Assembly (NCBI GenBank): GCA_965223905.1
Contig: CBDCXV010000009.1
Span: 288,001-352,000, forward strand
DNA: 64,000 nucleotides
DNA from: Candidatus Latescibacterota bacterium
GTDB taxonomy: Bacteria > Latescibacterota > UBA2968 > UBA8231
Direction of reading: 5' to 3'
Shown here: positions 1-64,000 of the stretch, one piece after another
Position numbering within the stretch: position 1 is the stretch's first letter
Layout: every line of letters starts with the position of its first letter
Made by a program: the position numbers and the translations under genes
Notes under the pieces: generated by a model
Databases searched by the model: none
Told to the model about the DNA's origin: nothing
The model's input: only the letters and a program-made list of their open reading frames with translations

Positions 1-1067
1 CAGTCGGCAGGTTCAGGCATCGAGTCCCAGATGAAAGTTGTCACCCCGGTGCGATTTCCTTCAGAGCCGGCGGTCATCCAGGCAATGTGCGCCCGAGCCT
101 CGCCGCTTGCGGTCAAGAGTGAATCCACGGCGATGGGAATCGCGGAGGGATCGAATCTCTTTTTGTCGGCGAGCTGGCGCAGGGATCTCCAGACCATTTC
201 ATCCTCGGAGAGCCCGATACCCAGCCAAGCCTCTCCCGGGCCCTGGTGATAGGGATGGAGGAAAAGCTCGTTCAGCGGTTCCTCCTGCAAGCGGCTGGCT
301 CGGTAAATGGTGTAGAATGCCTTCTCCGTCAGGTCGAAGCGGCAGTGTCCGCTCTCCCCCCCGTTGCCCGCAGATGCCACCATCGCCCGCCCCGGCGTCT
401 CTCGCAAAAGCTGCTCCAAACCTTCCTGATCGGTACCGGACCCGGTTACAATGCTGGCATTTACCACGACCGGACAGCCCTTGCGCTCCGCCACCCCGAA
501 TATGTAACGGACGACATCCAACAGCGAAAACTGCTGACTGAAAGCGGAGACCACGACAATTTCCGCTCCGGGAGCCATCCCCTGGTAGCGGGGATCGGCG
601 TTGCCGTTGCCGGCGGCGATGCCGGCGACGTAGGTCCCGTGACCGGCAACAACGCCGCCTGAGGTGTCGCGCGGCGGTCCGGGTCCCGCGCCGCGCAGCG
701 CCGCTTCGATCTCGTCGCGCGTCCACTCCCGGCCGTAGTCGAATCCAGCCGGCGGGGAGCCGAGCTCGGAATTCATGTCCCAGATAGCGAGGATGCGGCT
801 GCGCAGGCTGTCGGCAGGGTCGCGGAAGTCGGGGTGACGCCAGTCGATGCCGGAGTCGATGATGCCGACGATCACCCCCTTGCCGGTGGCCGTCACTCCG
901 GACAGCATTTCCAGCAGGGTGCCGGTGGCTTTCCCGTCCTCGGGGCCGGATACGGATTGGAAGGGCCGGCCGTTCAGGAATGGCGGGAAACCGGAGGATA
1001 TGGGGATCTCGGCCGCGGCGAGAGGGACCTGCATGAGCAGGAACAGGAGGAGCACCCGGCTTGCCAT
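1..1067 (-). CDS. S8 (subtilisin-like) serine peptidase, secreted; runs off left edge (absent from ORF track)
   Basis: Manual translation from ATG 1067 (GGAAGG RBS): MASRVLLLFLLMQVPLAAA signal, GKGVIVGIIDSGID (catalytic Asp), GHGTYVAGIAAGNG (His), ASAGNGG (oxyanion Asn); paralogous to 2447-4849. Confidence 0.85.
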   Translation of the reverse strand, partial: MASRVLLLFLLMQVPLAAAEIPISSGFPPFLNGRPFQSVSGPEDGKATGTLLEMLSGVTATGKGVIVGIIDSGIDWRHPDFRDPADSLRSRILAIWDMNSELGSPPAGFDYGREWTRDEIEAALRGAGPGPPRDTSGGVVAGHGTYVAGIAAGNGNADPRYQGMAPGAEIVVVSAFSQQFSLLDVVRYIFGVAERKGCPVVVNASIVTGSGTDQEGLEQLLRETPGRAMVASAGNGGESGHCRFDLTEKAFYTIYRASRLQEEPLNELFLHPYHQGPGEAWLGIGLSEDEMVWRSLRQLADKKRFDPSAIPIAVDSLLTASGEARAHIAWMTAGSEGNRTGVTTFIWDSMPEPAD

Positions 1068-1252
1068 CACCTTCCGGTTGCCCGCCGTCGCGGACCAGGA
1101 TGGCCCTCCGCCATCGCTCTGTTCGACAGCAACCTCATAGCTCTACAGAACTATGACGCCTCTCTGGTGAAAGGGTTCGGCTGACGGACCAGAGGAGCCG
1201 GCGCGAACGGTGCTGATCCTGGCATTTAGCCTCGCTGGCGGCTGCGGCCCCC

Positions 1253-1290
1253 AAAAAGAAGAGGCCGGTCGCGCAGATTGACCGGCCCCT
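1253..1290 (-). terminator. Intrinsic terminator downstream of the 1405-2409 ORF
   Basis: Inverted repeat ggccggtc...gaccggcc followed on the minus strand by TTCTTTTT. Confidence 0.55.
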
Positions 1291-1404
1291 CGTTGATGCC
1301 ATAGACACTATTCGCGAATCCGCCGACGGTTATTCATCGCCTGTAGCATCGAAGTTCCTTGGAAAGCCCGTCCCGGGCGCATACTCGCGGCACCGGGGAT
1401 TCCC

Positions 1405-2409
1405 TCAAGGGCACCCCCAGGCAACGAGGATCCGCTTCGAGCTCATGGAACTGCGGGGCTCCGCGAAGCCTGCTCCTCTGTCCGGGCATCCCGCCCCAAG
1501 GGGGTACGGCCTGTCAGGCGAATTGGGCAGCCCACCAAAGCGGACCATGAGGCCACCGTTTGCAAACAGGCCACCGAGTTTGAATTCCCGGGAAATCCCC
1601 GACCTCTGCCAAGACTTGTCGAGATGGCGGTAACGGATCTCGCCGAAGAGAAGGACATTTCGGTCCTCCCGATGGGAGAACAAGAGTGGGAAGTTGGCGC
1701 GCAGCCCGAGGGAGAGAGGAAAGGCGGTTCTGCCGTCGAGATCTCTGGAGCGCAACCCCCCCGAGGGATTGAGGCGGCGCAATTGGCCGCTCACGTGGGC
1801 AAAGCCGGCTCCGGCGACCAGTTCGAGACTCATGCCGGCCTGGGAGAAGAGGAGGTGATGGCCGGTCAGCTCCAGCGCCGTGACGGAGTGCCGGGCGCCG
1901 GGGGTGAGGTCGCCGGACGGGGATTCGACCTCGAAGGCGACCAGCGACAGACCGGCGCGGCGGCTGTCCGAGAGGCGGTGCACGAAGCCGAATTCACCCA
2001 GGCGGAAGTCGCCCAGCCTCCGCGCCCACCCCGCGCTCGACCGCAGATGGAGACTGCGCGTCCAGTGAAACCATGTCCGGTGTTGCAGACGGCGCAGGTG
2101 GTGAAGCAGGATGCCTTCGGAGGGGCTTCGAGGCGGATAGCGAAGGGAGTGCGGCGTCGGGATCACGTCGGCCGGCAGGATCGACGGCCCTCCTTTCCCC
2201 GGAGCAGGGGTCTCACCTGTCTGGCACTCGACCGCATCCAGTACAGCACTACCCTTCTTCAGGAAGGGGACATCAAGCTTTTCGAAGAGGGTGCCGGCAG
2301 CTTCGAGTTGGGCAACTGCGAGCAACAGGGTGATGAAGAAGACCTGGGTCATGGCAACCCTCCTGCTTTTCCGGCAGTCTGTGGCCGGCGTATGAATTTG
2401 CATTCGCAA
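1405..2409 (-). CDS. Hypothetical exported protein, possibly outer-membrane beta-barrel (start probably MTQVFF at ~2352)
   Basis: Signal-like MTQVFFITLLLAVAQLEA; amphipathic beta-strand pattern (LELVAGAGFAHV, LFGEIRYRH, GGLMVRF); co-oriented between the two subtilases. Confidence 0.45.
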   Translation of the reverse strand: MRMQIHTPATDCRKSRRVAMTQVFFITLLLAVAQLEAAGTLFEKLDVPFLKKGSAVLDAVECQTGETPAPGKGGPSILPADVIPTPHSLRYPPRSPSEGILLHHLRRLQHRTWFHWTRSLHLRSSAGWARRLGDFRLGEFGFVHRLSDSRRAGLSLVAFEVESPSGDLTPGARHSVTALELTGHHLLFSQAGMSLELVAGAGFAHVSGQLRRLNPSGGLRSRDLDGRTAFPLSLGLRANFPLLFSHREDRNVLLFGEIRYRHLDKSWQRSGISREFKLGGLFANGGLMVRFGGLPNSPDRPYPLGAGCPDRGAGFAEPRSSMSSKRILVAWGCP

Positions 2410-2446
2410 TTGAAGTTACGTTTCCAACCGATCTGAACCCAAAACT

Positions 2447-4849
2447 TTACTTCGCCAAGGTCATTCGCCGCGCCGTTCGGGCATCCCCTGACTGCAGGGC
2501 GAGGAGGTAGGTCCCCGAGCCGAGACCGGTTTCGCGGTAGCGGAAAGTGTGTTGTCCGGCGGGCAGAAAATGCCGATCGAGGAGAAGGCCGACCCGCTGG
2601 CCGAGCAGGTTGTATACCGCCAGGGTCACCTCGCCGCCGGCAGGCAGGGCGAAGCTGAGGGTGGTGCCGGCGTTGAACGGGTTGGGGAAGTTCGGGTGCA
2701 GCTGAAACGCCTCGGGACGGGGGGCCGATGCATCCGCTACCGAAACGAGGGTGCGTTGCCCGGTGAGGGCGGCGATGATGTCGAGCTTGCCGTGGCCCCA
2801 ATGGCGATTCGGCAGCTCGCCGAAGGTGCTGGTGAACCGGTCCCGCCGGGCGCTGGCGAACAGGGCTTCCCGGATCTCCCGGCTGGTGGCGGTGGGATGC
2901 TTCTCGAGGTACAGGGCGACGGCGCCGGCGACCACCGGGGCGGACAGGCTGGTGCCGGCGCCTATGGCGCGTCCGTCGATCCCGACGTGCGAGGTGGAGT
3001 AGGTGATTCCGGGCGCCGCGAGGTCCGGTTTGATCCGTTCGTCGATGGTCGGCCCCCTGCTCGAGAAAGGCAGCAGGTCGCCTAGCTCCAGGCCGATTGA
3101 AGGGACCTCCATGTTGGCGTAGGCGCCCACCGCGATCACCTCCTCGGATGTTCCAGGGGAGATGACCATGTAGTAATTATCGGCCGGGCGATACCCGGTT
3201 TCAGCGTCCAGATCTCGCCTGATTACGCCTTCTCCCAGCCAACTCCAGACGTGGATGGTGCCCCGGCCCCTGGCCATGAGGCGCCACAACACGGAGCTGT
3301 TGTCGCTCGCCCAGGAAAGCTTCTCTGCTTCGAGCAGGAACCGGAAACCGCCCCCGCTTGCCTCTAGAGGGGAGGCCGCCAGGCTCACGGTGCCCAGGGT
3401 GTCCCCACTCGCCGAGATCAGGGCGTCGCTGACGGCGAATTCCGTATCAATATCCATATCAAAGAGATCCGTAACGAAATCCCAATCACCGAGATCCGTG
3501 ACCAAGTCCGACAGGCTGTACCAGGAAGTGCCGGCCAGCTGCGCACGATCTATCGGCTCTCCTTCCCCCCGCTCCGTGTCCAGGGCCAGGGCAAGAGAAC
3601 TTTCTTCCACCTTGGGCCCGAGGACGATGCCCTCGAGTATCAGGCGATCGTCCCAGTTCAGCGCAAGGAAAAAAGAGTCGACGAGAGAAGAGTCGACGGA
3701 AACCGGTTTATAGAAGGTCCATAGCGAATCCCGTTGCAGGGGAAATCCACCCCAATGGCCGAGGAATTCTCCCCCGTTACCTGCGGCTGCGATATAGGCG
3801 CGGCCGGGGTCCGCACGGATCAGCTTCTCCAAGCCCTCTTCCTCCAAAGTGGGAAAGAGGCTCAGGGAGCCCGACCAGGAACTCTGGTTTACGACCGCCG
3901 GCATTCCCTTTTCCGCCGCCTTCCCGTAGATGTAGTCGGCTGCCTCAAGGTAGGAAGCTCCCCTGAGGCCATGGACCATGACGATGTCCGCCTCCGGGGC
4001 CATTCCGGCGTGACTTCCCGTTGCCGCTCCATTGCCTGCGGCGGTCCCGGCCACGTGGGTGCCGTGGCCGGATTCATCTCCCGCAGGCTGATCCGAACCG
4101 CCTTTCAGGGCGGCTTCGATCTGGTCCCGCGTCCACTCGGTGTCACTGATTCTCCCTGAGAGCAGCTCGTCCCGGTCAACAGGAACCCGGATGAACAGAA
4201 TCCGGCTTTTGCCGGGATCATCGGGACCGCGGAAATCGAGATGACGGAAGTTGATCCCAGTGTCAAAGAAACCGATCACCACCCCCTTGCCGGTGTAAGG
4301 GCGGCTGAGGGGAGGGGCGCCCTGGTGCAAGGCGGCCGCGTCCGGCAGCTCGGGAGGGAGCTCGTCCGTAGAGAAGGAACCGCCGCTGGACTGAGGGAAG
4401 CGAAGGGTACCGGGTCGTGGCTGGGGTTTGAAGCGGACGGGATGAGGGAAGGATCGCCCGGCCAACTCTATGCGGGACACCCCGTCCTTCCGGGCAAGCC
4501 GAACCAAGCCTTCCGGAGGAATCAGGGCGGTGGCGATGTCGTCGATGACCGTGCGCACGCTGCCCCCGCATGCGGCGACCGCGGCTTGGAGCCGGTTGGG
4601 ATCCGCCCGCAACACCACGTGAATCGGGGGTCGCGCAACAGGCTTGGCCGCTTCCCCGGAAGTGGCTTCCAGGGCTCGGTGCAGGGCGAGCTTCAGGCGG
4701 GGGCCCAGAACGGCGGCGTCACTGCCTGCTGCGAGCGTCGCCTCCGCCAGCAAGGCGCCGATCAGCAAGGCCCCTGTTCTACTGCACCTCGACGATGAGG
4801 GGAATGGCCCCATGCGAGCCACCAGAAATTTCCCCGGATTCTCTCTCAA
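2447..4849 (-). CDS. S8 serine peptidase with C-terminal T9SS/FlgD-like sorting domain
   Basis: Triad motifs FFDTGI, GHGTHVAG, GTSLSAP; FSSRGP and KPDLAAPG; C-terminal NFPNPFNAGTTLSF...VYNLLGQ...SGTYL. Confidence 0.9.
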   Translation of the reverse strand: MRENPGKFLVARMGPFPSSSRCSRTGALLIGALLAEATLAAGSDAAVLGPRLKLALHRALEATSGEAAKPVARPPIHVVLRADPNRLQAAVAACGGSVRTVIDDIATALIPPEGLVRLARKDGVSRIELAGRSFPHPVRFKPQPRPGTLRFPQSSGGSFSTDELPPELPDAAALHQGAPPLSRPYTGKGVVIGFFDTGINFRHLDFRGPDDPGKSRILFIRVPVDRDELLSGRISDTEWTRDQIEAALKGGSDQPAGDESGHGTHVAGTAAGNGAATGSHAGMAPEADIVMVHGLRGASYLEAADYIYGKAAEKGMPAVVNQSSWSGSLSLFPTLEEEGLEKLIRADPGRAYIAAAGNGGEFLGHWGGFPLQRDSLWTFYKPVSVDSSLVDSFFLALNWDDRLILEGIVLGPKVEESSLALALDTERGEGEPIDRAQLAGTSWYSLSDLVTDLGDWDFVTDLFDMDIDTEFAVSDALISASGDTLGTVSLAASPLEASGGGFRFLLEAEKLSWASDNSSVLWRLMARGRGTIHVWSWLGEGVIRRDLDAETGYRPADNYYMVISPGTSEEVIAVGAYANMEVPSIGLELGDLLPFSSRGPTIDERIKPDLAAPGITYSTSHVGIDGRAIGAGTSLSAPVVAGAVALYLEKHPTATSREIREALFASARRDRFTSTFGELPNRHWGHGKLDIIAALTGQRTLVSVADASAPRPEAFQLHPNFPNPFNAGTTLSFALPAGGEVTLAVYNLLGQRVGLLLDRHFLPAGQHTFRYRETGLGSGTYLLALQSGDARTARRMTLAK

Positions 4850-5114
4850 GTTTCTTTGGTTAGTACTTTAGTACCTGGAGTTTTATACTCGCTTCATCGA
4901 TACAGCGCAACTTCCACCGTCACTTTTGGAGAAAGGAATCTGTTTCCAGGGATGCTGCCTTGATGCCGCCCCAGGATGCAAGAGGGAGGGCATTGGCCAA
5001 AAGAATGGATAGCACCAATGTAAAAATTGGGTGTCGACAGGCCATGAATGCTTTTCAACTAAAATCAGGTTCCCGTTCGACCGGCAAAAAGCAGTCCTGT
5101 CTAACAATCTCCTC

Positions 5115-6119
5115 CTAACCTCCGGGCCGTACCGCGGAACCGCCCTCCATCGACGCGAACACCGCGTCGATCACCCGCATCTGCCCCAGGCTGTTCTGCG
5201 GCGGGATGCGGTAGGCGCCGCCCCGCTCCAGGCAGTCGCGCAGGTGCTGCAGTTGCAGGGCGAACTGGAAGACCGGGGCGAAGTCGAAGCGGGCGGAGCC
5301 GCCTGCGAACTCGGCGTCGATGGCGGTCGGCTGGTTCTCGTTGTTCCAGGCCTTGTCGGCGCGGAGCCGCCCCCCGGTCCCGTGGACCTCGACGTACTGC
5401 GTGGCGAAAAAGGTGAATCCGACGGCGATCTCCGCGGTTCCGCCGCCTGGAAACTCGAGCAGAATGGTGGTCTTCTCGTCGATCCCGGTGGGGCCGCGGC
5501 GGCAGACGGCGAACACGGTTTGCGGTTCGGCTCCGTAGATGAAGCGGGCGTGGTGGATGCAGTAGCAGGCGAGGTCGTAGACGGCGCCGCCGCCGCGCTC
5601 GGGATCCCAGCGCCAGTTGAGCTCCTTGCGAATCTGTTCGGCCGGGACGTTGGTGGCGAAGGTGCTTCGGACCGAGCGCACCTCGCCGACGGCGCCGGCG
5701 TCGACGAGCTCCTTGAGCTTCAGGTGCATCGGGTGGTGGCGGAACTTGAAGGCTTCGGCCAGGAGCACGCCGTGGGCCGCGGCGGCCTCGACCATGCGGG
5801 CGCACTCGGCCGCGGTGGAGGAGATCGGCTTCTCGACGAGGATGGCCCGCACCTTTCCCGACTCGGCCGCCCGGACGGCGACCTCGGCGTGGCTGTTGCC
5901 CCAGGTGCAGACCGACAGGGTGTCGAGGTCCTCCTGCTCGAGCATCTCCCCGAGATCGGTGTAGCGGCCGGCGACCTCGAACTGGTCCCCGAAGCGCTGC
6001 AGGGCCGCTTCGGAGACGTCGCACAGGGCGACGAGGTCGACCCCGCTCACCTGGCCCGCGGCGCGGGCGTGGGCGCCGGCGATGCCTCCCGCGCCGATGA
6101 TCCCCATTCTTAAGGCCAT
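5115..6119 (-). CDS. Gfo/Idh/MocA family oxidoreductase
   Basis: MGIIGAGGIA Rossmann start, VEKP motif, GGGAVYDLACY; start re-assigned to ATG 6119. Confidence 0.9.
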   Translation of the reverse strand: MALRMGIIGAGGIAGAHARAAGQVSGVDLVALCDVSEAALQRFGDQFEVAGRYTDLGEMLEQEDLDTLSVCTWGNSHAEVAVRAAESGKVRAILVEKPISSTAAECARMVEAAAAHGVLLAEAFKFRHHPMHLKLKELVDAGAVGEVRSVRSTFATNVPAEQIRKELNWRWDPERGGGAVYDLACYCIHHARFIYGAEPQTVFAVCRRGPTGIDEKTTILLEFPGGGTAEIAVGFTFFATQYVEVHGTGGRLRADKAWNNENQPTAIDAEFAGGSARFDFAPVFQFALQLQHLRDCLERGGAYRIPPQNSLGQMRVIDAVFASMEGGSAVRPGG

Positions 6120-6211
6120 CGCACCCACCTCCTTCAGTTTCCGGCGGCAATGTACGACAAGGGCCGGCGGGGCTGAATTCCCCGGGCATCCCGTCCGACC
6201 CGATCGGCGCG

Positions 6212-6294
6212 ATCCGGCCGTCGAGAAGGATCCAGGACGGAATGCCGGTTTCCTTCGAACCTGATCGGGGCGCATCCGGCCGTCGAGAAGGATC
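6212..6294. repeat. Two direct copies of atccggccgtcgagaaggatc in the divergent intergenic region
   Basis: 21-bp sequence at ~6212 and ~6274. Confidence 0.6.
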
Positions 6295-6513
6295 GACCAG
6301 CGGCAGCCTGCGGGACATCCGGAGACAGGACGCTGTTTGTTGGCACCCCCAACGGGCGATTCTATATTGCCTGCCCGCTGACGAAGAGCCTGTCCAGGTT
6401 CCCATTCGATTAGCGGCCGGCCGCGGCCACCGCGATCAGGTCTCGCCTCGAAGCGGATACCTCGGACAGGCACCGGCATTTCGACAACTCTTGCGACAAG
6501 GGAGCTCAACGAC

Positions 6514-7536
6514 ATGGCACCGGCGATTACAACCCGGAAGGTCGGCTCGACGGAGGTCGCCGTCTCCGAGTTCGGGCTCGGCACCGCTCCTCTCGGGGAC
6601 CTGTTCACGCCCCTGACCGAAGAGGAGGCGCAGGCGGTCCTGCAGGCGGCCTGGGACCGCGGCGTGCGCTACTACGACACCGCCCCGTTCTACGGCCACA
6701 CCAAGAGCGAGCACCGGGTGGGCTGGTTCCTGCGCCAGCAGGAGCGCGGCGACTTCGTCCTCTCCACCAAGGTCGGCCGCATCTTCAAGGCGGTTCCGCC
6801 GGAGCGCTTCCGCCCGGAGTTCTGGAGCGCGCCGCTGCCGTTCGACCTCCACTTCGACTACAGCTACGACGGCATCATGCGCTCCTGGGAGGACAGCCTG
6901 CAGCGGATGGGCCTCGAGCGCGTAGACATGCTGCTTATCCACGATCTCGACATCTGGTTCAACCAGACCGAGCAGCGCGTCCACTACTGGCTGGGCCAGC
7001 TCTACACCAGCGGCTGGCGCGCCCTCGCCGAGCTCAAGGCGAGCGGCCGCATCGGGGCGATCGGCGCCGGCATCAACGAGAACGGCATGATCCGGCGGTT
7101 TCTCGAAACCGTCCCCCTCGACTTCTTCATCGTGGCGCTGCCGTACACCCTGCTCGACCAGGAGGTGCTCGACGAGGAGTTCCCGCTCTGCGAAAAGCAC
7201 GGCGCCGGAGTCGTCATCGGCGCCCCGTTCGCCTCGGGCATCCTCGCGACCGGGCCGGTCGAGGGGGCCAGCTACAAGTACGCCCCGGCTACCCCGGAGA
7301 TCCTCGACAAGACCCGTGCCATCGAGTCGGTCTGCGACTCCCACGGCGTGCCGCTGCGCGCCGCCGCCCTGCAGTTCCCCCTGGCCAATCCACTCGTCGC
7401 CGCGATCATTCCCGGGGCGATCCGCCCGGAGCACGTGACCTCCAACGTCGCCGACTACCGCCGCGACATACCCGCGGAGATGTGGGCGGAGCTGAAGTCC
7501 TCCGGTCTCATCCGCGAAGATGCCCCCACTCCCTGA
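6514..7536 (+). CDS. Aldo/keto reductase (D-threo-aldose dehydrogenase-like)
   Basis: GLGTAPLG, YYDTAPFYG, LSTKVGR, LLIHD motifs. Confidence 0.9.
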   Translation: MAPAITTRKVGSTEVAVSEFGLGTAPLGDLFTPLTEEEAQAVLQAAWDRGVRYYDTAPFYGHTKSEHRVGWFLRQQERGDFVLSTKVGRIFKAVPPERFRPEFWSAPLPFDLHFDYSYDGIMRSWEDSLQRMGLERVDMLLIHDLDIWFNQTEQRVHYWLGQLYTSGWRALAELKASGRIGAIGAGINENGMIRRFLETVPLDFFIVALPYTLLDQEVLDEEFPLCEKHGAGVVIGAPFASGILATGPVEGASYKYAPATPEILDKTRAIESVCDSHGVPLRAAALQFPLANPLVAAIIPGAIRPEHVTSNVADYRRDIPAEMWAELKSSGLIREDAPTP

Positions 7537-8311
7537 AGCGCCCGCGGCCGCGGGGACGCCGCAGCTGCGGCAACAGCTCGAGTTCTACGGGACCAACGGC
7601 TACCTCGTCGTCCCCGGAGCCCTGGACAGGGAGGAGGTCGCCGCCCTCAACGCGGCCGTCGACGCCGATCTCGAGGCCAACCCCACCCTGTGGCAGAACC
7701 GCGGCAACGCCCGCCTCACCGTGCACGCGCTGATGGCGCACCCGGTCATGGACGGCACCATGAGGCCGGCCCGCCTGCTGCCCCTGCTCGAGGCGATCAT
7801 GGGGGCGGAGCTGTGCGCCGAGGAGCACTCCGTCCGCATCCGCGTCCCCAACCCGGACGGCGAGCCGAACTGCCACTGGCACCGGGACGGGCAGCGCCCC
7901 GACGCCGGCGTCCCCTTCCGGACCCGCTACCTGTCGGTGGTCTTCTATCTGTCCGATGTCGACGCCACGACCCACACCTTCAGCGTCATCCCCGGGTCGG
8001 GGCAGGGGGAGGAGCTGCCGCCGGTGGAGGCGTACGACCTCGGGGCCGCCCATCACATCGAGGGACCCGCCGGCACCGCGGTGCTATTCAACACCGCGAC
8101 CATCCACGCCGGCAACGTGCGCCGCACCGACCGCGAGCGCCGCACCATCCACATCTACTGCGGGCGCTCCAGCGACCGCCACCTCAGCAACTACACCATC
8201 TTTCCAGGGCGGCTGCTGTACGCGGAGGAGGAATCGTTGCGGCGCTACTACGGCCGCCCGAACGCGATCACCCGCCTGGTGCAGGACCATTTCGGAGGAG
8301 GGAAGGCATGA
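7520..8311 (+). CDS. Phytanoyl-CoA dioxygenase (PhyH) family protein
   Basis: NGYLVVPG, WHRD (HxD), distal IHAG, R..R motif. Confidence 0.8.
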   Translation: MPPLPEAPAAAGTPQLRQQLEFYGTNGYLVVPGALDREEVAALNAAVDADLEANPTLWQNRGNARLTVHALMAHPVMDGTMRPARLLPLLEAIMGAELCAEEHSVRIRVPNPDGEPNCHWHRDGQRPDAGVPFRTRYLSVVFYLSDVDATTHTFSVIPGSGQGEELPPVEAYDLGAAHHIEGPAGTAVLFNTATIHAGNVRRTDRERRTIHIYCGRSSDRHLSNYTIFPGRLLYAEEESLRRYYGRPNAITRLVQDHFGGGKA

Positions 8312-9087
8312 GACTGGAGAACCGGATTGCCATCGTCACCGGTGCCGCCGGCGGCATCGGGGCCGCGAGCGTGCGGCGCTTCGCGCAGGAAGGGGCGAAG
8401 GTGACCGCCGTAGACATCGACGGCGAGCGGCTCGAAAAGACGGTTGCCGAGGTGAACGCCGAGGTCCCCGGCTCGACCACGGCGCGCGCCGCCGACGTCG
8501 GCAAGGCGGCCGACGTCGAGGCCCTGGTCGCTTCGACGGTGGCGCAGCGCGGCCGCCTCGACGTCGTCTTCAGCAACGCCGGAATCATGAGGGACGGCTC
8601 GGTCGTCGACCTGCCGGAAAGCGATTGGGACCGGATGTTCTCCGTCAACGTCAAGGGCACCTTCCTGCTCGGCAAGTACGGCGTGCCCGCGATGCGGGAG
8701 GGCGGGGGCGGCGCCTTCGTGATCACCGCATCGGCCAACAGCTTCTACGCCGAGTCGGACATCGCCGGGTACTGCGCCACCAAGGGGGCGGTCATCCAGC
8801 TGACCCGCGCCATGGCGATCGACCACGGCCCCGAGAACATCCGCGTCAACTGCATCTGTCCCGGCTGGATCGAGACGCCGATGTCGCAGCCCTTCCTCGA
8901 CGAGAACCCGGAGGGCCGCAAGTTCGCCGGCAAAATCGCTCCCCTCGGCCGCATCGGGCAGCCGGAAGAGGTCGCCGAGGTCGCGGTATTCCTCGCCAGC
9001 GACGAGGCGCGCTTCGTCACCGCTTCCGCCTTCAACTGCGACGGCGGCTGGACCGCGGGGATGACCAAGGCGCTTGCCCTCATATAG
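8308..9087 (+). CDS. Short-chain dehydrogenase/reductase
   Basis: ATGA-coupled start; TGAAGGIG, NAG, YCATK (YxxxK), IRVNCICPG. Confidence 0.92.
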   Translation: MRLENRIAIVTGAAGGIGAASVRRFAQEGAKVTAVDIDGERLEKTVAEVNAEVPGSTTARAADVGKAADVEALVASTVAQRGRLDVVFSNAGIMRDGSVVDLPESDWDRMFSVNVKGTFLLGKYGVPAMREGGGGAFVITASANSFYAESDIAGYCATKGAVIQLTRAMAIDHGPENIRVNCICPGWIETPMSQPFLDENPEGRKFAGKIAPLGRIGQPEEVAEVAVFLASDEARFVTASAFNCDGGWTAGMTKALALI

Positions 9088-9291
9088 TGTCCTGTCCCAT
9101 CCAACCCTTGCCCTTCTACCGCGGATCCGTCCCGGGGATTTCCCCGGCTCGCCGCAGGCCCCCGCTGCGACTCGCTCAGGCGCCATGCGGGCCGGGGCCT
9201 CGGCCGCGGAATCCGGAATCCCTGTCCGTGACAGGGCAGTAGTGCCGGAGGCGTCGCCATCCGTTTCTTCAGACCGAACCTGCCGCAGCTG

Positions 9292-9873
9292 GTGATGGAG
9301 CGGCCTTCGTTCGCCGGACTGCCGCCGGCCGAGGTCCCGGAAGGGTACTCGCTGCGGCACTTCCGCCCCGGCGACGAGGAGGGCTGGAACCGCCTGATGG
9401 ACGCCGCCTTCGAGCGTCCCCCCGGCACCACCGATTTCGCCGAGTCGATGGCCGCCGATCCGATATACCTGCCGGAGCGCGTCAAGCTGGTGGTAAGCGC
9501 CGAGGGGCAGATCGCCGCCACCGCCTCGGCCTGGACTCACCCGCCTGTGGGCTCCCACCGGGGGATGCTGCACTGGGTCGGCACCGATCCCGGTCACGCG
9601 GGAAAGAAGCTGGGGACCGCGGTCTCCATCGCCGCCATGGAGCACTCGCGGGACGAGGGCCGCGCGGCCATGGCCCTGCTGACCGACGATTTCCGCACCG
9701 CGGCCCAGAAGACCTACCTGCGGCTGGGGTTCGAGCCCCGCTGCACCCACGAGAGCCACCCCGAACGCTGGAGGCGGATTCTGGCGGGGCTCTCGTGGCC
9801 GGAGAACTTCGAACAAATACTTCAAGGGCCGCTGGTGCGGCTCGACGACGAAGGGCAGGCAGGAGAAGGATGA
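9292..9873 (+). CDS. GNAT family N-acetyltransferase
   Basis: VGTDPGHAGKKLG acetyl-CoA motif; AQKTYLRLGF. Confidence 0.8.
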   Translation: MMERPSFAGLPPAEVPEGYSLRHFRPGDEEGWNRLMDAAFERPPGTTDFAESMAADPIYLPERVKLVVSAEGQIAATASAWTHPPVGSHRGMLHWVGTDPGHAGKKLGTAVSIAAMEHSRDEGRAAMALLTDDFRTAAQKTYLRLGFEPRCTHESHPERWRRILAGLSWPENFEQILQGPLVRLDDEGQAGEG

Positions 9874-10087
9874 GACGCGGATCCCGGATGGAGCCGGCGC
9901 GAAGGCGTTCGACATGACCCCACAACAAACCGCCCCTGGCAAAGGAGTGTCCTGTCCCGTCAATATCCCGGCCTTCGCTCGCCGTACGCCGTCACGAGGC
10001 GCTCAGTCGCCTGGCGAGCCGGGTGACTCGGCGGCAGGATTTTTTCAATCTGTTTCCCGGACAGGACGCTGAAAGGAGAAAAGCGAA

Positions 10088-11188
10088 TTGACTGCTGAAC
10101 TGGAGGACCGCGGGTCGCAGATCCGCGTGACGTCGCTGACGGCCTACCCGATGGACCCGAAGGCCTACGTCAAGATCGAGACCAGCATGGGAGTGACCGG
10201 CTGGGGGGAGATCAACAACATGGAGTCCGAGGTGGCCTGCGCCCTGGCGCGGTCGCTGTCGGAGATCGTCATCGGGGAGAACCCGACGCGGATGGAGCAC
10301 CTGTGGCAGCGGATGTTCCGGGCGCACCGCAACATCCGCGGGGGAGGCCTGATGGTGCACACCATCTCGGGGATCGACATGGCGCTGTGGGACATCGCCG
10401 GCAAGCTGTACGGGGTGCCGGTCTACCGCCTCCTCGGGGGGCCGGTGCGCGACAAAATCTGGAAATACCCCAGCTCCAAGGCGATCAAGGTGGGGCCGCC
10501 CGGGTCCCAGTACCACGCCGGGACGCCGGCGGAGGTCGACGTCCTGGTGCGGACGGTGCGGGAGGCGCGGGCGAAGGTCGGCCACGACGGCGCCGTGATG
10601 TTCGACGCCCACAGCATGCTGCCGCCCCCGATCGTCAGGCAGTTCGCGGCGCAGCTCGAGCCGGACGACCTGCTGTTCCTCGAGGAGGCCTGGGTACCGG
10701 GCAACATCGAGGTGATGGCGAGGCTGCGGCAGTCGGTGCCGGTGCCGCTGGCGACCGGGGAGCGCGACCGCACCATCTGGGAGGTGCGCGAGATCCTCGA
10801 GGCGCAGGTGGTCGACATCCTGCAGCCGGACTGCGGCCACGGCGGCGGCATCAGCCAGATGCGCAAGGTAGCCGCCCTCGCCGAGGCCCACCACGTGCCG
10901 ATCGCCCCGCACTGCACCATGTCCCACCTCGGTTTGACTGCGAGCCTGCAGGTGTCGGCCGCGGTGCCGCTGTTCCTGATCCACGAGGGCTACGAGGGGG
11001 TGCTGCCGGACGGCGTCGCCCGCAAGAACTGGGAGATGGACGAGGCGGGGTACGTGTCGCTTCCCGAGGGCCCCGGCCTCGGGGTGGAGGTCGACGAGGC
11101 GCAGGTCGTCGACCTGGCCTCGGACCGGTCGCGGAAGTTCCGCTGGCCCGACAACCGTCTGCGCGACGGCTCGGTCGCCGACTATTAA
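10088..11188 (+). CDS. Mandelate racemase/galactonate dehydratase-like enolase superfamily enzyme
   Basis: SGIDMALWDIAGK, FDAH, FLEE, ATGER, APH motifs. Confidence 0.9.
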   Translation: MTAELEDRGSQIRVTSLTAYPMDPKAYVKIETSMGVTGWGEINNMESEVACALARSLSEIVIGENPTRMEHLWQRMFRAHRNIRGGGLMVHTISGIDMALWDIAGKLYGVPVYRLLGGPVRDKIWKYPSSKAIKVGPPGSQYHAGTPAEVDVLVRTVREARAKVGHDGAVMFDAHSMLPPPIVRQFAAQLEPDDLLFLEEAWVPGNIEVMARLRQSVPVPLATGERDRTIWEVREILEAQVVDILQPDCGHGGGISQMRKVAALAEAHHVPIAPHCTMSHLGLTASLQVSAAVPLFLIHEGYEGVLPDGVARKNWEMDEAGYVSLPEGPGLGVEVDEAQVVDLASDRSRKFRWPDNRLRDGSVADY

Positions 11189-11239
11189 GAAGCTTCATCC
11201 TGCCCCGGCTTCATCCCTGACACGTTCTGGAGGTGCCGT

Positions 11240-12349
11240 ATGAACCGCTTAGGCTTGAGACAGCTTCTGGTCCTGATATCGCTTGCAATCCTTTCAGGTT
11301 GTGTTGCAAAGGAGTTTCCGGTAAAGGGTGAACTATTAATTGAGACGACGGAATTTTTCGTGGGAGTCTCTGGTGTTGCAGTAGACCCTAGGGATCCAAG
11401 TATCATTTACGTCGGCGATCGCAGAGGCCGAATTGCCAAAAGTATAGACCGCGGAAAAACCTGGGACCCATTGATAGATGGAACTGTCAGGACACTATCC
11501 TATCCCACCCGCGGTAGCATTGAAACTCTCTGCGATTACCCGGATTGTGAGGTCAGAGACATTGTGGTTGACCCTCGATCTCCAAGTAGAATCTTTCTGA
11601 CAAAGATAGGCAAAGCTTTTTTCAGTGAAGATGGGGGGTTGCAATGGTCAGAAGTCGGTCCAGCCAGTTCTGCGTTGTTCGTCAAAGAAATCCTGCGGTG
11701 GGGGGATAGGCTTCTTCTTTCCGCTACCGAAAGTTACCTGGAGAGACACCGTAGAGCACAGGGTTCACGAACCGATGACATAGGCGGCGGTTTGTACTTA
11801 AGCGAGGATAGTGGTGCTAGTTGGGTGAGGGCTCTGAATAAAGGGACGTGGGATATCTGTGTATCTACTTTGAATAACAATGTCGGATATGCCGCTGGCG
11901 GATATATTTTCAGAAGCGATGATGGTGGTCGGACTTGGATCGAAAAAGGACATCCACCTCTGGGAGAGAGCTCGATTTCGGCAGTTGAAATGAACCCAAA
12001 AGAGCCTGATATAGTGTACGCAGCCACTTGTGGTTCGCCTTCCAGCAAGTCTCAAGGCGTTTTTCGAAGCACAGATGGTGGGGATAGCTGGGTCGCTCAG
12101 GGTTTGCAAGGCCTGTGTATAAAGACATTAGCTGTCGATCCCCTTCATCCGAATATTTTGTATGCTGGCGGCGGGGAAAAAGGTCATCCGAGTGGAACAT
12201 ATCGAAGTGTTGATTCGGGTAAGAGCTGGACATCAATTCAAAAAAGGGGAGCGTCGATGGCATTATCCCTTGAGCCAGGCAATCCGGGAGTGGTCTATGA
12301 AGGGACCAATTTAGGATTATCCCGCTTTGTTTTCGCATTTCCAGATTGA
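11240..12349 (+). CDS. Low-GC lipoprotein with BNR/Asp-box (VPS10-like beta-propeller) repeats
   Basis: Lipobox ILSGC; repeated SxDxGxxW (SIDRGKTW, SEDGGLQW, SEDSGASW, SDDGGRTW, STDGGDSW, SVDSGKSW); visibly AT-richer than its neighbours. Confidence 0.8.
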   Translation: MNRLGLRQLLVLISLAILSGCVAKEFPVKGELLIETTEFFVGVSGVAVDPRDPSIIYVGDRRGRIAKSIDRGKTWDPLIDGTVRTLSYPTRGSIETLCDYPDCEVRDIVVDPRSPSRIFLTKIGKAFFSEDGGLQWSEVGPASSALFVKEILRWGDRLLLSATESYLERHRRAQGSRTDDIGGGLYLSEDSGASWVRALNKGTWDICVSTLNNNVGYAAGGYIFRSDDGGRTWIEKGHPPLGESSISAVEMNPKEPDIVYAATCGSPSSKSQGVFRSTDGGDSWVAQGLQGLCIKTLAVDPLHPNILYAGGGEKGHPSGTYRSVDSGKSWTSIQKRGASMALSLEPGNPGVVYEGTNLGLSRFVFAFPD

Positions 12350-12452
12350 GCAGGTAAAATGGTGAATATCATCACAGAGCAGAAATGATACATTCATTCA
12401 GTCATTCCCGTTCCGTCACGGATCGGTCGCGGACTGATGAGGAGCCTCCAAC

Positions 12453-13805
12453 GTGCCGACTCCAGAACCCGACAGCCTGTTCCACCGCGACCTCAACCAG
12501 GAGTACCCGGTCATGGTCCGCGGCGAGGGGATCTACCTCGTCGACGACGGGGGCCGGCGCTACATGGACGGCACCTCCGGGGCCGGAAACGTCATCCTCG
12601 GCCACGGCAACAAGCGCATCGCCGCGGCCATGGCGGAGCAGGCCGGGACCCTGGCCTACTGCTTCTCCGCCTTCCACACCAACCGGCCGGCGCGCGAGCT
12701 GTCGCAGCGGATCGCCGCCCTGGCCCCGGGCGACCTCGACTGCGTCTACTTCGTCAGCGGCGGCTCGGAGGGGATCGAGACGGCGCTCAAGATCGCGCGC
12801 CAGTACCACCTGCAGCAGGGGAACAAGCAGAAGTACCGGGTGATCGGCCGCTGGCGCGGCTACCACGGCGCCACTCTCGGGGCGCTGTCGGCCACCGGCA
12901 TGCCGGCGCTGCGCGAGCCGTTCTCCCCGTGGCTGCTGCCGTTCCACCACATCGCCCCCTGCTATCCGTACCGCTGTCCTTTCGCCGGCTGCGAAGGCCG
13001 CTGCAACTACAGCTGCGCCGGCGAGCTCGAGAAGGCGATCCTCCAGCTCGGCCCCGACAACGTCGCCGCCTTCGTCGGCGAGCCGGTGGTCCAGGGGGGC
13101 ATCGCCGCCGGCGTCCCCCCGGAGGAGTACTACGGCATCGTGCGCGAGACCTGCGACAAGTACGGCGTGCTCTTCATCGCCGACGAGATCATCACCGGCT
13201 TCGGCCGCACCGGAAAGCCGTTCGCCATCGAGCACTGGGACGTGGTGCCGGACATGATCGTCTTCGGCAAAGCGGCGAGCGCCGGGTACTGCCCCCTGAG
13301 CGGGGTGATCATGCGCGCGAAGATCCGCGACAGTTTCCGCGGCAGCGGCGACAGGTTCGCCCACGTCTTCACCTACGTCGACAACCCGGTCGCCATGCGC
13401 GTCGGCCTGACGGTGCAGGACATTCTCGACGAGGAGCAGGTGATCGCCGGAGCCGCGGCGACCGGCGCCTACCTGCACGAGCAGGCGCGGCAGCGGCTCG
13501 AGCGCCACCCCATCGTCGGCGAAATCCGCGGCAAGGGGATGCTGCTGGGGATAGAGCTGGTCAGGGACCGCGGCACCCGCGAGCCGTTCCCGGCCTCGGA
13601 GAACGTCCACAAGCGGATGGTCAGGCTGATGTTCGAACGCGGACTGTCGGCGTCGGGAACGGGGGGCGCCGCCGACTGGAAGAACGGCGACGACGTGCGC
13701 TTCTATCCGCCGCTGATCACCACCCCTGCCCAGGTCGACGAGGCGCTCGGGATCGTCGACGAGGCGCTCGGCCAGATCGAGGGAGAGCTCGGTGTCGCAG
13801 GCTGA
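12453..13805 (+). CDS. Class III PLP-dependent aminotransferase
   Basis: SGGSE, GYHG, IADEIITGFGRTG, FGK (PLP lysine). Confidence 0.92.
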   Translation: MPTPEPDSLFHRDLNQEYPVMVRGEGIYLVDDGGRRYMDGTSGAGNVILGHGNKRIAAAMAEQAGTLAYCFSAFHTNRPARELSQRIAALAPGDLDCVYFVSGGSEGIETALKIARQYHLQQGNKQKYRVIGRWRGYHGATLGALSATGMPALREPFSPWLLPFHHIAPCYPYRCPFAGCEGRCNYSCAGELEKAILQLGPDNVAAFVGEPVVQGGIAAGVPPEEYYGIVRETCDKYGVLFIADEIITGFGRTGKPFAIEHWDVVPDMIVFGKAASAGYCPLSGVIMRAKIRDSFRGSGDRFAHVFTYVDNPVAMRVGLTVQDILDEEQVIAGAAATGAYLHEQARQRLERHPIVGEIRGKGMLLGIELVRDRGTREPFPASENVHKRMVRLMFERGLSASGTGGAADWKNGDDVRFYPPLITTPAQVDEALGIVDEALGQIEGELGVAG

Positions 13806-14106
13806 AACCCCGGGGGCGCGGCGGCTGGCCAGGATGCGGGAGTCCGGGTACGAGGCCGGGCGGTCGTACGGCGATTTCCTCGCGGAGCTGTTCGGCTACC
13901 TCGAGATCGACCCAAAGAAGTTCCGGCGCGCCGCCAGGAAGGTGGCCCCGCTGCTGACCGCTGAGGAGCTGCGCGGCCTCGTGCAGATCGGGCGGGACGT
14001 GCCGGCGACGCCGGGGGATTTCGAGGACCGCTTCGAGGAGGTATGCGCCGGCAGGTCGGCCGAGGAGCGCCGCGAGCTGATGCGGTTGTGGCTCCGCTAC
14101 CTGTAG
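13792..14106 (+). CDS. Hypothetical protein
   Basis: 104 aa, genome-typical codon usage, overlaps the upstream stop. Confidence 0.5.
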   Translation: MSQAETPGARRLARMRESGYEAGRSYGDFLAELFGYLEIDPKKFRRAARKVAPLLTAEELRGLVQIGRDVPATPGDFEDRFEEVCAGRSAEERRELMRLWLRYL

Positions 14107-14137
14107 CCGGCGGCAGGCGAGGGAGGGATAGAGCTTG

Positions 14138-14443
14138 CTACCCCGTTTCCAGATGGGGCCGCACCTCCCGATCCAGACGGTCGGACAGTTCGTCCTCTGC
14201 TGTATCGAGCTCATAGTCCATCTGAATCCCCATCCAGAACTGGGACGACATGTTGAAGTAGCGTGCCAGTCGCAGGGCGGTATCGGCAGAAATGCCTCGT
14301 TTCCCCAGGACGATCTCGTTGATACGCCGGGGAGGCACGCCGATGGCGAGCGCCAGGCGGTTTTGGCTGAGGTTCATCGGCTCGAGGAACTCTTCCAGCA
14401 AAACTTCCCCGGGATGAACGGGGGCCAACTTCCGAGCAGGCAT
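14138..14443 (-). CDS. higA: HigA-family antitoxin (HTH)
   Basis: MPARKLAPVHPGEVLLEEFL...ISADTALRLARYF...FWMGIQMDYEL; GAGGGAG RBS. Confidence 0.9.
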   Translation of the reverse strand: MPARKLAPVHPGEVLLEEFLEPMNLSQNRLALAIGVPPRRINEIVLGKRGISADTALRLARYFNMSSQFWMGIQMDYELDTAEDELSDRLDREVRPHLETG

Positions 14444-14453
14444 AATCTCTCCC

Positions 14454-14519
14454 TCAGTGGTAGTCCACGATCTCAAGGTACGCATGGCGCCTGCATGAGG
14501 TACGCATGGCGCCTGCATG
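14454..14519 (-). pseudogene. higB: 3' remnant of HigB toxin, with a 22-bp tandem duplication at the breakpoint
   Basis: Minus strand reads HAYLEIVDYH-stop, the typical HigB C-terminus, just upstream of higA; aggtacgcatggcgcctgcatg x2 at 14476-14519. Confidence 0.7.
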
Positions 14520-14547
14520 CCGGCAGAAAACGCTGAGGCTCCCGCCC

Positions 14548-15192
14548 TCAGGACGTGATCAGGAAGGTCGCGAACATCGCGACCCAGACCCCTTCGAGAA
14601 AATGCCAGTAGGTGGCGCACCCGCGCACGGTGGGCAGGTGCTCCAGCCCGAGGCGGCCGAATGTCGCGCGCCAGGCGAGAGCGCCAAGCGGCACCAGGCC
14701 TCCGAGCACATGGGCGGCGTGGATGGCGATCAGGCAGAAGGTCACCCCCTCCATGCCGGGATGCGGGGTGCGCAGGGAGAGCTCGTGCTCGTGGAAGAGG
14801 CGCAGGATCGCGTGCGACTGCACCGCGACGAAGGCGATGCTGGCGAGGAAGGTGACCTTCACCCAGCGCCTCACCTCTTCGACGCGGCCCCGGCGCGCGT
14901 TCCAGGCCGCCCCCTCGACAGCCATTCCCGCGAGCAGCAGCAGCGCCGTCGACAGCCACATCGCCAGCGGCGGCGGCTTGCTGACCGGCGGGTACTCCGG
15001 GGGCCGCGACAGGTCGGTCAGGATGAACACCAGCAGGGAGCCGGCGAAGAAGAGGCCGAGCGATACCAGGAACAGGCGCAGCCCCATGCGGCGGAGGGAG
15101 CCGGCGTCCGGCAGCGGCGCCCTGGGCGCGGGTTCTCCGGGCCGCTGTCCCTCTTCGGGAAGCTCGGGGGATTGTTCAGGGGGACGTGCCAA
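14548..15192 (-). CDS. Cytochrome c oxidase subunit III-like membrane protein
   Basis: Five TM segments; IHAAHVLGG and YWHFLEGVW motifs. Confidence 0.8.
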   Translation of the reverse strand: MARPPEQSPELPEEGQRPGEPAPRAPLPDAGSLRRMGLRLFLVSLGLFFAGSLLVFILTDLSRPPEYPPVSKPPPLAMWLSTALLLLAGMAVEGAAWNARRGRVEEVRRWVKVTFLASIAFVAVQSHAILRLFHEHELSLRTPHPGMEGVTFCLIAIHAAHVLGGLVPLGALAWRATFGRLGLEHLPTVRGCATYWHFLEGVWVAMFATFLITS

Positions 15193-15302
15193 GTGGGCTT
15201 TCGCGGGTGCGGATTGGTAGCGCCGATCCGGTATATTAAGGGAAAACCGCGGCAGGCAGACCGGTTTTGTTGAGAACTTCGAGGAGTTGGGGATATGAGC
15301 CG

Positions 15303-16019
15303 ATGAACTCGGATCGGAAGATCATCATCATCGCCGGACCCAACGGCGCCGGAAAAACGACCTTCGCACGGGAGCATTTACCTCGCGAGGCGGAATGTCC
15401 CAACTTCGTCAACGCGGATTTGATCGCAACGGGCCTGTCCCCTTTTCAGCCGGAGGCCGCCTTTTTTCGGGCCGCCCGGTTGATGTTGGAGGAAATCGGC
15501 AACCATGTGCAGCAGCGTAGAAGTTTTGCCTTTGAAACCACCTTGTCCGGTCTTGGCTATGCCAGAATGATCCCGCGCTGGCGAAGCGACGGTTATACGG
15601 TGAAGCTGATATTTCTGGCGCTGGCAACGCCGGAAGAAGCGATCAAGCGGGTTGAATTGCGCGTCAGGCAAGGCGGCCACCATGTCCCGCCGGATGTCAT
15701 TCGCCGGCGCTTTGCGACCGGTTTCAAGAACTTTAAGAATACGTACCGCCATATCGTCAATTATTGGCAGTGGTTCGACAACAGCGGCCTTATTCCCACA
15801 TTGATTGATAAGGGAGAAAACCCGGTGACTGAACGAACCCGAGAAGTCCCTGCCTCGCAACATGGCGACAAGGAAACGCAGGATGTCCTTAACGCGCTAC
15901 ATCGTGCCGCCAGACGCGCACACAGGATCGCACACCAGCACCAGACCGGGGTGGTCGTTATGCGAGATGGCAAGGCCGTAGAAATTGAGCCGGATCCCGA
16001 GATGTACGAGGAGGAGTAG
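15303..16019 (+). CDS. Zeta-toxin-like P-loop ATPase/kinase, in-frame with a ~64-aa C-terminal partner
   Basis: IIIIAGPNGAGKTT, VNAD, FAFETTLS, RVRQGGH; internal RBS plus GTG at 15825. Confidence 0.8.
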   Translation: MNSDRKIIIIAGPNGAGKTTFAREHLPREAECPNFVNADLIATGLSPFQPEAAFFRAARLMLEEIGNHVQQRRSFAFETTLSGLGYARMIPRWRSDGYTVKLIFLALATPEEAIKRVELRVRQGGHHVPPDVIRRRFATGFKNFKNTYRHIVNYWQWFDNSGLIPTLIDKGENPVTERTREVPASQHGDKETQDVLNALHRAARRAHRIAHQHQTGVVVMRDGKAVEIEPDPEMYEEE

Positions 16020-16141
16020 CATAAAGACGAAGAAGGCCAGAAAAAGCTTCGGCCTGAAATTGTCGTTCTTGAAATACTGGTATTGACTAAGGTAACTCAG
16101 GCAGGTATGAGTCTTCTGGTATGGTCCGGATTTAAGCGTAT

Positions 16142-17620
16142 ATGACCGAAGAGCAACTCCATAACCTCCTTGCCCTCGGCGAAGGTTCCACCACCGAGTT
16201 CAAACGCGGACTCCCCTCCAACTTGGGTAGGGAGATCTGCGCTTTCGCCAATGCTTCCGGGGGAGCGATCCTGCTCGGCGTTTCGGATGCGGGGGAGATC
16301 GTCGGTGTAGCCGACCACAACAGTCTGAAGTCGAGGGTGCAGAGCACCGCACGGTCCGCGGACCCGCCGATCTCGGTAGAAGTCGAGAGCTTCGGTGAGG
16401 TTCTGTCCGTGGTCGTGCCGCCGCAGGAACGCAAGCCCTACTCGTTCGGTGGGCGGTTCTTCATACGCGATGGGGCGAACAGTCAGCAGATGTCGAATGC
16501 GGAAGTGGAAAACCTGTTCTACGCGGTCGGGCGTCTTCATTTCGACAAGAAGCCATGCGAGGCTTTCTCCTTGGAAAACGACCTTGATGACCGGACCTGG
16601 GCGCGGTTCAGCGGACGCGCCAAGATCCCGGAGGCGATGGATAGGGTAGTGGCCCTCCGAAACCTCGGCCTGATCGACGCGCAAGACCGCATGACCCACG
16701 CCGGGGCATGGCTTCTGGCACGAGACATTCGGACGTTCACGACCAGTGCCCACGTGTCCTGTGCCCTCTTCATGGGTACCGAGAAGGTCAGGATTCTCGA
16801 CCGGCGGGACTTCCACAGCGACATCCCGGCGATGATTGACGAGGTGGTGGCTTGGATTCTCACCAAAATCAATGTCGAATTCATCATCAGGCATGTGAGG
16901 CGGGAGGAACGGCCGGAATTGCCCGAAGAAGCCCTTCGCGAGGCGGTGGTGAATGCAGTTGCACACCGCGATTACCGCTCGACCGCGAACGTCCAGATTT
17001 ACGTCTTCAAGGACCGGATCGAAATCGTCAGTCCGGGCGGGTTGCCCGAAGGGATGGGGGAAGCGGATCTGGGCACCAAGAGCGTGCCCCGCAATCCGCT
17101 GCTGTTCGGCATGTTGTACCGAATGGACGTGGTGGAGCAGATCGGTTCCGGCATTCGGCGCATTCGGGAGCTGTGTCGAGAGCACGGGGTGGCGGAGCCG
17201 GTGATCGAGGTGTCCGAGCACTGGGTTACCACTACTTTCAAGCGGCCACCGGCAGAAGTCGGGACCATGTCGGGAACAACTGGGGACCAGATCGCCAACT
17301 CCATATCTGACAGTACGTTACACTATCCTGGAACCCCCCCGGGGGATTCGACAGCCCAGGTCGGAACCAAGCAAGCACTAAGTAGGAACCAAGTTGGAAT
17401 TCTCCGTAACTCCTTGAACGAGCAGGCAATTACGGAGTTGATGGTACTGGCGGGAAAAAAAGATCGCACCAAGTTCAGGAACCAAGTGCTCAGGCCCTTG
17501 CTGGAGGAGGGGTTGCTGGAGATGACCGTCCCCGACAAGCCCCGAAGCAGCAAGCAGAAGTACCGGGTGACGGCACGGGGCAGGGACCTGTTGGCGGAGT
17601 TGGACAGAAAGCCGGATTGA
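16142..17620 (+). CDS. Schlafen/AlbA_2 - HATPase_c_4 (RecG-C-like) - wHTH protein, paralogue 1
   Basis: GEGSTTEFKR, ICAFANASGG, REAVVNAVAHRDY, SPGGL, RNPLL, EQIGSGI; C-terminal PDKPRSSKQKYRVT. Confidence 0.85.
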   Translation: MTEEQLHNLLALGEGSTTEFKRGLPSNLGREICAFANASGGAILLGVSDAGEIVGVADHNSLKSRVQSTARSADPPISVEVESFGEVLSVVVPPQERKPYSFGGRFFIRDGANSQQMSNAEVENLFYAVGRLHFDKKPCEAFSLENDLDDRTWARFSGRAKIPEAMDRVVALRNLGLIDAQDRMTHAGAWLLARDIRTFTTSAHVSCALFMGTEKVRILDRRDFHSDIPAMIDEVVAWILTKINVEFIIRHVRREERPELPEEALREAVVNAVAHRDYRSTANVQIYVFKDRIEIVSPGGLPEGMGEADLGTKSVPRNPLLFGMLYRMDVVEQIGSGIRRIRELCREHGVAEPVIEVSEHWVTTTFKRPPAEVGTMSGTTGDQIANSISDSTLHYPGTPPGDSTAQVGTKQALSRNQVGILRNSLNEQAITELMVLAGKKDRTKFRNQVLRPLLEEGLLEMTVPDKPRSSKQKYRVTARGRDLLAELDRKPD

Positions 17621-17629
17621 CCCATTCCT

Positions 17630-17828
17630 GCACGGTGCTGGCGAAGAGGATCAGGATGAAGTTCCAGGAGCTGGGGCTATGAGGCGATGCACCCGGACCG
17701 GAATACCATCACCATCGCCGGACGACCTTTGCATGGGAGCATTACCCCGCGGAGCCGAATGTCACACTTTGGTTGTGGTTATGGAAAAAGGCAAGGTCGT
17801 AGAAATTGAGCCGGATCCCGAGATGTAC
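17630..17828 (+). pseudogene. Collapsed relic of the hsdM 3' end plus zeta-like ATPase gene
   Basis: VLAKRIRMKFQELGL-stop matches the hsdM end; the following DNA matches the zeta gene 5' end with Walker A deleted, then its 3' end (gtagaaattgagccggatcccgagatgtac). Confidence 0.75.
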
Positions 17829-17848
17829 TGCGAGCATCGGGAGAAATA

Positions 17849-18735
17849 GTGCAACAGGGCGTTGAACAATTGAACCAGGCGCCTCCATACCTGTTCACCC
17901 CGGAGATACTGTCCTTGGTGGAGCGGATCGGCGAGGGAATCGGGCGGGCCGAGGCTTCCGGCGTCGCGCAGGATCTGCGGCTGCGGCGTATCAACCGCAT
18001 CCGAACGATACAGGGATCGCTGGCGATCGAGGGGAACACGCTGACCGAGGGGCAGATATCAACGCTGCTGGACGGCAAACCGGTTGCCGGACCCCTGCGG
18101 GAAATCCAGGAAGCTCAACGCCATCAAGGCGTACGACGTGTACGAGGCGTGGGATCCGGCAAAAGAGGCCGACCTCCTTGAGGCGCACCGCATCCTGATG
18201 GCCGGCCTGCTGGACAGGCCGGGGAGTTACCGCCGCGGCGGGGTGATGGTAGGAGGACCTGGAGGGGTCCATCACGTCGGCCCGCTGCCGGCACGGGTGC
18301 CGGAGCAGATGGCGAAGCTGCTGGGGTGGGTGGGGAGTGCGGGAGAGCATCCGCTGATTTCCAGTTCGGTCTTTCATTACGAGTTCGAGTTCATCCATCC
18401 CTTCGAGGACGGCAACGGCCGCATGGGGCGGCTGTGGCAGACGCTGATCCTGACGCACTGGCGGGACCTGTTCGCTCATCTTCCGGTGGAGAGCCTCGTG
18501 CACGCCCGCCAGAGCGACTACTATGCGGCTATCCGTGAGAGCTCGGCGGCCGGGGGAGAGCACGCCCTTCATCGTATTCATGCTGGAAATTATCCGGCTT
18601 GCCGTTACGGAGCAGACCTGAGCGGGGATGTGAACTTTGCCGGGAGCTCTGCTGGAGATTACCGTCCCGGACAGCAAGCTGAAGTACCGAGTGATGGCAA
18701 GGGACAGGGACCTGTTGGTGGAGTTGGACAGATGA
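17849..18735 (+). pseudogene. Fic-family protein, frameshifted (~18115 and ~18557) with eroded wHTH tail
   Basis: GSLAIEGN in one frame, HPFEDGNGRMGR Fic motif in another, ESTPFIVFMLEII in a third. Confidence 0.8.
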
Positions 18736-18744
18736 GTACCCGTT

Positions 18745-20178
18745 ATGAATGAAAGAACCCTCCTCAGCCTGATCACCCTCGGCGAAGGCTTCACAACGGA
18801 GTTCAAGCGCTCTTTCCCCTCCGACCTGGGCACCGAAATCTGCGCCTTCGCGAATTCCACGGGCGGCGTAATTCTGCTCGGCGTGACGAACGAAGGGGAG
18901 ACCGTAGGCATTGGGAACCACAACAAGCTGAAATCGCAGGTCCAGTCTACCGCGCGTTCGGCGGAGCCACCGATTGCGGTCGAAGTGGAATCCGCCGGCG
19001 ACGTGCTCTGCGTGACCGTGCCCGAACAGCACGGAAAGCCCTATTCCTTCGGCGGAAGGTTCTACATCCGCCAAGGCGCCAATTCTCAGCAAATGTCCCG
19101 CGACGAAATCCGGGAGTTCTTCTACAAGGAAGGACTCATTCGCTTCGACGAGACGCCTTGCCAGCGCTTCGATCTCCAGCGCGATCTGACGCCGGAAGCG
19201 TGGTCTCGATTCGCCGGGCGGACTCGCATTCCGGACGACATGGAACCCTTGACGGCGCTGGAAAACCTGCATCTTGTCGTTGATGGAAAGATGACCCACG
19301 CCGGAGCGTGGCTGCTGGCGGACGATATCACCCGGTACAGCTTGCAGGCAGGGGTGACCTGCGCCCTGCTGCGGGGGGTGACCAAGACGCACATTCTCGA
19401 TCTCAAGAACTTCACCGGCGATCTCTACTCGATCTACGAGGATTGTGTGGCCTACGCACAGGCCAAGCTGAACACGGCGCTGATGCCGCACGTTCGCGGC
19501 AGGGATGAGCGTCTGGAGCTGCCCGAGGACGCGATTCGCGAAGCATTGGTGAACGCCATCGCGCACCGGGACTATCGATCTACCGCCAACGTACAGATGT
19601 ACGTGTTCCACGACCGGTTGGAAATCGTGACGCCGGGCGGGTTGCCCGCAGGAATGCGCGAAGAGGATCTGGGCGTCAAGAGCGTGCCGCGGAACCGGTT
19701 GCTGTTCGGGATGTTTCACCGCATGGGGATGGTGGAGCAGATCGGCAGCGGAATCAGGCGCATTCGACAGGAGTGCCGCGACTACGGGGTGGCGGAACCG
19801 GTGATCGAGGTATCCGAGCACTGGGTGACCATGACCTTTCAAAGGCCGTCCGCACAAATCGGTGAGCAAGTCACCGCGCATGTCAGGGCCCAAGTCCATG
19901 CAGGGCCAGAGTCAGGGCCAGAGTCAGGGCCAGAGTCAGGGCCAGAGTCACTGGAACTGCGCGTCCTGGCGCTACTGATCGAAGAACCTCTTTCGAGATC
20001 CGCCATAGCTGATGGTTTGGGACACCAATCCGTGTCGGCCGGCCTCAACAGAGTGATCCGCAACCTGGTGCGTGACAGGCGTATTGCGTACACGGTCCCG
20101 GACAAGCCGGGCAGCAGGCTTCAGAAGTACCGGATTACGCCAGCCGGGAGATCGGCGCTCGAAGAGTCAGCCAAGTGA
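18745..20178 (+). CDS. Schlafen/AlbA_2 - HATPase_c_4 - wHTH protein, paralogue 2
   Basis: GEGFTTEFKR, ICAFANSTGG, REALVNAIAHRDY; colinear with 16142-17620. Confidence 0.85.
   Translation: MNERTLLSLITLGEGFTTEFKRSFPSDLGTEICAFANSTGGVILLGVTNEGETVGIGNHNKLKSQVQSTARSAEPPIAVEVESAGDVLCVTVPEQHGKPYSFGGRFYIRQGANSQQMSRDEIREFFYKEGLIRFDETPCQRFDLQRDLTPEAWSRFAGRTRIPDDMEPLTALENLHLVVDGKMTHAGAWLLADDITRYSLQAGVTCALLRGVTKTHILDLKNFTGDLYSIYEDCVAYAQAKLNTALMPHVRGRDERLELPEDAIREALVNAIAHRDYRSTANVQMYVFHDRLEIVTPGGLPAGMREEDLGVKSVPRNRLLFGMFHRMGMVEQIGSGIRRIRQECRDYGVAEPVIEVSEHWVTMTFQRPSAQIGEQVTAHVRAQVHAGPESGPESGPESGPESLELRVLALLIEEPLSRSAIADGLGHQSVSAGLNRVIRNLVRDRRIAYTVPDKPGSRLQKYRITPAGRSALEESAK
19901..19950 (+). repeat. 12-bp tandem repeat (cagggccagagt)x4 encoding a (GPES)4 linker
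   Basis: Read directly from the sequence. Confidence 0.9.
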
Positions 20179-22227
20179 GCCTCTCCCCCTGACAACACTC
20201 ATGCCCCAACTCGAACATATCGACGCCATCGAGAAGCGCCTCTGGGAAGCGGCGGACACGCTGCGGGCAAACTCCCCTTACGCCAGCAACGAGTACTTCC
20301 TGCCGGTCATGGGCCTGGTGTTCCTGCGCCACGCCTACAGCCGCTACCTGGCGGTCAAGGACAAAGTCGAAGCCAGCCTGCCGACCCGGGGCGGCAGGAA
20401 ACGGGCGCCGACCAGGGATGACTATTCCCGCCAGAGCGCCATCTTCCTGCGGCCCGAGGCCCAATTCGACAACCTGGTTGGCCTGCCGGACGGCGAGGAC
20501 CGCGCCAAGGCCGTCATCGCGGCGATGGACTCCATCGAGGAGGATTACCACAGCCTGCGCGGCGCCCTTCCCAAGGCCGAGTACCAGGAGCTTGACAACG
20601 ACGTTCTCGGCCAGCTCCTGCGCACGCTCAACCCCGACGAGCTGAAGCAGGTTTCGGGCGACGTCTTCGGACGCATCTACGAGTATTTCCTGACCAAGTT
20701 TGCGGATTTGAAAGCCCACGACGACGGTGAGTTCTTCACCCCCGTGTCGCTGGTCTCGCTGATCGCCCATGTGCTCGACCCCGACCGCGGCACCGTGCTC
20801 GACCCGGCCTGCGGTTCCGGCGGCATGTTCGTCCAAAGCGCCCGCACCGTGGAGGAGCACGGCAGCAGCCCTGCCGAGCGGCTTACCTTCCGCGGACTGG
20901 AAAAGAACGCCACCACCATCCGCATCGCCCGAATGAACCTCGCCGTCCACGGCCTCGAGGGGGACATCCGGCAGGCGATCACCTACTACGAGGATCCGCA
21001 TCAAATGGTGGGAAAGGCCGACTACGTGATGGCCAATCCCCCCTTCAACGTCGACGAGATCGACGCCGACAAGGTCGAGACCGACCCGCGCCTGCCGTTC
21101 GGCCTGCCCGGAGTCAACAAGAAGGAGAAGGTCTCCAACGGGAACTACGTCTGGATCAGCTACTTCTACAGCTACCTGAACGAGAAGGGGCGGGGCGGCT
21201 TCGTCATGTCGTCGCAGGCCTCCAGCGCCGGCGGCGGCGAGGCGCAGGTGCGGCGGAAGCTGATCGAGTCCGGCGACGTCGACGTGATGATCGCGGTGCG
21301 CTCCAACTTCTTCTACACCCGCACCGTGCCCTGCGAGCTGTGGTTCCTCAATCGCGACAAGCCCGGGGAGCTCCGCGACAAGGTGCTGATGATCGACGCC
21401 CGCAATGTCTATCGGAAGGTCACCCGCAAGATCTACGACTTCACCCCCGAGCAGGAGCAGAACCTGCTGGCCATCGTCTGGCTCTACCGGGGCGAAACGG
21501 CGCGCTATCTCGACCTTGTCTCCCAGTACCTGTGGGACGTTGCCGAGAATGGAAGGGCCTGTTACGAAGGAGTGAGCGTAAACGGCAGGACCTGCCGGCC
21601 CCTGCCGGAGTTCATGGAAGCCGTCGCCGCGCTTCGGAAGGAGCTGACCCCGTTCCTGAAGACCCGGCCGAGGATCGGCCCGCACGCCGAAATCTTCGCC
21701 GAGCTGGCGCAGGAGCAGAAGCAGTTCGGAGGCATCCTCAGGAGGTTCCAGGCTCGGGCCGCCAAGGCGGAGGAACAGTGGGAGCGGACTCCCGGCAGCA
21801 GGGCCGGATTGAACAAGCTGGTAGAGCGGTTCGCACCCCTGGCTGAGAGCAGCCACGACCTTGCCGGGCAGGCCGACCAGCTCTACAAGATTGCCGCGCG
21901 TCTGATCGAGACCTGCGAGCAGGGGGAGGACGCGAAGGCGAGCGACGCCTGGAACGGCCGCGGCATTACCCGGGCCCGCAAGGCCGTCGACGATGCCCTC
22001 CGGCAGGCCATCGAGCAGCTCGAACAGGTGCGCTACTTGCACCGGCAGGCGCGCTGGCTCACGGAGCGTTTCCCCGAGGGCGAGTTGCGCGACGTGGAAG
22101 GGCTGGTCAAGCTGGTGGACCGTGCCGAGATCGAGGCCAACGACTGGAGTCTGACTCCGGGCCGCTACGTCGGGGTCGCTCCAGAGGAGGAGGACGAGGA
22201 TTTTGATTTCAAGGAGGCTTTGCGGGA

Positions 22228-23802
22228 GGGTGTCTTAGCTGATTGTTACGGTTTCGGTGGTTGTTTTTAGGTTTTCTCGGTACTGCTGAAAGACCCGGTC
22301 AAGCGTTCCATTGTACAAGGCGCAGCGCAGGGCCAGAATGGCGTTGCTGTTTTCCTTATACCACCAAGCGCCCGACCGTTTCAGACGAACGTGGCCGATG
22401 AAGCGATGCGCCGATTCGATCGCCCCCGACCCGATCGGGTATCCGCCCTTGCGATGGCTGCCGAAATCGACCTGGTGCAGTCGCTTTTGCAGGTAGGTCA
22501 AGGCCGTGCCGATGGCCTCTCCGGCCTCTTCCGAGAGCGGCTGCATGCGCTGCAGACCCCAGACCACGCCGCTGCCCTCGCCGCAGAACAGGCGCGCCAG
22601 GGTCGCTTCCAGCCAATGGGCAGCACGCGCCGCATCGGCGCCGTATTGGGCCTCGGCCACCGCGTGCAGGTAGCTGCTGCAATGGTAGTAGTCGAGGATC
22701 TGACGGGCGCTCGGGAACAGCTCTTCCACCCACTTCCAGATCCACGGAGCGCCATCTCCGATGGCACACAAGCGCACCTGATCCTCCGGGATCAGCCCCG
22801 CCTCCTTGACCTGGCGCAAGGCCGCGCCGAAGGCCTGTTCGTTGCCCATCTGGTGCCAGGAGATCAGCTGCTCGATGCGCTCATCGTCTATCAGGTAGAA
22901 GCGAAAGCCCTTGGCTTCGTGGTATTCCCCCTGCCAACGCCTTCGCCGAGCCCGGCTCTTCTTGCGTCCGGGACGGGTGCCTTTGGCGGTCTGGGGACGA
23001 CTGGGCACGTCGGCCGCGTCGATGGCCAACACCACGATCGGCCGCCACTTGCGACCGGCGGCGGCTTGCGCAATGCGATCCTGGATATCGGCCGCGTCCG
23101 GACACACCTGCAGCACGTCCAACGACCCGGTCTGTTGCAGCACCTCGTGAATCACACAATCGCTCATCGACGCGTCGGTGAGCTCGTCCAACAGTTCGGC
23201 GGCGCGCCGGTGGGGCATCTCCAGCCCCAGCTTGACCCCGGCCTGCTGCACGTCCCACTGCTTGCGCTGCGCCGACAGGCCCAGGGCCTCGTCCAGCGGA
23301 TAGAACCCGTGGTGACAGCCAACGCAGTAGAAATAGGGACGCTCCAAGGTCACCGGCCCGAGCAGCGTCTCCACCGTGCGCGAGCGAGACGGGCGCGCTC
23401 GCAGCAGGCCTTTGCACTTGGGGCAGGCCGCCTCTTCCTGGGCCAGGAAATGGCCGTGGCGGCGTTCGACGAAGGCTTCCACCAAGGCCGCGGTGAGCCC
23501 GGAGCGCTCTTGAGACATCGCCGCGGTGATCTCCAGCAACGTCGGCGCACAAGATCCGCGCGCGCTCATTTGCGTCTCCACCCGATCCAGCCATTGGTCC
23601 AAGGCTTCATGCGCCCGGCTTCGAAAGCGGTCCTGACTCTGCCGCTCCTGAAAAACTTCCAGAGAGAGAATCGCACTCATCGCTCCCCTTCTTTCTGAAA
23701 TCAGGGGAGCGCGCCGCAGGGGATGCGGAAAAAGAAAGCAACTTACTGTAAAATATACACATACGCACCTGAATTGCGCTATAACAATTACTTAAGACGC
23801 CC
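22228..23802 (-). mobile_element. ISKra4-like (IS256-related) insertion sequence, copy 1, 1575 bp
   Basis: Imperfect IRs gggtgtcttagctgattgtta / taacaattacttaagacgccc; 8-bp TSD ttgcggga; transposase 22235-23680. Confidence 0.9.
22235..23680 (-). CDS. ISKra4-family DDE transposase
   Basis: CPKC/CxxC, AIDA, GDGAPWIW, LDYYH, IGSGAIES, RLKRSGAWW. Confidence 0.88.
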   Translation of the reverse strand: MSAILSLEVFQERQSQDRFRSRAHEALDQWLDRVETQMSARGSCAPTLLEITAAMSQERSGLTAALVEAFVERRHGHFLAQEEAACPKCKGLLRARPSRSRTVETLLGPVTLERPYFYCVGCHHGFYPLDEALGLSAQRKQWDVQQAGVKLGLEMPHRRAAELLDELTDASMSDCVIHEVLQQTGSLDVLQVCPDAADIQDRIAQAAAGRKWRPIVVLAIDAADVPSRPQTAKGTRPGRKKSRARRRRWQGEYHEAKGFRFYLIDDERIEQLISWHQMGNEQAFGAALRQVKEAGLIPEDQVRLCAIGDGAPWIWKWVEELFPSARQILDYYHCSSYLHAVAEAQYGADAARAAHWLEATLARLFCGEGSGVVWGLQRMQPLSEEAGEAIGTALTYLQKRLHQVDFGSHRKGGYPIGSGAIESAHRFIGHVRLKRSGAWWYKENSNAILALRCALYNGTLDRVFQQYRENLKTTTETVTIS

Positions 23803-24052
23803 TTGCGGGAGATCCACCTTGAGCTGGAAGACCTCAATGCCGAGGCAGTGGTGCTGGCGGAGAAGATCAGGAAGAACTTCGAGGAGCTGGGGGTATGAAG
23901 AAGCGAACCAACCTGTGGTCAGGCGGTTCTGGGGAGATCTTCCCGGCAATGCCCACAATAATGACCAAGCCGTCATTTAAGGTTGCTTGCACAAATCCTT
24001 TGATTGTTTGATGATGGGCAATACCAGGTAGCCTTTGGGGAGTCGAGGAGGA

Positions 24053-25270
24053 ATGAGTTGGCACGAAATCAGGCTTGGTGATGCAATCAAGGTGAAGCAC
24101 GGTTTTGCATTCAAGAGTCAGTATTTCTCTGATACCGGGGAATTCGTTGTCCTAACTCCCGGCAACTTCAACGAAGCGGGTGGATTCCGTGTGCGAGCTG
24201 GTAAGGATCGATTCTATGTGGGGGATATTCCGGAGGGGTATGTGTTGAAGGAAGGAGACCTCATCGTCGCAATGACGGAACAGGGCCCTGGTCTTCTTGG
24301 AAGTTCTGCCTTGGTTCCGGAAAGTGGGAAATACCTCCACAACCAACGTCTGGGCTTAATCCAGAATACAAAAAGCAGGATCCTGGACAAAAACTTTCTC
24401 TACTACCTCTTCAACACCAGAGAAGTTCGTGGGCAAATCAGCGCTAGCGCAAGCGGTACGAAAGTTAGACATACGGCTCCGGAACGAATTTACCGGGTCA
24501 AGATTATTGTTCCAGGTATCAAGAAGCAGCGGCGAATCGTTTCTATCCTTTCCTCCTACGACGATTTGATCGAAATCAATCGGCGCCGGATTCAGCTGTT
24601 GAAGAAGGCGGCGCGGTTGCTCTACAAGGAGTGGTTTATCCACCTTCGCTTCCCCGGACATGAGTATGTCCAGGTCAAGGACGGGGTGCATAAGGGCTGG
24701 GAGAGGAAGAGTGCCCTTGATGTGATGGATGTCATGAGTGGGGGAACCCCTAAGGTGGGTGTGCCGGATTATTGGGGTGGTGAGATTCCCTTCTTTACGT
24801 CAAAGGATACCACAGATTACCCATACGTTTTCGGAACAGAAAGAACGATTACGGAAGAGGGGTTACGTAATTGTAACAGTAGGCTTTATCCAAAGGACAC
24901 CATTTTTATTACCGCACGAGGAACAGTTGGAAAAATTAACCTCGCCCAGACAAATATGGCAATGAATCAATCATGCTATGCTCTGGTGGCCAAGCCACCG
25001 CTGGATCAGGAATTCCTGTACTTCGCACTAGAGGAAAACATCGACCAATTTCGTAGCCGTGCAGTAGGCGCGATTTTCGATGCGATCATACGAGACACTT
25101 TTAAGCTGATTCCATTTTTAGTTCCTGATAGTAGATCAATAAAAAGATTCGGAGGCGTCATATCGCCGACTTTAAAGCAAATCGACATCCTTTCTACTCA
25201 ATTAAGGAAGCTAGTCAAAGCTCGATCTATCATCTTGCCACGGCTAATTTGTGGAAAGATGGAGACATGA
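24053..25270 (+). CDS. hsdS: Type I R-M specificity subunit HsdS
   Basis: Two TRDs with conserved spacer QRRIVSILSSYDDLIEIN...LYKEWF and C-terminal ILPRLICG; GAGGAGG RBS. Confidence 0.92.
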   Translation: MSWHEIRLGDAIKVKHGFAFKSQYFSDTGEFVVLTPGNFNEAGGFRVRAGKDRFYVGDIPEGYVLKEGDLIVAMTEQGPGLLGSSALVPESGKYLHNQRLGLIQNTKSRILDKNFLYYLFNTREVRGQISASASGTKVRHTAPERIYRVKIIVPGIKKQRRIVSILSSYDDLIEINRRRIQLLKKAARLLYKEWFIHLRFPGHEYVQVKDGVHKGWERKSALDVMDVMSGGTPKVGVPDYWGGEIPFFTSKDTTDYPYVFGTERTITEEGLRNCNSRLYPKDTIFITARGTVGKINLAQTNMAMNQSCYALVAKPPLDQEFLYFALEENIDQFRSRAVGAIFDAIIRDTFKLIPFLVPDSRSIKRFGGVISPTLKQIDILSTQLRKLVKARSIILPRLICGKMET

Positions 25271-25383
25271 AGCAGGGGTACCTTTTCATCCTTTTTGCCC
25301 GCTGAATAAATAATTGCCAATCCCTGTTCCGTGGTAGGGCTGCTCAAACAGTTTTCCACCCTAATAAAGAAATCTGGAAGAAT

Positions 25384-28300
25384 ATGAGTATCAAACACAT
25401 TTTCATTTCACATGCTGCGGAGGATGGGGAAATTGCTACTGAGTTAGAAGAACATCTGCGTAATGCCGGCCATGAGACCAAGATCGACACCCAGGTACTT
25501 AGTCTTGGAGACAATGCCATTTCCTTTATGAATGATGGAATCGCGGATGCGGCTGCAGTCATTATTCTCTTCTCAGAGCATACCCCTAATGCGAAGTGGC
25601 AGAACCTCGAAATCGATGCCGCAGTTTGGAACCAAGTCGCTCAGTCTGGGGGGAGATGTATTGTCGTCCGCCTGGACGATACCCCGATACCACCTTTGCT
25701 TGGTCCAAAGGTGTATGGAATGCTAGAGAAAGGAGATCAAGAATCTCTAAGAAGGTTAGTGGAAGACATTTGCGGCGAACTATTTAGCGAACAGACAACC
25801 TCGTCGTTGGTTGCCGAGGCTTTCACACCCAACTCACAAAATCCCTTTCGACACCTTAGAGCCGAATTTTTCGAGAACCAGCCAGAGCTTCACGCAAAGA
25901 CATTCGCGCTACCAGAGGCCATAAAAGTGGGAGCGCTCGAGGATATGAAACCGTGCATTCTAGAAGGATCGAGAGGAACGGGTAAATCGATGCTATTGCT
26001 GTCGTTAAGGGCGCGCAATTTTTTACAACGGAGTCCCAGTGAAAGAAGTGCCCCCCAACGCTTCGGTTTTTACTTGAAACTTACCCGCGGGGCGATCTGT
26101 AATGCAGGGGTCCGTTTCGAGGATGATCACCTAAATTCAACAATTAACACCGACGTTCTCGTAGACGTGGGTGCCCAAGAATTGTATCTACAGATAATGG
26201 AGAGTTTGTTATCCGAACTGGTATATTGCGTCGAACACAATTTGGTCAATCGCGACGGACTTGTTGAACGGAATTTCTGCGAAGCAGCCGACGAACTGCT
26301 GTTCGAATCTAAGGGAGAAAAGCCTATTTCCTTCGTCGAATTGCAAGTCAAACTCTCCGATATGCACAAACGGCTGGCTAATTTTATCCGCCGTAAGTTC
26401 ATTTATGAGGAATCCGTCTCGGTACCGATAGCTACTCTGGACTTGGAACAACTGAAACGTATCATAGCTTTATTACGACACCACACCCCATCCCTTGAAG
26501 AGTCGATTTTTGTTGTATTGCTTGATGAGTATGAGAACCTTTTCCCATATCAGAGACGGATAGTAAATAGCCTGGTCAAACTAGGTCCTCCACATATTTC
26601 AATCAAAATTGCAAAGAAGCTTGCAAGCGGAGATATCCCAGGAACCACGACTGGGCAAGAATTACAAGAGATACACGACTATACGAGAGTACCATTGGTG
26701 TACAACCTTGAAGACACAGCGGAAAGAAAGGCCTACCATGAACTACTGCGCCACATCGTAACAAACATGGCTATGCTTGAAAGTTCCCTCTCCGTTGATG
26801 TGGATAAACTTCTCCCTCACTTTTGCGATTCCGAAGTCGATGAGTCCTTATGGATAGAAGAACTGGTTAGACTCCAAAAGATCAGCCTCGATGAATTTGA
26901 GAATTTGCCAACTAAGGAGCAGCGGGAAAAGAGAACCTACTATGGTGAAGCAGCGACGTATCGGGTCCTTCTTGGAAGGCGTGGCCGGCATGCTGAGAAG
27001 CGGTTTGCCGGGTTCAAAGAGCTCGCGCTTTTAGGATCTGGAGTTATCCGCTATTTTCAAGAATTTCTGAGTGTTGGCTACCATCTTACCTTCGGGGGCA
27101 ATTCACCGCCCAAGGGAATTCTAACAATTCCACCAGACCAACAATCCAGGGCTGTCCATATCGTCTCTCAGCATAACCTTACGACGCTCAGCAAAAATGT
27201 AGAGCGTCACGGTGAGGAGCTGCGGTATTTCCTCCTGGACCTCGGTGATTGTTTAAGGCACAAATTGCTCAAGCACACAAGCGAACCGGAGGCTGCTCGA
27301 CTGACGATAGAGGATCCTGAGATGTTGGAAAAAACCACCATGGAAACGTTGAAACATATCCTTGCGGTTGGGGAAGGAGAGGGGGTGTTTCAAACCAAGG
27401 AGGGGCTTCCTGCATTCAAGCCTAAGCACGGGTCCGATCCTCAACCCACAGAATTCAATATTTGTCGAGTTTATGCCCCTGTCCTCCAAATCAGCCCACG
27501 ACTTCGCTGGAGAACGAACGTGAAGTGCAGGCACTTACAGCGTTTCCTTGAACCTGGAAAGGGGTGTCTTAGCTGATTGTTACGGTTTCGGTGGTTGTTT
27601 TTAGGTTTTCTCGGTACTGCTGAAAGACCCGGTCAAGCGTTCCATTGTACAAGGCGCAGCGCAGGGCCAGAATGGCGTTGCTGTTTTCCTTATACCACCA
27701 AGCGCCCGACCGTTTCAGACGAACGTGGCCGATGAAGCGATGCGCCGATTCGATCGCCCCCGACCCGATCGGGTATCCGCCCTTGCGATGGCTGCCGAAA
27801 TCGACCTGGTGCAGTCGCTTTTGCAGGTAGGTCAAGGCCGTGCCGATGGCCTCTCCGGCCTCTTCCGAGAGCGGCTGCATGCGCTGCAGACCCCAGACCA
27901 CGCCGCTGCCCTCGCCGCAGAACAGGCGCGCCAGGGTCGCTTCCAGCCAATGGGCAGCACGCGCCGCATCGGCGCCGTATTGGGCCTCGGCCACCGCGTG
28001 CAGGTAGCTGCTGCAATGGTAGTAGTCGAGGATCTGACGGGCGCTCGGGAACAGCTCTTCCACCCACTTCCAGATCCACGGAGCGCCATCTCCGATGGCA
28101 CACAAGCGCACCTGATCCTCCGGGATCAGCCCCGCCTCCTTGACCTGGCGCAAGGCCGCGCCGAAGGCCTGTTCGTTGCCCATCTGGTGCCAGGAGATCA
28201 GCTGCTCGATGCGCTCATCGTCTATCAGGTAGAAGCGAAAGCCCTTGGCTTCGTGGTATTCCCCCTGCCAACGCCTTCGCCGAGCCCGGCTCTTCTTGCG

Positions 28301-29246
28301 TCCGGGACGGGTGCCTTTGGCGGTCTGGGGACGACTGGGCACGTCGGCCGCGTCGATGGCCAACACCACGATCGGCCGCCACTTGCGACCGGCGGCGGCT
28401 TGCGCAATGCGATCCTGGATATCGGCCGCGTCCGGACACACCTGCAGCACGTCCAACGACCCGGTCTGTTGCAGCACCTCGTGAATCACACAATCGCTCA
28501 TCGACGCGTCGGTGAGCTCGTCCAACAGTTCGGCGGCGCGCCGGTGGGGCATCTCCAGCCCCAGCTTGACCCCGGCCTGCTGCACGTCCCACTGCTTGCG
28601 CTGCGCCGACAGGCCCAGGGCCTCGTCCAGCGGATAGAACCCGTGGTGACAGCCAACGCAGTAGAAATAGGGACGCTCCAAGGTCACCGGCCCGAGCAGC
28701 GTCTCCACCGTGCGCGAGCAAGACGGGCGCGCTCGCAGCAGGCCTTTGCACTTGGGGCAGGCCGCCTCTTCCTGGGCCAGGAAATGGCCGTGGCGGCGTT
28801 CGACGAAGGCTTCCACCAAGGCCGCGGTGAGCCCGGAGCGCTCTTGAGACATCGCCGCGGTGATCTCCAGCAACGTCGGCGCACAAGATCCGCGCGCGCT
28901 CATTTGCGTCTCCACCCGATCCAGCCATTGGTCCAAGGCTTCATGCGCCCGGCTTCGAAAGCGGTCCTGACTCTGCCGCTCCTGAAAAACTTCCAGAGAG
29001 AGAATCGCACTCATCGCTCCCCTTCTTTCTGAAATCAGGGGAGCGCGCCGCAGGGGATGCGGAAAAAGAAAGCAACTTACTGTAAAATATACACATACGC
29101 ACCTGAATTGCGCTATAACAATTACTTAAGACGCCCCTGGAAAGAGGGCTCAAGCGATTCGAGAATTAAAGAACACTGTAGCGAAGCCCGCAAAAGACCC
29201 AGCCACACAAGAGAGTTTGGTCCTTCAACCGGGAAGACAAAAGTGA
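25384..29246 (+). pseudogene. TIR domain + ORC/CDC6-like P-loop ATPase, IS-interrupted (reconstructed ~759 aa)
   Basis: IFISHA...KWQNLEI TIR with catalytic-position Glu; Walker A GSRGTGKS, Walker B LLDEYENL; frame resumes after the IS as RAQAIRELK...GRQK-stop at 29246. Confidence 0.85.
27562..29136 (-). mobile_element. ISKra4-like IS, copy 2 (transposase 27569-29014)
   Basis: Same IRs, 1575 bp, TSD ctggaaag; one R-to-C SNP versus copies 1 and 3. Confidence 0.9.
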
Positions 29247-31776
29247 AACGGCTGCTAACCCAAGGAATTTTGCCTGATGGGGCAGTCCTAATTACATGTT
29301 CAAGCCACGAGGCCAGATGCAAAGGCCTACTTATTTCTACCCAGGGTTGGTTGCCGAGTGAAGTGAATCTCTTTCACTACGATGACGATAATCCCATCCG
29401 TGAAAAGAACCATAGCCATATGGAATCAGAGTTTCGGAAAATCGCTTCCCGGGTGACGACCCTTCAATTTACCGAAGCCGACGCAGTCAGTAGTTTGCGC
29501 GACAATATGGAAAATCTTCAGCACTCTATATACCGCTCCGACACCAAGGCTATCGTAATAGATATATCCGTTTTCACAAAAAGGCATTTGCTCATGATGT
29601 TGAGATGGCTTGATGACTATGATCTCTGGAATCCACTATATGTCGTGTATAGTGAACCAAGTGAATATTTGATTTCTGAGCACATTCCCCTCTCATTTGG
29701 ACTCGCTTCCCTTCAACAAACTCCCGGTTTTTCCGCCTGTCCAGATCTCAGTAGACCCGTGCACCTAATAATGTTTTTGGGGTATGAAGGCGATAGGGCC
29801 ATGGCGGTCTATGAACATATCCAACCAATGAAAACCACCTTGGCCGTTCCCCACCCCCCATATCGATCAGAATGGGCGGGAAGGACAGAGCAATTTAATA
29901 GAGATCTTCTGTCTTTGGTTGGAGAACAAGCCGTGCTCAAAATCGATGCACTCGATCCAGACGCCACAGACGAGACTCTCACAAATGTCCTGGGAAGTTC
30001 TGCAAGAGGCGATTTTGCGCGCATTGTCTCCCCCCTTGGAACCAAACCACAGACCCTCGGTGTCTATAACTACGTTAGGAAGGCAGAGGATCCACCAGCA
30101 ATTGTTTATGCCAGTCCGCAGCGACACAATCACGCCTTTTATTCTAGAGGATTCGGTAAGACGGGTGTCTTAGCTGATTGTTACGGTTTCGGTGGTTGTT
30201 TTCAGGTTTTCTCGGTACTGCTGAAAGACCCGGTCAAGCGTTCCATTGTACAAGGCGCAGCGCAGGGCCAGAATGGCGTTGCTGTTTTCCTTATACCACC
30301 AAGCGCCCGACCGTTTCAGACGAACGTGGCCGATGAAGCGATGCGCCGATTCGATCGCCCCCGACCCGATCGGGTATCCGCCCTTGCGATGGCTGCCGAA
30401 ATCGACCTGGTGCAGTCGCTTTTGCAGGTAGGTCAAGGCCGTGCCGATGGCCTCTCCGGCCTCTTCCGAGAGCGGCTGCATGCGCTGCAGACCCCAGACC
30501 ACGCCGCTGCCCTCGCCGCAGAACAGGCGCGCCAGGGTCGCTTCCAGCCAATGGGCAGCACGCGCCGCATCGGCGCCGTATTGGGCCTCGGCCACCGCGT
30601 GCAGGTAGCTGCTGCAATGGTAGTAGTCGAGGATCTGACGGGCGCTCGGGAACAGCTCTTCCACCCACTTCCAGATCCACGGAGCGCCATCTCCGATGGC
30701 ACACAAGCGCACCTGATCCTCCGGGATCAGCCCCGCCTCCTTGACCTGGCGCAAGGCCGCGCCGAAGGCCTGTTCGTTGCCCATCTGGTGCCAGGAGATC
30801 AGCTGCTCGATGCGCTCATCGTCTATCAGGTAGAAGCGAAAGCCCTTGGCTTCGTGGTATTCCCCCTGCCAACGCCTTCGCCGAGCCCGGCTCTTCTTGC
30901 GTCCGGGACGGGTGCCTTTGGCGGTCTGGGGACGACTGGGCACGTCGGCCGCGTCGATGGCCAACACCACGATCGGCCGCCACTTGCGACCGGCGGCGGC
31001 TTGCGCAATGCGATCCTGGATATCGGCCGCGTCCGGACACACCTGCAGCACGTCCAACGACCCGGTCTGTTGCAGCACCTCGTGAATCACACAATCGCTC
31101 ATCGACGCGTCGGTGAGCTCGTCCAACAGTTCGGCGGCGCGCCGGTGGGGCATCTCCAGCCCCAGCTTGACCCCGGCCTGCTGCACGTCCCACTGCTTGC
31201 GCTGCGCCGACAGGCCCAGGGCCTCGTCCAGCGGATAGAACCCGTGGTGACAGCCAACGCAGTAGAAATAGGGACGCTCCAAGGTCACCGGCCCGAGCAG
31301 CGTCTCCACCGTGCGCGAGCGAGACGGGCGCGCTCGCAGCAGGCCTTTGCACTTGGGGCAGGCCGCCTCTTCCTGGGCCAGGAAATGGCCGTGGCGGCGT
31401 TCGACGAAGGCTTCCACCAAGGCCGCGGTGAGCCCGGAGCGCTCTTGAGACATCGCCGCGGTGATCTCCAGCAACGTCGGCGCACAAGATCCGCGCGCGC
31501 TCATTTGCGTCTCCACCCGATCCAGCCATTGGTCCAAGGCTTCATGCGCCCGGCTTCGAAAGCGGTCCTGACTCTGCCGCTCCTGAAAAACTTCCAGAGA
31601 GAGAATCGCACTCATCGCTCCCCTTCTTTCTGAAATCAGGGGAGCGCGCCGCAGGGGATGCGGAAAAAGAAAGCAACTTACTGTAAAATATACACATACG
31701 CACCTGAATTGCGCTATAACAATTACTTAAGACGCCCGGTAAGACCTGGGTGCTAAAGAAGGCCGAAGAAAAATGA
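29243..31776 (+). pseudogene. Uncharacterised ~316-aa protein with two Rossmann/CARF-like halves, IS-interrupted
   Basis: GTGA-coupled to the upstream gene; motifs IDISVFTK and SPLGTKPQ; resumes after the IS as WVLKKAEEK-stop overlapping the next ATG. Confidence 0.7.
30163..31737 (-). mobile_element. ISKra4-like IS, copy 3 (transposase 30170-31615)
   Basis: Same IRs, 1575 bp, TSD ggtaagac; one synonymous SNP near the transposase end. Confidence 0.9.
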
Positions 31777-32951
31777 AGTTGGCAACGAGACTAGATCGCT
31801 ACCCGGGAAAAATGGTATCCAAACTGGCCCATCGCCTAGTTCATCTTTATGCCTCTGAAGCTGACTCCGTTATTGATCCCTTTTGCGGATCCGGCGCGAT
31901 CCTCGTTGCGGCTAAGCAAGCTGGAATCTCCGTTTCCGGGATTGATCTTAATCCCATCTCAGAATTGTTCTGTCGCGTGAAGATCCAACGATTTGATCCT
32001 GCTCTTGCTTTAAAACTTACCAGAACGTGGATCGCGGAGGCACAGGGAACACGCCATCCATTACCGGTTGATTGGAATAGAAAGAACTACTGGTTTACGC
32101 CGGGTACACTCAACAAGTTCGAGCGATTGAGAGCCGCGTCTAAGAATATTCCGCTCAGAAATAGCCCCGAAGGTTGGGCTGTCCTCCTCAGCTTCACCCT
32201 TGCCGTTAGGCTTTGCTCCAGAGCTGACCAGCGCAGCCCAAAACCTTTTATCTCACGGCAAGCCCGAAGTTCAAGGTCTGGCCTGCACTTCGATCCGAAT
32301 CGAGTCATCCTCGAACTGTTGGGGCAGCTTTCAGTACTCTATGGTGCCGATCAGCAAGAGGACACTCGGTTTCGTTTCGTTTGCGCCGATGTTTGCGGAC
32401 CGGGTCGTCAGTTCCGTAGTTTAGGTAAACATTCACATGCTATCACCTCTCCACCCTACATAAATGCGCAAGATTATTTCCGGAATTTTAAGCTTGAACT
32501 GTACCTATTGGAAGGAATCCTGCCCTTAAAAGTGAGTAGCCTTCGAGAACGCTTCGTAGGGACGGAGCGTGGGCAGTTGTTGGAGAAAGTACCCCAGGCA
32601 TCCATCGAGAGAGACTACGCATTGTTACCCGAACTAAGTGGTTTAAAAGCCAACTCCCCTCGGCTCTGCGCAGTTGTTCATCGATATCTTTACGATATGA
32701 GTAATGCCTTTGACGTGGTAAAAGAGACATTAGAGCACAATGCTTGCCTGGTGGTTGTATGCGGGGACAACCTCGTTGGAGGTCTTAGAATTTTGACTTG
32801 GAACGTTCTACACACGATTCTGGAAGAAAAGGGCTTCACGCTCTTCGATCGATTCAGCGATCCAATCAGCGATAGATTACTTGCTCCTAAACGGTTTGGT
32901 CATAAAGGGTTGATTAAGGAAGAAATCGTTTCTGCTTATCGTCTGATCTGA
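31773..32951 (+). CDS. Amino (N4-C/N6-A) DNA methyltransferase, alpha-type motif order
   Basis: RYPGKM, DPFCGSG (motif I) N-terminal, TSPPY (motif IV) downstream; ATGA-coupled. Confidence 0.85.
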   Translation: MKLATRLDRYPGKMVSKLAHRLVHLYASEADSVIDPFCGSGAILVAAKQAGISVSGIDLNPISELFCRVKIQRFDPALALKLTRTWIAEAQGTRHPLPVDWNRKNYWFTPGTLNKFERLRAASKNIPLRNSPEGWAVLLSFTLAVRLCSRADQRSPKPFISRQARSSRSGLHFDPNRVILELLGQLSVLYGADQQEDTRFRFVCADVCGPGRQFRSLGKHSHAITSPPYINAQDYFRNFKLELYLLEGILPLKVSSLRERFVGTERGQLLEKVPQASIERDYALLPELSGLKANSPRLCAVVHRYLYDMSNAFDVVKETLEHNACLVVVCGDNLVGGLRILTWNVLHTILEEKGFTLFDRFSDPISDRLLAPKRFGHKGLIKEEIVSAYRLI

Positions 32952-33150
32952 GCAGGGCATAACGGAGTTGACGGTGCTTTGGTGAAACAGGCCCTCACCA
33001 AGTTCAAGAACCAAAAACTCACGTCCTTGCTTGAAGTTGGGTTGCCTCGGATGAACATCCCCGACAAGCCCCGAACCAGGGAGGAGAAGTACCGTGTTAC
33101 GGCAAGGGGCATGGATCTGTTGGCCGTATTGGACAGGAAGCAGAATTGCC
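32950..33150 (+). pseudogene. Degenerate copy of the wHTH 3' end of the Schlafen-like/Fic genes
   Basis: TKFKNQKL...IPDKPRTREEKYRVTARGMDLLAVLDRK aligns by eye with 17420-17620. Confidence 0.75.
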
Positions 33151-33562
33151 CCGGCCCCCAATTGGAGCATAGCCCGTGTGGATCCATGACAGAGAGGTTG
33201 GCAGGGTCCTGATTGTAGACGATGAACCGGCAGCACGTAATGCCTACGGCTATCCCGTCGAGGAGTTGGGTTTGGAGCCGGTTAAGATCCAGGGACCTGT
33301 TGGGGGTCCAGATTCCTTTCTAGGCCGCGTGGAATCTTCCGATGCCGTAGTCTGCGACTATCGCCTTAAGAAGCACGATTACGCCGCCTGCGATGGGGAT
33401 GTCCTTGTGGCGGAATGCTACAAGGCTGGCATACCGGCTACGCTCTGTACCACCTACACCGATGCCGGCGTTACAATCCGCCGCGACTGTCTGAGGTACA
33501 TCCCGGCTTTCCTCAAAACCAACAGTTCGGAGCCTGACGCGCTCATTGGGGCTTGGGAAAAA

Positions 33563-35168
33563 GTAACCGTTCAGTCCCCCCTGCAGTAGTTTGAGCATAT
33601 AAAGAAATACCTACGCGGGTTTTGGGGTTCGTCGGTATCTTCGGGAATCGGTTGTGTGTTGCAGATTTCCCTGGATACGGCGACCCCATGAAGAGACCCC
33701 CTGAGAGTGCGATTTCCGAAGGCGACTTGCGTCAGCGCATTGTCCAGCTCGAGCAAATCGTGGAACAACAGACGGCGCGGATCGCCGAGCTGGAGCGGGA
33801 ATTGGCCCGCCGCGGTGCCCGGGCCGCCTCGTCGGAATCGGGCGCTTCCTCCTCGCCTCGCACCGACGCCTCCCGACGCCGATCCTCGGGGCGCTCGCCG
33901 GGCGGACAGCCCGGGCACGAAGGACACGGCCGCTCGTGGGTATCGGTGGAGCAGGTGGACGAACTGATCCCCGTCAAGCCGAGTACGTGCCACGGATGCG
34001 GGCACCTGTTGACGGGAGACGATCCCCATCCGCAGCGTCACCAGGCAGTCGTCATCCCGCCGGTGCGGGCCGAGGTCATCGAGTATCAGTTGCACACCCT
34101 GCGCTGCGGTCACTGCGACCGCCTGACCGAAGCCGGTTGGCCCGAGGGCGTATCGCGGCACACCTTCGGTCCCAGCGTGCAAGCCTGGGTCGGCCTGTTG
34201 GCCGGGGCCTACCGGCTGAGCAAGCGCAACATCCGGGCGCTGTTGTCCGACGCCTTCGGCCTGGAGGTGTCGCTGGGTACCGTCAGCCGGCTGGAACAGG
34301 AAGTGGCCACGGCCCTGGCGGGTGCGGTCGAGGAGGCGCGCGCCTTCGTTCGCCGACAGGGCATCGTCAACGTCGACGAGACCGGCTGGCGCCAGCGCCG
34401 CGCCAAGGCCTGGTTGTGGACCGCGGTGACGGACGGCGTCACCGTGTTCTCCATCCGCAAAAGACGTAACCGCGACGGGGTCGATGAGATGCTGGGTGCG
34501 GATAACCGGGCGGTGGTCGGCTGCGATCGCTATTCGGCCTACGCGCATCTGCCGCTGCGACGCCGGCAAGTCTGCTGGGCTCACCTGCGGCGCGCCTTCG
34601 AGGAGTTCGTGGCCCGGGGCGGAGAGGCCGAGCGCGTCGGTCAACACCTGTTGGACCGCAGCGAGCAGCTGTTTACCTGGTGGCATCAAGTCCGCGACGG
34701 TACCCTGTCCCGCGCCCGCTTCCAGGACTATATCGACGATTTGTGTCTGCGCTTTCGGTTTCATTTGTGCTATGGGCAGCAGTTCGCCGACGCCAAGACG
34801 GCGGCCACCTGCGCCAATCTCCTCGACCTCGGGCCGGCCCTGTGGACCTTCGCACGCCGGCCCGGCGTCGAGCCGACCAACAACGACGCCGAACGAGCCC
34901 TTCGCCATGGCGTGTTGTGGCGTCACACCAGCTTCGGCACCCACAGTGCCGAAGGCAGCCGTTTCGTAGAGCGCCTGCTCACGGTGCGCGATACCCTGCG
35001 CCAGCAGCAGCGCAACGTCCTCGACTATCTCAGGATGGCCTGTGACGCCGCCGTGTCTAAGCAGCCGGCGCCCTCGCTGCTGCCTTCAACCCACTCCCCC
35101 ATTCGTTAATAGTCAACCTGCTACCATTCCGCCCCCGCCCCAACCTGCCAGGGGAACTGAACGGTTAC
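33563..35168 (+). mobile_element. IS66-family element (single-ORF, ISBst12-like)
   Basis: IRs gtaaccgttcagt...actgaacggttac; flanks gggaaaaa / ccgagatg show no TSD. Confidence 0.88.
33688..35109 (+). CDS. IS66 transposase TnpC
   Basis: GGQPGHEG, CxxC zinc ribbon, VDETGW, QVCWAHLRR, PTNNDAERALR. Confidence 0.92.
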   Translation: MKRPPESAISEGDLRQRIVQLEQIVEQQTARIAELERELARRGARAASSESGASSSPRTDASRRRSSGRSPGGQPGHEGHGRSWVSVEQVDELIPVKPSTCHGCGHLLTGDDPHPQRHQAVVIPPVRAEVIEYQLHTLRCGHCDRLTEAGWPEGVSRHTFGPSVQAWVGLLAGAYRLSKRNIRALLSDAFGLEVSLGTVSRLEQEVATALAGAVEEARAFVRRQGIVNVDETGWRQRRAKAWLWTAVTDGVTVFSIRKRRNRDGVDEMLGADNRAVVGCDRYSAYAHLPLRRRQVCWAHLRRAFEEFVARGGEAERVGQHLLDRSEQLFTWWHQVRDGTLSRARFQDYIDDLCLRFRFHLCYGQQFADAKTAATCANLLDLGPALWTFARRPGVEPTNNDAERALRHGVLWRHTSFGTHSAEGSRFVERLLTVRDTLRQQQRNVLDYLRMACDAAVSKQPAPSLLPSTHSPIR

Positions 35169-35648
35169 CCGAGATGAGCGGCATATTCCTTCCCTCGAGG
35201 AGACCGTGGCGTTCGCTTGTTCGAGTTGAGGAGGTCGATCACGAGCGAGGATGTTTCTACGCGGTGGTGTCATCGTGGGATGTTCACAAGAAGATCAGGA
35301 TCGACAATGACGGTGTCCCGGGTGAGATACTGAAACGGCTACAGCCGGGCAGACGATTCCATGCCGAAGTCAACACCGGCGCGGAGAGCCATGAGGATTT
35401 GTTCTTTGTATCCTGGGAACCCGATGACCACCTGGAGAAGGAGAACCCACAGACTTTCGCAGATCTGCTGCTCGCGATTTCCCAGGATGACGAAGAGTTC
35501 GAGCGCCTTCGGTTGCAGCCCCGGCCGGTCGATTTCTGATGTTTCCACGGCGCTTTATTTTTCGATTCAGCGCAGATAGGGCGATTCAAAAGTTCCGCAC
35601 AAAGAAAAAGGGCGCAGGGGACTATCAGGAGATGGAAGTGGTGCGCGT

Positions 35649-36235
35649 ATGAGCGCCAAGACCGTTGCCATACCGGATTGGAATCCTCGGGTATCCTGCC
35701 ACCGATCAGTTCTGCGGACTCTGCGTCGAGGGACCGCTCTCCGTACCGTGCAAGGCTCGTGGATTTCGTATTGCGGTTCGGGGACACCGCACCTCGTCAA
35801 GACCTCGTGGAGGGGTTACTGAACTTCCGTGTTGCCCTGGCGCAAATTGGCCTTGTGAATGGTTTTCAATGGGTCGACGGCAGCTTCCTCGAAGACATCG
35901 AGACGATAGAAAGTCGTAACCCAGGCGATATCGACGTCGTCACTTTCTTCCATCTGGCCGGAGAAGAGACTCAGGAGACGCTGTTTACGGCAGCGTCCCG
36001 GATCTTCAGTCCTGAGGATACCAAACAAAATTATCGTGTCGATGCTTATTTCGTGCAGTTGAATGGCGCTACCGTGGAGCTGGTTGTCGATCAAGCCACA
36101 TATTGGTACAGTCTCTGGTCTCATAGACGCAATGGTCAATGGAAAGGGTATCTCCAGATTGACCTTTCCCCATCTGAAGACCAGGAGGCCAGGGTCAACC
36201 TTGATGAAATGAGAAAACAAGGAGGCGACCCGTGA
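35649..36235 (+). CDS. DUF6932-like Pol-beta superfamily nucleotidyltransferase (apparent 1-nt frameshift near 35684)
   Basis: QWVDGSF and PGDIDVV (GS + DxD), VDAY, WKGY; MSAKTVAIPDWN from 35649 is one base out of frame with GILPPI. Confidence 0.65.
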
Positions 36236-37128
36236 ACATACGCGAGTACCACCAGCTCCAGGCGGAGCGGACCACCCTGGATGATTTGCTCGAGAGGCTA
36301 CCTCCGGAAAATATGATCGAACGAACCGGTCTGGAATTCCGCAAAAAGGAGGTGGAGGAAGCACTCGCTTCCCAGCCGGAGCCGTCCAGAAACCCCACCC
36401 GGGTGTGTCTGACCTTTCGCGGAAAACCCATCGCAGGATCCCATGGGATTTTCGCGGATTTCGGGGCGGAGGCCGTTCAGGCATTTACGAATACGGTTGC
36501 CACCATGGGCGCCAGCCAACATGCACCGCTCGGGTCGCGTGGTGCGATACCCAACCGTGAGGAGTACCGCCTGCTGATAACCGGCACGGCATCAGGATCA
36601 TTCGGTTTCGAATTGGAAGAGGCCGGGTACGACCTTTTTCCCGAATCCTCTCCGGTCGAGTCGGCAATTGTCCAGACAATGGAAATTCTTGAGGCTACGG
36701 TTGGAGCAGACGAAGTATTGGCGAATGCCGTTTCCGAAGCCGACCCGCGAGCGCTTGAGGCGCTGCGTGGGTTCCTGGGAACGATGGCGGATCAAGACGC
36801 GGTATGCACGGTTGAATTCAACGACGATGTTTTCCGGTTTGTGGACGTGGGCCAGGTCCGACGAAGCCAAGGCCGCCTGAGTCCGGAGAACATTCATGAA
36901 GAAGTGCGGGAAATCACAGGGCGTATTATTGGGGTATTGCCCTTCCGTCGTTCGTTCGAATTTCTGGAAGATGAAACAGGAGAATTGATCTCGGGCCGGA
37001 TCGATCGCGCTATCGAAGATGCTGCGGAAATTAATCAGGTTCTCAACAGATCCTTGAAGATCCGCGTGGATTCCAAACAGGTAGGAACAGCAAGCCCTCG
37101 TTACGTCCTTTTGGAATACGACATATAA
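36232..37128 (+). CDS. Hypothetical protein coupled to the NTase-like gene
   Basis: GTGA overlap, GGAGG RBS, 298 aa; TASGSFGFELEE motif; beta-rich C-terminus. Confidence 0.75.
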   Translation: MNIREYHQLQAERTTLDDLLERLPPENMIERTGLEFRKKEVEEALASQPEPSRNPTRVCLTFRGKPIAGSHGIFADFGAEAVQAFTNTVATMGASQHAPLGSRGAIPNREEYRLLITGTASGSFGFELEEAGYDLFPESSPVESAIVQTMEILEATVGADEVLANAVSEADPRALEALRGFLGTMADQDAVCTVEFNDDVFRFVDVGQVRRSQGRLSPENIHEEVREITGRIIGVLPFRRSFEFLEDETGELISGRIDRAIEDAAEINQVLNRSLKIRVDSKQVGTASPRYVLLEYDI

Positions 37129-37164
37129 CGGCACTTGATCCTTCGATCCCGGTCGGGTAGGAGA

Positions 37165-40100
37165 ATGACCCCGATCCTCTATACCGAGGACACCCTCGTT
37201 CAGCAGACCACCGCCGATTACCTGGAGCAGCGGCTCGGCTGGGAGTCTATCTACGCCTACAACCGCGAGGACTTCGGCCCCACCAGCCTGCTCGGCCGTG
37301 GCTCGGACCGCGAGATGGTTCTGGAGCTGACCCTTCGTGGGAAACTTGCGGAGCTTAACCCCGGCCTGTCCGATTCCGCGTACGACGACGCCGTACGGCA
37401 GATCACCGCCGTTTCCGCTTCCCAGACCTTTGTCGCCACTAACCGTGAGAAGTACAAGCTGGTAAGGGACGGCGTGCAGGTCGCCTTTAACAACGATCAG
37501 GGCCAGCGGGAGTCGCGCCTCCTGCGCCTGTTCGACTTCGCCGAGCCGGCCAACAATCATTTCCTGTGCGTGCGCGAGCTGTGGGTGCAGGGGGATCTCT
37601 ACCGCCGCCGCGCCGACATCGTCGGCTTCGTCAATGGCCTGCCCCTGCTGTTCATCGAGTGCAAGAACATCCACCGCGACCTCAAGGCCGCCTTCGAGGG
37701 GAACTACTCCGACTACCGCGACACCATTCCCCACCTCTTCCACCACAACGCAGTGGTGATGTTCGCCAACGGCGAGAAGGCGAAGATCGGCTCCATCACC
37801 AGCCGCTGGGAACACTTCCACGAGTGGAAGCGCCTGGCCGAGGAGGAGCCGGGTGTGGTCGACATGGAGACGCTGCTCAAGGGGGTCTGCGACAAGCGCA
37901 ACTTCATGGACCTGGTGGAGAACTTCATCCTCTTCGACGATTCCTCGGGTGAGACGCGGAAGATCCTGGCTCGCAACCACCAGTTCCTCGGCGTCAACAG
38001 GGCGGTCGAAGCGGTGCGCGACCGCGAGAAGCGGCAGGGCCGGCTCGGTGTCTTCTGGCACACCCAGGGTGCCGGCAAGAGCTACTCGATGGTGATGTTC
38101 ACCCGCAAGGTGCATCGCAAGGTGGGAAGGAATTTCACCTTCCTGGTGCTGACCGACCGGGAAGATCTCGACCGCCAGATCTACAAGACCTTCGCTGGCT
38201 GCGGCGTGGTGGATCACGACCGCGACCCCTGCCGGGCGGCAGACGGAAAGCACCTCGGCCGCTTGCTGGCCGAGCACAAGTCCCACGTCTTCTCGCTGAT
38301 CCAGAAGTTCAACCTGGACCCGGGCGCCGGCTACACGATGCGCAGCGACATCGTCGTCATCACCGACGAGGCGCACCGCACCCAGTACGGGACGCTGGCG
38401 CTCAACATGCGCAACGCAATCCCCAACGCCAGTTACATCGGTTTTACCGGCACTCCGCTGTTCACCGACGATGAGATCACCCGGCGCGTTTTCGGCGAGT
38501 ACGTGTCGACCTACGATTTCCAGCGCGCGGTGGAGGACGAGGCCACGGTGCGGCTCTACTACGACGCTCGCGGCGACAAGCTGGGCGTTGCCATCGGCGA
38601 CCTGAACGAGCGCATCGCCGACAAGCTGGATGAGTTCGACATCGAGGACGTCGACGTGGAGCAGCGCCTGGAGCAAGACCTGAAGCGGGACTATCACGTC
38701 GTCACCGCGGGCAGGCGTCTCGACCAGGTAGCGCGGGACTTCGTGCAGCACTATTCCGCGGCCTGGGAGACCGGAAAGTCAATGCTGGTCTGTATCGACA
38801 AGATCACCTGTGTGCGCATGCATGCGCTGATCGAGCGCTATTGGAACGAGCGCATCGAGGAACTGGAGGAGGAGCAGAAGTTTACTGACGACGAACAGGA
38901 GGAGATTTATCTCCAGCGGCAGGTCGAGTGGATGCGGGAGACCCGAATCGCCGTGGTGGTGAGCGAAGAGCAGGGGGAGGTGGCGAAGTTCCGCAAGTGG
39001 GAGCTGGACATCACCCCGCACCGGAGGCTCATCAAGAATGGTATGGACCTGCCGGAGTCGATGCGCAGCAAGCCGCAGTTCCGCCGAAAGCAGCGGATGG
39101 CGGTCGACGAAGCCTTCAAGGCGGAGGAGCACCCGTTCCGCATCGCCATCGTCTGCGCCATGTGGCTGACCGGTTTCGACGTGCCCAGCCTCTCCACGCT
39201 CTACCTCGACAAACCGCTCAAGGCCCACACCCTGATGCAGGCCATCGCCCGCGCAAACCGGGTCAACGAGGGCAAGAACAACGGCCTGATCGTCGACTAT
39301 TGCGGCATCCTCAGGCACCTGCGCAAGGCCCTGGCGACCTTTGCCGGTACCGCCGACGAAGGTGGAGGAGGAGGCGTCGGCGGAGAGATCGATCCTGTGC
39401 AACCGGGAAAGGAGCTGCTCGCCGGCCTCGCCGAAGCGATCGCCATGGTGCGCTCTTTCCTCGAAGAACGCCGTGCGCCGCTCGACGACGTCATCCGCAA
39501 GACCGGTTTCGAGCGCAACGCGGCCATCGTGGCCTGCAAGGAAGCGGCCAACGAGAACGACGAGACCCGCAAGCGCTTCGAGGTGATCTGCCGCGAGGTG
39601 TTCAGAAAGTTCAAGGCCTGCATCAACCTGGGGGGCGTTAACGCCTACCGGGGGGATCGCGACGCCATCGACGCCGTGTACCGGAGCCTTCAGCAGGACC
39701 GCGAGCAGGCCGACATCACCGACATCATCCGTGCCCTCCACGGAGTGGTGGACGAGGCTATCGACCTGCGGCAGGAAGGCGTTGGCGAGGGTCCCCGGGA
39801 GCCGTTGGACATCAGCCTGATCGACTTCGACCGGCTCAAGCGGGAGTTCGAGGGCAGTCCCGCCAAGCGGACGACAGTGCAGTCCCTCAAGGAGGCAGTG
39901 GAGGAGAGGCTCCGGCGCCTGCTGGCCTGCAACCCGCTGCGGACCGATTTCCAGAAGCATTTCGAGGAGATCGTCAAAGAGTACAACCGGGAGAAGGACC
40001 GGGTGACCATCGAGCATACCTTCGAGGCATTGCTCAACCTCGTGAAGGAGCTGGATGCGGAGGAAAAGCGGGCCTTCAATACGGGATTGAACGAGGAATC

Positions 40101-40416
40101 GCTGGCGATCTTCGACCTTCTGCAGAAACCGGATCTCGGGGCACGCGACATCAACCGCATCAAGATGGTCTCCATGGAGCTGCTGCGAACCTTGAAAGAG
40201 GGGAAGCTCCGCGTCGAACAGTGGCGCGAGAAGGAGGCGACCAGGGCTGCGGTCAAGGGCGAGATCCAGGACTTCCTGTGGAGCGACGTAACCGGGCTGC
40301 CGCCCGACACCTACACGGATGACGATGTGCAAGTGAGAGTGGATGACGTTTTCCGTCACGTATACCGGGCCTACCCGACGGTGCCCTCCCCTTACTACGT
40401 GAGCGACGCCGCGTGA
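37165..40416 (+). CDS. hsdR: Type I restriction endonuclease HsdR
   Basis: RADIV..NGLPLLFIECK nuclease, HTQGAGKS, DEAHR, FTGTP, MWLTGFD, QAIARANR. Confidence 0.95.
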   Translation: MTPILYTEDTLVQQTTADYLEQRLGWESIYAYNREDFGPTSLLGRGSDREMVLELTLRGKLAELNPGLSDSAYDDAVRQITAVSASQTFVATNREKYKLVRDGVQVAFNNDQGQRESRLLRLFDFAEPANNHFLCVRELWVQGDLYRRRADIVGFVNGLPLLFIECKNIHRDLKAAFEGNYSDYRDTIPHLFHHNAVVMFANGEKAKIGSITSRWEHFHEWKRLAEEEPGVVDMETLLKGVCDKRNFMDLVENFILFDDSSGETRKILARNHQFLGVNRAVEAVRDREKRQGRLGVFWHTQGAGKSYSMVMFTRKVHRKVGRNFTFLVLTDREDLDRQIYKTFAGCGVVDHDRDPCRAADGKHLGRLLAEHKSHVFSLIQKFNLDPGAGYTMRSDIVVITDEAHRTQYGTLALNMRNAIPNASYIGFTGTPLFTDDEITRRVFGEYVSTYDFQRAVEDEATVRLYYDARGDKLGVAIGDLNERIADKLDEFDIEDVDVEQRLEQDLKRDYHVVTAGRRLDQVARDFVQHYSAAWETGKSMLVCIDKITCVRMHALIERYWNERIEELEEEQKFTDDEQEEIYLQRQVEWMRETRIAVVVSEEQGEVAKFRKWELDITPHRRLIKNGMDLPESMRSKPQFRRKQRMAVDEAFKAEEHPFRIAIVCAMWLTGFDVPSLSTLYLDKPLKAHTLMQAIARANRVNEGKNNGLIVDYCGILRHLRKALATFAGTADEGGGGGVGGEIDPVQPGKELLAGLAEAIAMVRSFLEERRAPLDDVIRKTGFERNAAIVACKEAANENDETRKRFEVICREVFRKFKACINLGGVNAYRGDRDAIDAVYRSLQQDREQADITDIIRALHGVVDEAIDLRQEGVGEGPREPLDISLIDFDRLKREFEGSPAKRTTVQSLKEAVEERLRRLLACNPLRTDFQKHFEEIVKEYNREKDRVTIEHTFEALLNLVKELDAEEKRAFNTGLNEESLAIFDLLQKPDLGARDINRIKMVSMELLRTLKEGKLRVEQWREKEATRAAVKGEIQDFLWSDVTGLPPDTYTDDDVQVRVDDVFRHVYRAYPTVPSPYYVSDAA

Positions 40417-40595
40417 ACTTCCGCGGCCCGCAACAGGCCCCGGCCCGGGGTTGATTTTTCGCGGCTCGCGGCCAAAGTTCCCCACATGGCCGCGGGCGCG
40501 GACCGGCCGGCCGATACCGGCCCAGCAGCGCCGGGCTCAAAACGCGGACCGGGAAGCGCCCGCAACTCGTTCCGCCCAATCTGCAGGGGATTCCA

Positions 40596-41063
40596 ATGAC
40601 TGAAAAAGCGATGTTCGGAGCCGGCTGTTTCTGGGGGGTGGAAGCCGCCTTCCTCGAGGTTCCCGGGGTCGTCGACGTCGCCTCCGGCTATTCCGGTGGC
40701 CGCACCGACAACCCGACCTACCGGCAGGTGTGCAGCGATACCACCGGCCACGCCGAGGTGGTCGAGATCGACTTCGATCCCGAGAAGGTCTCCTACGAGC
40801 GGCTCGTCGAGCTCTTCTTCGACATCCACGATCCCACCACCCTCAACAGGCAGGGGCCGGACTTCGGCTCGCAGTACCGCTCCGCCATCTTCTACCACAC
40901 CCCGGAGCAGCGGGACGCGGCGGAGCGGGTGAAGGAAGAGCGGGAGGCATCCGGTCGGCACGGCCGCCCCATCGTCACCGAGGTGACCGCGGCGGAGCCC
41001 TTCTACCGGGCCGAGGAGTACCACCAGCGCTACTTTCAGCGGCGCGGGATCGCCCACCATTAG
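40596..41063 (+). CDS. msrA: Peptide methionine sulfoxide reductase A
   Basis: GCFWG, TGHAE, QYRS, AEEYHQ. Confidence 0.95.
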   Translation: MTEKAMFGAGCFWGVEAAFLEVPGVVDVASGYSGGRTDNPTYRQVCSDTTGHAEVVEIDFDPEKVSYERLVELFFDIHDPTTLNRQGPDFGSQYRSAIFYHTPEQRDAAERVKEEREASGRHGRPIVTEVTAAEPFYRAEEYHQRYFQRRGIAHH

Positions 41064-41102
41064 AACAGCTGGACCAGCATTTCCCATGAGATCGGAGCGG
41101 CA

Positions 41103-41195
41103 GTGAACGACAGGGCGCTGTACGAACGCGCGACGCAGCTCATTCCCGGCGGCGTCAACAGCCCGGTGCGGGCCTTCAAGGCGGAGGGAAAGTGA
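41103..41195 (+). repeat. Diverged duplicate of the hemL 5' end forming a 30-codon mini-ORF
   Basis: [30 protein letters not shown]-stop; its TGA overlaps the hemL GTG. Confidence 0.85.
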
Positions 41196-42474
41196 ACGAC
41201 AATTCCAGGGCGCTGTACGCACGCGCGACGAAGCTGATCCCGGGCGGCGTCAACAGCCCGGTGCGGGCTTTCAAGGCGGTCGGTGGGGACCCCCTCTTCA
41301 TCCGCGAGGCGGACGGCCCCTACGTCGTCGACGCCGACGGCAGGCGCTACATCGACTACGTCGGCTCCTGGGGGCCGATGATTCTCGGGCACCGCCCGCC
41401 GGCCGTCATCGAGGCGCTGGCAGGGGTGCTCGGGCGCGGCACCAGCTTCGGCGCCCCGACCGACATCGAGGTGGAGATGGCCGCCCTGATCGCCGAGGTG
41501 GTGCCGTCGGTGGAGAAGGTGCGCATGGTCAACTCCGGCACCGAGGCCTGCATGACCGCGGTCCGCCTTGCCCGGGGGTTCACCGGGCGCGACGTGGTGC
41601 TGAAGTTCAACGGCTGCTACCACGGCCACTCCGACAGCCTGCTGGTCGACGCCGGCAGCGGCGTCGCCACCTTCGGCATCGCCGGCAGCCCGGGAGTCCC
41701 GGCGGATATCGCCCGCCTCACCGCCAGCATCGAGTTCAACGACCTCGAACTTCTGAGGAAATCGATCGAAAACCTCGGGCCCGGCAACGTCGCCGCGGTG
41801 ATCCTCGAGCCGGTGCCGGGAAACATGGGACTGGTGCTTCCGCATCCCGGCTTCCTGCAGAGGGTGCGCGAGCTGTGCAGCGAGCACGAAATCCTGCTGA
41901 TCTTCGACGAGGTGATGACGGGGTTCCGCGTCGGACTGGGAGGGGCCCAGGAGCGCTTCGGCGTCATGCCCGACCTGTGCACTTTTCCAAGGTCATCGGG
42001 GGCGGACTGCCGGTCGGAGCCTTCGGGGGCAGGGCCGACATCATGGACGCGCTGGCACCGGCCGGTCCGGTGTACCAGGCCGGCACCCTGTCGGGGAATC
42101 CGCTCGCCATGACCGCGGGGCTGGCGACCTTGCGCTGCCTCCGCGACGAGGATCCCTACCCGGAGCTGGAGGAGCGCGGCGCGCAGTGGGTCGCCGGCAT
42201 GAGGGAAGCGGCCGCCGCGGCCGGCGTCGAGGCCGTGGTCGATCACTGCGGCTCGATGGTCGGCCTGTTCTTTTCCGCCGGCCCGGTCGCCAACTACGCC
42301 GACGTCCAGCGCGCCGACACCGGGCTGTTCCAGCGCTACTTCCGCGGCATGCTGGAGGAGGGGATCTACATCGCCCCCTCCGCCTTCGAGGTCGGGTTCA
42401 TTTCGACGACGCACTCCTCCGACCTGGTGGATGAAACCGTCGCCGCTGCCGGCCGCGTGCTGTCGAGGCTGTAG
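41192..42474 (+). CDS. hemL: Glutamate-1-semialdehyde 2,1-aminomutase (frameshift at ~41985, probably a homopolymer error)
   Basis: [32 protein letters not shown]; KVIGGGLP and [10 protein letters not shown] lie in the next frame after a T-run. Confidence 0.9.
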
Positions 42475-42656
42475 CCGGGATTCCTCCCGCGGCACGGGTG
42501 CCCCTTTAGTGCTTCGGAACATATCAACCGCTCGCCAGTCAAAGTCGGAATGGGTCAGCGCCGCGGCTTGTCCGTGAACAGGCTACAGGCGCGCGGAGAC
42601 CGTTGAGGAGTTTCCTGGTTCTACTCAGTGGAAGACTGCCACGGAAGGAAAAGTCG

Positions 42657-43121
42657 ATGGATCGTATTCAAAGAGGTCTTGCGGGGATTGCCGTCATCCT
42701 GGCGGCAGTTTTTTGCGGTTGTTCAGGTGACGCCGCCATCAATGCCGATGGAGACTCGGACAGCATCGCGGAAGGTGGAGGCGAACACGATCGCGATGGC
42801 GGGGAGAATGGAGGCGGGGAAGGGGAAGAGTCAGGGACGGAACTCGCCTTGAACGAGATCTACGACGAGGTCCGGAACGGTGTCCGACTGATTCTGGCCT
42901 ACGACGCGGAAACCAATTCCTTCAACGGCACGGTGGACAACACCACCGACAGGACCTTGAAACGAGTCCGGGTTGAAGTTCACCTGTCGAACGGAAAGGA
43001 GCTCGGCCCGACAACTCCTGCTGATCTCGCCCCCGGAGAGAAACGAGACATCGAACTGGTGGCGACAGGCCGGGACTTCGATGGGTGGACGGCCCACCCC
43101 GACGTCGGAGGCGAAACATGA
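42657..43121 (+). CDS. Putative lipoprotein with Ig-like C-terminal domain
   Basis: Hydrophobic N-terminus ending FCGC; acidic linker; GTVDNTT...VEVHL. Confidence 0.6.
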   Translation: MDRIQRGLAGIAVILAAVFCGCSGDAAINADGDSDSIAEGGGEHDRDGGENGGGEGEESGTELALNEIYDEVRNGVRLILAYDAETNSFNGTVDNTTDRTLKRVRVEVHLSNGKELGPTTPADLAPGEKRDIELVATGRDFDGWTAHPDVGGET

Positions 43122-43425
43122 TCGCGAGAAGGCACCCGGAAGCTGACGAGATCTTGGAGCAGTTCCTTCCCGGTCTCTTCCCGGCAGCGGATGGGATTCG
43201 TCGGCGTCAGGGCGGCATAAAGTCCTGTCCGTGCCGGGGGCGACGCGACCTGCGATTTGCCTGACTTGCGCCGCGGCAATACGTTTACAGACAGCTTTCA
43301 AGCTCACCTACCCAATCCTTCCGCGATTTCCAGCGTCACCTCTCGGCTCCAATTCGACCTGTTTTGGTGGTATCTCCCGAGGTCACGTCGCCGTTTATCC
43401 CGGGTCCACCGAAACAGGAGTCATC

Positions 43426-44670
43426 ATGCCTCATCAGTTCGAAGAGCTCTCACTGAGCACACCCCTTCTCCGCGCCTTGACGGAGGAGGGGTATGAACAA
43501 CCCACCCTCGTTCAGCGCGCGGCCATACCGGAAGTGCTGGACGGCAACGACGTTCTCGCCGCTGCCCAGACCGGCACCGGAAAAACCGCCGCCTTTACGC
43601 TGCCCATGCTCCAGCTGCTGCAGGCGCAGAAGAACGGCAACAGGCCGATCCGCGGCCTGATCCTGACGCCGACGCGGGAGCTGGCCCTTCAGGTTGCCGA
43701 GAGTCTGAGCAACTACGGCCGTCACCTGCCGCTGCGCGCAACGGTCCTGCTCGGCGGCGTCTCCGCGGGACCGCAGATCGCCGCCCTGCGCAAGAGACCG
43801 GACATCCTCGTCGCAACGCCGGGGCGGCTGCTCGATTTGTACCGGCAGCGCGAGGTCAAACTCGATGGCGTGGAAATTCTCGTCCTCGACGAGGCGGACC
43901 GCATGCTCGACATGGGTTTTTCCCCCGACGTCCGCCGCATCGTCTCGGCGACACCGCGAACGCGCCAGACGTTGCTTTTTTCGGCGACCCTGTCCGCGGA
44001 CATCGCCGAGCTCTCCCGCGACTTGCTGCGCGATCCGTCCCGCATCGAAGTCACCCCGGCCGCTTCGGTTCCGGAGCAGATCGATCAGAAGGTTTTCTTC
44101 GTCGCGCAGGAGCATAAACGCAACCTGCTGACGGCGGTTCTCAAGGACGAGAAGACAAAACGGGCCCTGGTTTTTACACGCACGAAACACCGCGCCAACC
44201 GCCTGACCAGACAGCTGCGCAACGGGGGCATCGAAGTCGAGGTCATGCACTCGAACAAGGGACAAGGCGCCCGGCAGGCGGCGCTCAAGGCGTTCGATCT
44301 CGGCCGGGTCAAGGTCCTGGTCGCAACCGACATCGCCGCTCGCGGGATCGACGTTGACGCCATTTCGCACGTGATCAACTACGAGATGCCCATCGACCCC
44401 GAAAGTTATGTGCACCGCATCGGCCGCACGGCTCGCGCCGGGTGTATCGGGATGGCGATGTCGTTCTGCAACGCCGAAGAGGTCGGCCTGATCAAGGGTA
44501 TCGAACGGCTTACCCGCTCCCGGCTGGTCGCGGAAAAGGACCACCCCTTTCACTCTGCCTCGATAGCTGCACTGCGGTCTGGTCAGGCGCCTGAACCGGC
44601 ACGCACCGAACGGCCCGAACCGCGCCGGCAATTCGGGCGCAGCACCAGAAAAGCAACCCGCCGCCGCTAG
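43426..44670 (+). CDS. DEAD-box RNA helicase (RhlE-like)
   Basis: AQTGTGKT, PTRELA, DEAD, SAT, ARGID, HRIGRTAR. Confidence 0.95.
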   Translation: MPHQFEELSLSTPLLRALTEEGYEQPTLVQRAAIPEVLDGNDVLAAAQTGTGKTAAFTLPMLQLLQAQKNGNRPIRGLILTPTRELALQVAESLSNYGRHLPLRATVLLGGVSAGPQIAALRKRPDILVATPGRLLDLYRQREVKLDGVEILVLDEADRMLDMGFSPDVRRIVSATPRTRQTLLFSATLSADIAELSRDLLRDPSRIEVTPAASVPEQIDQKVFFVAQEHKRNLLTAVLKDEKTKRALVFTRTKHRANRLTRQLRNGGIEVEVMHSNKGQGARQAALKAFDLGRVKVLVATDIAARGIDVDAISHVINYEMPIDPESYVHRIGRTARAGCIGMAMSFCNAEEVGLIKGIERLTRSRLVAEKDHPFHSASIAALRSGQAPEPARTERPEPRRQFGRSTRKATRRR

Positions 44671-44817
44671 GCGGTCCCCGGATGAACGGATGATGCACCG
44701 TTCCCACCTGCGCTGCATTTGACCGAACCGCTCCATGGGTTCCCTGCCGGTTGCACACGCGGCAGGTGTCTTCTTCTTCTCAATACTTAAACACTTAGTT
44801 AGGAAAGGACTGACTCG

Positions 44818-45387
44818 ATGAAGAAATCCGCACCTGCACTGCTCGCTGCCCTCGCCGCCACCGCTTTTTCGGTATCCGCCGAGGAGGGTGGCGAGATGCC
44901 AGCCGAAGGGGAAGGCTCCATGCATCCCCCGCCCTACGTCGGCTCGCCGGATTTCGAGCGGCTGAAAGCGATAGCCGGCAGCTGGGTGGTGACCGAGGGC
45001 ATGCCGAAGGGCGAAGGAGCCGAAGGCAAGGAGGGGATGATGGCCGCGGCCGAGTACCGCGTCGCCGCCAACGGCAGCGTCGTCGTCGAGCGCAACTTCC
45101 CGGACACGCCGAAGGAGATGATCTCCGTGTACCACGACCGCGGGGGCAAGCTGTCGATGACCCATTACTGCGCTATGGGCAACCAGCCGCAGATGAGCCT
45201 TGCCAGCTCCGAAGACGGGGTGCTGACCTTCGAGCTGGTTAAGGGCTCCCTAGAATCGGAAGAAATGCCGCACATGAACTCGGTGTCGATTGCCTTCGAC
45301 GGGGGGGACGAGATGTCCCAGGCCTGGTCGATGTTCGATGGAAGCGGGCAGATGACGCACACCATGACCTTCCGCCGTGCCCAGTAG
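44818..45387 (+). CDS. Secreted hypothetical protein
   Basis: Signal peptide; MTHYCAMGNQP motif. Confidence 0.7.
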   Translation: MKKSAPALLAALAATAFSVSAEEGGEMPAEGEGSMHPPPYVGSPDFERLKAIAGSWVVTEGMPKGEGAEGKEGMMAAAEYRVAANGSVVVERNFPDTPKEMISVYHDRGGKLSMTHYCAMGNQPQMSLASSEDGVLTFELVKGSLESEEMPHMNSVSIAFDGGDEMSQAWSMFDGSGQMTHTMTFRRAQ

Positions 45388-45506
45388 TTCGGTATAGGCA
45401 TCCCGCCGCGGGCATGTGAGCGGAGGCATGACACGGCGTTTGTATTCCGCGGCGTAGATGGTACCTTTGCCGCCCATGATGTAGTTCTGTCTCGTTCCCC
45501 CGTACC

Positions 45507-46250
45507 ATGAACATTCCAGAGCCGCTGACTCATGTCCAGAAGGCCGCCGAAGCCCTGAATGCAGGGAACTTCGGGGATGCCGTCGAACATGCCACGCAGG
45601 CATTGGCGTCAGATCCGACCGACGTGGTTGTCCGGCGTATCCTCGGCTCCGCCTACGTGTTCAGCGCCGCCAGATATACCGACCCACAGCAGCAGAGGAA
45701 ATACATCGGGGTTGGGCTGAAGGAATTGGAAAAGGCCCTGACCGTTGCTCCCGGAAATCCCCAAACCCTGACGTCGCTGGCTTTCTGTCTGTCTTTTATC
45801 GGCGAGCGCGAGCAGGCAATCGGCTATTTCAAGGAGGTCATCCAGTCCACTCCACCCCGTCCGCAACCCTACGAAGGCATCGTGTCGCTGCTCATCGACC
45901 TGGAACGCATCGATGATGCGCAACCCTACGTAGCCGCCTACTTCGAGTGCTTCCGCCGGCCGCTGCCCGTTGCCGTCACCAGCTTCAAGTGCGGCGATCA
46001 CGCTTTCGAGAGCGGGGGAATTTCCCTCGAACTCGGGGTGGAGCCGGAGGAGGGCCTCTACTCGTGTGACGCCGATGACATCCGCGTGTTCGGATTAGGC
46101 AAGACGCTGCAAGAGGCCATGGATGAGTGGCGCAAGGTCTTCAAGTTGACCTACGACGATTTTGTCGAGGGTGACGACCCGTTGTCGGAATCGGGCCGGC
46201 GGTACGCCGAGCAGTTGCGCTCGGCCGTGAAGGTCTCGACCGAATCCTGA
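45507..46250 (+). CDS. TPR-repeat protein with C-terminal HicB-like domain
   Basis: TPR-like helices over the first ~145 aa; VFGLGKTLQEAMDEW resembles the HicB G.T.EEA motif. Confidence 0.55.
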   Translation: MNIPEPLTHVQKAAEALNAGNFGDAVEHATQALASDPTDVVVRRILGSAYVFSAARYTDPQQQRKYIGVGLKELEKALTVAPGNPQTLTSLAFCLSFIGEREQAIGYFKEVIQSTPPRPQPYEGIVSLLIDLERIDDAQPYVAAYFECFRRPLPVAVTSFKCGDHAFESGGISLELGVEPEEGLYSCDADDIRVFGLGKTLQEAMDEWRKVFKLTYDDFVEGDDPLSESGRRYAEQLRSAVKVSTES

Positions 46251-46251
46251 C

Positions 46252-46542
46252 ATGCCGCCCCCGGTGTCCGTGCGCAAGGCCGTTCGATGCCTGCAGCGCA
46301 AGGGATTTCGGATCGACAACCGGGACCACCGCCGGTACGTGCACTATGACTCCGAGGGAAAGAAGACAGGGGCTTACGTTTACTTCTCACATGGGGGAAC
46401 GGCATCCGGAGAGGTGGGCCCAAGTCTTCTCCAGCGGATGAAGCGGGAACTTCAGCTGGGTACGATCCAAGAGGTTCGGGCTTTGCTGACATGCACCATG
46501 GAGGAGGAGTTCCTGCACCGCCGCATCCCTTTCAGATCTTGA
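46252..46542 (+). CDS. HicA-like small basic toxin
   Basis: LQRKGF...DHRRY...SHG...GPSLLQRMKREL pattern. Confidence 0.6.
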   Translation: MPPPVSVRKAVRCLQRKGFRIDNRDHRRYVHYDSEGKKTGAYVYFSHGGTASGEVGPSLLQRMKRELQLGTIQEVRALLTCTMEEEFLHRRIPFRS

Positions 46543-46592
46543 AACGAAAATTACCGTGAGACAGCTTCGAATCGTTGCGGGTGTTTCCTGTC

Positions 46593-48035
46593 ATGCCTGA
46601 GCGTCCGAACATCGTCCTGATCACGACCGATCAGCAGCGCGGAGACTGCGTCAGCCGCGACCCGCAGGCGCCGGCCCCGCTGCAGACGCCGAACCTCGAC
46701 TGGCTGGGGCGCTCGGGGGCGCACTTCCTGCACGCCTACGCCGAATGCCCGAGCTGCATCCCGGCGCGGCGCTCGCTGATGTCGGGGATGGCGCCGGCCG
46801 CCAACGGCATGGTCGGCTTCGAGGTCGCCGAGTGGAACCCGCCGCACACGCTGGCGGGGGAGCTGTCGAAAGGCGGCTACCAGACCGAGATGATCGGCAA
46901 GGCCCACCTCTTCCCGCTGCGCCGCCGCTTCGGCTTCGACCGCGTGCAGCTCGCCGACGCCACCAGGGGTCCGGAGAACGACTACGTCGACTGGCTGCGC
47001 GAGCGCCACGGACGCTTCGAGGTCGATCCCGGCATGGGGCACGGCGTCTCCTCCAACGGCTGGGTCGGGCGGCCCCACCACCTGCCCGAGGAGCAGATGC
47101 ACACCTTCTGGGTCATCGACCGCGCCATGGAGTTCCTGAAGAAGCGGGACCCGTCGGCGCCGTTCTTCCTCAACCTTTCCTTCATCGATCCGCATCCGCC
47201 GCTGACGCCGCCGGCGTTCTATTACCACCGCTACATCGAGCGGGAGATCCCGGCGCCGGTTGTCGGGGACTGGGCTCCGCAGCTCGACGGGCCGCAGACC
47301 GGGCTCGACCCGAACGCCTGGGAGATCTGCCTCGACGAGCAGCAGATGCGCTGTTCGCGCGCCGCCTACTACGGCATGGTCAACTTCATCGACGACCAGA
47401 TCGGGCGCCTCATCCAGTTCACCTCGGGCCTCGACGACTGCCTCGTCGTCTTCACCTCCGACCACGGCGAGATGCTTGGTGACCACAACCTCTTCCGCAA
47501 GACCTGGCCTTACGAGGCCTCGGCGCGGGTGCCGTTCATCGTGCGGGCCCCTGCCGCCTGGCAGCTGTCCGGCGGGATCGTCAGCTCATCCCCGGTCGGA
47601 CTCCAGGACGTCATGCCGACCCTGCTCGACGCAGCGGGAGTGCAGATTCCCGGCAACTGCACCGGCCGCAGCCTGCTGCCGGTGATCCGGGGGGAGGAGA
47701 CCTCGGTGCGCGAGGTCCTCCACGGGGAGCACGCCGGCTGCTACGACTACGGCCACGGCAACCATTTCCTCACCGACGGGGGCCACAAGTACGTCTGGTA
47801 CTCGCAGAGCGGCCGCGAGCAGCTCTTCGATCTCGACGCCGACCCGCAGGAGGAGCGGGACCTGGCGCTGTTGGCAGACGGCGAGGGCCGGCTCGCCCCC
47901 TGGCGCGAGCGGCTCGTCGAGGTGCTGCGGGATCGGCCGGAGGGGTTCGTCGAGGGCGGGCGCCTGGTTGCCGGGCGGCCGCACCGGAACCTGATTCCGG
48001 GGTACGACCCGGGCGAGACGTACGATTTCCTGTGA
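46593..48035 (+). CDS. Sulfatase (Cys-type formylglycine)
   Basis: PNIVLITTDQQR, CIPAR, GKAH, SDHGE. Confidence 0.92.
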   Translation: MPERPNIVLITTDQQRGDCVSRDPQAPAPLQTPNLDWLGRSGAHFLHAYAECPSCIPARRSLMSGMAPAANGMVGFEVAEWNPPHTLAGELSKGGYQTEMIGKAHLFPLRRRFGFDRVQLADATRGPENDYVDWLRERHGRFEVDPGMGHGVSSNGWVGRPHHLPEEQMHTFWVIDRAMEFLKKRDPSAPFFLNLSFIDPHPPLTPPAFYYHRYIEREIPAPVVGDWAPQLDGPQTGLDPNAWEICLDEQQMRCSRAAYYGMVNFIDDQIGRLIQFTSGLDDCLVVFTSDHGEMLGDHNLFRKTWPYEASARVPFIVRAPAAWQLSGGIVSSSPVGLQDVMPTLLDAAGVQIPGNCTGRSLLPVIRGEETSVREVLHGEHAGCYDYGHGNHFLTDGGHKYVWYSQSGREQLFDLDADPQEERDLALLADGEGRLAPWRERLVEVLRDRPEGFVEGGRLVAGRPHRNLIPGYDPGETYDFL

Positions 48036-48115
48036 GCCGGCCGCGGGGCGATCGAAGCAAAACGGATTGCGAGCTGGTTGAAGCCGAACCGGCCACCTGA
48101 CAGGATGGAGATCGT

Positions 48116-49591
48116 ATGAGAGCGGTAATGGTGATGTTCGACTCGCTGAACCGGCACATGCTGCCGCCCTACGGCTGCGACTGGACGCACGCGCCGAACT
48201 TCCGGCGGCTCGCGGAGCGCACCGTCACCTTCGACAACAGCTACATCTGCTCGATGCCCTGCATGCCGGCGCGCCGCGACCTGCATACCGGGCGGCCCAA
48301 TTTCCTGCACCGGGCCTGGGGGCCGCTGGAGCCGTTCGACGACTCGGTCCCGCGCCTGCTGCGCGACAGCGGAATCTCCTCGCACCTGGTCAGCGACCAC
48401 TACCACTACTGGGAAACCGGCGGCGCCACCTACCACACCCAGTACTCGACCTGGCAGTTCTTCCGCGGCCAGGAGGGCGACCCGTGGATGGGCCAGGCGG
48501 CCCCGGCTCCTTCCGGCCCGGCCGCGGGCCAGAACGCCTCGGAGAGCGGCTGGCACCGCCAGGACCGGGTCAACCGCGGCTTCATGCGCCGCGAGCAGGA
48601 CCAGCCGCAGCCGCAGACCTTCGCCGCCGGCATCGACTTCATGCGCCGCAACCGCGGCGAGGACGACTGGTTTCTGCAGATCGAGACCTTCGACCCGCAC
48701 GAGCCCTTCTTCACGCAGCGGCACTACCAGGACCTCTACCCCGACCTGATCCGGGACCGCGCGGCGCCGCTGTTCGACTGGCCGAAGTACGGCCCGGTGA
48801 CCGAGCCGCGGGAGCTGGCCGACCAGTGCCGGGGGCGCTACGCGGCGCTGCTGAGCATGTGCGACGCCCGCCTCGGGGACGTGCTCGACGAGATGGACCG
48901 CCTCGAGATGTGGGAGGACACCATGCTCGTCGTCTGGACCGACCACGGGTTCCTGCTGGGGGAGCGGGACCTCTGGGCCAAGGGGCAGATGCCGTGGTAC
49001 CGCGAGCACGCCAACACGCCGTTCTTCGTCTGGGACCCCCGTTGCCGAAAGAGCGGCGAGCGCCGCTCATCGCTGGTGCAGCCGTCCATCGACCTGGGGC
49101 CGACGCTGCTCGACCTGTTCGGCCTCGAACCCACCTCCGACATGCTCGGGCAGCCGCTGGCCGGCGTCGTCGACGGCGACCGACCGGTGCGGGAAGCCGC
49201 CCTCTTCGGGGTTCACGGCGGGCACGTCAACGTCACCGACGGCCGCTTCGTGTACATGCGCGCGTCCGCCACCGATGACAACAGCCCGCTCTTCAACTAC
49301 ACCCTGATGCCCGCCCACATGCGCGACATGTTCCCGGTGCAGGAGCTGGCCGCCGCGGAGCTGACGCCCCCCTTCTCCTTCACCAAGGGATGCCGGCCGA
49401 TGCGCACCGCATGCCTGAAGCCGCCCCCGTCGATCAGCTTCGAGACGCTGCTGTTCGACCTCGAAAGCGACGAGTGGCAGCGGCGGCCACTCTCCGATGC
49501 CGGGGTGGAGGATCGCATGTCCGGCCTGATGCGGGGGTTGATGCGGGACTGCGACGCGCCGGGCGAGCAGTACGAACGCCTCGGACTGTAA
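48116..49591 (+). CDS. Sulfatase
   Basis: FDSL, CMPAR, DPHEP, TDHG. Confidence 0.9.
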   Translation: MRAVMVMFDSLNRHMLPPYGCDWTHAPNFRRLAERTVTFDNSYICSMPCMPARRDLHTGRPNFLHRAWGPLEPFDDSVPRLLRDSGISSHLVSDHYHYWETGGATYHTQYSTWQFFRGQEGDPWMGQAAPAPSGPAAGQNASESGWHRQDRVNRGFMRREQDQPQPQTFAAGIDFMRRNRGEDDWFLQIETFDPHEPFFTQRHYQDLYPDLIRDRAAPLFDWPKYGPVTEPRELADQCRGRYAALLSMCDARLGDVLDEMDRLEMWEDTMLVVWTDHGFLLGERDLWAKGQMPWYREHANTPFFVWDPRCRKSGERRSSLVQPSIDLGPTLLDLFGLEPTSDMLGQPLAGVVDGDRPVREAALFGVHGGHVNVTDGRFVYMRASATDDNSPLFNYTLMPAHMRDMFPVQELAAAELTPPFSFTKGCRPMRTACLKPPPSISFETLLFDLESDEWQRRPLSDAGVEDRMSGLMRGLMRDCDAPGEQYERLGL

Positions 49592-49606
49592 GGACCCCCT
49601 TTTTCC

Positions 49607-49798
49607 GTGATCGACACTCTCGTCAGCTACATCGAGCGCCTGACGCGCAGCGACGCCTTCGAGATCGCCGCCGCCGTCGCCGTCCTCCTCGCCTGGTGGT
49701 TCGCCAGCAGGGTGCGGCGCGCGCTGCGCCTGCTCAACGGCGAGGACCCTTCCGGCCCGACGGAACCGCGGCCGCGCCGGCGCCTGCCCCTTTCCTGA
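49607..49798 (+). CDS. Small membrane hypothetical protein
   Basis: Single TM helix; operonic position. Confidence 0.45.
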   Translation: MIDTLVSYIERLTRSDAFEIAAAVAVLLAWWFASRVRRALRLLNGEDPSGPTEPRPRRRLPLS

Positions 49799-49816
49799 CT
49801 GCCGCGGGTTCCCCGA

Positions 49817-51022
49817 ATGGAACAGGACCGGATTCGCGAGCGCTGCGAGGCGATGTCGGACCGCGAACTGCTCCTCGCCGCGACCCTGCGCCGCGGCGAG
49901 AACAGTCCCCGCTTTCGCGATGAGGCCCTGCGCCACCTCGAGCGCCGCGGCATCGACCTCGACGAGCTCACCGGCCGCGCCCGCGTGCGCGTCGACGACG
50001 GCGAGGCGCAGACGCTGCCGGCCGCCAGGGCGGTCGAGCTCCTCGGCCACGCCGAACCCTGGCAGACCCTTTCGTTCGTCAGCTGCGTCGGCAACAGCCT
50101 GCTGGTGCAGCGCGAGCCGCGGCAGTGGTGGTCCCATTTCTACGACGGGGACACCTATCGCGGCTCCTTCCGCTGCGAAAGCGGCGAGGAGGTCGCCGGG
50201 GTCCTGCGCCCGTTCCTGAACCTCGAACCCTGGGACGGCGGGGCCGGCGAGCTGCAACGGCTCGACGACTGGTCCCTCCTCATCGATTCCGACGCCGTCG
50301 ATTTCATCGAGTCGATCGCCCTCGACCTCGACGACGCCGGCATCCCGTACACGGTGAGGACGCCGCTGTTCGCCGGTGGGGCCGGCGAGGAGGAGGGGGA
50401 GGTGTACGCCGTCCTGGTGCCGCGGCAGCATTTCGGCGAGGCCTTCGACGCCATCGATGAGGTGGAGGAGACCGTCGTCGACCTCTACGAGGAAGCGGAG
50501 GAGCTGGCGGCCCGGGGTAACCTCTCCGCCGAGCTCGAGGTGTACGACCAGCTCGTCGGGACCGACCCGGAGAACCATGCCGTGTTCTACAACCGAGGGC
50601 ACATCCTCCTCGAGCTCGGGCGCTGGGAAGAGGCGGCCGCGGTCCTGATCGAGGCGGTCTCCCTCGGCATGCAGCGGGTCGACAAGTCGCTGCAGCCGGA
50701 AGAGAGGGGAGCCGCCGGGATCGGCGGCCTGGCCGGGCTGCTGGCGTTCCTGCTGCGGCGCGAGGTCGCCGTCCCGTCGGGTCCGGGCTATCCCGATTTC
50801 ATCGACGACAGCGAGATGCTGCTGGAGCGGCTGCTGCAGAGGCTGCCCGAAAGCGTCGAGATACTGCATTGCCTCGCCTCCATCGCCCGCCTCAAGAACC
50901 GGCGGGAAGCGGCGGAAGCCCACTACCGGCGGGTGCTGGAGATAGATCCTGAGGACAAGGTCGCCTGGTTCAACCTCGGCTACATGCACTCCGAAAAGGG
51001 GGGCGACGCGACCTCGGGCTGA
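49817..51022 (+). CDS. TPR-repeat protein
   Basis: FYNRGHILLELGRWEEA; YRRVLEIDPEDKVAWFNLG. Confidence 0.75.
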   Translation: MEQDRIRERCEAMSDRELLLAATLRRGENSPRFRDEALRHLERRGIDLDELTGRARVRVDDGEAQTLPAARAVELLGHAEPWQTLSFVSCVGNSLLVQREPRQWWSHFYDGDTYRGSFRCESGEEVAGVLRPFLNLEPWDGGAGELQRLDDWSLLIDSDAVDFIESIALDLDDAGIPYTVRTPLFAGGAGEEEGEVYAVLVPRQHFGEAFDAIDEVEETVVDLYEEAEELAARGNLSAELEVYDQLVGTDPENHAVFYNRGHILLELGRWEEAAAVLIEAVSLGMQRVDKSLQPEERGAAGIGGLAGLLAFLLRREVAVPSGPGYPDFIDDSEMLLERLLQRLPESVEILHCLASIARLKNRREAAEAHYRRVLEIDPEDKVAWFNLGYMHSEKGGDATSG

Positions 51023-51074
51023 AGTTGCCGCACGCGGCAGCGGGCCGTACCGTTAGCGCCACGGAGGGACCTGA

Positions 51075-51836
51075 ATGGCGGATATCGCACAATCGATCTG
51101 TTTCGGCTGCTTTGCCGGCGGCGAACTGTCGGGCGAGGAGGTTATCGCCGAGGCCGCCCGCATCGGCTATCGCTCCGTCGAGATGCTGCCCGAGGAGCTG
51201 TGGCCGCTGGTGCGCCGGCACGGCATGGAGATCGCCTCGGTGAGTGGCCACGCATCCCTGCCGGACGGGCTCAACAAGCGCGAGAACCACGACCGCATCG
51301 AGGCCGAGTTGCTTGCCAACATCGACACCGCCGCGGATAACGGGATCGCCGCCCTGATCTGCTTCTCCGGGAACCGCGAAGGAAAGTCGGAGGAGGAAGG
51401 TCTCGCCAACACCGTCGCCGGCCTGAAACGGGTCGCCGCCGCGGCCGAGAGGAAGGGGATCTCCCTGGTTCTCGAGCTGCTCAACAGCAAGGTCAACCAC
51501 CCCGACTACCAGTGCGACAGCACCTCCTGGGGCGTCGAGGTCTGCCGGCGCGTCGGCTCCGACAGGGTCAGGCTGCTCTACGACATCTACCACATGCAGA
51601 TCATGGAGGGGGACCTGATCCGGACGATTGCCGACAACATCGGCTTCATCGCCCACTTTCACACCGCCGGCAACCCGGGCCGCAACGACCTCGACGAAGA
51701 GCAGGAGATCTTCTATCCGCCGATCATGCAGGCCATCGCCGCCACCGGGTACGGGGGCTTCGTCGGCCACGAGTTCGTCCCGAAGGGGGCGGTCGCCGCG
51801 GCCATGCGCGCCGCCTTCGAGACCTGCAACGTATAG
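51075..51836 (+). CDS. Hydroxypyruvate isomerase / xylose-isomerase-like TIM barrel
   Basis: LELLN, YDIYHMQ, HFHTAGNPGR, GHEF. Confidence 0.88.
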   Translation: MADIAQSICFGCFAGGELSGEEVIAEAARIGYRSVEMLPEELWPLVRRHGMEIASVSGHASLPDGLNKRENHDRIEAELLANIDTAADNGIAALICFSGNREGKSEEEGLANTVAGLKRVAAAAERKGISLVLELLNSKVNHPDYQCDSTSWGVEVCRRVGSDRVRLLYDIYHMQIMEGDLIRTIADNIGFIAHFHTAGNPGRNDLDEEQEIFYPPIMQAIAATGYGGFVGHEFVPKGAVAAAMRAAFETCNV

Positions 51837-52025
51837 TGGGTCCCGGGTACCCTCTTCGATTGCAGGAGCCGGCCGCAGACCAGATGCAGTTTTTCGACAG
51901 GCAGCCGACCAAGTCCCGTCCGAGCCCGGTGCCGCCTCCTGCGAAGCGGGCGCCTCGACACTCCGAATCCAGCCAGTAACGTGCGGAGAGGACGGATTCC
52001 GCATTTCATCCCAGGAAAAACCGAG

Positions 52026-53072
52026 ATGACCGATCCGACCCCGTTTCTCGATTCCACCGCCGTCGCCGACGACGGCCCCGAGCTGCGCCGGCGCATGCAG
52101 CGCGACGGCTACCTGTTCGTGCGCGGTCTGCTGCCCCCCGATGACCTCGAGCCTCTTAGGCTGAGGTTCCTCGAGATCACCCGCGACGCCGGCTGGGTGG
52201 CGCGCGACCAGCCGCTCGCCGAGGCGGTCGCCGACCTCGACGGCTTCTGCGTCGAGCCGCAGCCGGAGTACATGTCGATCTACGCCGAGATGTACAAGGT
52301 GCAGGAGTTCCACGCCCTCCAGCACCACCCCGCCATCCTCGGCCTGCTGGAGCGCATGTACGGCGAACCCGAAGGTGGGAACGGCAAGGAAGGGCCGGTG
52401 GTGATCCCGCATCCGCGCATCATAGGGCGCACCATGTTTCCTCAGCGCGAGGCCTACACTACCCCGGCTCACCAGGACTTCGTGCCGATTCAGGGCACCG
52501 CCGACACCTGGACCGCCTGGTTCCCCCTGCACGATCTGAAGCCGGAAATGGGCGGCCTTCAGGTCGCCGAAGGGTCGCATACATCCGGGGTGTACGAGTT
52601 TCGCCCCGCCCTCGGAGCGGGTGGATTGGAGATAGTCGACCCGCTCGAGGGACGCTGGCGCAGCAACCCCATGAACCAGGGGGACGTGCTGTTCTTCCAC
52701 AGCCTGTGTGTGCACAAGGGGGTGGCCAACACCGGCCGCAACCTGCGGCAGTCGATCGACGCGCGCTACCAGCGGCTCCGCGACACCATCGAGGAGAAGA
52801 GCCTGGTGCCCCACGTCAGCCCGGTGACCTGGGAGGAGATCTACGCCGGCTGGCCGAACGAAGACTACCAGTACTACTGGAAGGAATGGGACCTGGATTT
52901 CACCGAATACGACTACAGCTACAACCAGGAGCGGGACCGGCTCGCCTTCGAGATGGCCGCAGCCGGCGACGGGCGCGCCCGCTCGGCCCTGCAGCGGATC
53001 GTCGCCCGCGACGCCGACCCGGAAAAGCGGCAGCGGGCCGAAGCGGCCCTGGTCTCTCTGGACGCCTCCTAG
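52026..53072 (+). CDS. PhyH-family dioxygenase
   Basis: DGYLFVRG, AHQD, GDVLFFHSLCVH, RQSID. Confidence 0.85.
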   Translation: MTDPTPFLDSTAVADDGPELRRRMQRDGYLFVRGLLPPDDLEPLRLRFLEITRDAGWVARDQPLAEAVADLDGFCVEPQPEYMSIYAEMYKVQEFHALQHHPAILGLLERMYGEPEGGNGKEGPVVIPHPRIIGRTMFPQREAYTTPAHQDFVPIQGTADTWTAWFPLHDLKPEMGGLQVAEGSHTSGVYEFRPALGAGGLEIVDPLEGRWRSNPMNQGDVLFFHSLCVHKGVANTGRNLRQSIDARYQRLRDTIEEKSLVPHVSPVTWEEIYAGWPNEDYQYYWKEWDLDFTEYDYSYNQERDRLAFEMAAAGDGRARSALQRIVARDADPEKRQRAEAALVSLDAS

Positions 53073-53117
53073 TCTCCACGGGCAGTTACCCGTCGAGATT
53101 ACGAAGGAGGAACGGAT

Positions 53118-53345
53118 ATGAGCCCTGAAGCTGTCGCCATTGTTGGAGTTGGAGTCGCGTTGCTGGCGGTGCTGGTGCCGCTGCTGCTGTCGATAGGCCG
53201 GCGAATCGACCGTATTGAGGACCGCCTTCGGGAACTGGCCCGCGACCTGCGCGCCCTTGCCGAGCGCGTGGCCCGCATCGAAGGCGCCGTGTGCGGCCCC
53301 TGGCGGCCTCCCGAACCCGACCCGGCAGGAGAGAAGCCGGCATGA
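53118..53345 (+). CDS. Small TM + coiled-coil protein
   Basis: N-terminal TM, then RIDRIEDRL...ERVARIEG heptads; strong RBS. Confidence 0.65.
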   Translation: MSPEAVAIVGVGVALLAVLVPLLLSIGRRIDRIEDRLRELARDLRALAERVARIEGAVCGPWRPPEPDPAGEKPA

Positions 53346-53391
53346 GCGGTTTCGGCCTTCGCGGGGGTGACGGCAGGCAGGAGCGAAACAC

Positions 53392-54117
53392 ATGAAACTC
53401 GAAGGCAAGGTGGTCCTGATAACGGGAGGGGGCTCCGGCGCCGGCGCCGGGATCGCCGAGGTATGCGCCCGCGAAGGAGCCCAGGTGGTGGTCACCGGGC
53501 GCACCGCCGGCAAGCTCGAGTCGGTCTGTGCCGGGATCGGCAGGGGCTGCGCCGGCTTCGCCGCCGACGTAATTGACCGCGCCCGCGTCGCCGAGCTCGT
53601 CGACTGGGTAATGTCGCGGTGGGGCCGGATCGACGTGCTCGTCAACAACGCCGGCGTCAACGTGACGGAGCGCAAGCTCGCGGAGATGACCCTCGAAAGC
53701 TGGGATTTCGTCCTCGACACCAACGCCACCGGTGCCTACAACCTCGTGCACGCGGTGCTGCCCCACATGCGCGCCCGCGGCGAGGGGCATATCGTCAGCA
53801 TCTGCTCGACCGCCGGCACCTTCGCCAGCCCGATCGCCGGCATGGCCTACAGCGCCTCCAAGCACGCCATGGCGGTGATGACCAAGTTCATCGACCACGA
53901 GGAGGCCGCCAACGGGGTCAGGGCGACGGTCATCTCCCCCGGGGAGATCAACACCCCCATCCTCGACACCCGGCCGGTCAGGGTCAGCGACGAGCACAAG
54001 GCCCGCATCCTGCAGCCCGAGGACATCGGGGAGGCCGTCCTCTACGCGGTGACGCAGCCTCCCAACGTCTGCGTCACCGAGATGGTCATCAAGCCCCGCG
54101 GACAGGGTCTGATCTGA
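53392..54117 (+). CDS. Short-chain dehydrogenase/reductase
   Basis: TGGGSGAG, NNAG, YSASK. Confidence 0.92.
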   Translation: MKLEGKVVLITGGGSGAGAGIAEVCAREGAQVVVTGRTAGKLESVCAGIGRGCAGFAADVIDRARVAELVDWVMSRWGRIDVLVNNAGVNVTERKLAEMTLESWDFVLDTNATGAYNLVHAVLPHMRARGEGHIVSICSTAGTFASPIAGMAYSASKHAMAVMTKFIDHEEAANGVRATVISPGEINTPILDTRPVRVSDEHKARILQPEDIGEAVLYAVTQPPNVCVTEMVIKPRGQGLI

Positions 54118-54130
54118 CCCGGGCAACCGG

Positions 54131-54646
54131 ATGAAACAGCTCCGCGGCAAGCCCCTGCGCGACTTTCTCCGCCGCACCCGCCGCCCCGGCATCGACCTGG
54201 TTTTCCTCCTTCAGGACATCGAGGACCCGGTGAACGTCGGGGCCGCCTTCCGTATCGCCGACGCCTGCGGGGTCGCCGAGATGATCCTCACCGGGATCAG
54301 CGCCCGCCCGCCGCACCCGCTGATCGCCAAGGTCGGCCGCGGCCGCGACCGAAGGGTCTCCTGGCGCTACGTCGAAACCGCGGTCGAGGCTATCGCCCCG
54401 TACCGCGACGACGGCTGGGACATCTGCGCTCTCGAGATCACCGCCGAGTCGGAGCCCTACTGCGAGGCCGGGTACCGCGACCGGGTGCTGCTGGTCGCCG
54501 GACACGAGGACCACGGGATCACCAACCGCACCCTGTCCGCCTGCGACCGCGCCGTCTACATCCCGATGTACGGAAAGGGATCCTCCCTCAACGTCGGCGT
54601 TTCCCTGGCGATCGCCGCCTCCCACATCCTGCACTCCCGCCGCTGA
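54131..54646 (+). CDS. SpoU/TrmH-family RNA methyltransferase
   Basis: DPVNVGAAFR, GHEDHG, IPMYG..SLNV. Confidence 0.88.
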   Translation: MKQLRGKPLRDFLRRTRRPGIDLVFLLQDIEDPVNVGAAFRIADACGVAEMILTGISARPPHPLIAKVGRGRDRRVSWRYVETAVEAIAPYRDDGWDICALEITAESEPYCEAGYRDRVLLVAGHEDHGITNRTLSACDRAVYIPMYGKGSSLNVGVSLAIAASHILHSRR

Positions 54647-54764
54647 AGGCGGCCCCGGCGGAGACCGGCAGCGGGAGCCCGTGGCGTTGTCCGAGCCGTC
54701 GTGCACAACCTTTACAGATAGTCGGCAACATCGTTTACAGTTTTCCGCGAACGGCTTTTCCCAA

Positions 54765-54913
54765 GCGCCGGGATGGTGAGCTGTCGTTCACCCATGCGAC
54801 CAAGGTGTGCGGGGGTCGAACCGTTGCCGGGGCGGCGCCGCCCGTCCTACCTTCCGGGAATTCCGCGCTTCCGAAGGCCTGCAATGACCTGCTTCGACCT
54901 CGATCCCGCGGCC
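54765..54913 (+). ncRNA. Candidate structured RNA (rod-like; 6S-like possible)
   Basis: 5' and 3' ends pair (gccgggat/atcccgcggc; gtcgtt/aatgac), with a central bubble and terminal stem; judged by eye only. Confidence 0.25.
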
Positions 54914-54987
54914 CCGGCCGCCCCCCGCATGCACAAGCCCGGCGGCAGGGCCACCGGCTGCCTGACCGCAGCCGCTCCTGCCCGCCG

Positions 54988-57900
54988 ATGACCGCGGACG
55001 AGGCCGGCTCGGCTCTCCCCAGCCATTCCCCCGAAACACCCGCACGGGCGTCGACCGACGGGCTCGAGCTGTTCCACCCGCTCGTGGCGCGCTGGTTTCG
55101 CGAGCGTCTCGGCTCGCCGACCGACGTCCAGCGGAAGTCCTGGCCGCGCATCGCCGCGGGCGAGCATCTCCTGATCACGGCTCCCACCGGAAGCGGCAAG
55201 ACCCTGACCGCCTTCCTGTGGGCCCTCGACCGCCTGGTGAGCGGCGAGTGGCAGGCAGGGTCCACCCGCGTCCTCTACGTGTCGCCGCTCAAGGCGCTCA
55301 ACAACGACATCCGCCGCAACCTCCTGCGCCCGCTGTGCGAGCTGCGCGAGACATTCGCCGCGGCCGCGGCTCCCTTCCCCGAGATCCGGGTGCAGACCCG
55401 CAGCGGCGACACCCCGCAGCCGGAGCGGCGCGCCATGCTGCGCCGGCCCCCCGAGATCCTGATCACCACCCCGGAGAGCCTCAACCTGCTGCTGAGCTCG
55501 CGGGGCGGGATCGGCCTGCTCGGAAACGTCGCCACCGTCATTCTCGACGAGGTGCACTCCGTGGTCGGCAACAAGCGGGGGGTGCACGCGATCACCGCGG
55601 TCGAGCGGCTCGTGCCGCTGTGCGGGGAGTTCCAGCGCATCGCCCTGTCGGCGACGGTGAGGCCGCTGCAGACGGTGGCCGGGTTCGTCGGCGGCCTGCG
55701 CGCCGAGGTCGAAGGGGAGGAGGGAGAGCCGCGGCTGCGCCCGCGTCCCGTCGGCATCGTCCAGTCTGCCGACGCCAAGCAGTACGACATCCGCGTCCGC
55801 TTTCCGCGCACCGCCGCCGACGAGCAGGGCGCGGACGCAGAATCGGTCTGGCCGCCGCTGGTCGAGGAGCTCTCCCGCATCATCGCCGGCAACCAGTCGA
55901 CCTTGCTGTTCACCAACAACCGCCGCCTGTGCGAGAAGCTGACCCTGCTCGTCAACGATGGCGGCGAGCGGCCCCTCGCGTACGCCCACCACGGCTCCCT
56001 GTCGCGGGAGATCCGCGAAACCGTCGAGCGCAAGCTCAAGGACGGGGAGCTGCGGGCCATCGTCGCCACCGCCTCGCTCGAGCTGGGGATCGACATCGGC
56101 GCCCTCGACGAGGTCGTCCTCGTGCAGTCCCCCCACTCGATCGCCTCCGGGATTCAGCGCATCGGGCGCGCCGGCCACGACGTCGGCGAGGTCAGCCGCG
56201 GCACCCTCTACCCGACCTATTCCTCCGACTTCATAGAGTCCGCGGTGATGGCCGCGGGGGTTCTGAGCCAGGATATCGAGGAAGTGCGGCCGGTCGACGC
56301 CCCCCTCGACGTCCTGGCCCAGGTCGTCGTTTCGATGGTGGCCCTCGAGCCCCGGGACCTCGACGAGGTCTACGAGGTGGTGCGCTCCTCGTACCCGTAC
56401 CGCGACCTCGGGCGGCGCCAGTTCGATCTCGTCGTCGACATGCTGGCCGGCCGCTACGCCCACACCCGCATACGGGAGCTGCAGCCGAAGCTCTCCGTCG
56501 ACCGCCTCGACAACACCGCCGCCGCCCGCAGGGGGGCGGTTCAGGACCTCTACTTCTCGGGCGGAACCATCCCCGACCGCGGCTACTTCCACCTGCGCGT
56601 CGAGGAGTCCAACGCCCGCATCGGCGAGCTCGACGAGGAGTTCGTGTGGGAGTGCTCGGAGGGGCAGACCTTCACGATGGGCTCGCAGAGTTGGAGCATC
56701 CGGCGCATCACCCACAACGACGTGTTCGTGACCCCGTCGCCGCCGAAGGCCGGGGACCTGCCGTTTTGGAAGGCGGACGGCGGCGGCCGCGATTTCCACT
56801 TCTCCGAGCGCATCGGGCAGTTCCTCGAGATCGCCGACCGCTCCCTCGACGACCCGGGTTTCCCGCACAGGCTGCAGCGCGACCACGCCATGGACGAAAT
56901 CGCGGCGGAGCAGCTGCTCGAGCTGTTGCGGCGGCAGAAGAAGGAGACCGGCTGTTCCCTGCCGCACCGCCGCCACGTCGTCGTCGAGTACGCCGGTGCC
57001 GCGCCCCTCGGCCACGAGGGCAACCAGGTGGTGCTCCACACCTTCTGGGGGGAGCGCGTCAACCGGCCGTTCGCCCTCGCTCTCGACGCGGCGTGGGAAG
57101 AGAGGTTCGGCCAGCGGCTGGAGATCTACCCGGCCAACGACTGCATCGCCATGATGCTGCCCGACGAGGTCGAAGCGGAGGAGCTGCTCTCCCTGGTGTC
57201 GCCGGCGCGGCTCGACGACCACCTGCGCCGGCGCCTGGAGAGCTCCGGCTACTTCGGGGCGCGTTTCCGGGAGTGCTGCGGCCGCGCCCTGCTTCTCAGC
57301 CGCAAGCGCATGAACCAGCGTTTGCCGCTGTGGCTGACGAGGCTGCGCTCCCAGAAGCTGCTCGACGCGGTGCGGCGCTTCGACGACTTCCCGGTCCTGA
57401 TCGAGGCCTGGCGCTCCTGCCTCCAGGACGAGTTCGACATGCCGGCCCTGCACCAGCTGCTCACCGAGCTGGAGTCAGGGGGCATCTCCTGGTCCGCCGC
57501 CCACACCGGGCAGCCGAGCAGCTTCGCCCGGGCCATCTCATGGCGGCTGGTCGACAACTACATGTACCGGGGGGACGAGCCGGCTGCCACGGAGCCCTCG
57601 CGGCTGCGCGGAGATCTTCTGCGCGAAGTCGTATTCAGCGCCGATCTGCGCCCCGCGGTGCCGGCCGCGGTGGTGCGCGGCTTCGTCGAGAAACGGCAGC
57701 GCCTCGCTCCCGGGTACGCCCCCCGGAGCGCCCGCGAGCTCGTCGACTGGGTGGTGGAGCGCCTGCTGATACCGCAGGCGGAGTGGGAGGAGCTGCTCGC
57801 CGCCATCGACCGCGACAGGGGGGTCGACCCCGATGCCGGGGAAGCCGCCGCGGACCTGGTAGCCGCCGCGGGGGACCGCCTTGTGCGCGTCGCTGCCGGC

Positions 57901-59565
57901 GGCGCCGTGCTCATCGCCGCACGCGAGCAGCTGCCCTGGCTCGCCAGGGCCTGGAGCCGGCTGCCGGGAAGCGGCAGCGGCGTCGAGGTGCTCGCCGATG
58001 GCAGTTCCGCCGTCGTTCCGCAGGAAGCCGGCGGCGCCGATGGGGACGGGGACGCCCAAGGGGACGGCGGCCTGACCGGGCTGATCGGGCGCTGGCTTCA
58101 GTTCTACGGCCCCCTCTCTCCTTCGGAAATCGAGCGGATGCTCGGCATCGAACCGGCCCTGTTGCGGCAGGTGCTCGACGATCTCGTCGACTCCGAGGCC
58201 GCGGTTGGCGGCCTGCTGATCGCCGGAGCCGGGACCGAGACCTGGTGCGACGCCGAAAACCTCGAGATCCTGCTGCGCCTGGCCCGGGCGGACGCGGTGC
58301 CGGCGTTCCGGCCGCTGCCGCTTTCGCGGCTGCCGCTGTTTCTCGCCGTGTGGCAGGGGCTGACCGACGCCGAGGCGGACGCCGAGGCCCTGCCGCGGCG
58401 CCTCGAGCAGCTGCTGTGCTACGAAGCAGCGGCCGCGGCGTGGGAGGGCGAGTTCCTTCCCGCCCGCCTGCCCGGGTACTCGACCTCCTGGATCGACGCC
58501 TGCATGCAGGAGAGCTCCCTGCGCTGGGTCGGCCGCGGCAGCGAGAGGGTCGCCCTCTGTTTCGACGCCGACCTCGATCTGCTCCAGGGTCCGGCCGGCC
58601 CCGGTGCAGGGGAGGAGAGCGAAACGGCCGCGGCGGAGGCGGTGGCCGGGCTGTTTCCCGATCCGGCCGGGCGCTACGACTTCGCCACCCTGCAGCGGCT
58701 GACGGGGATCTCCGCGTCCGACCTGGCGGAGCGGCTCTGGTCCGGGGCCTGGGGGGGCCGGGTCACCAACGACAGCTTCAGCGCCCTGCGCAAGGGGATC
58801 GAGACGCGCTTCGAGGTCCCGGAAGTGCGGGCCGCGGCCGGGCGCCGCCCCGGGACCGGAGGGCGTGGGGCCTTTTCCCGCTGGAAGGGGTCGCTGCCGT
58901 TCGCCGGCAACTGGCATCTGCTGCCGGAAGCGGAGCCGGCCGCGGACCCCCTGGAAAGCGAGGAGCGCTGCAAGGAGCGCGTGCGCCTGCTGCTCGACCG
59001 CTACGGCCTGCTGTTCCGCGAGCTGCTGCAGCGGGAATCCGCCCCCTTCCGCTGGCCCGCCCTGTTCCGCTCGCTGCGCCTGATGGAGCTGTCGGGCGAG
59101 ATCCTTTCCGGCTGCTTCTTCGAGGGCATCCCGGGGCCGCAGTTCATCTCGAACCGGGCCTTCCGCAGGCTGCAGCGGGATCTGCCGGAGAAGGAGGTCT
59201 TCTGGATCAACGCCACCGATCCGGCCTCCCTCTGCGGCCTGCCGCTGGAGGAGCTGCGCGTTTCCCCCCTCCCGAGACGGGTCGCCGGCACCCACCTCGT
59301 CTACCACGGCCCCGACCTCGTCGTCGTCTCCGCCCGCCGCGGCAGGGCGCTGACCTTCCGGGTGGATGCCGACTGCGAGGATCTGCTGCGCTATTTCGGC
59401 TTTCTCCACCATCTCCTGACGGCGCCGTTCCGCTCCTCGCGGCGCGTCGTGGTCGAAACCATCGACGGCAGTCCAGCGTCCGGAAGTCCCTACCTCGACG
59501 CCCTGCGCACCTGCTTCGAGGTCCTGCCCGACTACAACGAGGTCGTGATCATGAGCGGCAGGTAG
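54988..59565 (+). CDS. lhr: Lhr-family ATP-dependent helicase (long form)
   Basis: APTGSGKT, SPLKAL, DEVH, SAT, HHGSLS, LELGID, QRIGR; C-terminal LLDRYG...GPQF...ATDPA. Confidence 0.9.
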   Translation: MTADEAGSALPSHSPETPARASTDGLELFHPLVARWFRERLGSPTDVQRKSWPRIAAGEHLLITAPTGSGKTLTAFLWALDRLVSGEWQAGSTRVLYVSPLKALNNDIRRNLLRPLCELRETFAAAAAPFPEIRVQTRSGDTPQPERRAMLRRPPEILITTPESLNLLLSSRGGIGLLGNVATVILDEVHSVVGNKRGVHAITAVERLVPLCGEFQRIALSATVRPLQTVAGFVGGLRAEVEGEEGEPRLRPRPVGIVQSADAKQYDIRVRFPRTAADEQGADAESVWPPLVEELSRIIAGNQSTLLFTNNRRLCEKLTLLVNDGGERPLAYAHHGSLSREIRETVERKLKDGELRAIVATASLELGIDIGALDEVVLVQSPHSIASGIQRIGRAGHDVGEVSRGTLYPTYSSDFIESAVMAAGVLSQDIEEVRPVDAPLDVLAQVVVSMVALEPRDLDEVYEVVRSSYPYRDLGRRQFDLVVDMLAGRYAHTRIRELQPKLSVDRLDNTAAARRGAVQDLYFSGGTIPDRGYFHLRVEESNARIGELDEEFVWECSEGQTFTMGSQSWSIRRITHNDVFVTPSPPKAGDLPFWKADGGGRDFHFSERIGQFLEIADRSLDDPGFPHRLQRDHAMDEIAAEQLLELLRRQKKETGCSLPHRRHVVVEYAGAAPLGHEGNQVVLHTFWGERVNRPFALALDAAWEERFGQRLEIYPANDCIAMMLPDEVEAEELLSLVSPARLDDHLRRRLESSGYFGARFRECCGRALLLSRKRMNQRLPLWLTRLRSQKLLDAVRRFDDFPVLIEAWRSCLQDEFDMPALHQLLTELESGGISWSAAHTGQPSSFARAISWRLVDNYMYRGDEPAATEPSRLRGDLLREVVFSADLRPAVPAAVVRGFVEKRQRLAPGYAPRSARELVDWVVERLLIPQAEWEELLAAIDRDRGVDPDAGEAAADLVAAAGDRLVRVAAGGAVLIAAREQLPWLARAWSRLPGSGSGVEVLADGSSAVVPQEAGGADGDGDAQGDGGLTGLIGRWLQFYGPLSPSEIERMLGIEPALLRQVLDDLVDSEAAVGGLLIAGAGTETWCDAENLEILLRLARADAVPAFRPLPLSRLPLFLAVWQGLTDAEADAEALPRRLEQLLCYEAAAAAWEGEFLPARLPGYSTSWIDACMQESSLRWVGRGSERVALCFDADLDLLQGPAGPGAGEESETAAAEAVAGLFPDPAGRYDFATLQRLTGISASDLAERLWSGAWGGRVTNDSFSALRKGIETRFEVPEVRAAAGRRPGTGGRGAFSRWKGSLPFAGNWHLLPEAEPAADPLESEERCKERVRLLLDRYGLLFRELLQRESAPFRWPALFRSLRLMELSGEILSGCFFEGIPGPQFISNRAFRRLQRDLPEKEVFWINATDPASLCGLPLEELRVSPLPRRVAGTHLVYHGPDLVVVSARRGRALTFRVDADCEDLLRYFGFLHHLLTAPFRSSRRVVVETIDGSPASGSPYLDALRTCFEVLPDYNEVVIMSGR

Positions 59566-59714
59566 CGGGAACGGCCGCTCGTGGGAGGCCGTTTCGGCAG
59601 GCAAAATTGCCGGGCCGCTCCGCCCGCGCTTTCGGTTGGATCGAGGGGGCCGGGAAATTACGTTATGGGCCCAGGGAGCAGCGCGGATTCCGCGCTTTTT
59701 CGAAAGGATCAGCA

Positions 59715-60182
59715 ATGACCGACCTAGTGACGGCAGAGGATATTCTGGCAGGAAAGGGGGGGGACCTCCTCAGCGTCTCGGAGGACGCGACCATCGGGGA
59801 AGCGCTCGAGGTCATGGTCGGGGGCAAGGTGGGATCCATTCTGGTGAGGGAGGGCAGTCGCATCGTCGGCATCTACACGGAACGGGATCTCATGCGCAAC
59901 GCCATCGACGCAGGTTTCGACCCGGGGAAGGCGCGCATCGGGGATCACATGAGCCGCGGCCTCAAGTTCGCCCCCTACACCGACACCGCCTACGAGCTGA
60001 TGGACAAGTTCCTCGGCCTGCGGATCAGGCATCTCCTGATCGACAAGAACGACGAGTTCATCGGGCTGCTGTCGGTCGGAGACGTCATCAAGGCGGCCCT
60101 GCAGGCGCGCACCGACGAGCTGGAGGAGCTCGAGGCGATCGCCAAGTGGGAGTACTACGAGGAGTGGAAGCCCCGCCGCTGA
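59715..60182 (+). CDS. CBS-domain protein
   Basis: VGIYTERD, IRHLLI, GLLSVGD. Confidence 0.85.
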   Translation: MTDLVTAEDILAGKGGDLLSVSEDATIGEALEVMVGGKVGSILVREGSRIVGIYTERDLMRNAIDAGFDPGKARIGDHMSRGLKFAPYTDTAYELMDKFLGLRIRHLLIDKNDEFIGLLSVGDVIKAALQARTDELEELEAIAKWEYYEEWKPRR

Positions 60183-60197
60183 GGCCGGGGCAGCACC

Positions 60198-60818
60198 ATG
60201 CCGAGAATTGAGGTCATCCCGGTCGAGCGCGCGACCGGCGCGCTCAAGACCGAGTACGACAAGGCGATCGGCCGCGCCGGCCGGGTGTGGAACATCGTCG
60301 GCATCATGAGCTGCAATCCCGCGGTCCTGCGGGATTCGATCAAGCTCTACGGCAGCGTGATGCACGGACCGTCGAGGCTGACCCGCAGGCAGCGGGAGAT
60401 GCTGGCCGTCGTCGTCTCGGCGCGCAATCACTGCGTCTACTGAACCCGCTCCCACGCCCACGATCTCCGGGAAGAGATCGCAGCGTCCGATGACATGAGC
60501 GCCGCCGAAGCGGACGCCTTCGTTCACGCGATTGCGCGCGACTGGCGAAGCGCCGGGCTCGGCACGCAGGATCGCGAGTTGTGCGGGTTCGCCGAGCGGC
60601 TCACCGACGATTCGGAGGGGGTGGACGTAGACGGCATCGCTGCCCTGCGCCGCTGCGGCCTCGACGACCGCGCCATCCACGATGCCACGCAGGTAGTGGC
60701 GTACTTCAACTACATCAACCGCGTCGCCTCCGCCCTCGGGGTGGAGCAGGAGACCTTCGCGCGCGCCTGGGAGCAGGCGGATGCCGGGAGCGGCTCGCAA
60801 GGAGAAGGGAAACCATGA
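60198..60818 (+). CDS. AhpD/carboxymuconolactone decarboxylase-like peroxidase-related selenoprotein (UGA at 60441 read as Sec)
   Basis: REMLAVVVSARNHCVY-TGA-TRSH continues in frame into the 60495 ORF; CxxU replaces the family CxxC. Confidence 0.85.
60461..60480 (+). promoter_or_regulatory. Putative bacterial SECIS hairpin
   Basis: cgatctc-cgggaa-gagatcg, a 7-bp stem with G-containing loop starting 17 nt after the UGA. Confidence 0.65.
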
Positions 60819-61564
60819 GCTGGTCGGAAGTGGAGCTCGAGTCCTACCGGGACCGCGGCTACGCCCTGTGCCGCGGCCTTCTGTCTTCTGCTGAGGTGAC
60901 GAATCTGCGGGAGGCGCTGCCGCGGCTGCTGAATGGCGAAGGCGACGGCATGCACCGCGAGCGGGAGCGCGGCGGTGCGGTGCGGCAGGTCTACCTCGCA
61001 CACCGCCATGTCGGTGCGTTCTCCGAGGTTGTCCGCCACCCCGCGATTCTCGAACCGGTGAAACAGATCGTCGGCGGGGACGTGTACGTCTGGCACAGCA
61101 AGCTCAACGTCAAGGAGGCGTTCGAGGGCACCGTATGGCTGTGGCACCAGGACTACGGCTACTGGATGTGGGACGGCGTCGATCCCCGCCTGGTGTCGGC
61201 GATGGTCATCCTCGACAGGGCGACGGCGAACAACGGCTGCATGATGGTGGTCGCCGGCTCTCACAAGTGGGGCCGCCAGGAGCATTTCGCCGACGAGGAG
61301 ACGACGAGCTACAAGCAGTGGTGCATCGATACCGAAACCCTCAAGACCAAGCTGCGCGAGGAGCGGATCGAGCAGATCACCGGCGAACCGGGAGACGTGC
61401 TGTTCTTCGACTGCAATCTCGTGCACGGCTCCGGGCACAACATGTCCCCCCTTCCGCGCAAGGTATTCATCATCGCCTACAACTCCGTCGACAACAGGCC
61501 GCGGCCGGTGGAGAACCCGCGCCCCGACTGGGTGGTGTCGCGCACGTACGACCCTGTTGGATAG
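60815..61564 (+). CDS. PhyH/ectoine hydroxylase-like dioxygenase
   Basis: SKLNVK, WHQDYGYW, GDVLFFDCNLVHGS. Confidence 0.88.
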   Translation: MSWSEVELESYRDRGYALCRGLLSSAEVTNLREALPRLLNGEGDGMHRERERGGAVRQVYLAHRHVGAFSEVVRHPAILEPVKQIVGGDVYVWHSKLNVKEAFEGTVWLWHQDYGYWMWDGVDPRLVSAMVILDRATANNGCMMVVAGSHKWGRQEHFADEETTSYKQWCIDTETLKTKLREERIEQITGEPGDVLFFDCNLVHGSGHNMSPLPRKVFIIAYNSVDNRPRPVENPRPDWVVSRTYDPVG

Positions 61565-61715
61565 GGCGGCGTCGAGAAAAGGGCAGGCCGATTCGAGGTG
61601 AGGCGGCCGCAGGGCAACCGGGAGATCCCGGAATGAGCCCTGTCCGGGCGCGGCAACCTGCGGTTTCTCCGTTCTCGAAATTCCCGATTCAGTTGATGAA
61701 AATGGGGGCACCGAA

Positions 61716-62801
61716 ATGACGGCGTCGGGCGACTGGTCCCGGCTCGCTTCCTTCGACGTGGTGCGGCTCAACTCCGAGCTGTTCCCGGTGGGCGGCCTCG
61801 AGGCCGATCTCTACGAGCGCTTCGGGCTGCGGCCCCGGGAGGTCGAAGCCAACACCCCCGAGACGATCATTCCGCACGTAACCGAATGCGACGCCCTTTT
61901 CGCCGTGTCGGTCGCCCTTCCCCGCGAAGTGATCGACAGCCTGCGCAACTGCCGGCTGATATCCCGCCTCGGCACCGGCACCGACAAGATCGACGTCGCC
62001 CGCGCCACCGAGCGCGGCATCGTCGTCTCCAACGTCCCGGAGTTCGGGGTCGAGGACATGGCCGACCACACCATGGCGATGGTCCTGTCGCTGCAGCGGC
62101 GGCTGCCCTGGATGCACCGCCAGATGCTGCGGGGAGAATTTTTTGCCGCCCGCAGCGAGACCCTGACCATTCGGCGGCCGGGGGAGTGCGTGCTCGGCCT
62201 GGTCGGGTTCGGGGCCAGCGCCAGGGCGGTGGCGGCGCGGGCGCTGCCGTTCGGATTCCGCCTGCTGGCGACGCGCCGGAACATGCAGGCGCCGACGGAC
62301 GAGGCGGGCCGGCTGCAGGTGCGGATGGTCGATCTTCCGACACTGCTGCGGGAGTCGGATTACGTGTCGCTCCATCTGCCGCTCGATGCCGGCTCCTACC
62401 ACCTCCTCAACGAGGCGGCCATCGTCCTGATGAAGCCGGGGGCCTTCCTCGTAAACACCTCGCGGGGGGCGATCGTCGACGAGGAGGCGCTCGCCGCGGC
62501 CCTGCGTGAGGGCCGCCTGGCCGGGGCAGGGATCGACACCTTCGAGGGGATCGAAATTTTCACCCCTGACGAGCGCCCCCCCGACCACCCGCTCGTCGGG
62601 CTCGACAACGTCATCCTGAGCCCGCACGTCTCCGGTCTGTCGCGGGCAGCGGAGCGCACCTGCGCGAACAGCGGCGTGCGCAATCTCGTCTGCGTGCTGA
62701 GCGGCTGTCTTCCCCCCGCCGGCAACATCGTCAACCGGTCGGTGGTTCCCCGGGTGCCGCTGGCCCCGTACGATCCGGGCCTGTTCGACGATGTCTGGTG
62801 A
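61716..62801 (+). CDS. D-isomer-specific 2-hydroxyacid dehydrogenase
   Basis: GLVGFG, SLHLP, VNTSRG, SPH. Confidence 0.9.
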   Translation: MTASGDWSRLASFDVVRLNSELFPVGGLEADLYERFGLRPREVEANTPETIIPHVTECDALFAVSVALPREVIDSLRNCRLISRLGTGTDKIDVARATERGIVVSNVPEFGVEDMADHTMAMVLSLQRRLPWMHRQMLRGEFFAARSETLTIRRPGECVLGLVGFGASARAVAARALPFGFRLLATRRNMQAPTDEAGRLQVRMVDLPTLLRESDYVSLHLPLDAGSYHLLNEAAIVLMKPGAFLVNTSRGAIVDEEALAAALREGRLAGAGIDTFEGIEIFTPDERPPDHPLVGLDNVILSPHVSGLSRAAERTCANSGVRNLVCVLSGCLPPAGNIVNRSVVPRVPLAPYDPGLFDDVW

Positions 62802-63153
62802 CTCCCGGGGATTCCCCCGGAATTCATCCACCAGGCATACTGTCGCCCGATCCCGCGCCTTGCGAACCGTGCGCATTTGAGCCCCCCTTCGAACGCTTGC
62901 CTGCTGCGCAGGCACCAGTGCGTTGACGCGCGGATTCCCTGGGGTTCACTCGCGAGGCATCACGACAAGCGGGGGCGCGCCGGTCGCCATATCCTACCCA
63001 ATCCCCAATCCGCACCTTGCAGCCCGGGCGCTTCTGCGCATGCCTTGCTTGCGGCCGTTTCCGGGAAGGCATTCCGGCCCCCTGCCTTCTTGCCGCCATC
63101 CAGGCCGGGGGATAAGTTCACCCGCTCGCAAACAGGGGGCTGGGAACGCGCAG

Positions 63154-63963
63154 ATGACCGCATCGCTTTTTGATCTCGAAGGGAAGGTGGCCGCCGTGTC
63201 GGGAGGGGCCCGGGGCCTGGGACGGGCCATGGCCCTCGCCCTGGCCGGCGCCGGCGCCGACGTCGTGATCGCCGACATCGACGCCGCGGCGGCTGCGGAA
63301 ACCGCCGGCGAAATCGAGAGCCTGGGCCGCCGCGGCGCCGCGGTCGACTGCGACATCTCCCGACCCGAGCAGATCGACACCTGGTTCGAGCGGATCGACG
63401 CCTTCGGAGGGATAGACTTCCTCGGCAACGTCGCCGGCGCCGGCCTGCTCAAGGCCCCCGAGGAGCTGTCGCTCGGGGAGGTCCGGCAGGTGCTCGACGA
63501 GCTGGTCGCCTGCCGCTTCTACTGCTGCCAGCAGGCCGGGCGGCGCATGCTGGCAGCCGGCAGGGGCAGCATCGTCAACATCGGCTCGCTGGCGAGCGTC
63601 ACGGCCCTCGGACGCGGGCACATCTCCTACAGCATGGCGATGGGGGGGGTGGTGCAGATGACGAGGGAGCTGAGCACGGAATGGGCGGCGCGGGGCGTGC
63701 GCGTCAACGCCATCCTGCCGGCCCAGGTGCTGAACCCCGGGCTCCAGGAGCGCATGGAAAAGGTACCGGAGCTCGAGGCCACCTATCTCGGCGGCATCCC
63801 CAGGGCCCGCTTCGGACACCCGGACGACATCCGCGGGCTGGCGGTGTTTCTCGCTTCGGACTCCTCCGCATGGATCACCGGGGCGCTGATCCCGATGGAC
63901 GGGGGCAACCTGGCGATGAACGCCGGCGGCAGCTATCCCGGCGGCCCTCGGGTGAGCGGATAA
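63154..63963 (+). CDS. Short-chain dehydrogenase/reductase
   Basis: SGGARGLG, VRVNAILP, MDGG; atypical YSMAM in place of YxxxK. Confidence 0.85.
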   Translation: MTASLFDLEGKVAAVSGGARGLGRAMALALAGAGADVVIADIDAAAAAETAGEIESLGRRGAAVDCDISRPEQIDTWFERIDAFGGIDFLGNVAGAGLLKAPEELSLGEVRQVLDELVACRFYCCQQAGRRMLAAGRGSIVNIGSLASVTALGRGHISYSMAMGGVVQMTRELSTEWAARGVRVNAILPAQVLNPGLQERMEKVPELEATYLGGIPRARFGHPDDIRGLAVFLASDSSAWITGALIPMDGGNLAMNAGGSYPGGPRVSG

Positions 63964-64000
63964 GGCCGCGGCGCAACCGGACCAAGACTCTTGCAACTTT

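Follow-up and report, generated by a model that had tools for sequence, protein, structure and literature searches.

A stretch of low GC content in the genome of a Candidatus Latescibacterota bacterium raises the question of whether the broken reading frames that it contains once formed a single functional unit and, if so, of what kind. A preliminary description of this locus, which lies in a window of 64,000 nucleotides (the whole stretch of DNA that was analysed), had proposed that two insertion sequence (IS) copies mask an operon of three genes, namely, a TIR-ATPase (g1), a tandem CARF-like protein (g2) and a DNA amino-methyltransferase (g3), and that this operon may be a new defence system guarding the type I restriction-modification (R-M) genes around it.

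IS copies 2 and 3, which split g1 and g2, respectively, are near-identical (2 of 1575 positions differ) and were assigned to the ISKra4 family, with copy 2 scoring 248.8 bits against the NCBIfam model transpos_ISKra4 (cut-off 205). Because the 8-bp direct repeats bordering copy 2 (CTGGAAAG) differ from those bordering copy 3 (GGTAAGAC), the excision intervals proposed earlier (27562-29144 and 30163-31745), each comprising the IS plus one target site duplication (TSD) and measuring 1583 bp, are exact. Excision in silico restored genes encoding 759 aa (g1) and 316 aa (g2), which together with the uninterrupted g3 (392 aa) are joined by 4-nt stop/start overlaps, GTGA at 29243 for g1/g2 and ATGA at 31773 for g2/g3. 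Intact homologues have the same lengths as the repaired genes (757-761 aa among close relatives of g1, 316 aa for most g2 homologues). The IS-masked operon was thus confirmed, including its low GC content (0.48 compared to 0.635 for the window) and its fragmentation by standard ORF calling. The coordinates of all features are listed in Table 1.

Table 1. Features of the locus, in window coordinates.
Feature	Coordinates	Strand	Remarks
hsdM, type I R-M methylase	20072..22227, remainder 23811-23896	+	3′ end truncated by IS copy 1; Pfam N6_Mtase 1.3e-73, HsdM_N; PADLOC MTase_I 1.3e-241
IS copy 1, ISKra4 family	22228..23802	-	transposase ORF 22235-23680, minus strand
IS copy 1 TSD	22220-22227 + 23803-23810		TTGCGGGA
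hsdS, type I specificity subunit	24035..25270	+	Pfam Methylase_S 9.8e-33; PADLOC Specificity_I 1.4e-69
g1 part A, residues 1-726	25384..27561	+	TIR domain and ORC-CDC6-like AAA+ ATPase
IS copy 2	27562..29136	-	transposase ORF 27569-29014, minus strand
IS copy 2 TSD	27554-27561 + 29137-29144		CTGGAAAG
g1 part B, last 33 codons + stop	29145..29246	+	in frame after IS excision; C-terminal tail aligns with homologues
g1 after in silico excision	25384..29246		759 aa
g2 part A, residues 1-306 + 2 nt	29243..30162	+	predicted single-chain tandem CARF
IS copy 3	30163..31737	-	transposase ORF 30170-31615, minus strand
IS copy 3 TSD	30155-30162 + 31738-31745		GGTAAGAC
g2 part B, last 10 codons + stop	31746..31776	+	restored total equals the usual homologue length
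g2 after in silico excision	29243..31776		316 aa
g3, intact predicted amino-methyltransferase	31773..32951	+	motif I DPFCGSG near N terminus, motif IV TSPPY near residue 225
hsdR, type I restriction subunit	37135..40416	+	Pfam HSDR_N, SWI2_SNF2, T1RH-like_C; PADLOC REase_I 7.3e-159

A further IS copy (copy 1, differing from copy 2 at 1 position), which is absent from the preliminary description, cuts the 3′ end of hsdM; its removal together with one TSD yields an hsdM product of 747 aa. Because g1, g2 and hsdM are each cut by an IS, neither the trio nor the type I R-M system works in this genome, and the three-gene cassette is dead here.

The domain assignments proposed for the three genes held up. 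In g1, Pfam recognises TIR_2 (4.3e-19, residues 6-126) and the ORC-CDC6-like ATPase PF24389 (3.9e-50, residues 153-708), which were found in 24 and 26 of 26 homologues, respectively. The Glu of the WQNLE motif occupies the position held by Glu in solved bacterial TIR domains and is retained in at least 90% of the homologues, and the Walker A and Walker B motifs are invariant in all 26 (alignment A3), in agreement with the catalytic Glu and intact ATPase motifs claimed before. The C-terminal part of g1 resembled known folds only weakly (AAA+ lids with Z of no more than 5.9, an ORC2 winged helix with Z 4.3), so that any DNA binding by this region would be tentative.

The second gene matches the PADLOC CARF6 profiles (best 7.1e-27). 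An AF2 model of an 85%-identical homologue (pLDDT 90.3) has Can1 as its best fold match (6sce_A, Z 14.2, rmsd 3.4, 232 residues aligned) across both CARF domains, with further matches to Csm6, Can2, Csa3 and Card1 (Z 10.6-11.7) and to SAVED domains (Z 8-9, approximately 195 residues aligned). Judged by this model, g2 is a single-chain tandem CARF protein, a pseudo-dimer of two CARF domains, as anticipated. Conservation is highest in the CARF loop motifs that follow beta1 and beta4 in each half; g2 also bears many invariant polar residues, so instead of a pure sensor it could be an enzyme, for example a ring nuclease. The third gene matches Pfam N6_N4_Mtase (4.4e-12) and PADLOC MTase_II, its SPPY and DPFCGSG motifs are invariant in all homologues (24/24), and a PDB profile search aligned it in permuted order with TTHA0409, N4C-MTase, DpnA, PvuII and MboIIA. 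By these motifs and matches, g3 is the SPPY-type amino-methyltransferase that had been claimed, closest to DNA N4C/N6A enzymes.

A physical connection between the first two products was predicted by modelling g1 residues 140-759 with g2, using alignments that we built ourselves. The resulting ipSAE values, a measure of model confidence, were 0.62, 0.77 and 0.70, compared to 0.00 for the best of three controls; 58 of 80 solved complexes and 2 of 110 mismatched pairs score at least as high as the median of 0.70. At least 80% of the contacts were common to the three runs and the partner pLDDT was at least 79, so that the modelling supports a g1-g2 contact.

Co-occurrence of homologues had been named by the preliminary description as the test of its own proposal. 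Searching with a g2 profile yielded 43 loci, 39 of them with a full-length g2; g1 precedes g2 on the same strand in 36 of these 39, g3 follows downstream in 37 (it is absent in L035 and L039), and all three genes occur in order in 34. Intact homologues occur in cultured strains too, for example of Prosthecobacter (L018) and Planctomicrobium (L022). The stop/start overlaps recur as NTGA in 21 of 36 loci for g1/g2 and in 21 of 37 for g2/g3. The trio loci span at least nine bacterial and archaeal phyla (record labels: Latescibacterota, Nitrospirales, Acidobacteriota, Verrucomicrobiota, Planctomycetota, Spirochaetia, Chloroflexota, Betaproteobacteria, Hydrogenedentota and several archaeal groups), with homologue identities as low as 25-35%. 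The operon is real, conserved and tightly coupled. We found no member of the family in viral contigs, and a plasmid search gave one distant match only; its patchy distribution is the sole observation that suggests mobility.

The position between hsdS and hsdR was likewise correct, with approximately 4 kb of other genes separating g3 from hsdR, and the GC content of hsdS (0.479) is as low as that of the trio. An hsdS gene directly upstream of the trio occurs only in the window and in two Latescibacterota records (L001, L003), which are contigs from the window's own taxonomic family, and the other 29 of 31 examined loci have unrelated contexts. Because only these three related loci sit in a type I R-M locus, the idea that the trio guards the R-M system is not supported. 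Known defence genes directly adjoin the trio in 11 of 31 loci, namely, hsdS, BsuBI R-M, DUF1156+DUF499, BrxL, Pycsar-TIR with ThsA-Macro, PglX-like with GmrSD, GmrSD, HEPN-MNT, MORC-like and a large methyltransferase with helicase.

We also surveyed 19 PF24389 loci from the phylum of the window, where a PF24389 gene of any sort occurs sporadically (19 of 168 genomes). A CARF6-like gene lies directly 3′ of the ATPase in 15 loci (counting L082, which has no called g2 ORF but covers the contig region also represented by L001, a locus with g2), is fused to it in two (L088, L089) and was not found in two (L079, L091). The ATPase+CARF pair is the core of a broader class, in which TIR-less members carry PRTase-CE (L043, L073-L076), HD-CE with a C5 DNA methylase (L077-L080, L083) or kinase-fused ATPases (L084-L087, L090); ‘CE’ stands for conflict effector. 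Because this core takes PRTase-CE, HD-CE or a kinase instead, the TIR is more likely an effector than a signal generator, one of the two roles of bacterial TIRs named before. Genes for dUTPase, dCTP-deaminase-like proteins or ThyX stand alongside in several loci (L034, L041-L043, L074, L075, L080). A methylase accompanies nearly every class, unambiguously a C5 DNA methylase in one, and in P0171 a CARF6 domain is fused to an N6_N4 methyltransferase. The CARF loop motifs are kept across effector classes and also across classes with different methylase families, which speaks against a methylated ligand specific to one base and does not account for the link between methylase and sensor. A methylated-nucleotide ligand for g2 can at most be hypothesised. 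Neither the cassette itself nor the 114 flanking ORFs examined encode a cyclase or another synthase dedicated to signalling.

We found no named or tested system with this trio, and no experimental paper on it. The operon parts and the co-occurrence set out in the preliminary description stood, R-M guarding found no support, and a signalling role of the TIR looks less likely than an effector role. The novelty was overstated: each part of the trio is already covered by a curated model (Pfam PF24389, PADLOC CARF6), and the wider class has probably been described computationally, as PF24389, PF24390 and PF24391 are consecutive Pfam entries named in the vocabulary of one laboratory. Nicastro, Burroughs, Iyer and Aravind (NAR, 2023) reportedly describe PF24389 ATPase systems with PRTase-CE or HD-CE. 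Such systems (PRTase-CE, PF24390; HD-CE, PF24391) share with the trio the ATPase family, the CARF6-like gene directly after the ATPase and a DNA methylase in the operon, but have a separate effector gene instead of a TIR fused to the ATPase N terminus and a C5 enzyme instead of a permuted SPPY amino-methyltransferase.

Thoeris also encodes a TIR with catalytic Glu beside a Rossmann-type small-molecule sensor, whereas the trio lacks both a ThsA-like SIR2/TM effector and a SLOG or Macro sensor, fuses its TIR to an AAA+ ATPase, includes a methylase in the operon and has a sensor-ATPase core that also occurs without a TIR. Can1, Can2/Card1 and the SAVED effectors of type III CRISPR and CBASS share the fold of g2, Can1 also its two CARF halves in one chain, but neither a nuclease nor any other effector domain is fused to g2, its partner is an ORC/Cdc6-type ATPase, and the flanking ORFs examined include no Cas10, CD-NTase or other cyclase. 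Avs, bNACHT and TIR-NLR proteins similarly join an N-terminal TIR effector to a P-loop switch that oligomerises and belongs to the ORC/Cdc6-STAND assemblage; unlike them, g1 has a PF24389 rather than a NACHT or NB-ARC ATPase and lacks a repeat sensor at its C terminus. A separate CARF subunit appears to take over the sensing, and an apparently obligatory methylase accompanies the pair. BREX and related systems (PglX with BrxC/DUF499) combine a DNA methylase with an ORC/Cdc6-clade ATPase without a classical restriction nuclease, some kinase-class relatives (L084, L085) carry a DUF1156 methylase and an SNF2 helicase, and certain trio copies adjoin BrxL or DUF1156/DUF499 genes; in contrast, the trio lacks PglZ, BrxA, BrxB and BrxL, has another methylase family and contains TIR and CARF.

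PUA-Calcineurin-CE-HAD systems are reported to couple a modified-nucleotide or methylome-linked sensor to a metabolite-depleting effector, and such sensors are also reported to be linked to N6-A methylases without restriction enzymes (bioRxiv 10.64898/2026.01.15.699771). The logic that we propose for the trio would be similar in joining a methylation-linked sensor to a metabolite-depleting effector, but those systems have a PUA sensor, phosphoesterase effectors and no AAA+ ATPase in place of CARF, TIR and AAA+ ATPase.

On balance, we lean towards reading the locus as a copy of a three-gene defence cassette that spreads horizontally and was recently inactivated here by IS insertion. Intact, it would be an ATPase switch coupled to methylation and regulated by CARF, with a TIR NADase as the part that is set off. 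For its NADase activity, trigger, methylation role and abortive outcome, we infer the following scheme. g3 would methylate host DNA at N6-A or N4-C, g1 would be an ORC/Cdc6-type AAA+ switch with an N-terminal TIR NAD+-hydrolase effector, and g2 would be the ligand-sensing subunit seated on a helical insert of the g1 ATPase. Upon an infection cue, the ATPase would oligomerise and bring the TIR domains together, and the clustered TIRs would destroy NAD+, so that the infected cell stops (abortive infection). The CARF pocket may receive this cue as a ligand resembling a nucleotide, the C-terminal region of the ATPase may recognise DNA that is unmethylated or damaged, or the two may act together. 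Consistent with a costly effector, g1 has been hit by insertions not only in the window but also, as separate events, in L005, L014 (ISL3 transposases in these two) and L013, and is absent in L006 and L010 while g2 persists; we count this repeated inactivation or loss, which may reflect the cost of g1, for the defence reading.

The same decay could be read differently. If the methylase were an antidote and the TIR-ATPase (with CARF) a poison acting when methylation lapses, the cassette would mainly maintain itself, with phage defence as a side effect; the g1-biased decay, with L006 and L010 keeping g2 but only fragments of g3, resembles that of R-M systems in which the nuclease is lost first, and the patchy distribution across phyla in unrelated contexts, the GC content foreign to the host (0.48 against 0.635) and the integrase, ParA/RepB or phage genes adjoining L005, L007, L014 and L022 fit as well. 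We nevertheless regard such an addiction module as unlikely, as it gives no reason why a CARF subunit for ligand sensing should be conserved, and defence islands house 11 of the 31 loci. Moreover, in L008 g3 lies in two frames beside an intact g1, a difficulty for any strict methylase-protects-self model, although a sequencing error in this long-read MAG would remove it.

That the TIR makes an NAD+-derived messenger instead of depleting NAD+, with g2 binding it and relaying the signal, for example to the ATPase or methylase, seems to us quite unlikely. One operon does encode both TIR and CARF, CARF and SAVED are established receptors of nucleotide messengers, and the g1 TIR weakly matches ThsB-type profiles (Pfam ThsB_TIR with 22.1 bits at a cut-off of 21.2, PADLOC ThsB1, NCBIfam ThcB4). 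However, because TIR-less ATPase+CARF classes keep the CARF loop motifs unchanged, the ligand of the CARF cannot generally come from a TIR; moreover, the 316 aa of g2 are taken up by two CARF halves without an effector domain, and the conflict effectors PRTase-CE and HD-CE occupy the place of the TIR in those classes. Highly improbable, finally, is a non-immune module for methylation-linked replication or epigenetic control, composed of an ORC/Cdc6-like initiator, a nucleotide-sensing regulator and a methylase with the TIR as an interaction domain: ORC/Cdc6 ATPases are replication initiators, the weak C-terminal fold matches of g1 are ORC, Cdc6, DnaA and clamp-loader lids, and housekeeping genes surround many loci, but the catalytic Glu of the TIR is retained, enzymes named conflict effectors substitute for it, the distribution is sporadic, copies have been inactivated repeatedly, and known defence genes are frequent neighbours.

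Read as a CARF-regulated ATPase switch with a TIR effector and a companion methylase, the cassette looks like an anti-virus defence system of many bacteria and archaea.

Repeat finding and base-by-base comparison showed that a 1575-bp element is present in the window in three copies of the same orientation, which differ from one another at one or two positions in each pairwise comparison and had surfaced in the ORF listing of 20-40 kb as a 481-aa minus-strand ORF seen three times. NCBIfam assigns the encoded protein to the ISKra4 transposase family (NF033572, 248.8 bits, cut-off 205), the ends GGGTGTCTTAGC and GGGCGTCTTAAG are imperfect inverted repeats, and each copy is flanked by an 8-bp target-site duplication (TSD) of its own (TTGCGGGA, CTGGAAAG and GGTAAGAC for copies 1, 2 and 3), such that all of the features by which the ISKra4 family is recognised, i.e. 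transposase, terminal inverted repeats and TSD, were found. The three copies are three separate transposition events.

Scripted in silico removal of copies 2 and 3, each together with one TSD, restored two genes, g1 (a TIR-ATPase) and g2 (a tandem CARF protein), which together with the intact methyltransferase gene g3 form a trio joined by a GTGA overlap (g1/g2) and an ATGA overlap (g2/g3). The preliminary description of three overlapping genes restored by excision proved exact, including its coordinates, and we add to it the insertion in hsdM, the modification gene of the surrounding type I restriction-modification (R-M) locus, for which a protein of 747 aa is recovered when copy 1 is removed. 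Because the trio genes, once restored, are as long as intact homologues, they did not decay either before or since the insertions. The trio copy of this genome is dead, and three insertions in one 9.5-kb island silenced two systems at once, a case showing that ORF calling misses IS-masked defence operons.

The genome (7.92 Mb) contains 14 full copies of this element, three of which lie within 9.5 kb (window 22228-31737). The chance of so tight a triple under uniform insertion is ~5e-4 by our own rough arithmetic, and therefore the clustering may stem from hopping over short distances, from a bias of the element for low-GC targets or from selection favouring a silenced island. GC content is 0.48 for the trio and 0.479 for hsdS compared to 0.635 for the window and 0.63-0.65 for hsdM and hsdR. 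The similarly low-GC hsdS, which directly precedes the trio also in the related loci L001 and L003, may have arrived together with it.

Coordinates of the features discussed in the text (L-numbers, loci in other records except L044, a second locus in the same genome)
Record	Feature	Position	Details
Window	IS copy 1	22228-23802	cuts hsdM; transposase ORF 22235-23680, minus strand
Window	IS copy 2	27562-29136	cuts g1; transposase ORF 27569-29014, minus strand
Window	IS copy 3	30163-31737	cuts g2; transposase ORF 30170-31615, minus strand
Window	g1, restored	25384..29246	759 aa
Window	g2, restored	29243..31776	316 aa
Window	g3	31773..32951	392 aa
Window	hsdS	24035-25270	
Window	Schlafen/AlbA_2 + HATPase_c_4 + Fic-like_C gene	18745-20178	upstream of hsdM
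Window	ORF between g3 and hsdR	33176-33589	
Window	ORF between g3 and hsdR	35042-35539	
Window	DUF6932 gene and overlapping 298-aa ORF	35678-37128	between g3 and hsdR
L005	ISL3 transposase insertion	7543-9246	splits g1
L014	ISL3 transposase insertion	7258-8892	splits g1
L013	283-aa ORF of no known family	7621-8472	splits g1
L044	second tandem-CARF-like ORF	9776-10786	contig C9 630802-631557, minus strand
L088	ATPase-CARF6 fusion	6506-9874	1122 aa
L089	ATPase-CARF6 fusion	6120-9776	1218 aa
L086	DruA + kinase-fused ATPase + CARF	5653-10570	
L087	DruA + kinase-fused ATPase + CARF	4942-9845	
L034	ThyX (Thy1)	5180-5794	operon 3' end
L041	ThyX (Thy1)	8541-9554	operon 3' end
L074	ThyX (Thy1)	4949-5929	operon 3' end
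L075	ThyX (Thy1)	10055-11002	operon 3' end
L080	ThyX (Thy1)	4952-5683	operon 3' end

The protein families of the trio largely bore out what had been read from the sequence alone: a TIR domain with its Glu at the catalytic position and intact Walker motifs in g1, a tandem CARF-like g2 and an SPPY-type amino-methyltransferase g3. According to Pfam, g1 consists of a TIR_2 domain (residues 6-126, 4.3e-19) followed by the ORC-CDC6-like ATPase family PF24389 (residues 153-708, 3.9e-50, 171.6 bits against a cut-off of 27). In an alignment, the Glu of the WQNLE motif coincides with the conserved Glu of solved bacterial TIR domains, and it is kept in at least 90% of the homologues. The 26 aligned g1 homologues conserve both Walker A (G-[SG]-R-G-[TS]-G-K-[ST]-M) and Walker B (LLDE-[YF]-E) without exception. 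All of them carry PF24389 and 24 carry TIR_2; NACHT matched one of the 26, weakly and in part. The C-terminal ~330 aa are helical and devoid of repeats, and an AlphaFold2 (AF2) model covering the final 332 residues (pLDDT 83.3) has weak fold matches to the AAA+ lids of MgsA, TnsC, ORC and Cdc6 (Z <=5.9) and to the winged-helix domain of ORC2 (Z 4.3). The modelled region would fit an ORC/Cdc6-type lid plus winged helix, which is thereby not established, and because these matches are weak we do not claim a DNA-binding domain. In NCBIfam, the matches of g1 and g3 were below threshold only.

No Pfam or NCBIfam family was found for g2, a sequence-profile search of the PDB gave nothing meaningful (best E 0.32), and the matching clusters in the protein atlas are all named 'hypothetical protein'. 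Nine profiles of PADLOC with the label 'CARF6--CARF_CARF_CARF' match the protein, the best of them at 7.1e-27. We modelled an intact homologue with 85% identity (AF2, 33-row alignment, pLDDT 90.3, pTM 0.91), and the top match in an exhaustive VIA-align scan was Can1 (6sce_A; Z 14.2, rmsd 3.4, 232 residues aligned, covering both halves), followed by Csm6, Can2, Csa3, Card1, VC1899 and Cad1 at Z 10-12. Many CARF proteins match at Z 8-12, and the SAVED domains of Cap5, Cap4 and CalpL at Z 8-9 with ~195 residues aligned. The single chain of Can1, a nuclease of type III CRISPR, contains two CARF domains, and these matches across both halves argue that g2, as modelled, is a CARF pseudo-dimer in a single chain without an effector domain. 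A likeness to the C-terminal region of cation-chloride cotransporters was rejected: Foldseek against the PDB returned generic tandem-Rossmann matches only (TM <=0.29, rmsd ~17), and the VIA-align result was preferred.

Conservation within g2 is highest in the loops that follow beta1 and beta4 in both halves (SSHE-x-RC, D-I-S-x-F-T-K-R-H, FLGYEGDR and PLGTKPQ), which in CARF proteins form the lining of the ligand pocket. The family is large, with 3185, 1558 and 165 clusters at 50% identity for E <=0.001, <=1e-10 and <=1e-30, respectively, and nearly all of its members have 310-340 aa. On viral contigs, the g2 profile gave ten pattern matches, none of which was confirmed, and a tblastn search of plasmids gave a single distant match (22% identity) with uninformative surroundings at the end of the record. 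A second tandem-CARF-like ORF in the same genome (L044), 26% identical to g2, lies near a DDE transposase gene and an hsdM-like fragment; a PF24389 neighbour was not detected there by Pfam.

All 24 g3 homologues compared have an unchanged motif I (DPFCGSG) and motif IV (TSPPY-x-NAQDY). A profile search of the PDB ranked DNA amino-methyltransferases first (TTHA0409, a DNA N4C enzyme, DpnA, PvuII, MboIIA, CcrM and RsrI), with tRNA m2G enzymes matching more weakly; with respect to TTHA0409 (2zie), g3 is circularly permuted and has motif I ahead of motif IV. Both motifs conform to the patterns of beta-class (PF01555) DNA N4C/N6A methyltransferases (FxGxG for motif I and (D/N/S)PP(Y/F) for motif IV), of which g3 is a putative member. 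We rejected an RNA methylase, as the corresponding place in the operons of sister classes is occupied by unambiguous C5 DNA methylases.

To assess conservation, contigs representing one genome per species were searched with a g2 profile, resulting in 43 loci, 39 of them with full-length g2, in which the presence of g1 and g3 was scored by tblastn with the window's own pieces. Of the 39 loci, 36 have g1 upstream in the same orientation (all except L006, L010 and L036, the last being a contig of 3.3 kb whose edge carries an inverted piece of g1), 37 have g3 downstream (all except L035 and L039) and 34 have the complete trio. The co-occurrence of the three homologues, on which the preliminary description had staked its reading, is thus the prevailing state. 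The records are labelled Latescibacterota, Nitrospirales, Vicinamibacterales, Bryobacterales, Holophagales, Verrucomicrobiae, Brocadiia, Planctomycetes, Hydrogenedentota, Betaproteobacteria, Spirochaetia and Chloroflexota among bacteria and Methanoregula, Bathyarchaeia, Methanomassiliicoccales, Thaumarchaeota and Thermococci among archaea, with identities down to 25-35%. An NTGA overlap is present at g1/g2 in 21 of 36 loci and at g2/g3 in 21 of 37, the remaining gaps being <100 nt, and intact homologues are found in cultured strains of Prosthecobacter fluviatilis (L018) and Planctomicrobium sp. (L022).

Several copies are damaged. ISL3 transposases have inserted into g1 at different codons in L005 and L014, and an ORF without a known family splits g1 in L013, the three interruptions being independent of one another. 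In L016, a frameshift affects g1 and a premature stop affects g2. Both L006 and L010 lack g1, with g3 fragmentary in the former and divided between two frames in the latter, and the g3 of L008 is likewise divided between two frames. In long-read MAGs, sequencing errors may account for frameshifts but not for the insertions. Damage to g1 amounts to insertions in four genomes and loss in two, a bias that fits g1 being the costly part.

We scanned 114 flanking ORFs from 31 loci and found known defence genes directly adjacent in 11 of these: hsdS (L001 and L003), a BsuBI/PstI R-M system (L002), a 1160-aa methyltransferase with a helicase (L004), DUF1156 with DUF499 (L012), BrxL (L022), a Pycsar-type TIR with ThsA-Macro (L024), a PglX-like methyltransferase and GmrSD (L026), HEPN-MNT (L030), GmrSD (L032) and a MORC-like ATPase (L038). 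Mobile-element genes adjoin L005, L007, L014 and L022, and loci with neither kind of neighbour are in housekeeping neighbourhoods. Only in the window, L001 and L003 is the trio located behind hsdS, and because the latter two share the window's taxonomic family, this nesting is one inherited arrangement and not the rule. The suggestion that the trio guards the type I R-M system has therefore been dropped, since R-M genes are absent beside most copies in the 31 loci scanned.

Because hsdR lies directly 3' of g3 in L003, the ~4-kb block between g3 and hsdR in the window is an extra insertion in the same hotspot. It contains a DUF6932 gene (PADLOC candidate PDC-M63A, 5.1e-14), an overlapping ORF that matches no known family and two further ORFs. 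Upstream of hsdM is a gene combining Schlafen/AlbA_2, HATPase_c_4 and Fic-like_C, and a gene of the same architecture is found just downstream of the trio in L001.

The four loci with distant g2 relatives (L040-L043) extended the association to TIR-less PF24389 ATPases, behind which these relatives are encoded next to methylases together with ThyX, dUTPase or dCTP-deaminase-like, PRTase-CE or radical-SAM genes. In the window's phylum, PF24389 was detected at E <=1e-10 in 19 of 168 genomes. We fetched these 19 neighbourhoods and searched them for CARF6-like genes with HMMs from our own alignments. Such a gene directly follows the ATPase in 15 neighbourhoods (14 by HMM plus L082, whose region is that of L001 and includes g2), is fused to it in two (L088 and L089, a g3-like methylase preceding each fusion) and was not found by the HMM search in L079 and L091. 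The 643-aa database protein P0171 is a CARF6 fused to an N6_N4 methyltransferase.

Assigned by Pfam, the neighbourhoods fall into several classes, in which PRTase-CE (PF24390) and HD-CE (PF24391) are effector families. The PRTase-CE class combines a g3-like methyltransferase, PRTase-CE, ATPase and CARF (L074-L076, with ThyX in L074 and L075), with a variant that has an MTS-type methyltransferase (PRTase-CE, ATPase, CARF, methyltransferase; L073). The HD-CE class consists of a C5 DNA methylase, HD-CE, ATPase and CARF (L077, L078, L080 and L083; L079 without a called CARF). A kinase-fused ATPase with CARF is accompanied by g3-like and DUF1156 methyltransferases in L084 and L085, preceded by DruA in L086 and L087 and located next to hsdR in L090. 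Methylases outside the trio are thus g3-like, C5, MTS or DUF1156. Across classes, the CARF loops share E-x-R after beta1, [IV]-D-[IV]-[ST] after beta4 and G-[YF]-[ED], and the second half has P-x-[GSN]-[TS]-K in common.

Two further observations concern this wider class. The DruA-family (Druantia) gene directly before the kinase-fused ATPase in L086, which GmrSD adjoins, and L087 may mark an undescribed DruA-linked variant. In addition, ThyX is encoded at the operon 3' end in five loci, and dUTPase or dCTP-deaminase-like genes are present in L042 and L043, a repeated link to pyrimidine deoxynucleotide metabolism that is outside what our model explains.

Like other members of this class, the trio combines an ATPase with intact Walker A/B, an adjacent CARF6-like gene and a DNA methylase in the operon, whereas a separate PRTase-CE or HD-CE gene is absent from the window and the trio loci, which have a fused TIR instead. 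This fits the trio being the fused-TIR variant of the class. It falls outside four known groups because their defining parts are missing. The g1 TIR matches TIR_2 strongly and scores near the limit on ThsB-type profiles (ThsB_TIR 22.1 bits against a cut-off of 21.2; PADLOC ThsB 2.6e-4 and 1.5e-3), and Thoeris requires ThsA (SIR2 or TM plus a SLOG or Macro sensor), which is absent from the cassette; the ThsA-Macro gene in L024 belongs to a neighbouring separate system. CARF/SAVED effectors of type III CRISPR and CBASS have the fold of g2 but carry a fused effector and depend on a cyclase (Cas10, CD-NTase), whereas g2, at its restored length, has no extra domain and the scan of 114 flanking ORFs from 31 loci revealed no cyclase. 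STAND/NLR TIR proteins (Avs, bNACHT) contain NACHT/NB-ARC and a C-terminal repeat or sensor region, in contrast to the PF24389 and repeat-free C-terminus of g1, and for BREX (PglZ + PglX + BrxC), there was no Pfam or PADLOC match to PglZ or BrxC in the cassette.

The CARF6 label, judging by profile names, presumably comes from the CARF classification of Makarova et al. (NAR 2020), and we take PF24389-24391 to derive from Nicastro et al. (NAR 2023) on conflict effectors. The three accessions are consecutive, which suggests, without proving it, that the ATPase family was defined in the same work as PRTase-CE and HD-CE. The class of PF24389, CARF and methylase is probably already catalogued, and the fused-TIR trio may already be known as a prediction. 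One source uses 'CE' for 'conflict effector', vocabulary of the Aravind laboratory (bioRxiv 10.64898/2026.01.15.699771, citing Nicastro et al. NAR 2023), another mentions TIR fusions of some ORC/Cdc6 conflict ATPases (PMC10853773), and passages in related papers on ORC/Cdc6 systems describe systems other than the trio. Our search of article full texts found no paper describing or testing it. The trio is best regarded as a real, widespread defence candidate that is apparently untried and has an unusual logic, with a CARF but no cyclase and a methylase but no nuclease.

We lean slightly towards a model in which the trio is a methylation-coupled, CARF-regulated ATPase switch that fires a TIR NADase. 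The ATPase and the tandem CARF would act as one unit because the genes are adjacent, the frames overlap, the two are fused at two loci and a contact is predicted. Complex prediction for g1 and g2 gave ipSAE values of 0.62, 0.77 and 0.70 (median 0.70) compared to 0.00 for the best of three controls; the mark applied is attained in 58 of 80 solved complexes and in 2 of 110 mismatched pairs, a rough calibration that relies on our own alignments. The runs had at least 80% of contacts in common, with partner pLDDT of at least 79, and the predicted interface would place the helical insert of g1 (residues 229-244, 270-278 and 318-342) against the inter-domain face of g2 (residues 118-125 and 152-173).

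The TIR would be the output (an NADase) and not the source of a signal; this is favoured because its place is elsewhere taken by enzymes predicted to destroy nucleotides and because the CARF motifs persist in classes without it. The same persistence weighs against a Thoeris-like signal passing from TIR to CARF, which we regard as very doubtful. A role mainly as a selfish addiction module appears quite unlikely but has slightly more in its favour, and a non-immune role is highly improbable. Because the systems almost never lack a DNA methylase, whatever its family, and unambiguous C5 enzymes are among those present, DNA methylation is part of the mechanism that we propose, in which it would serve as a self mark or as the source of a danger signal.

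A more specific form of this model, which we consider unlikely, is that the ATPase and tandem CARF constitute a cyclase-independent immune sensor of a nucleotide that originates from the cell's own methylated DNA or from infection, in place of a dedicated second messenger, firing whichever metabolite-destroying effector is attached. A CARF pocket that reads a methylated-DNA nucleotide would explain why a DNA methylase accompanies the ATPase-CARF pair, and the ligand-bound CARF would license the ATPase to fire the TIR, PRTase-CE, HD-CE or kinase effector. In a different system, PUA-Cal-HAD, activation by m6-dAMP from degraded host DNA is reported (bioRxiv 10.64898/2026.01.15.699771), a recent experimental precedent for a signal derived from the methylome. 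Arguing against a methylome-derived signal for the trio, the CARF motifs are constant whatever the methylase family. If the specific form were true, it would represent a methylome-reading branch of CARF immunity, apart from type III CRISPR, CBASS and Thoeris.

If the methylation-coupled switch is correct in general, it raises testable questions, namely the identity of the ligand without a cyclase, the need for a methylase without a nuclease and the way in which an ORC-like ATPase drives TIR assembly. CARF sensors would then reach beyond the signalling of type III CRISPR and CBASS, and the large family of stand-alone tandem-CARF proteins would be regulatory subunits of an ORC/Cdc6-type switch that is coupled to methylation and fires interchangeable NAD+- or nucleotide-destroying effectors.
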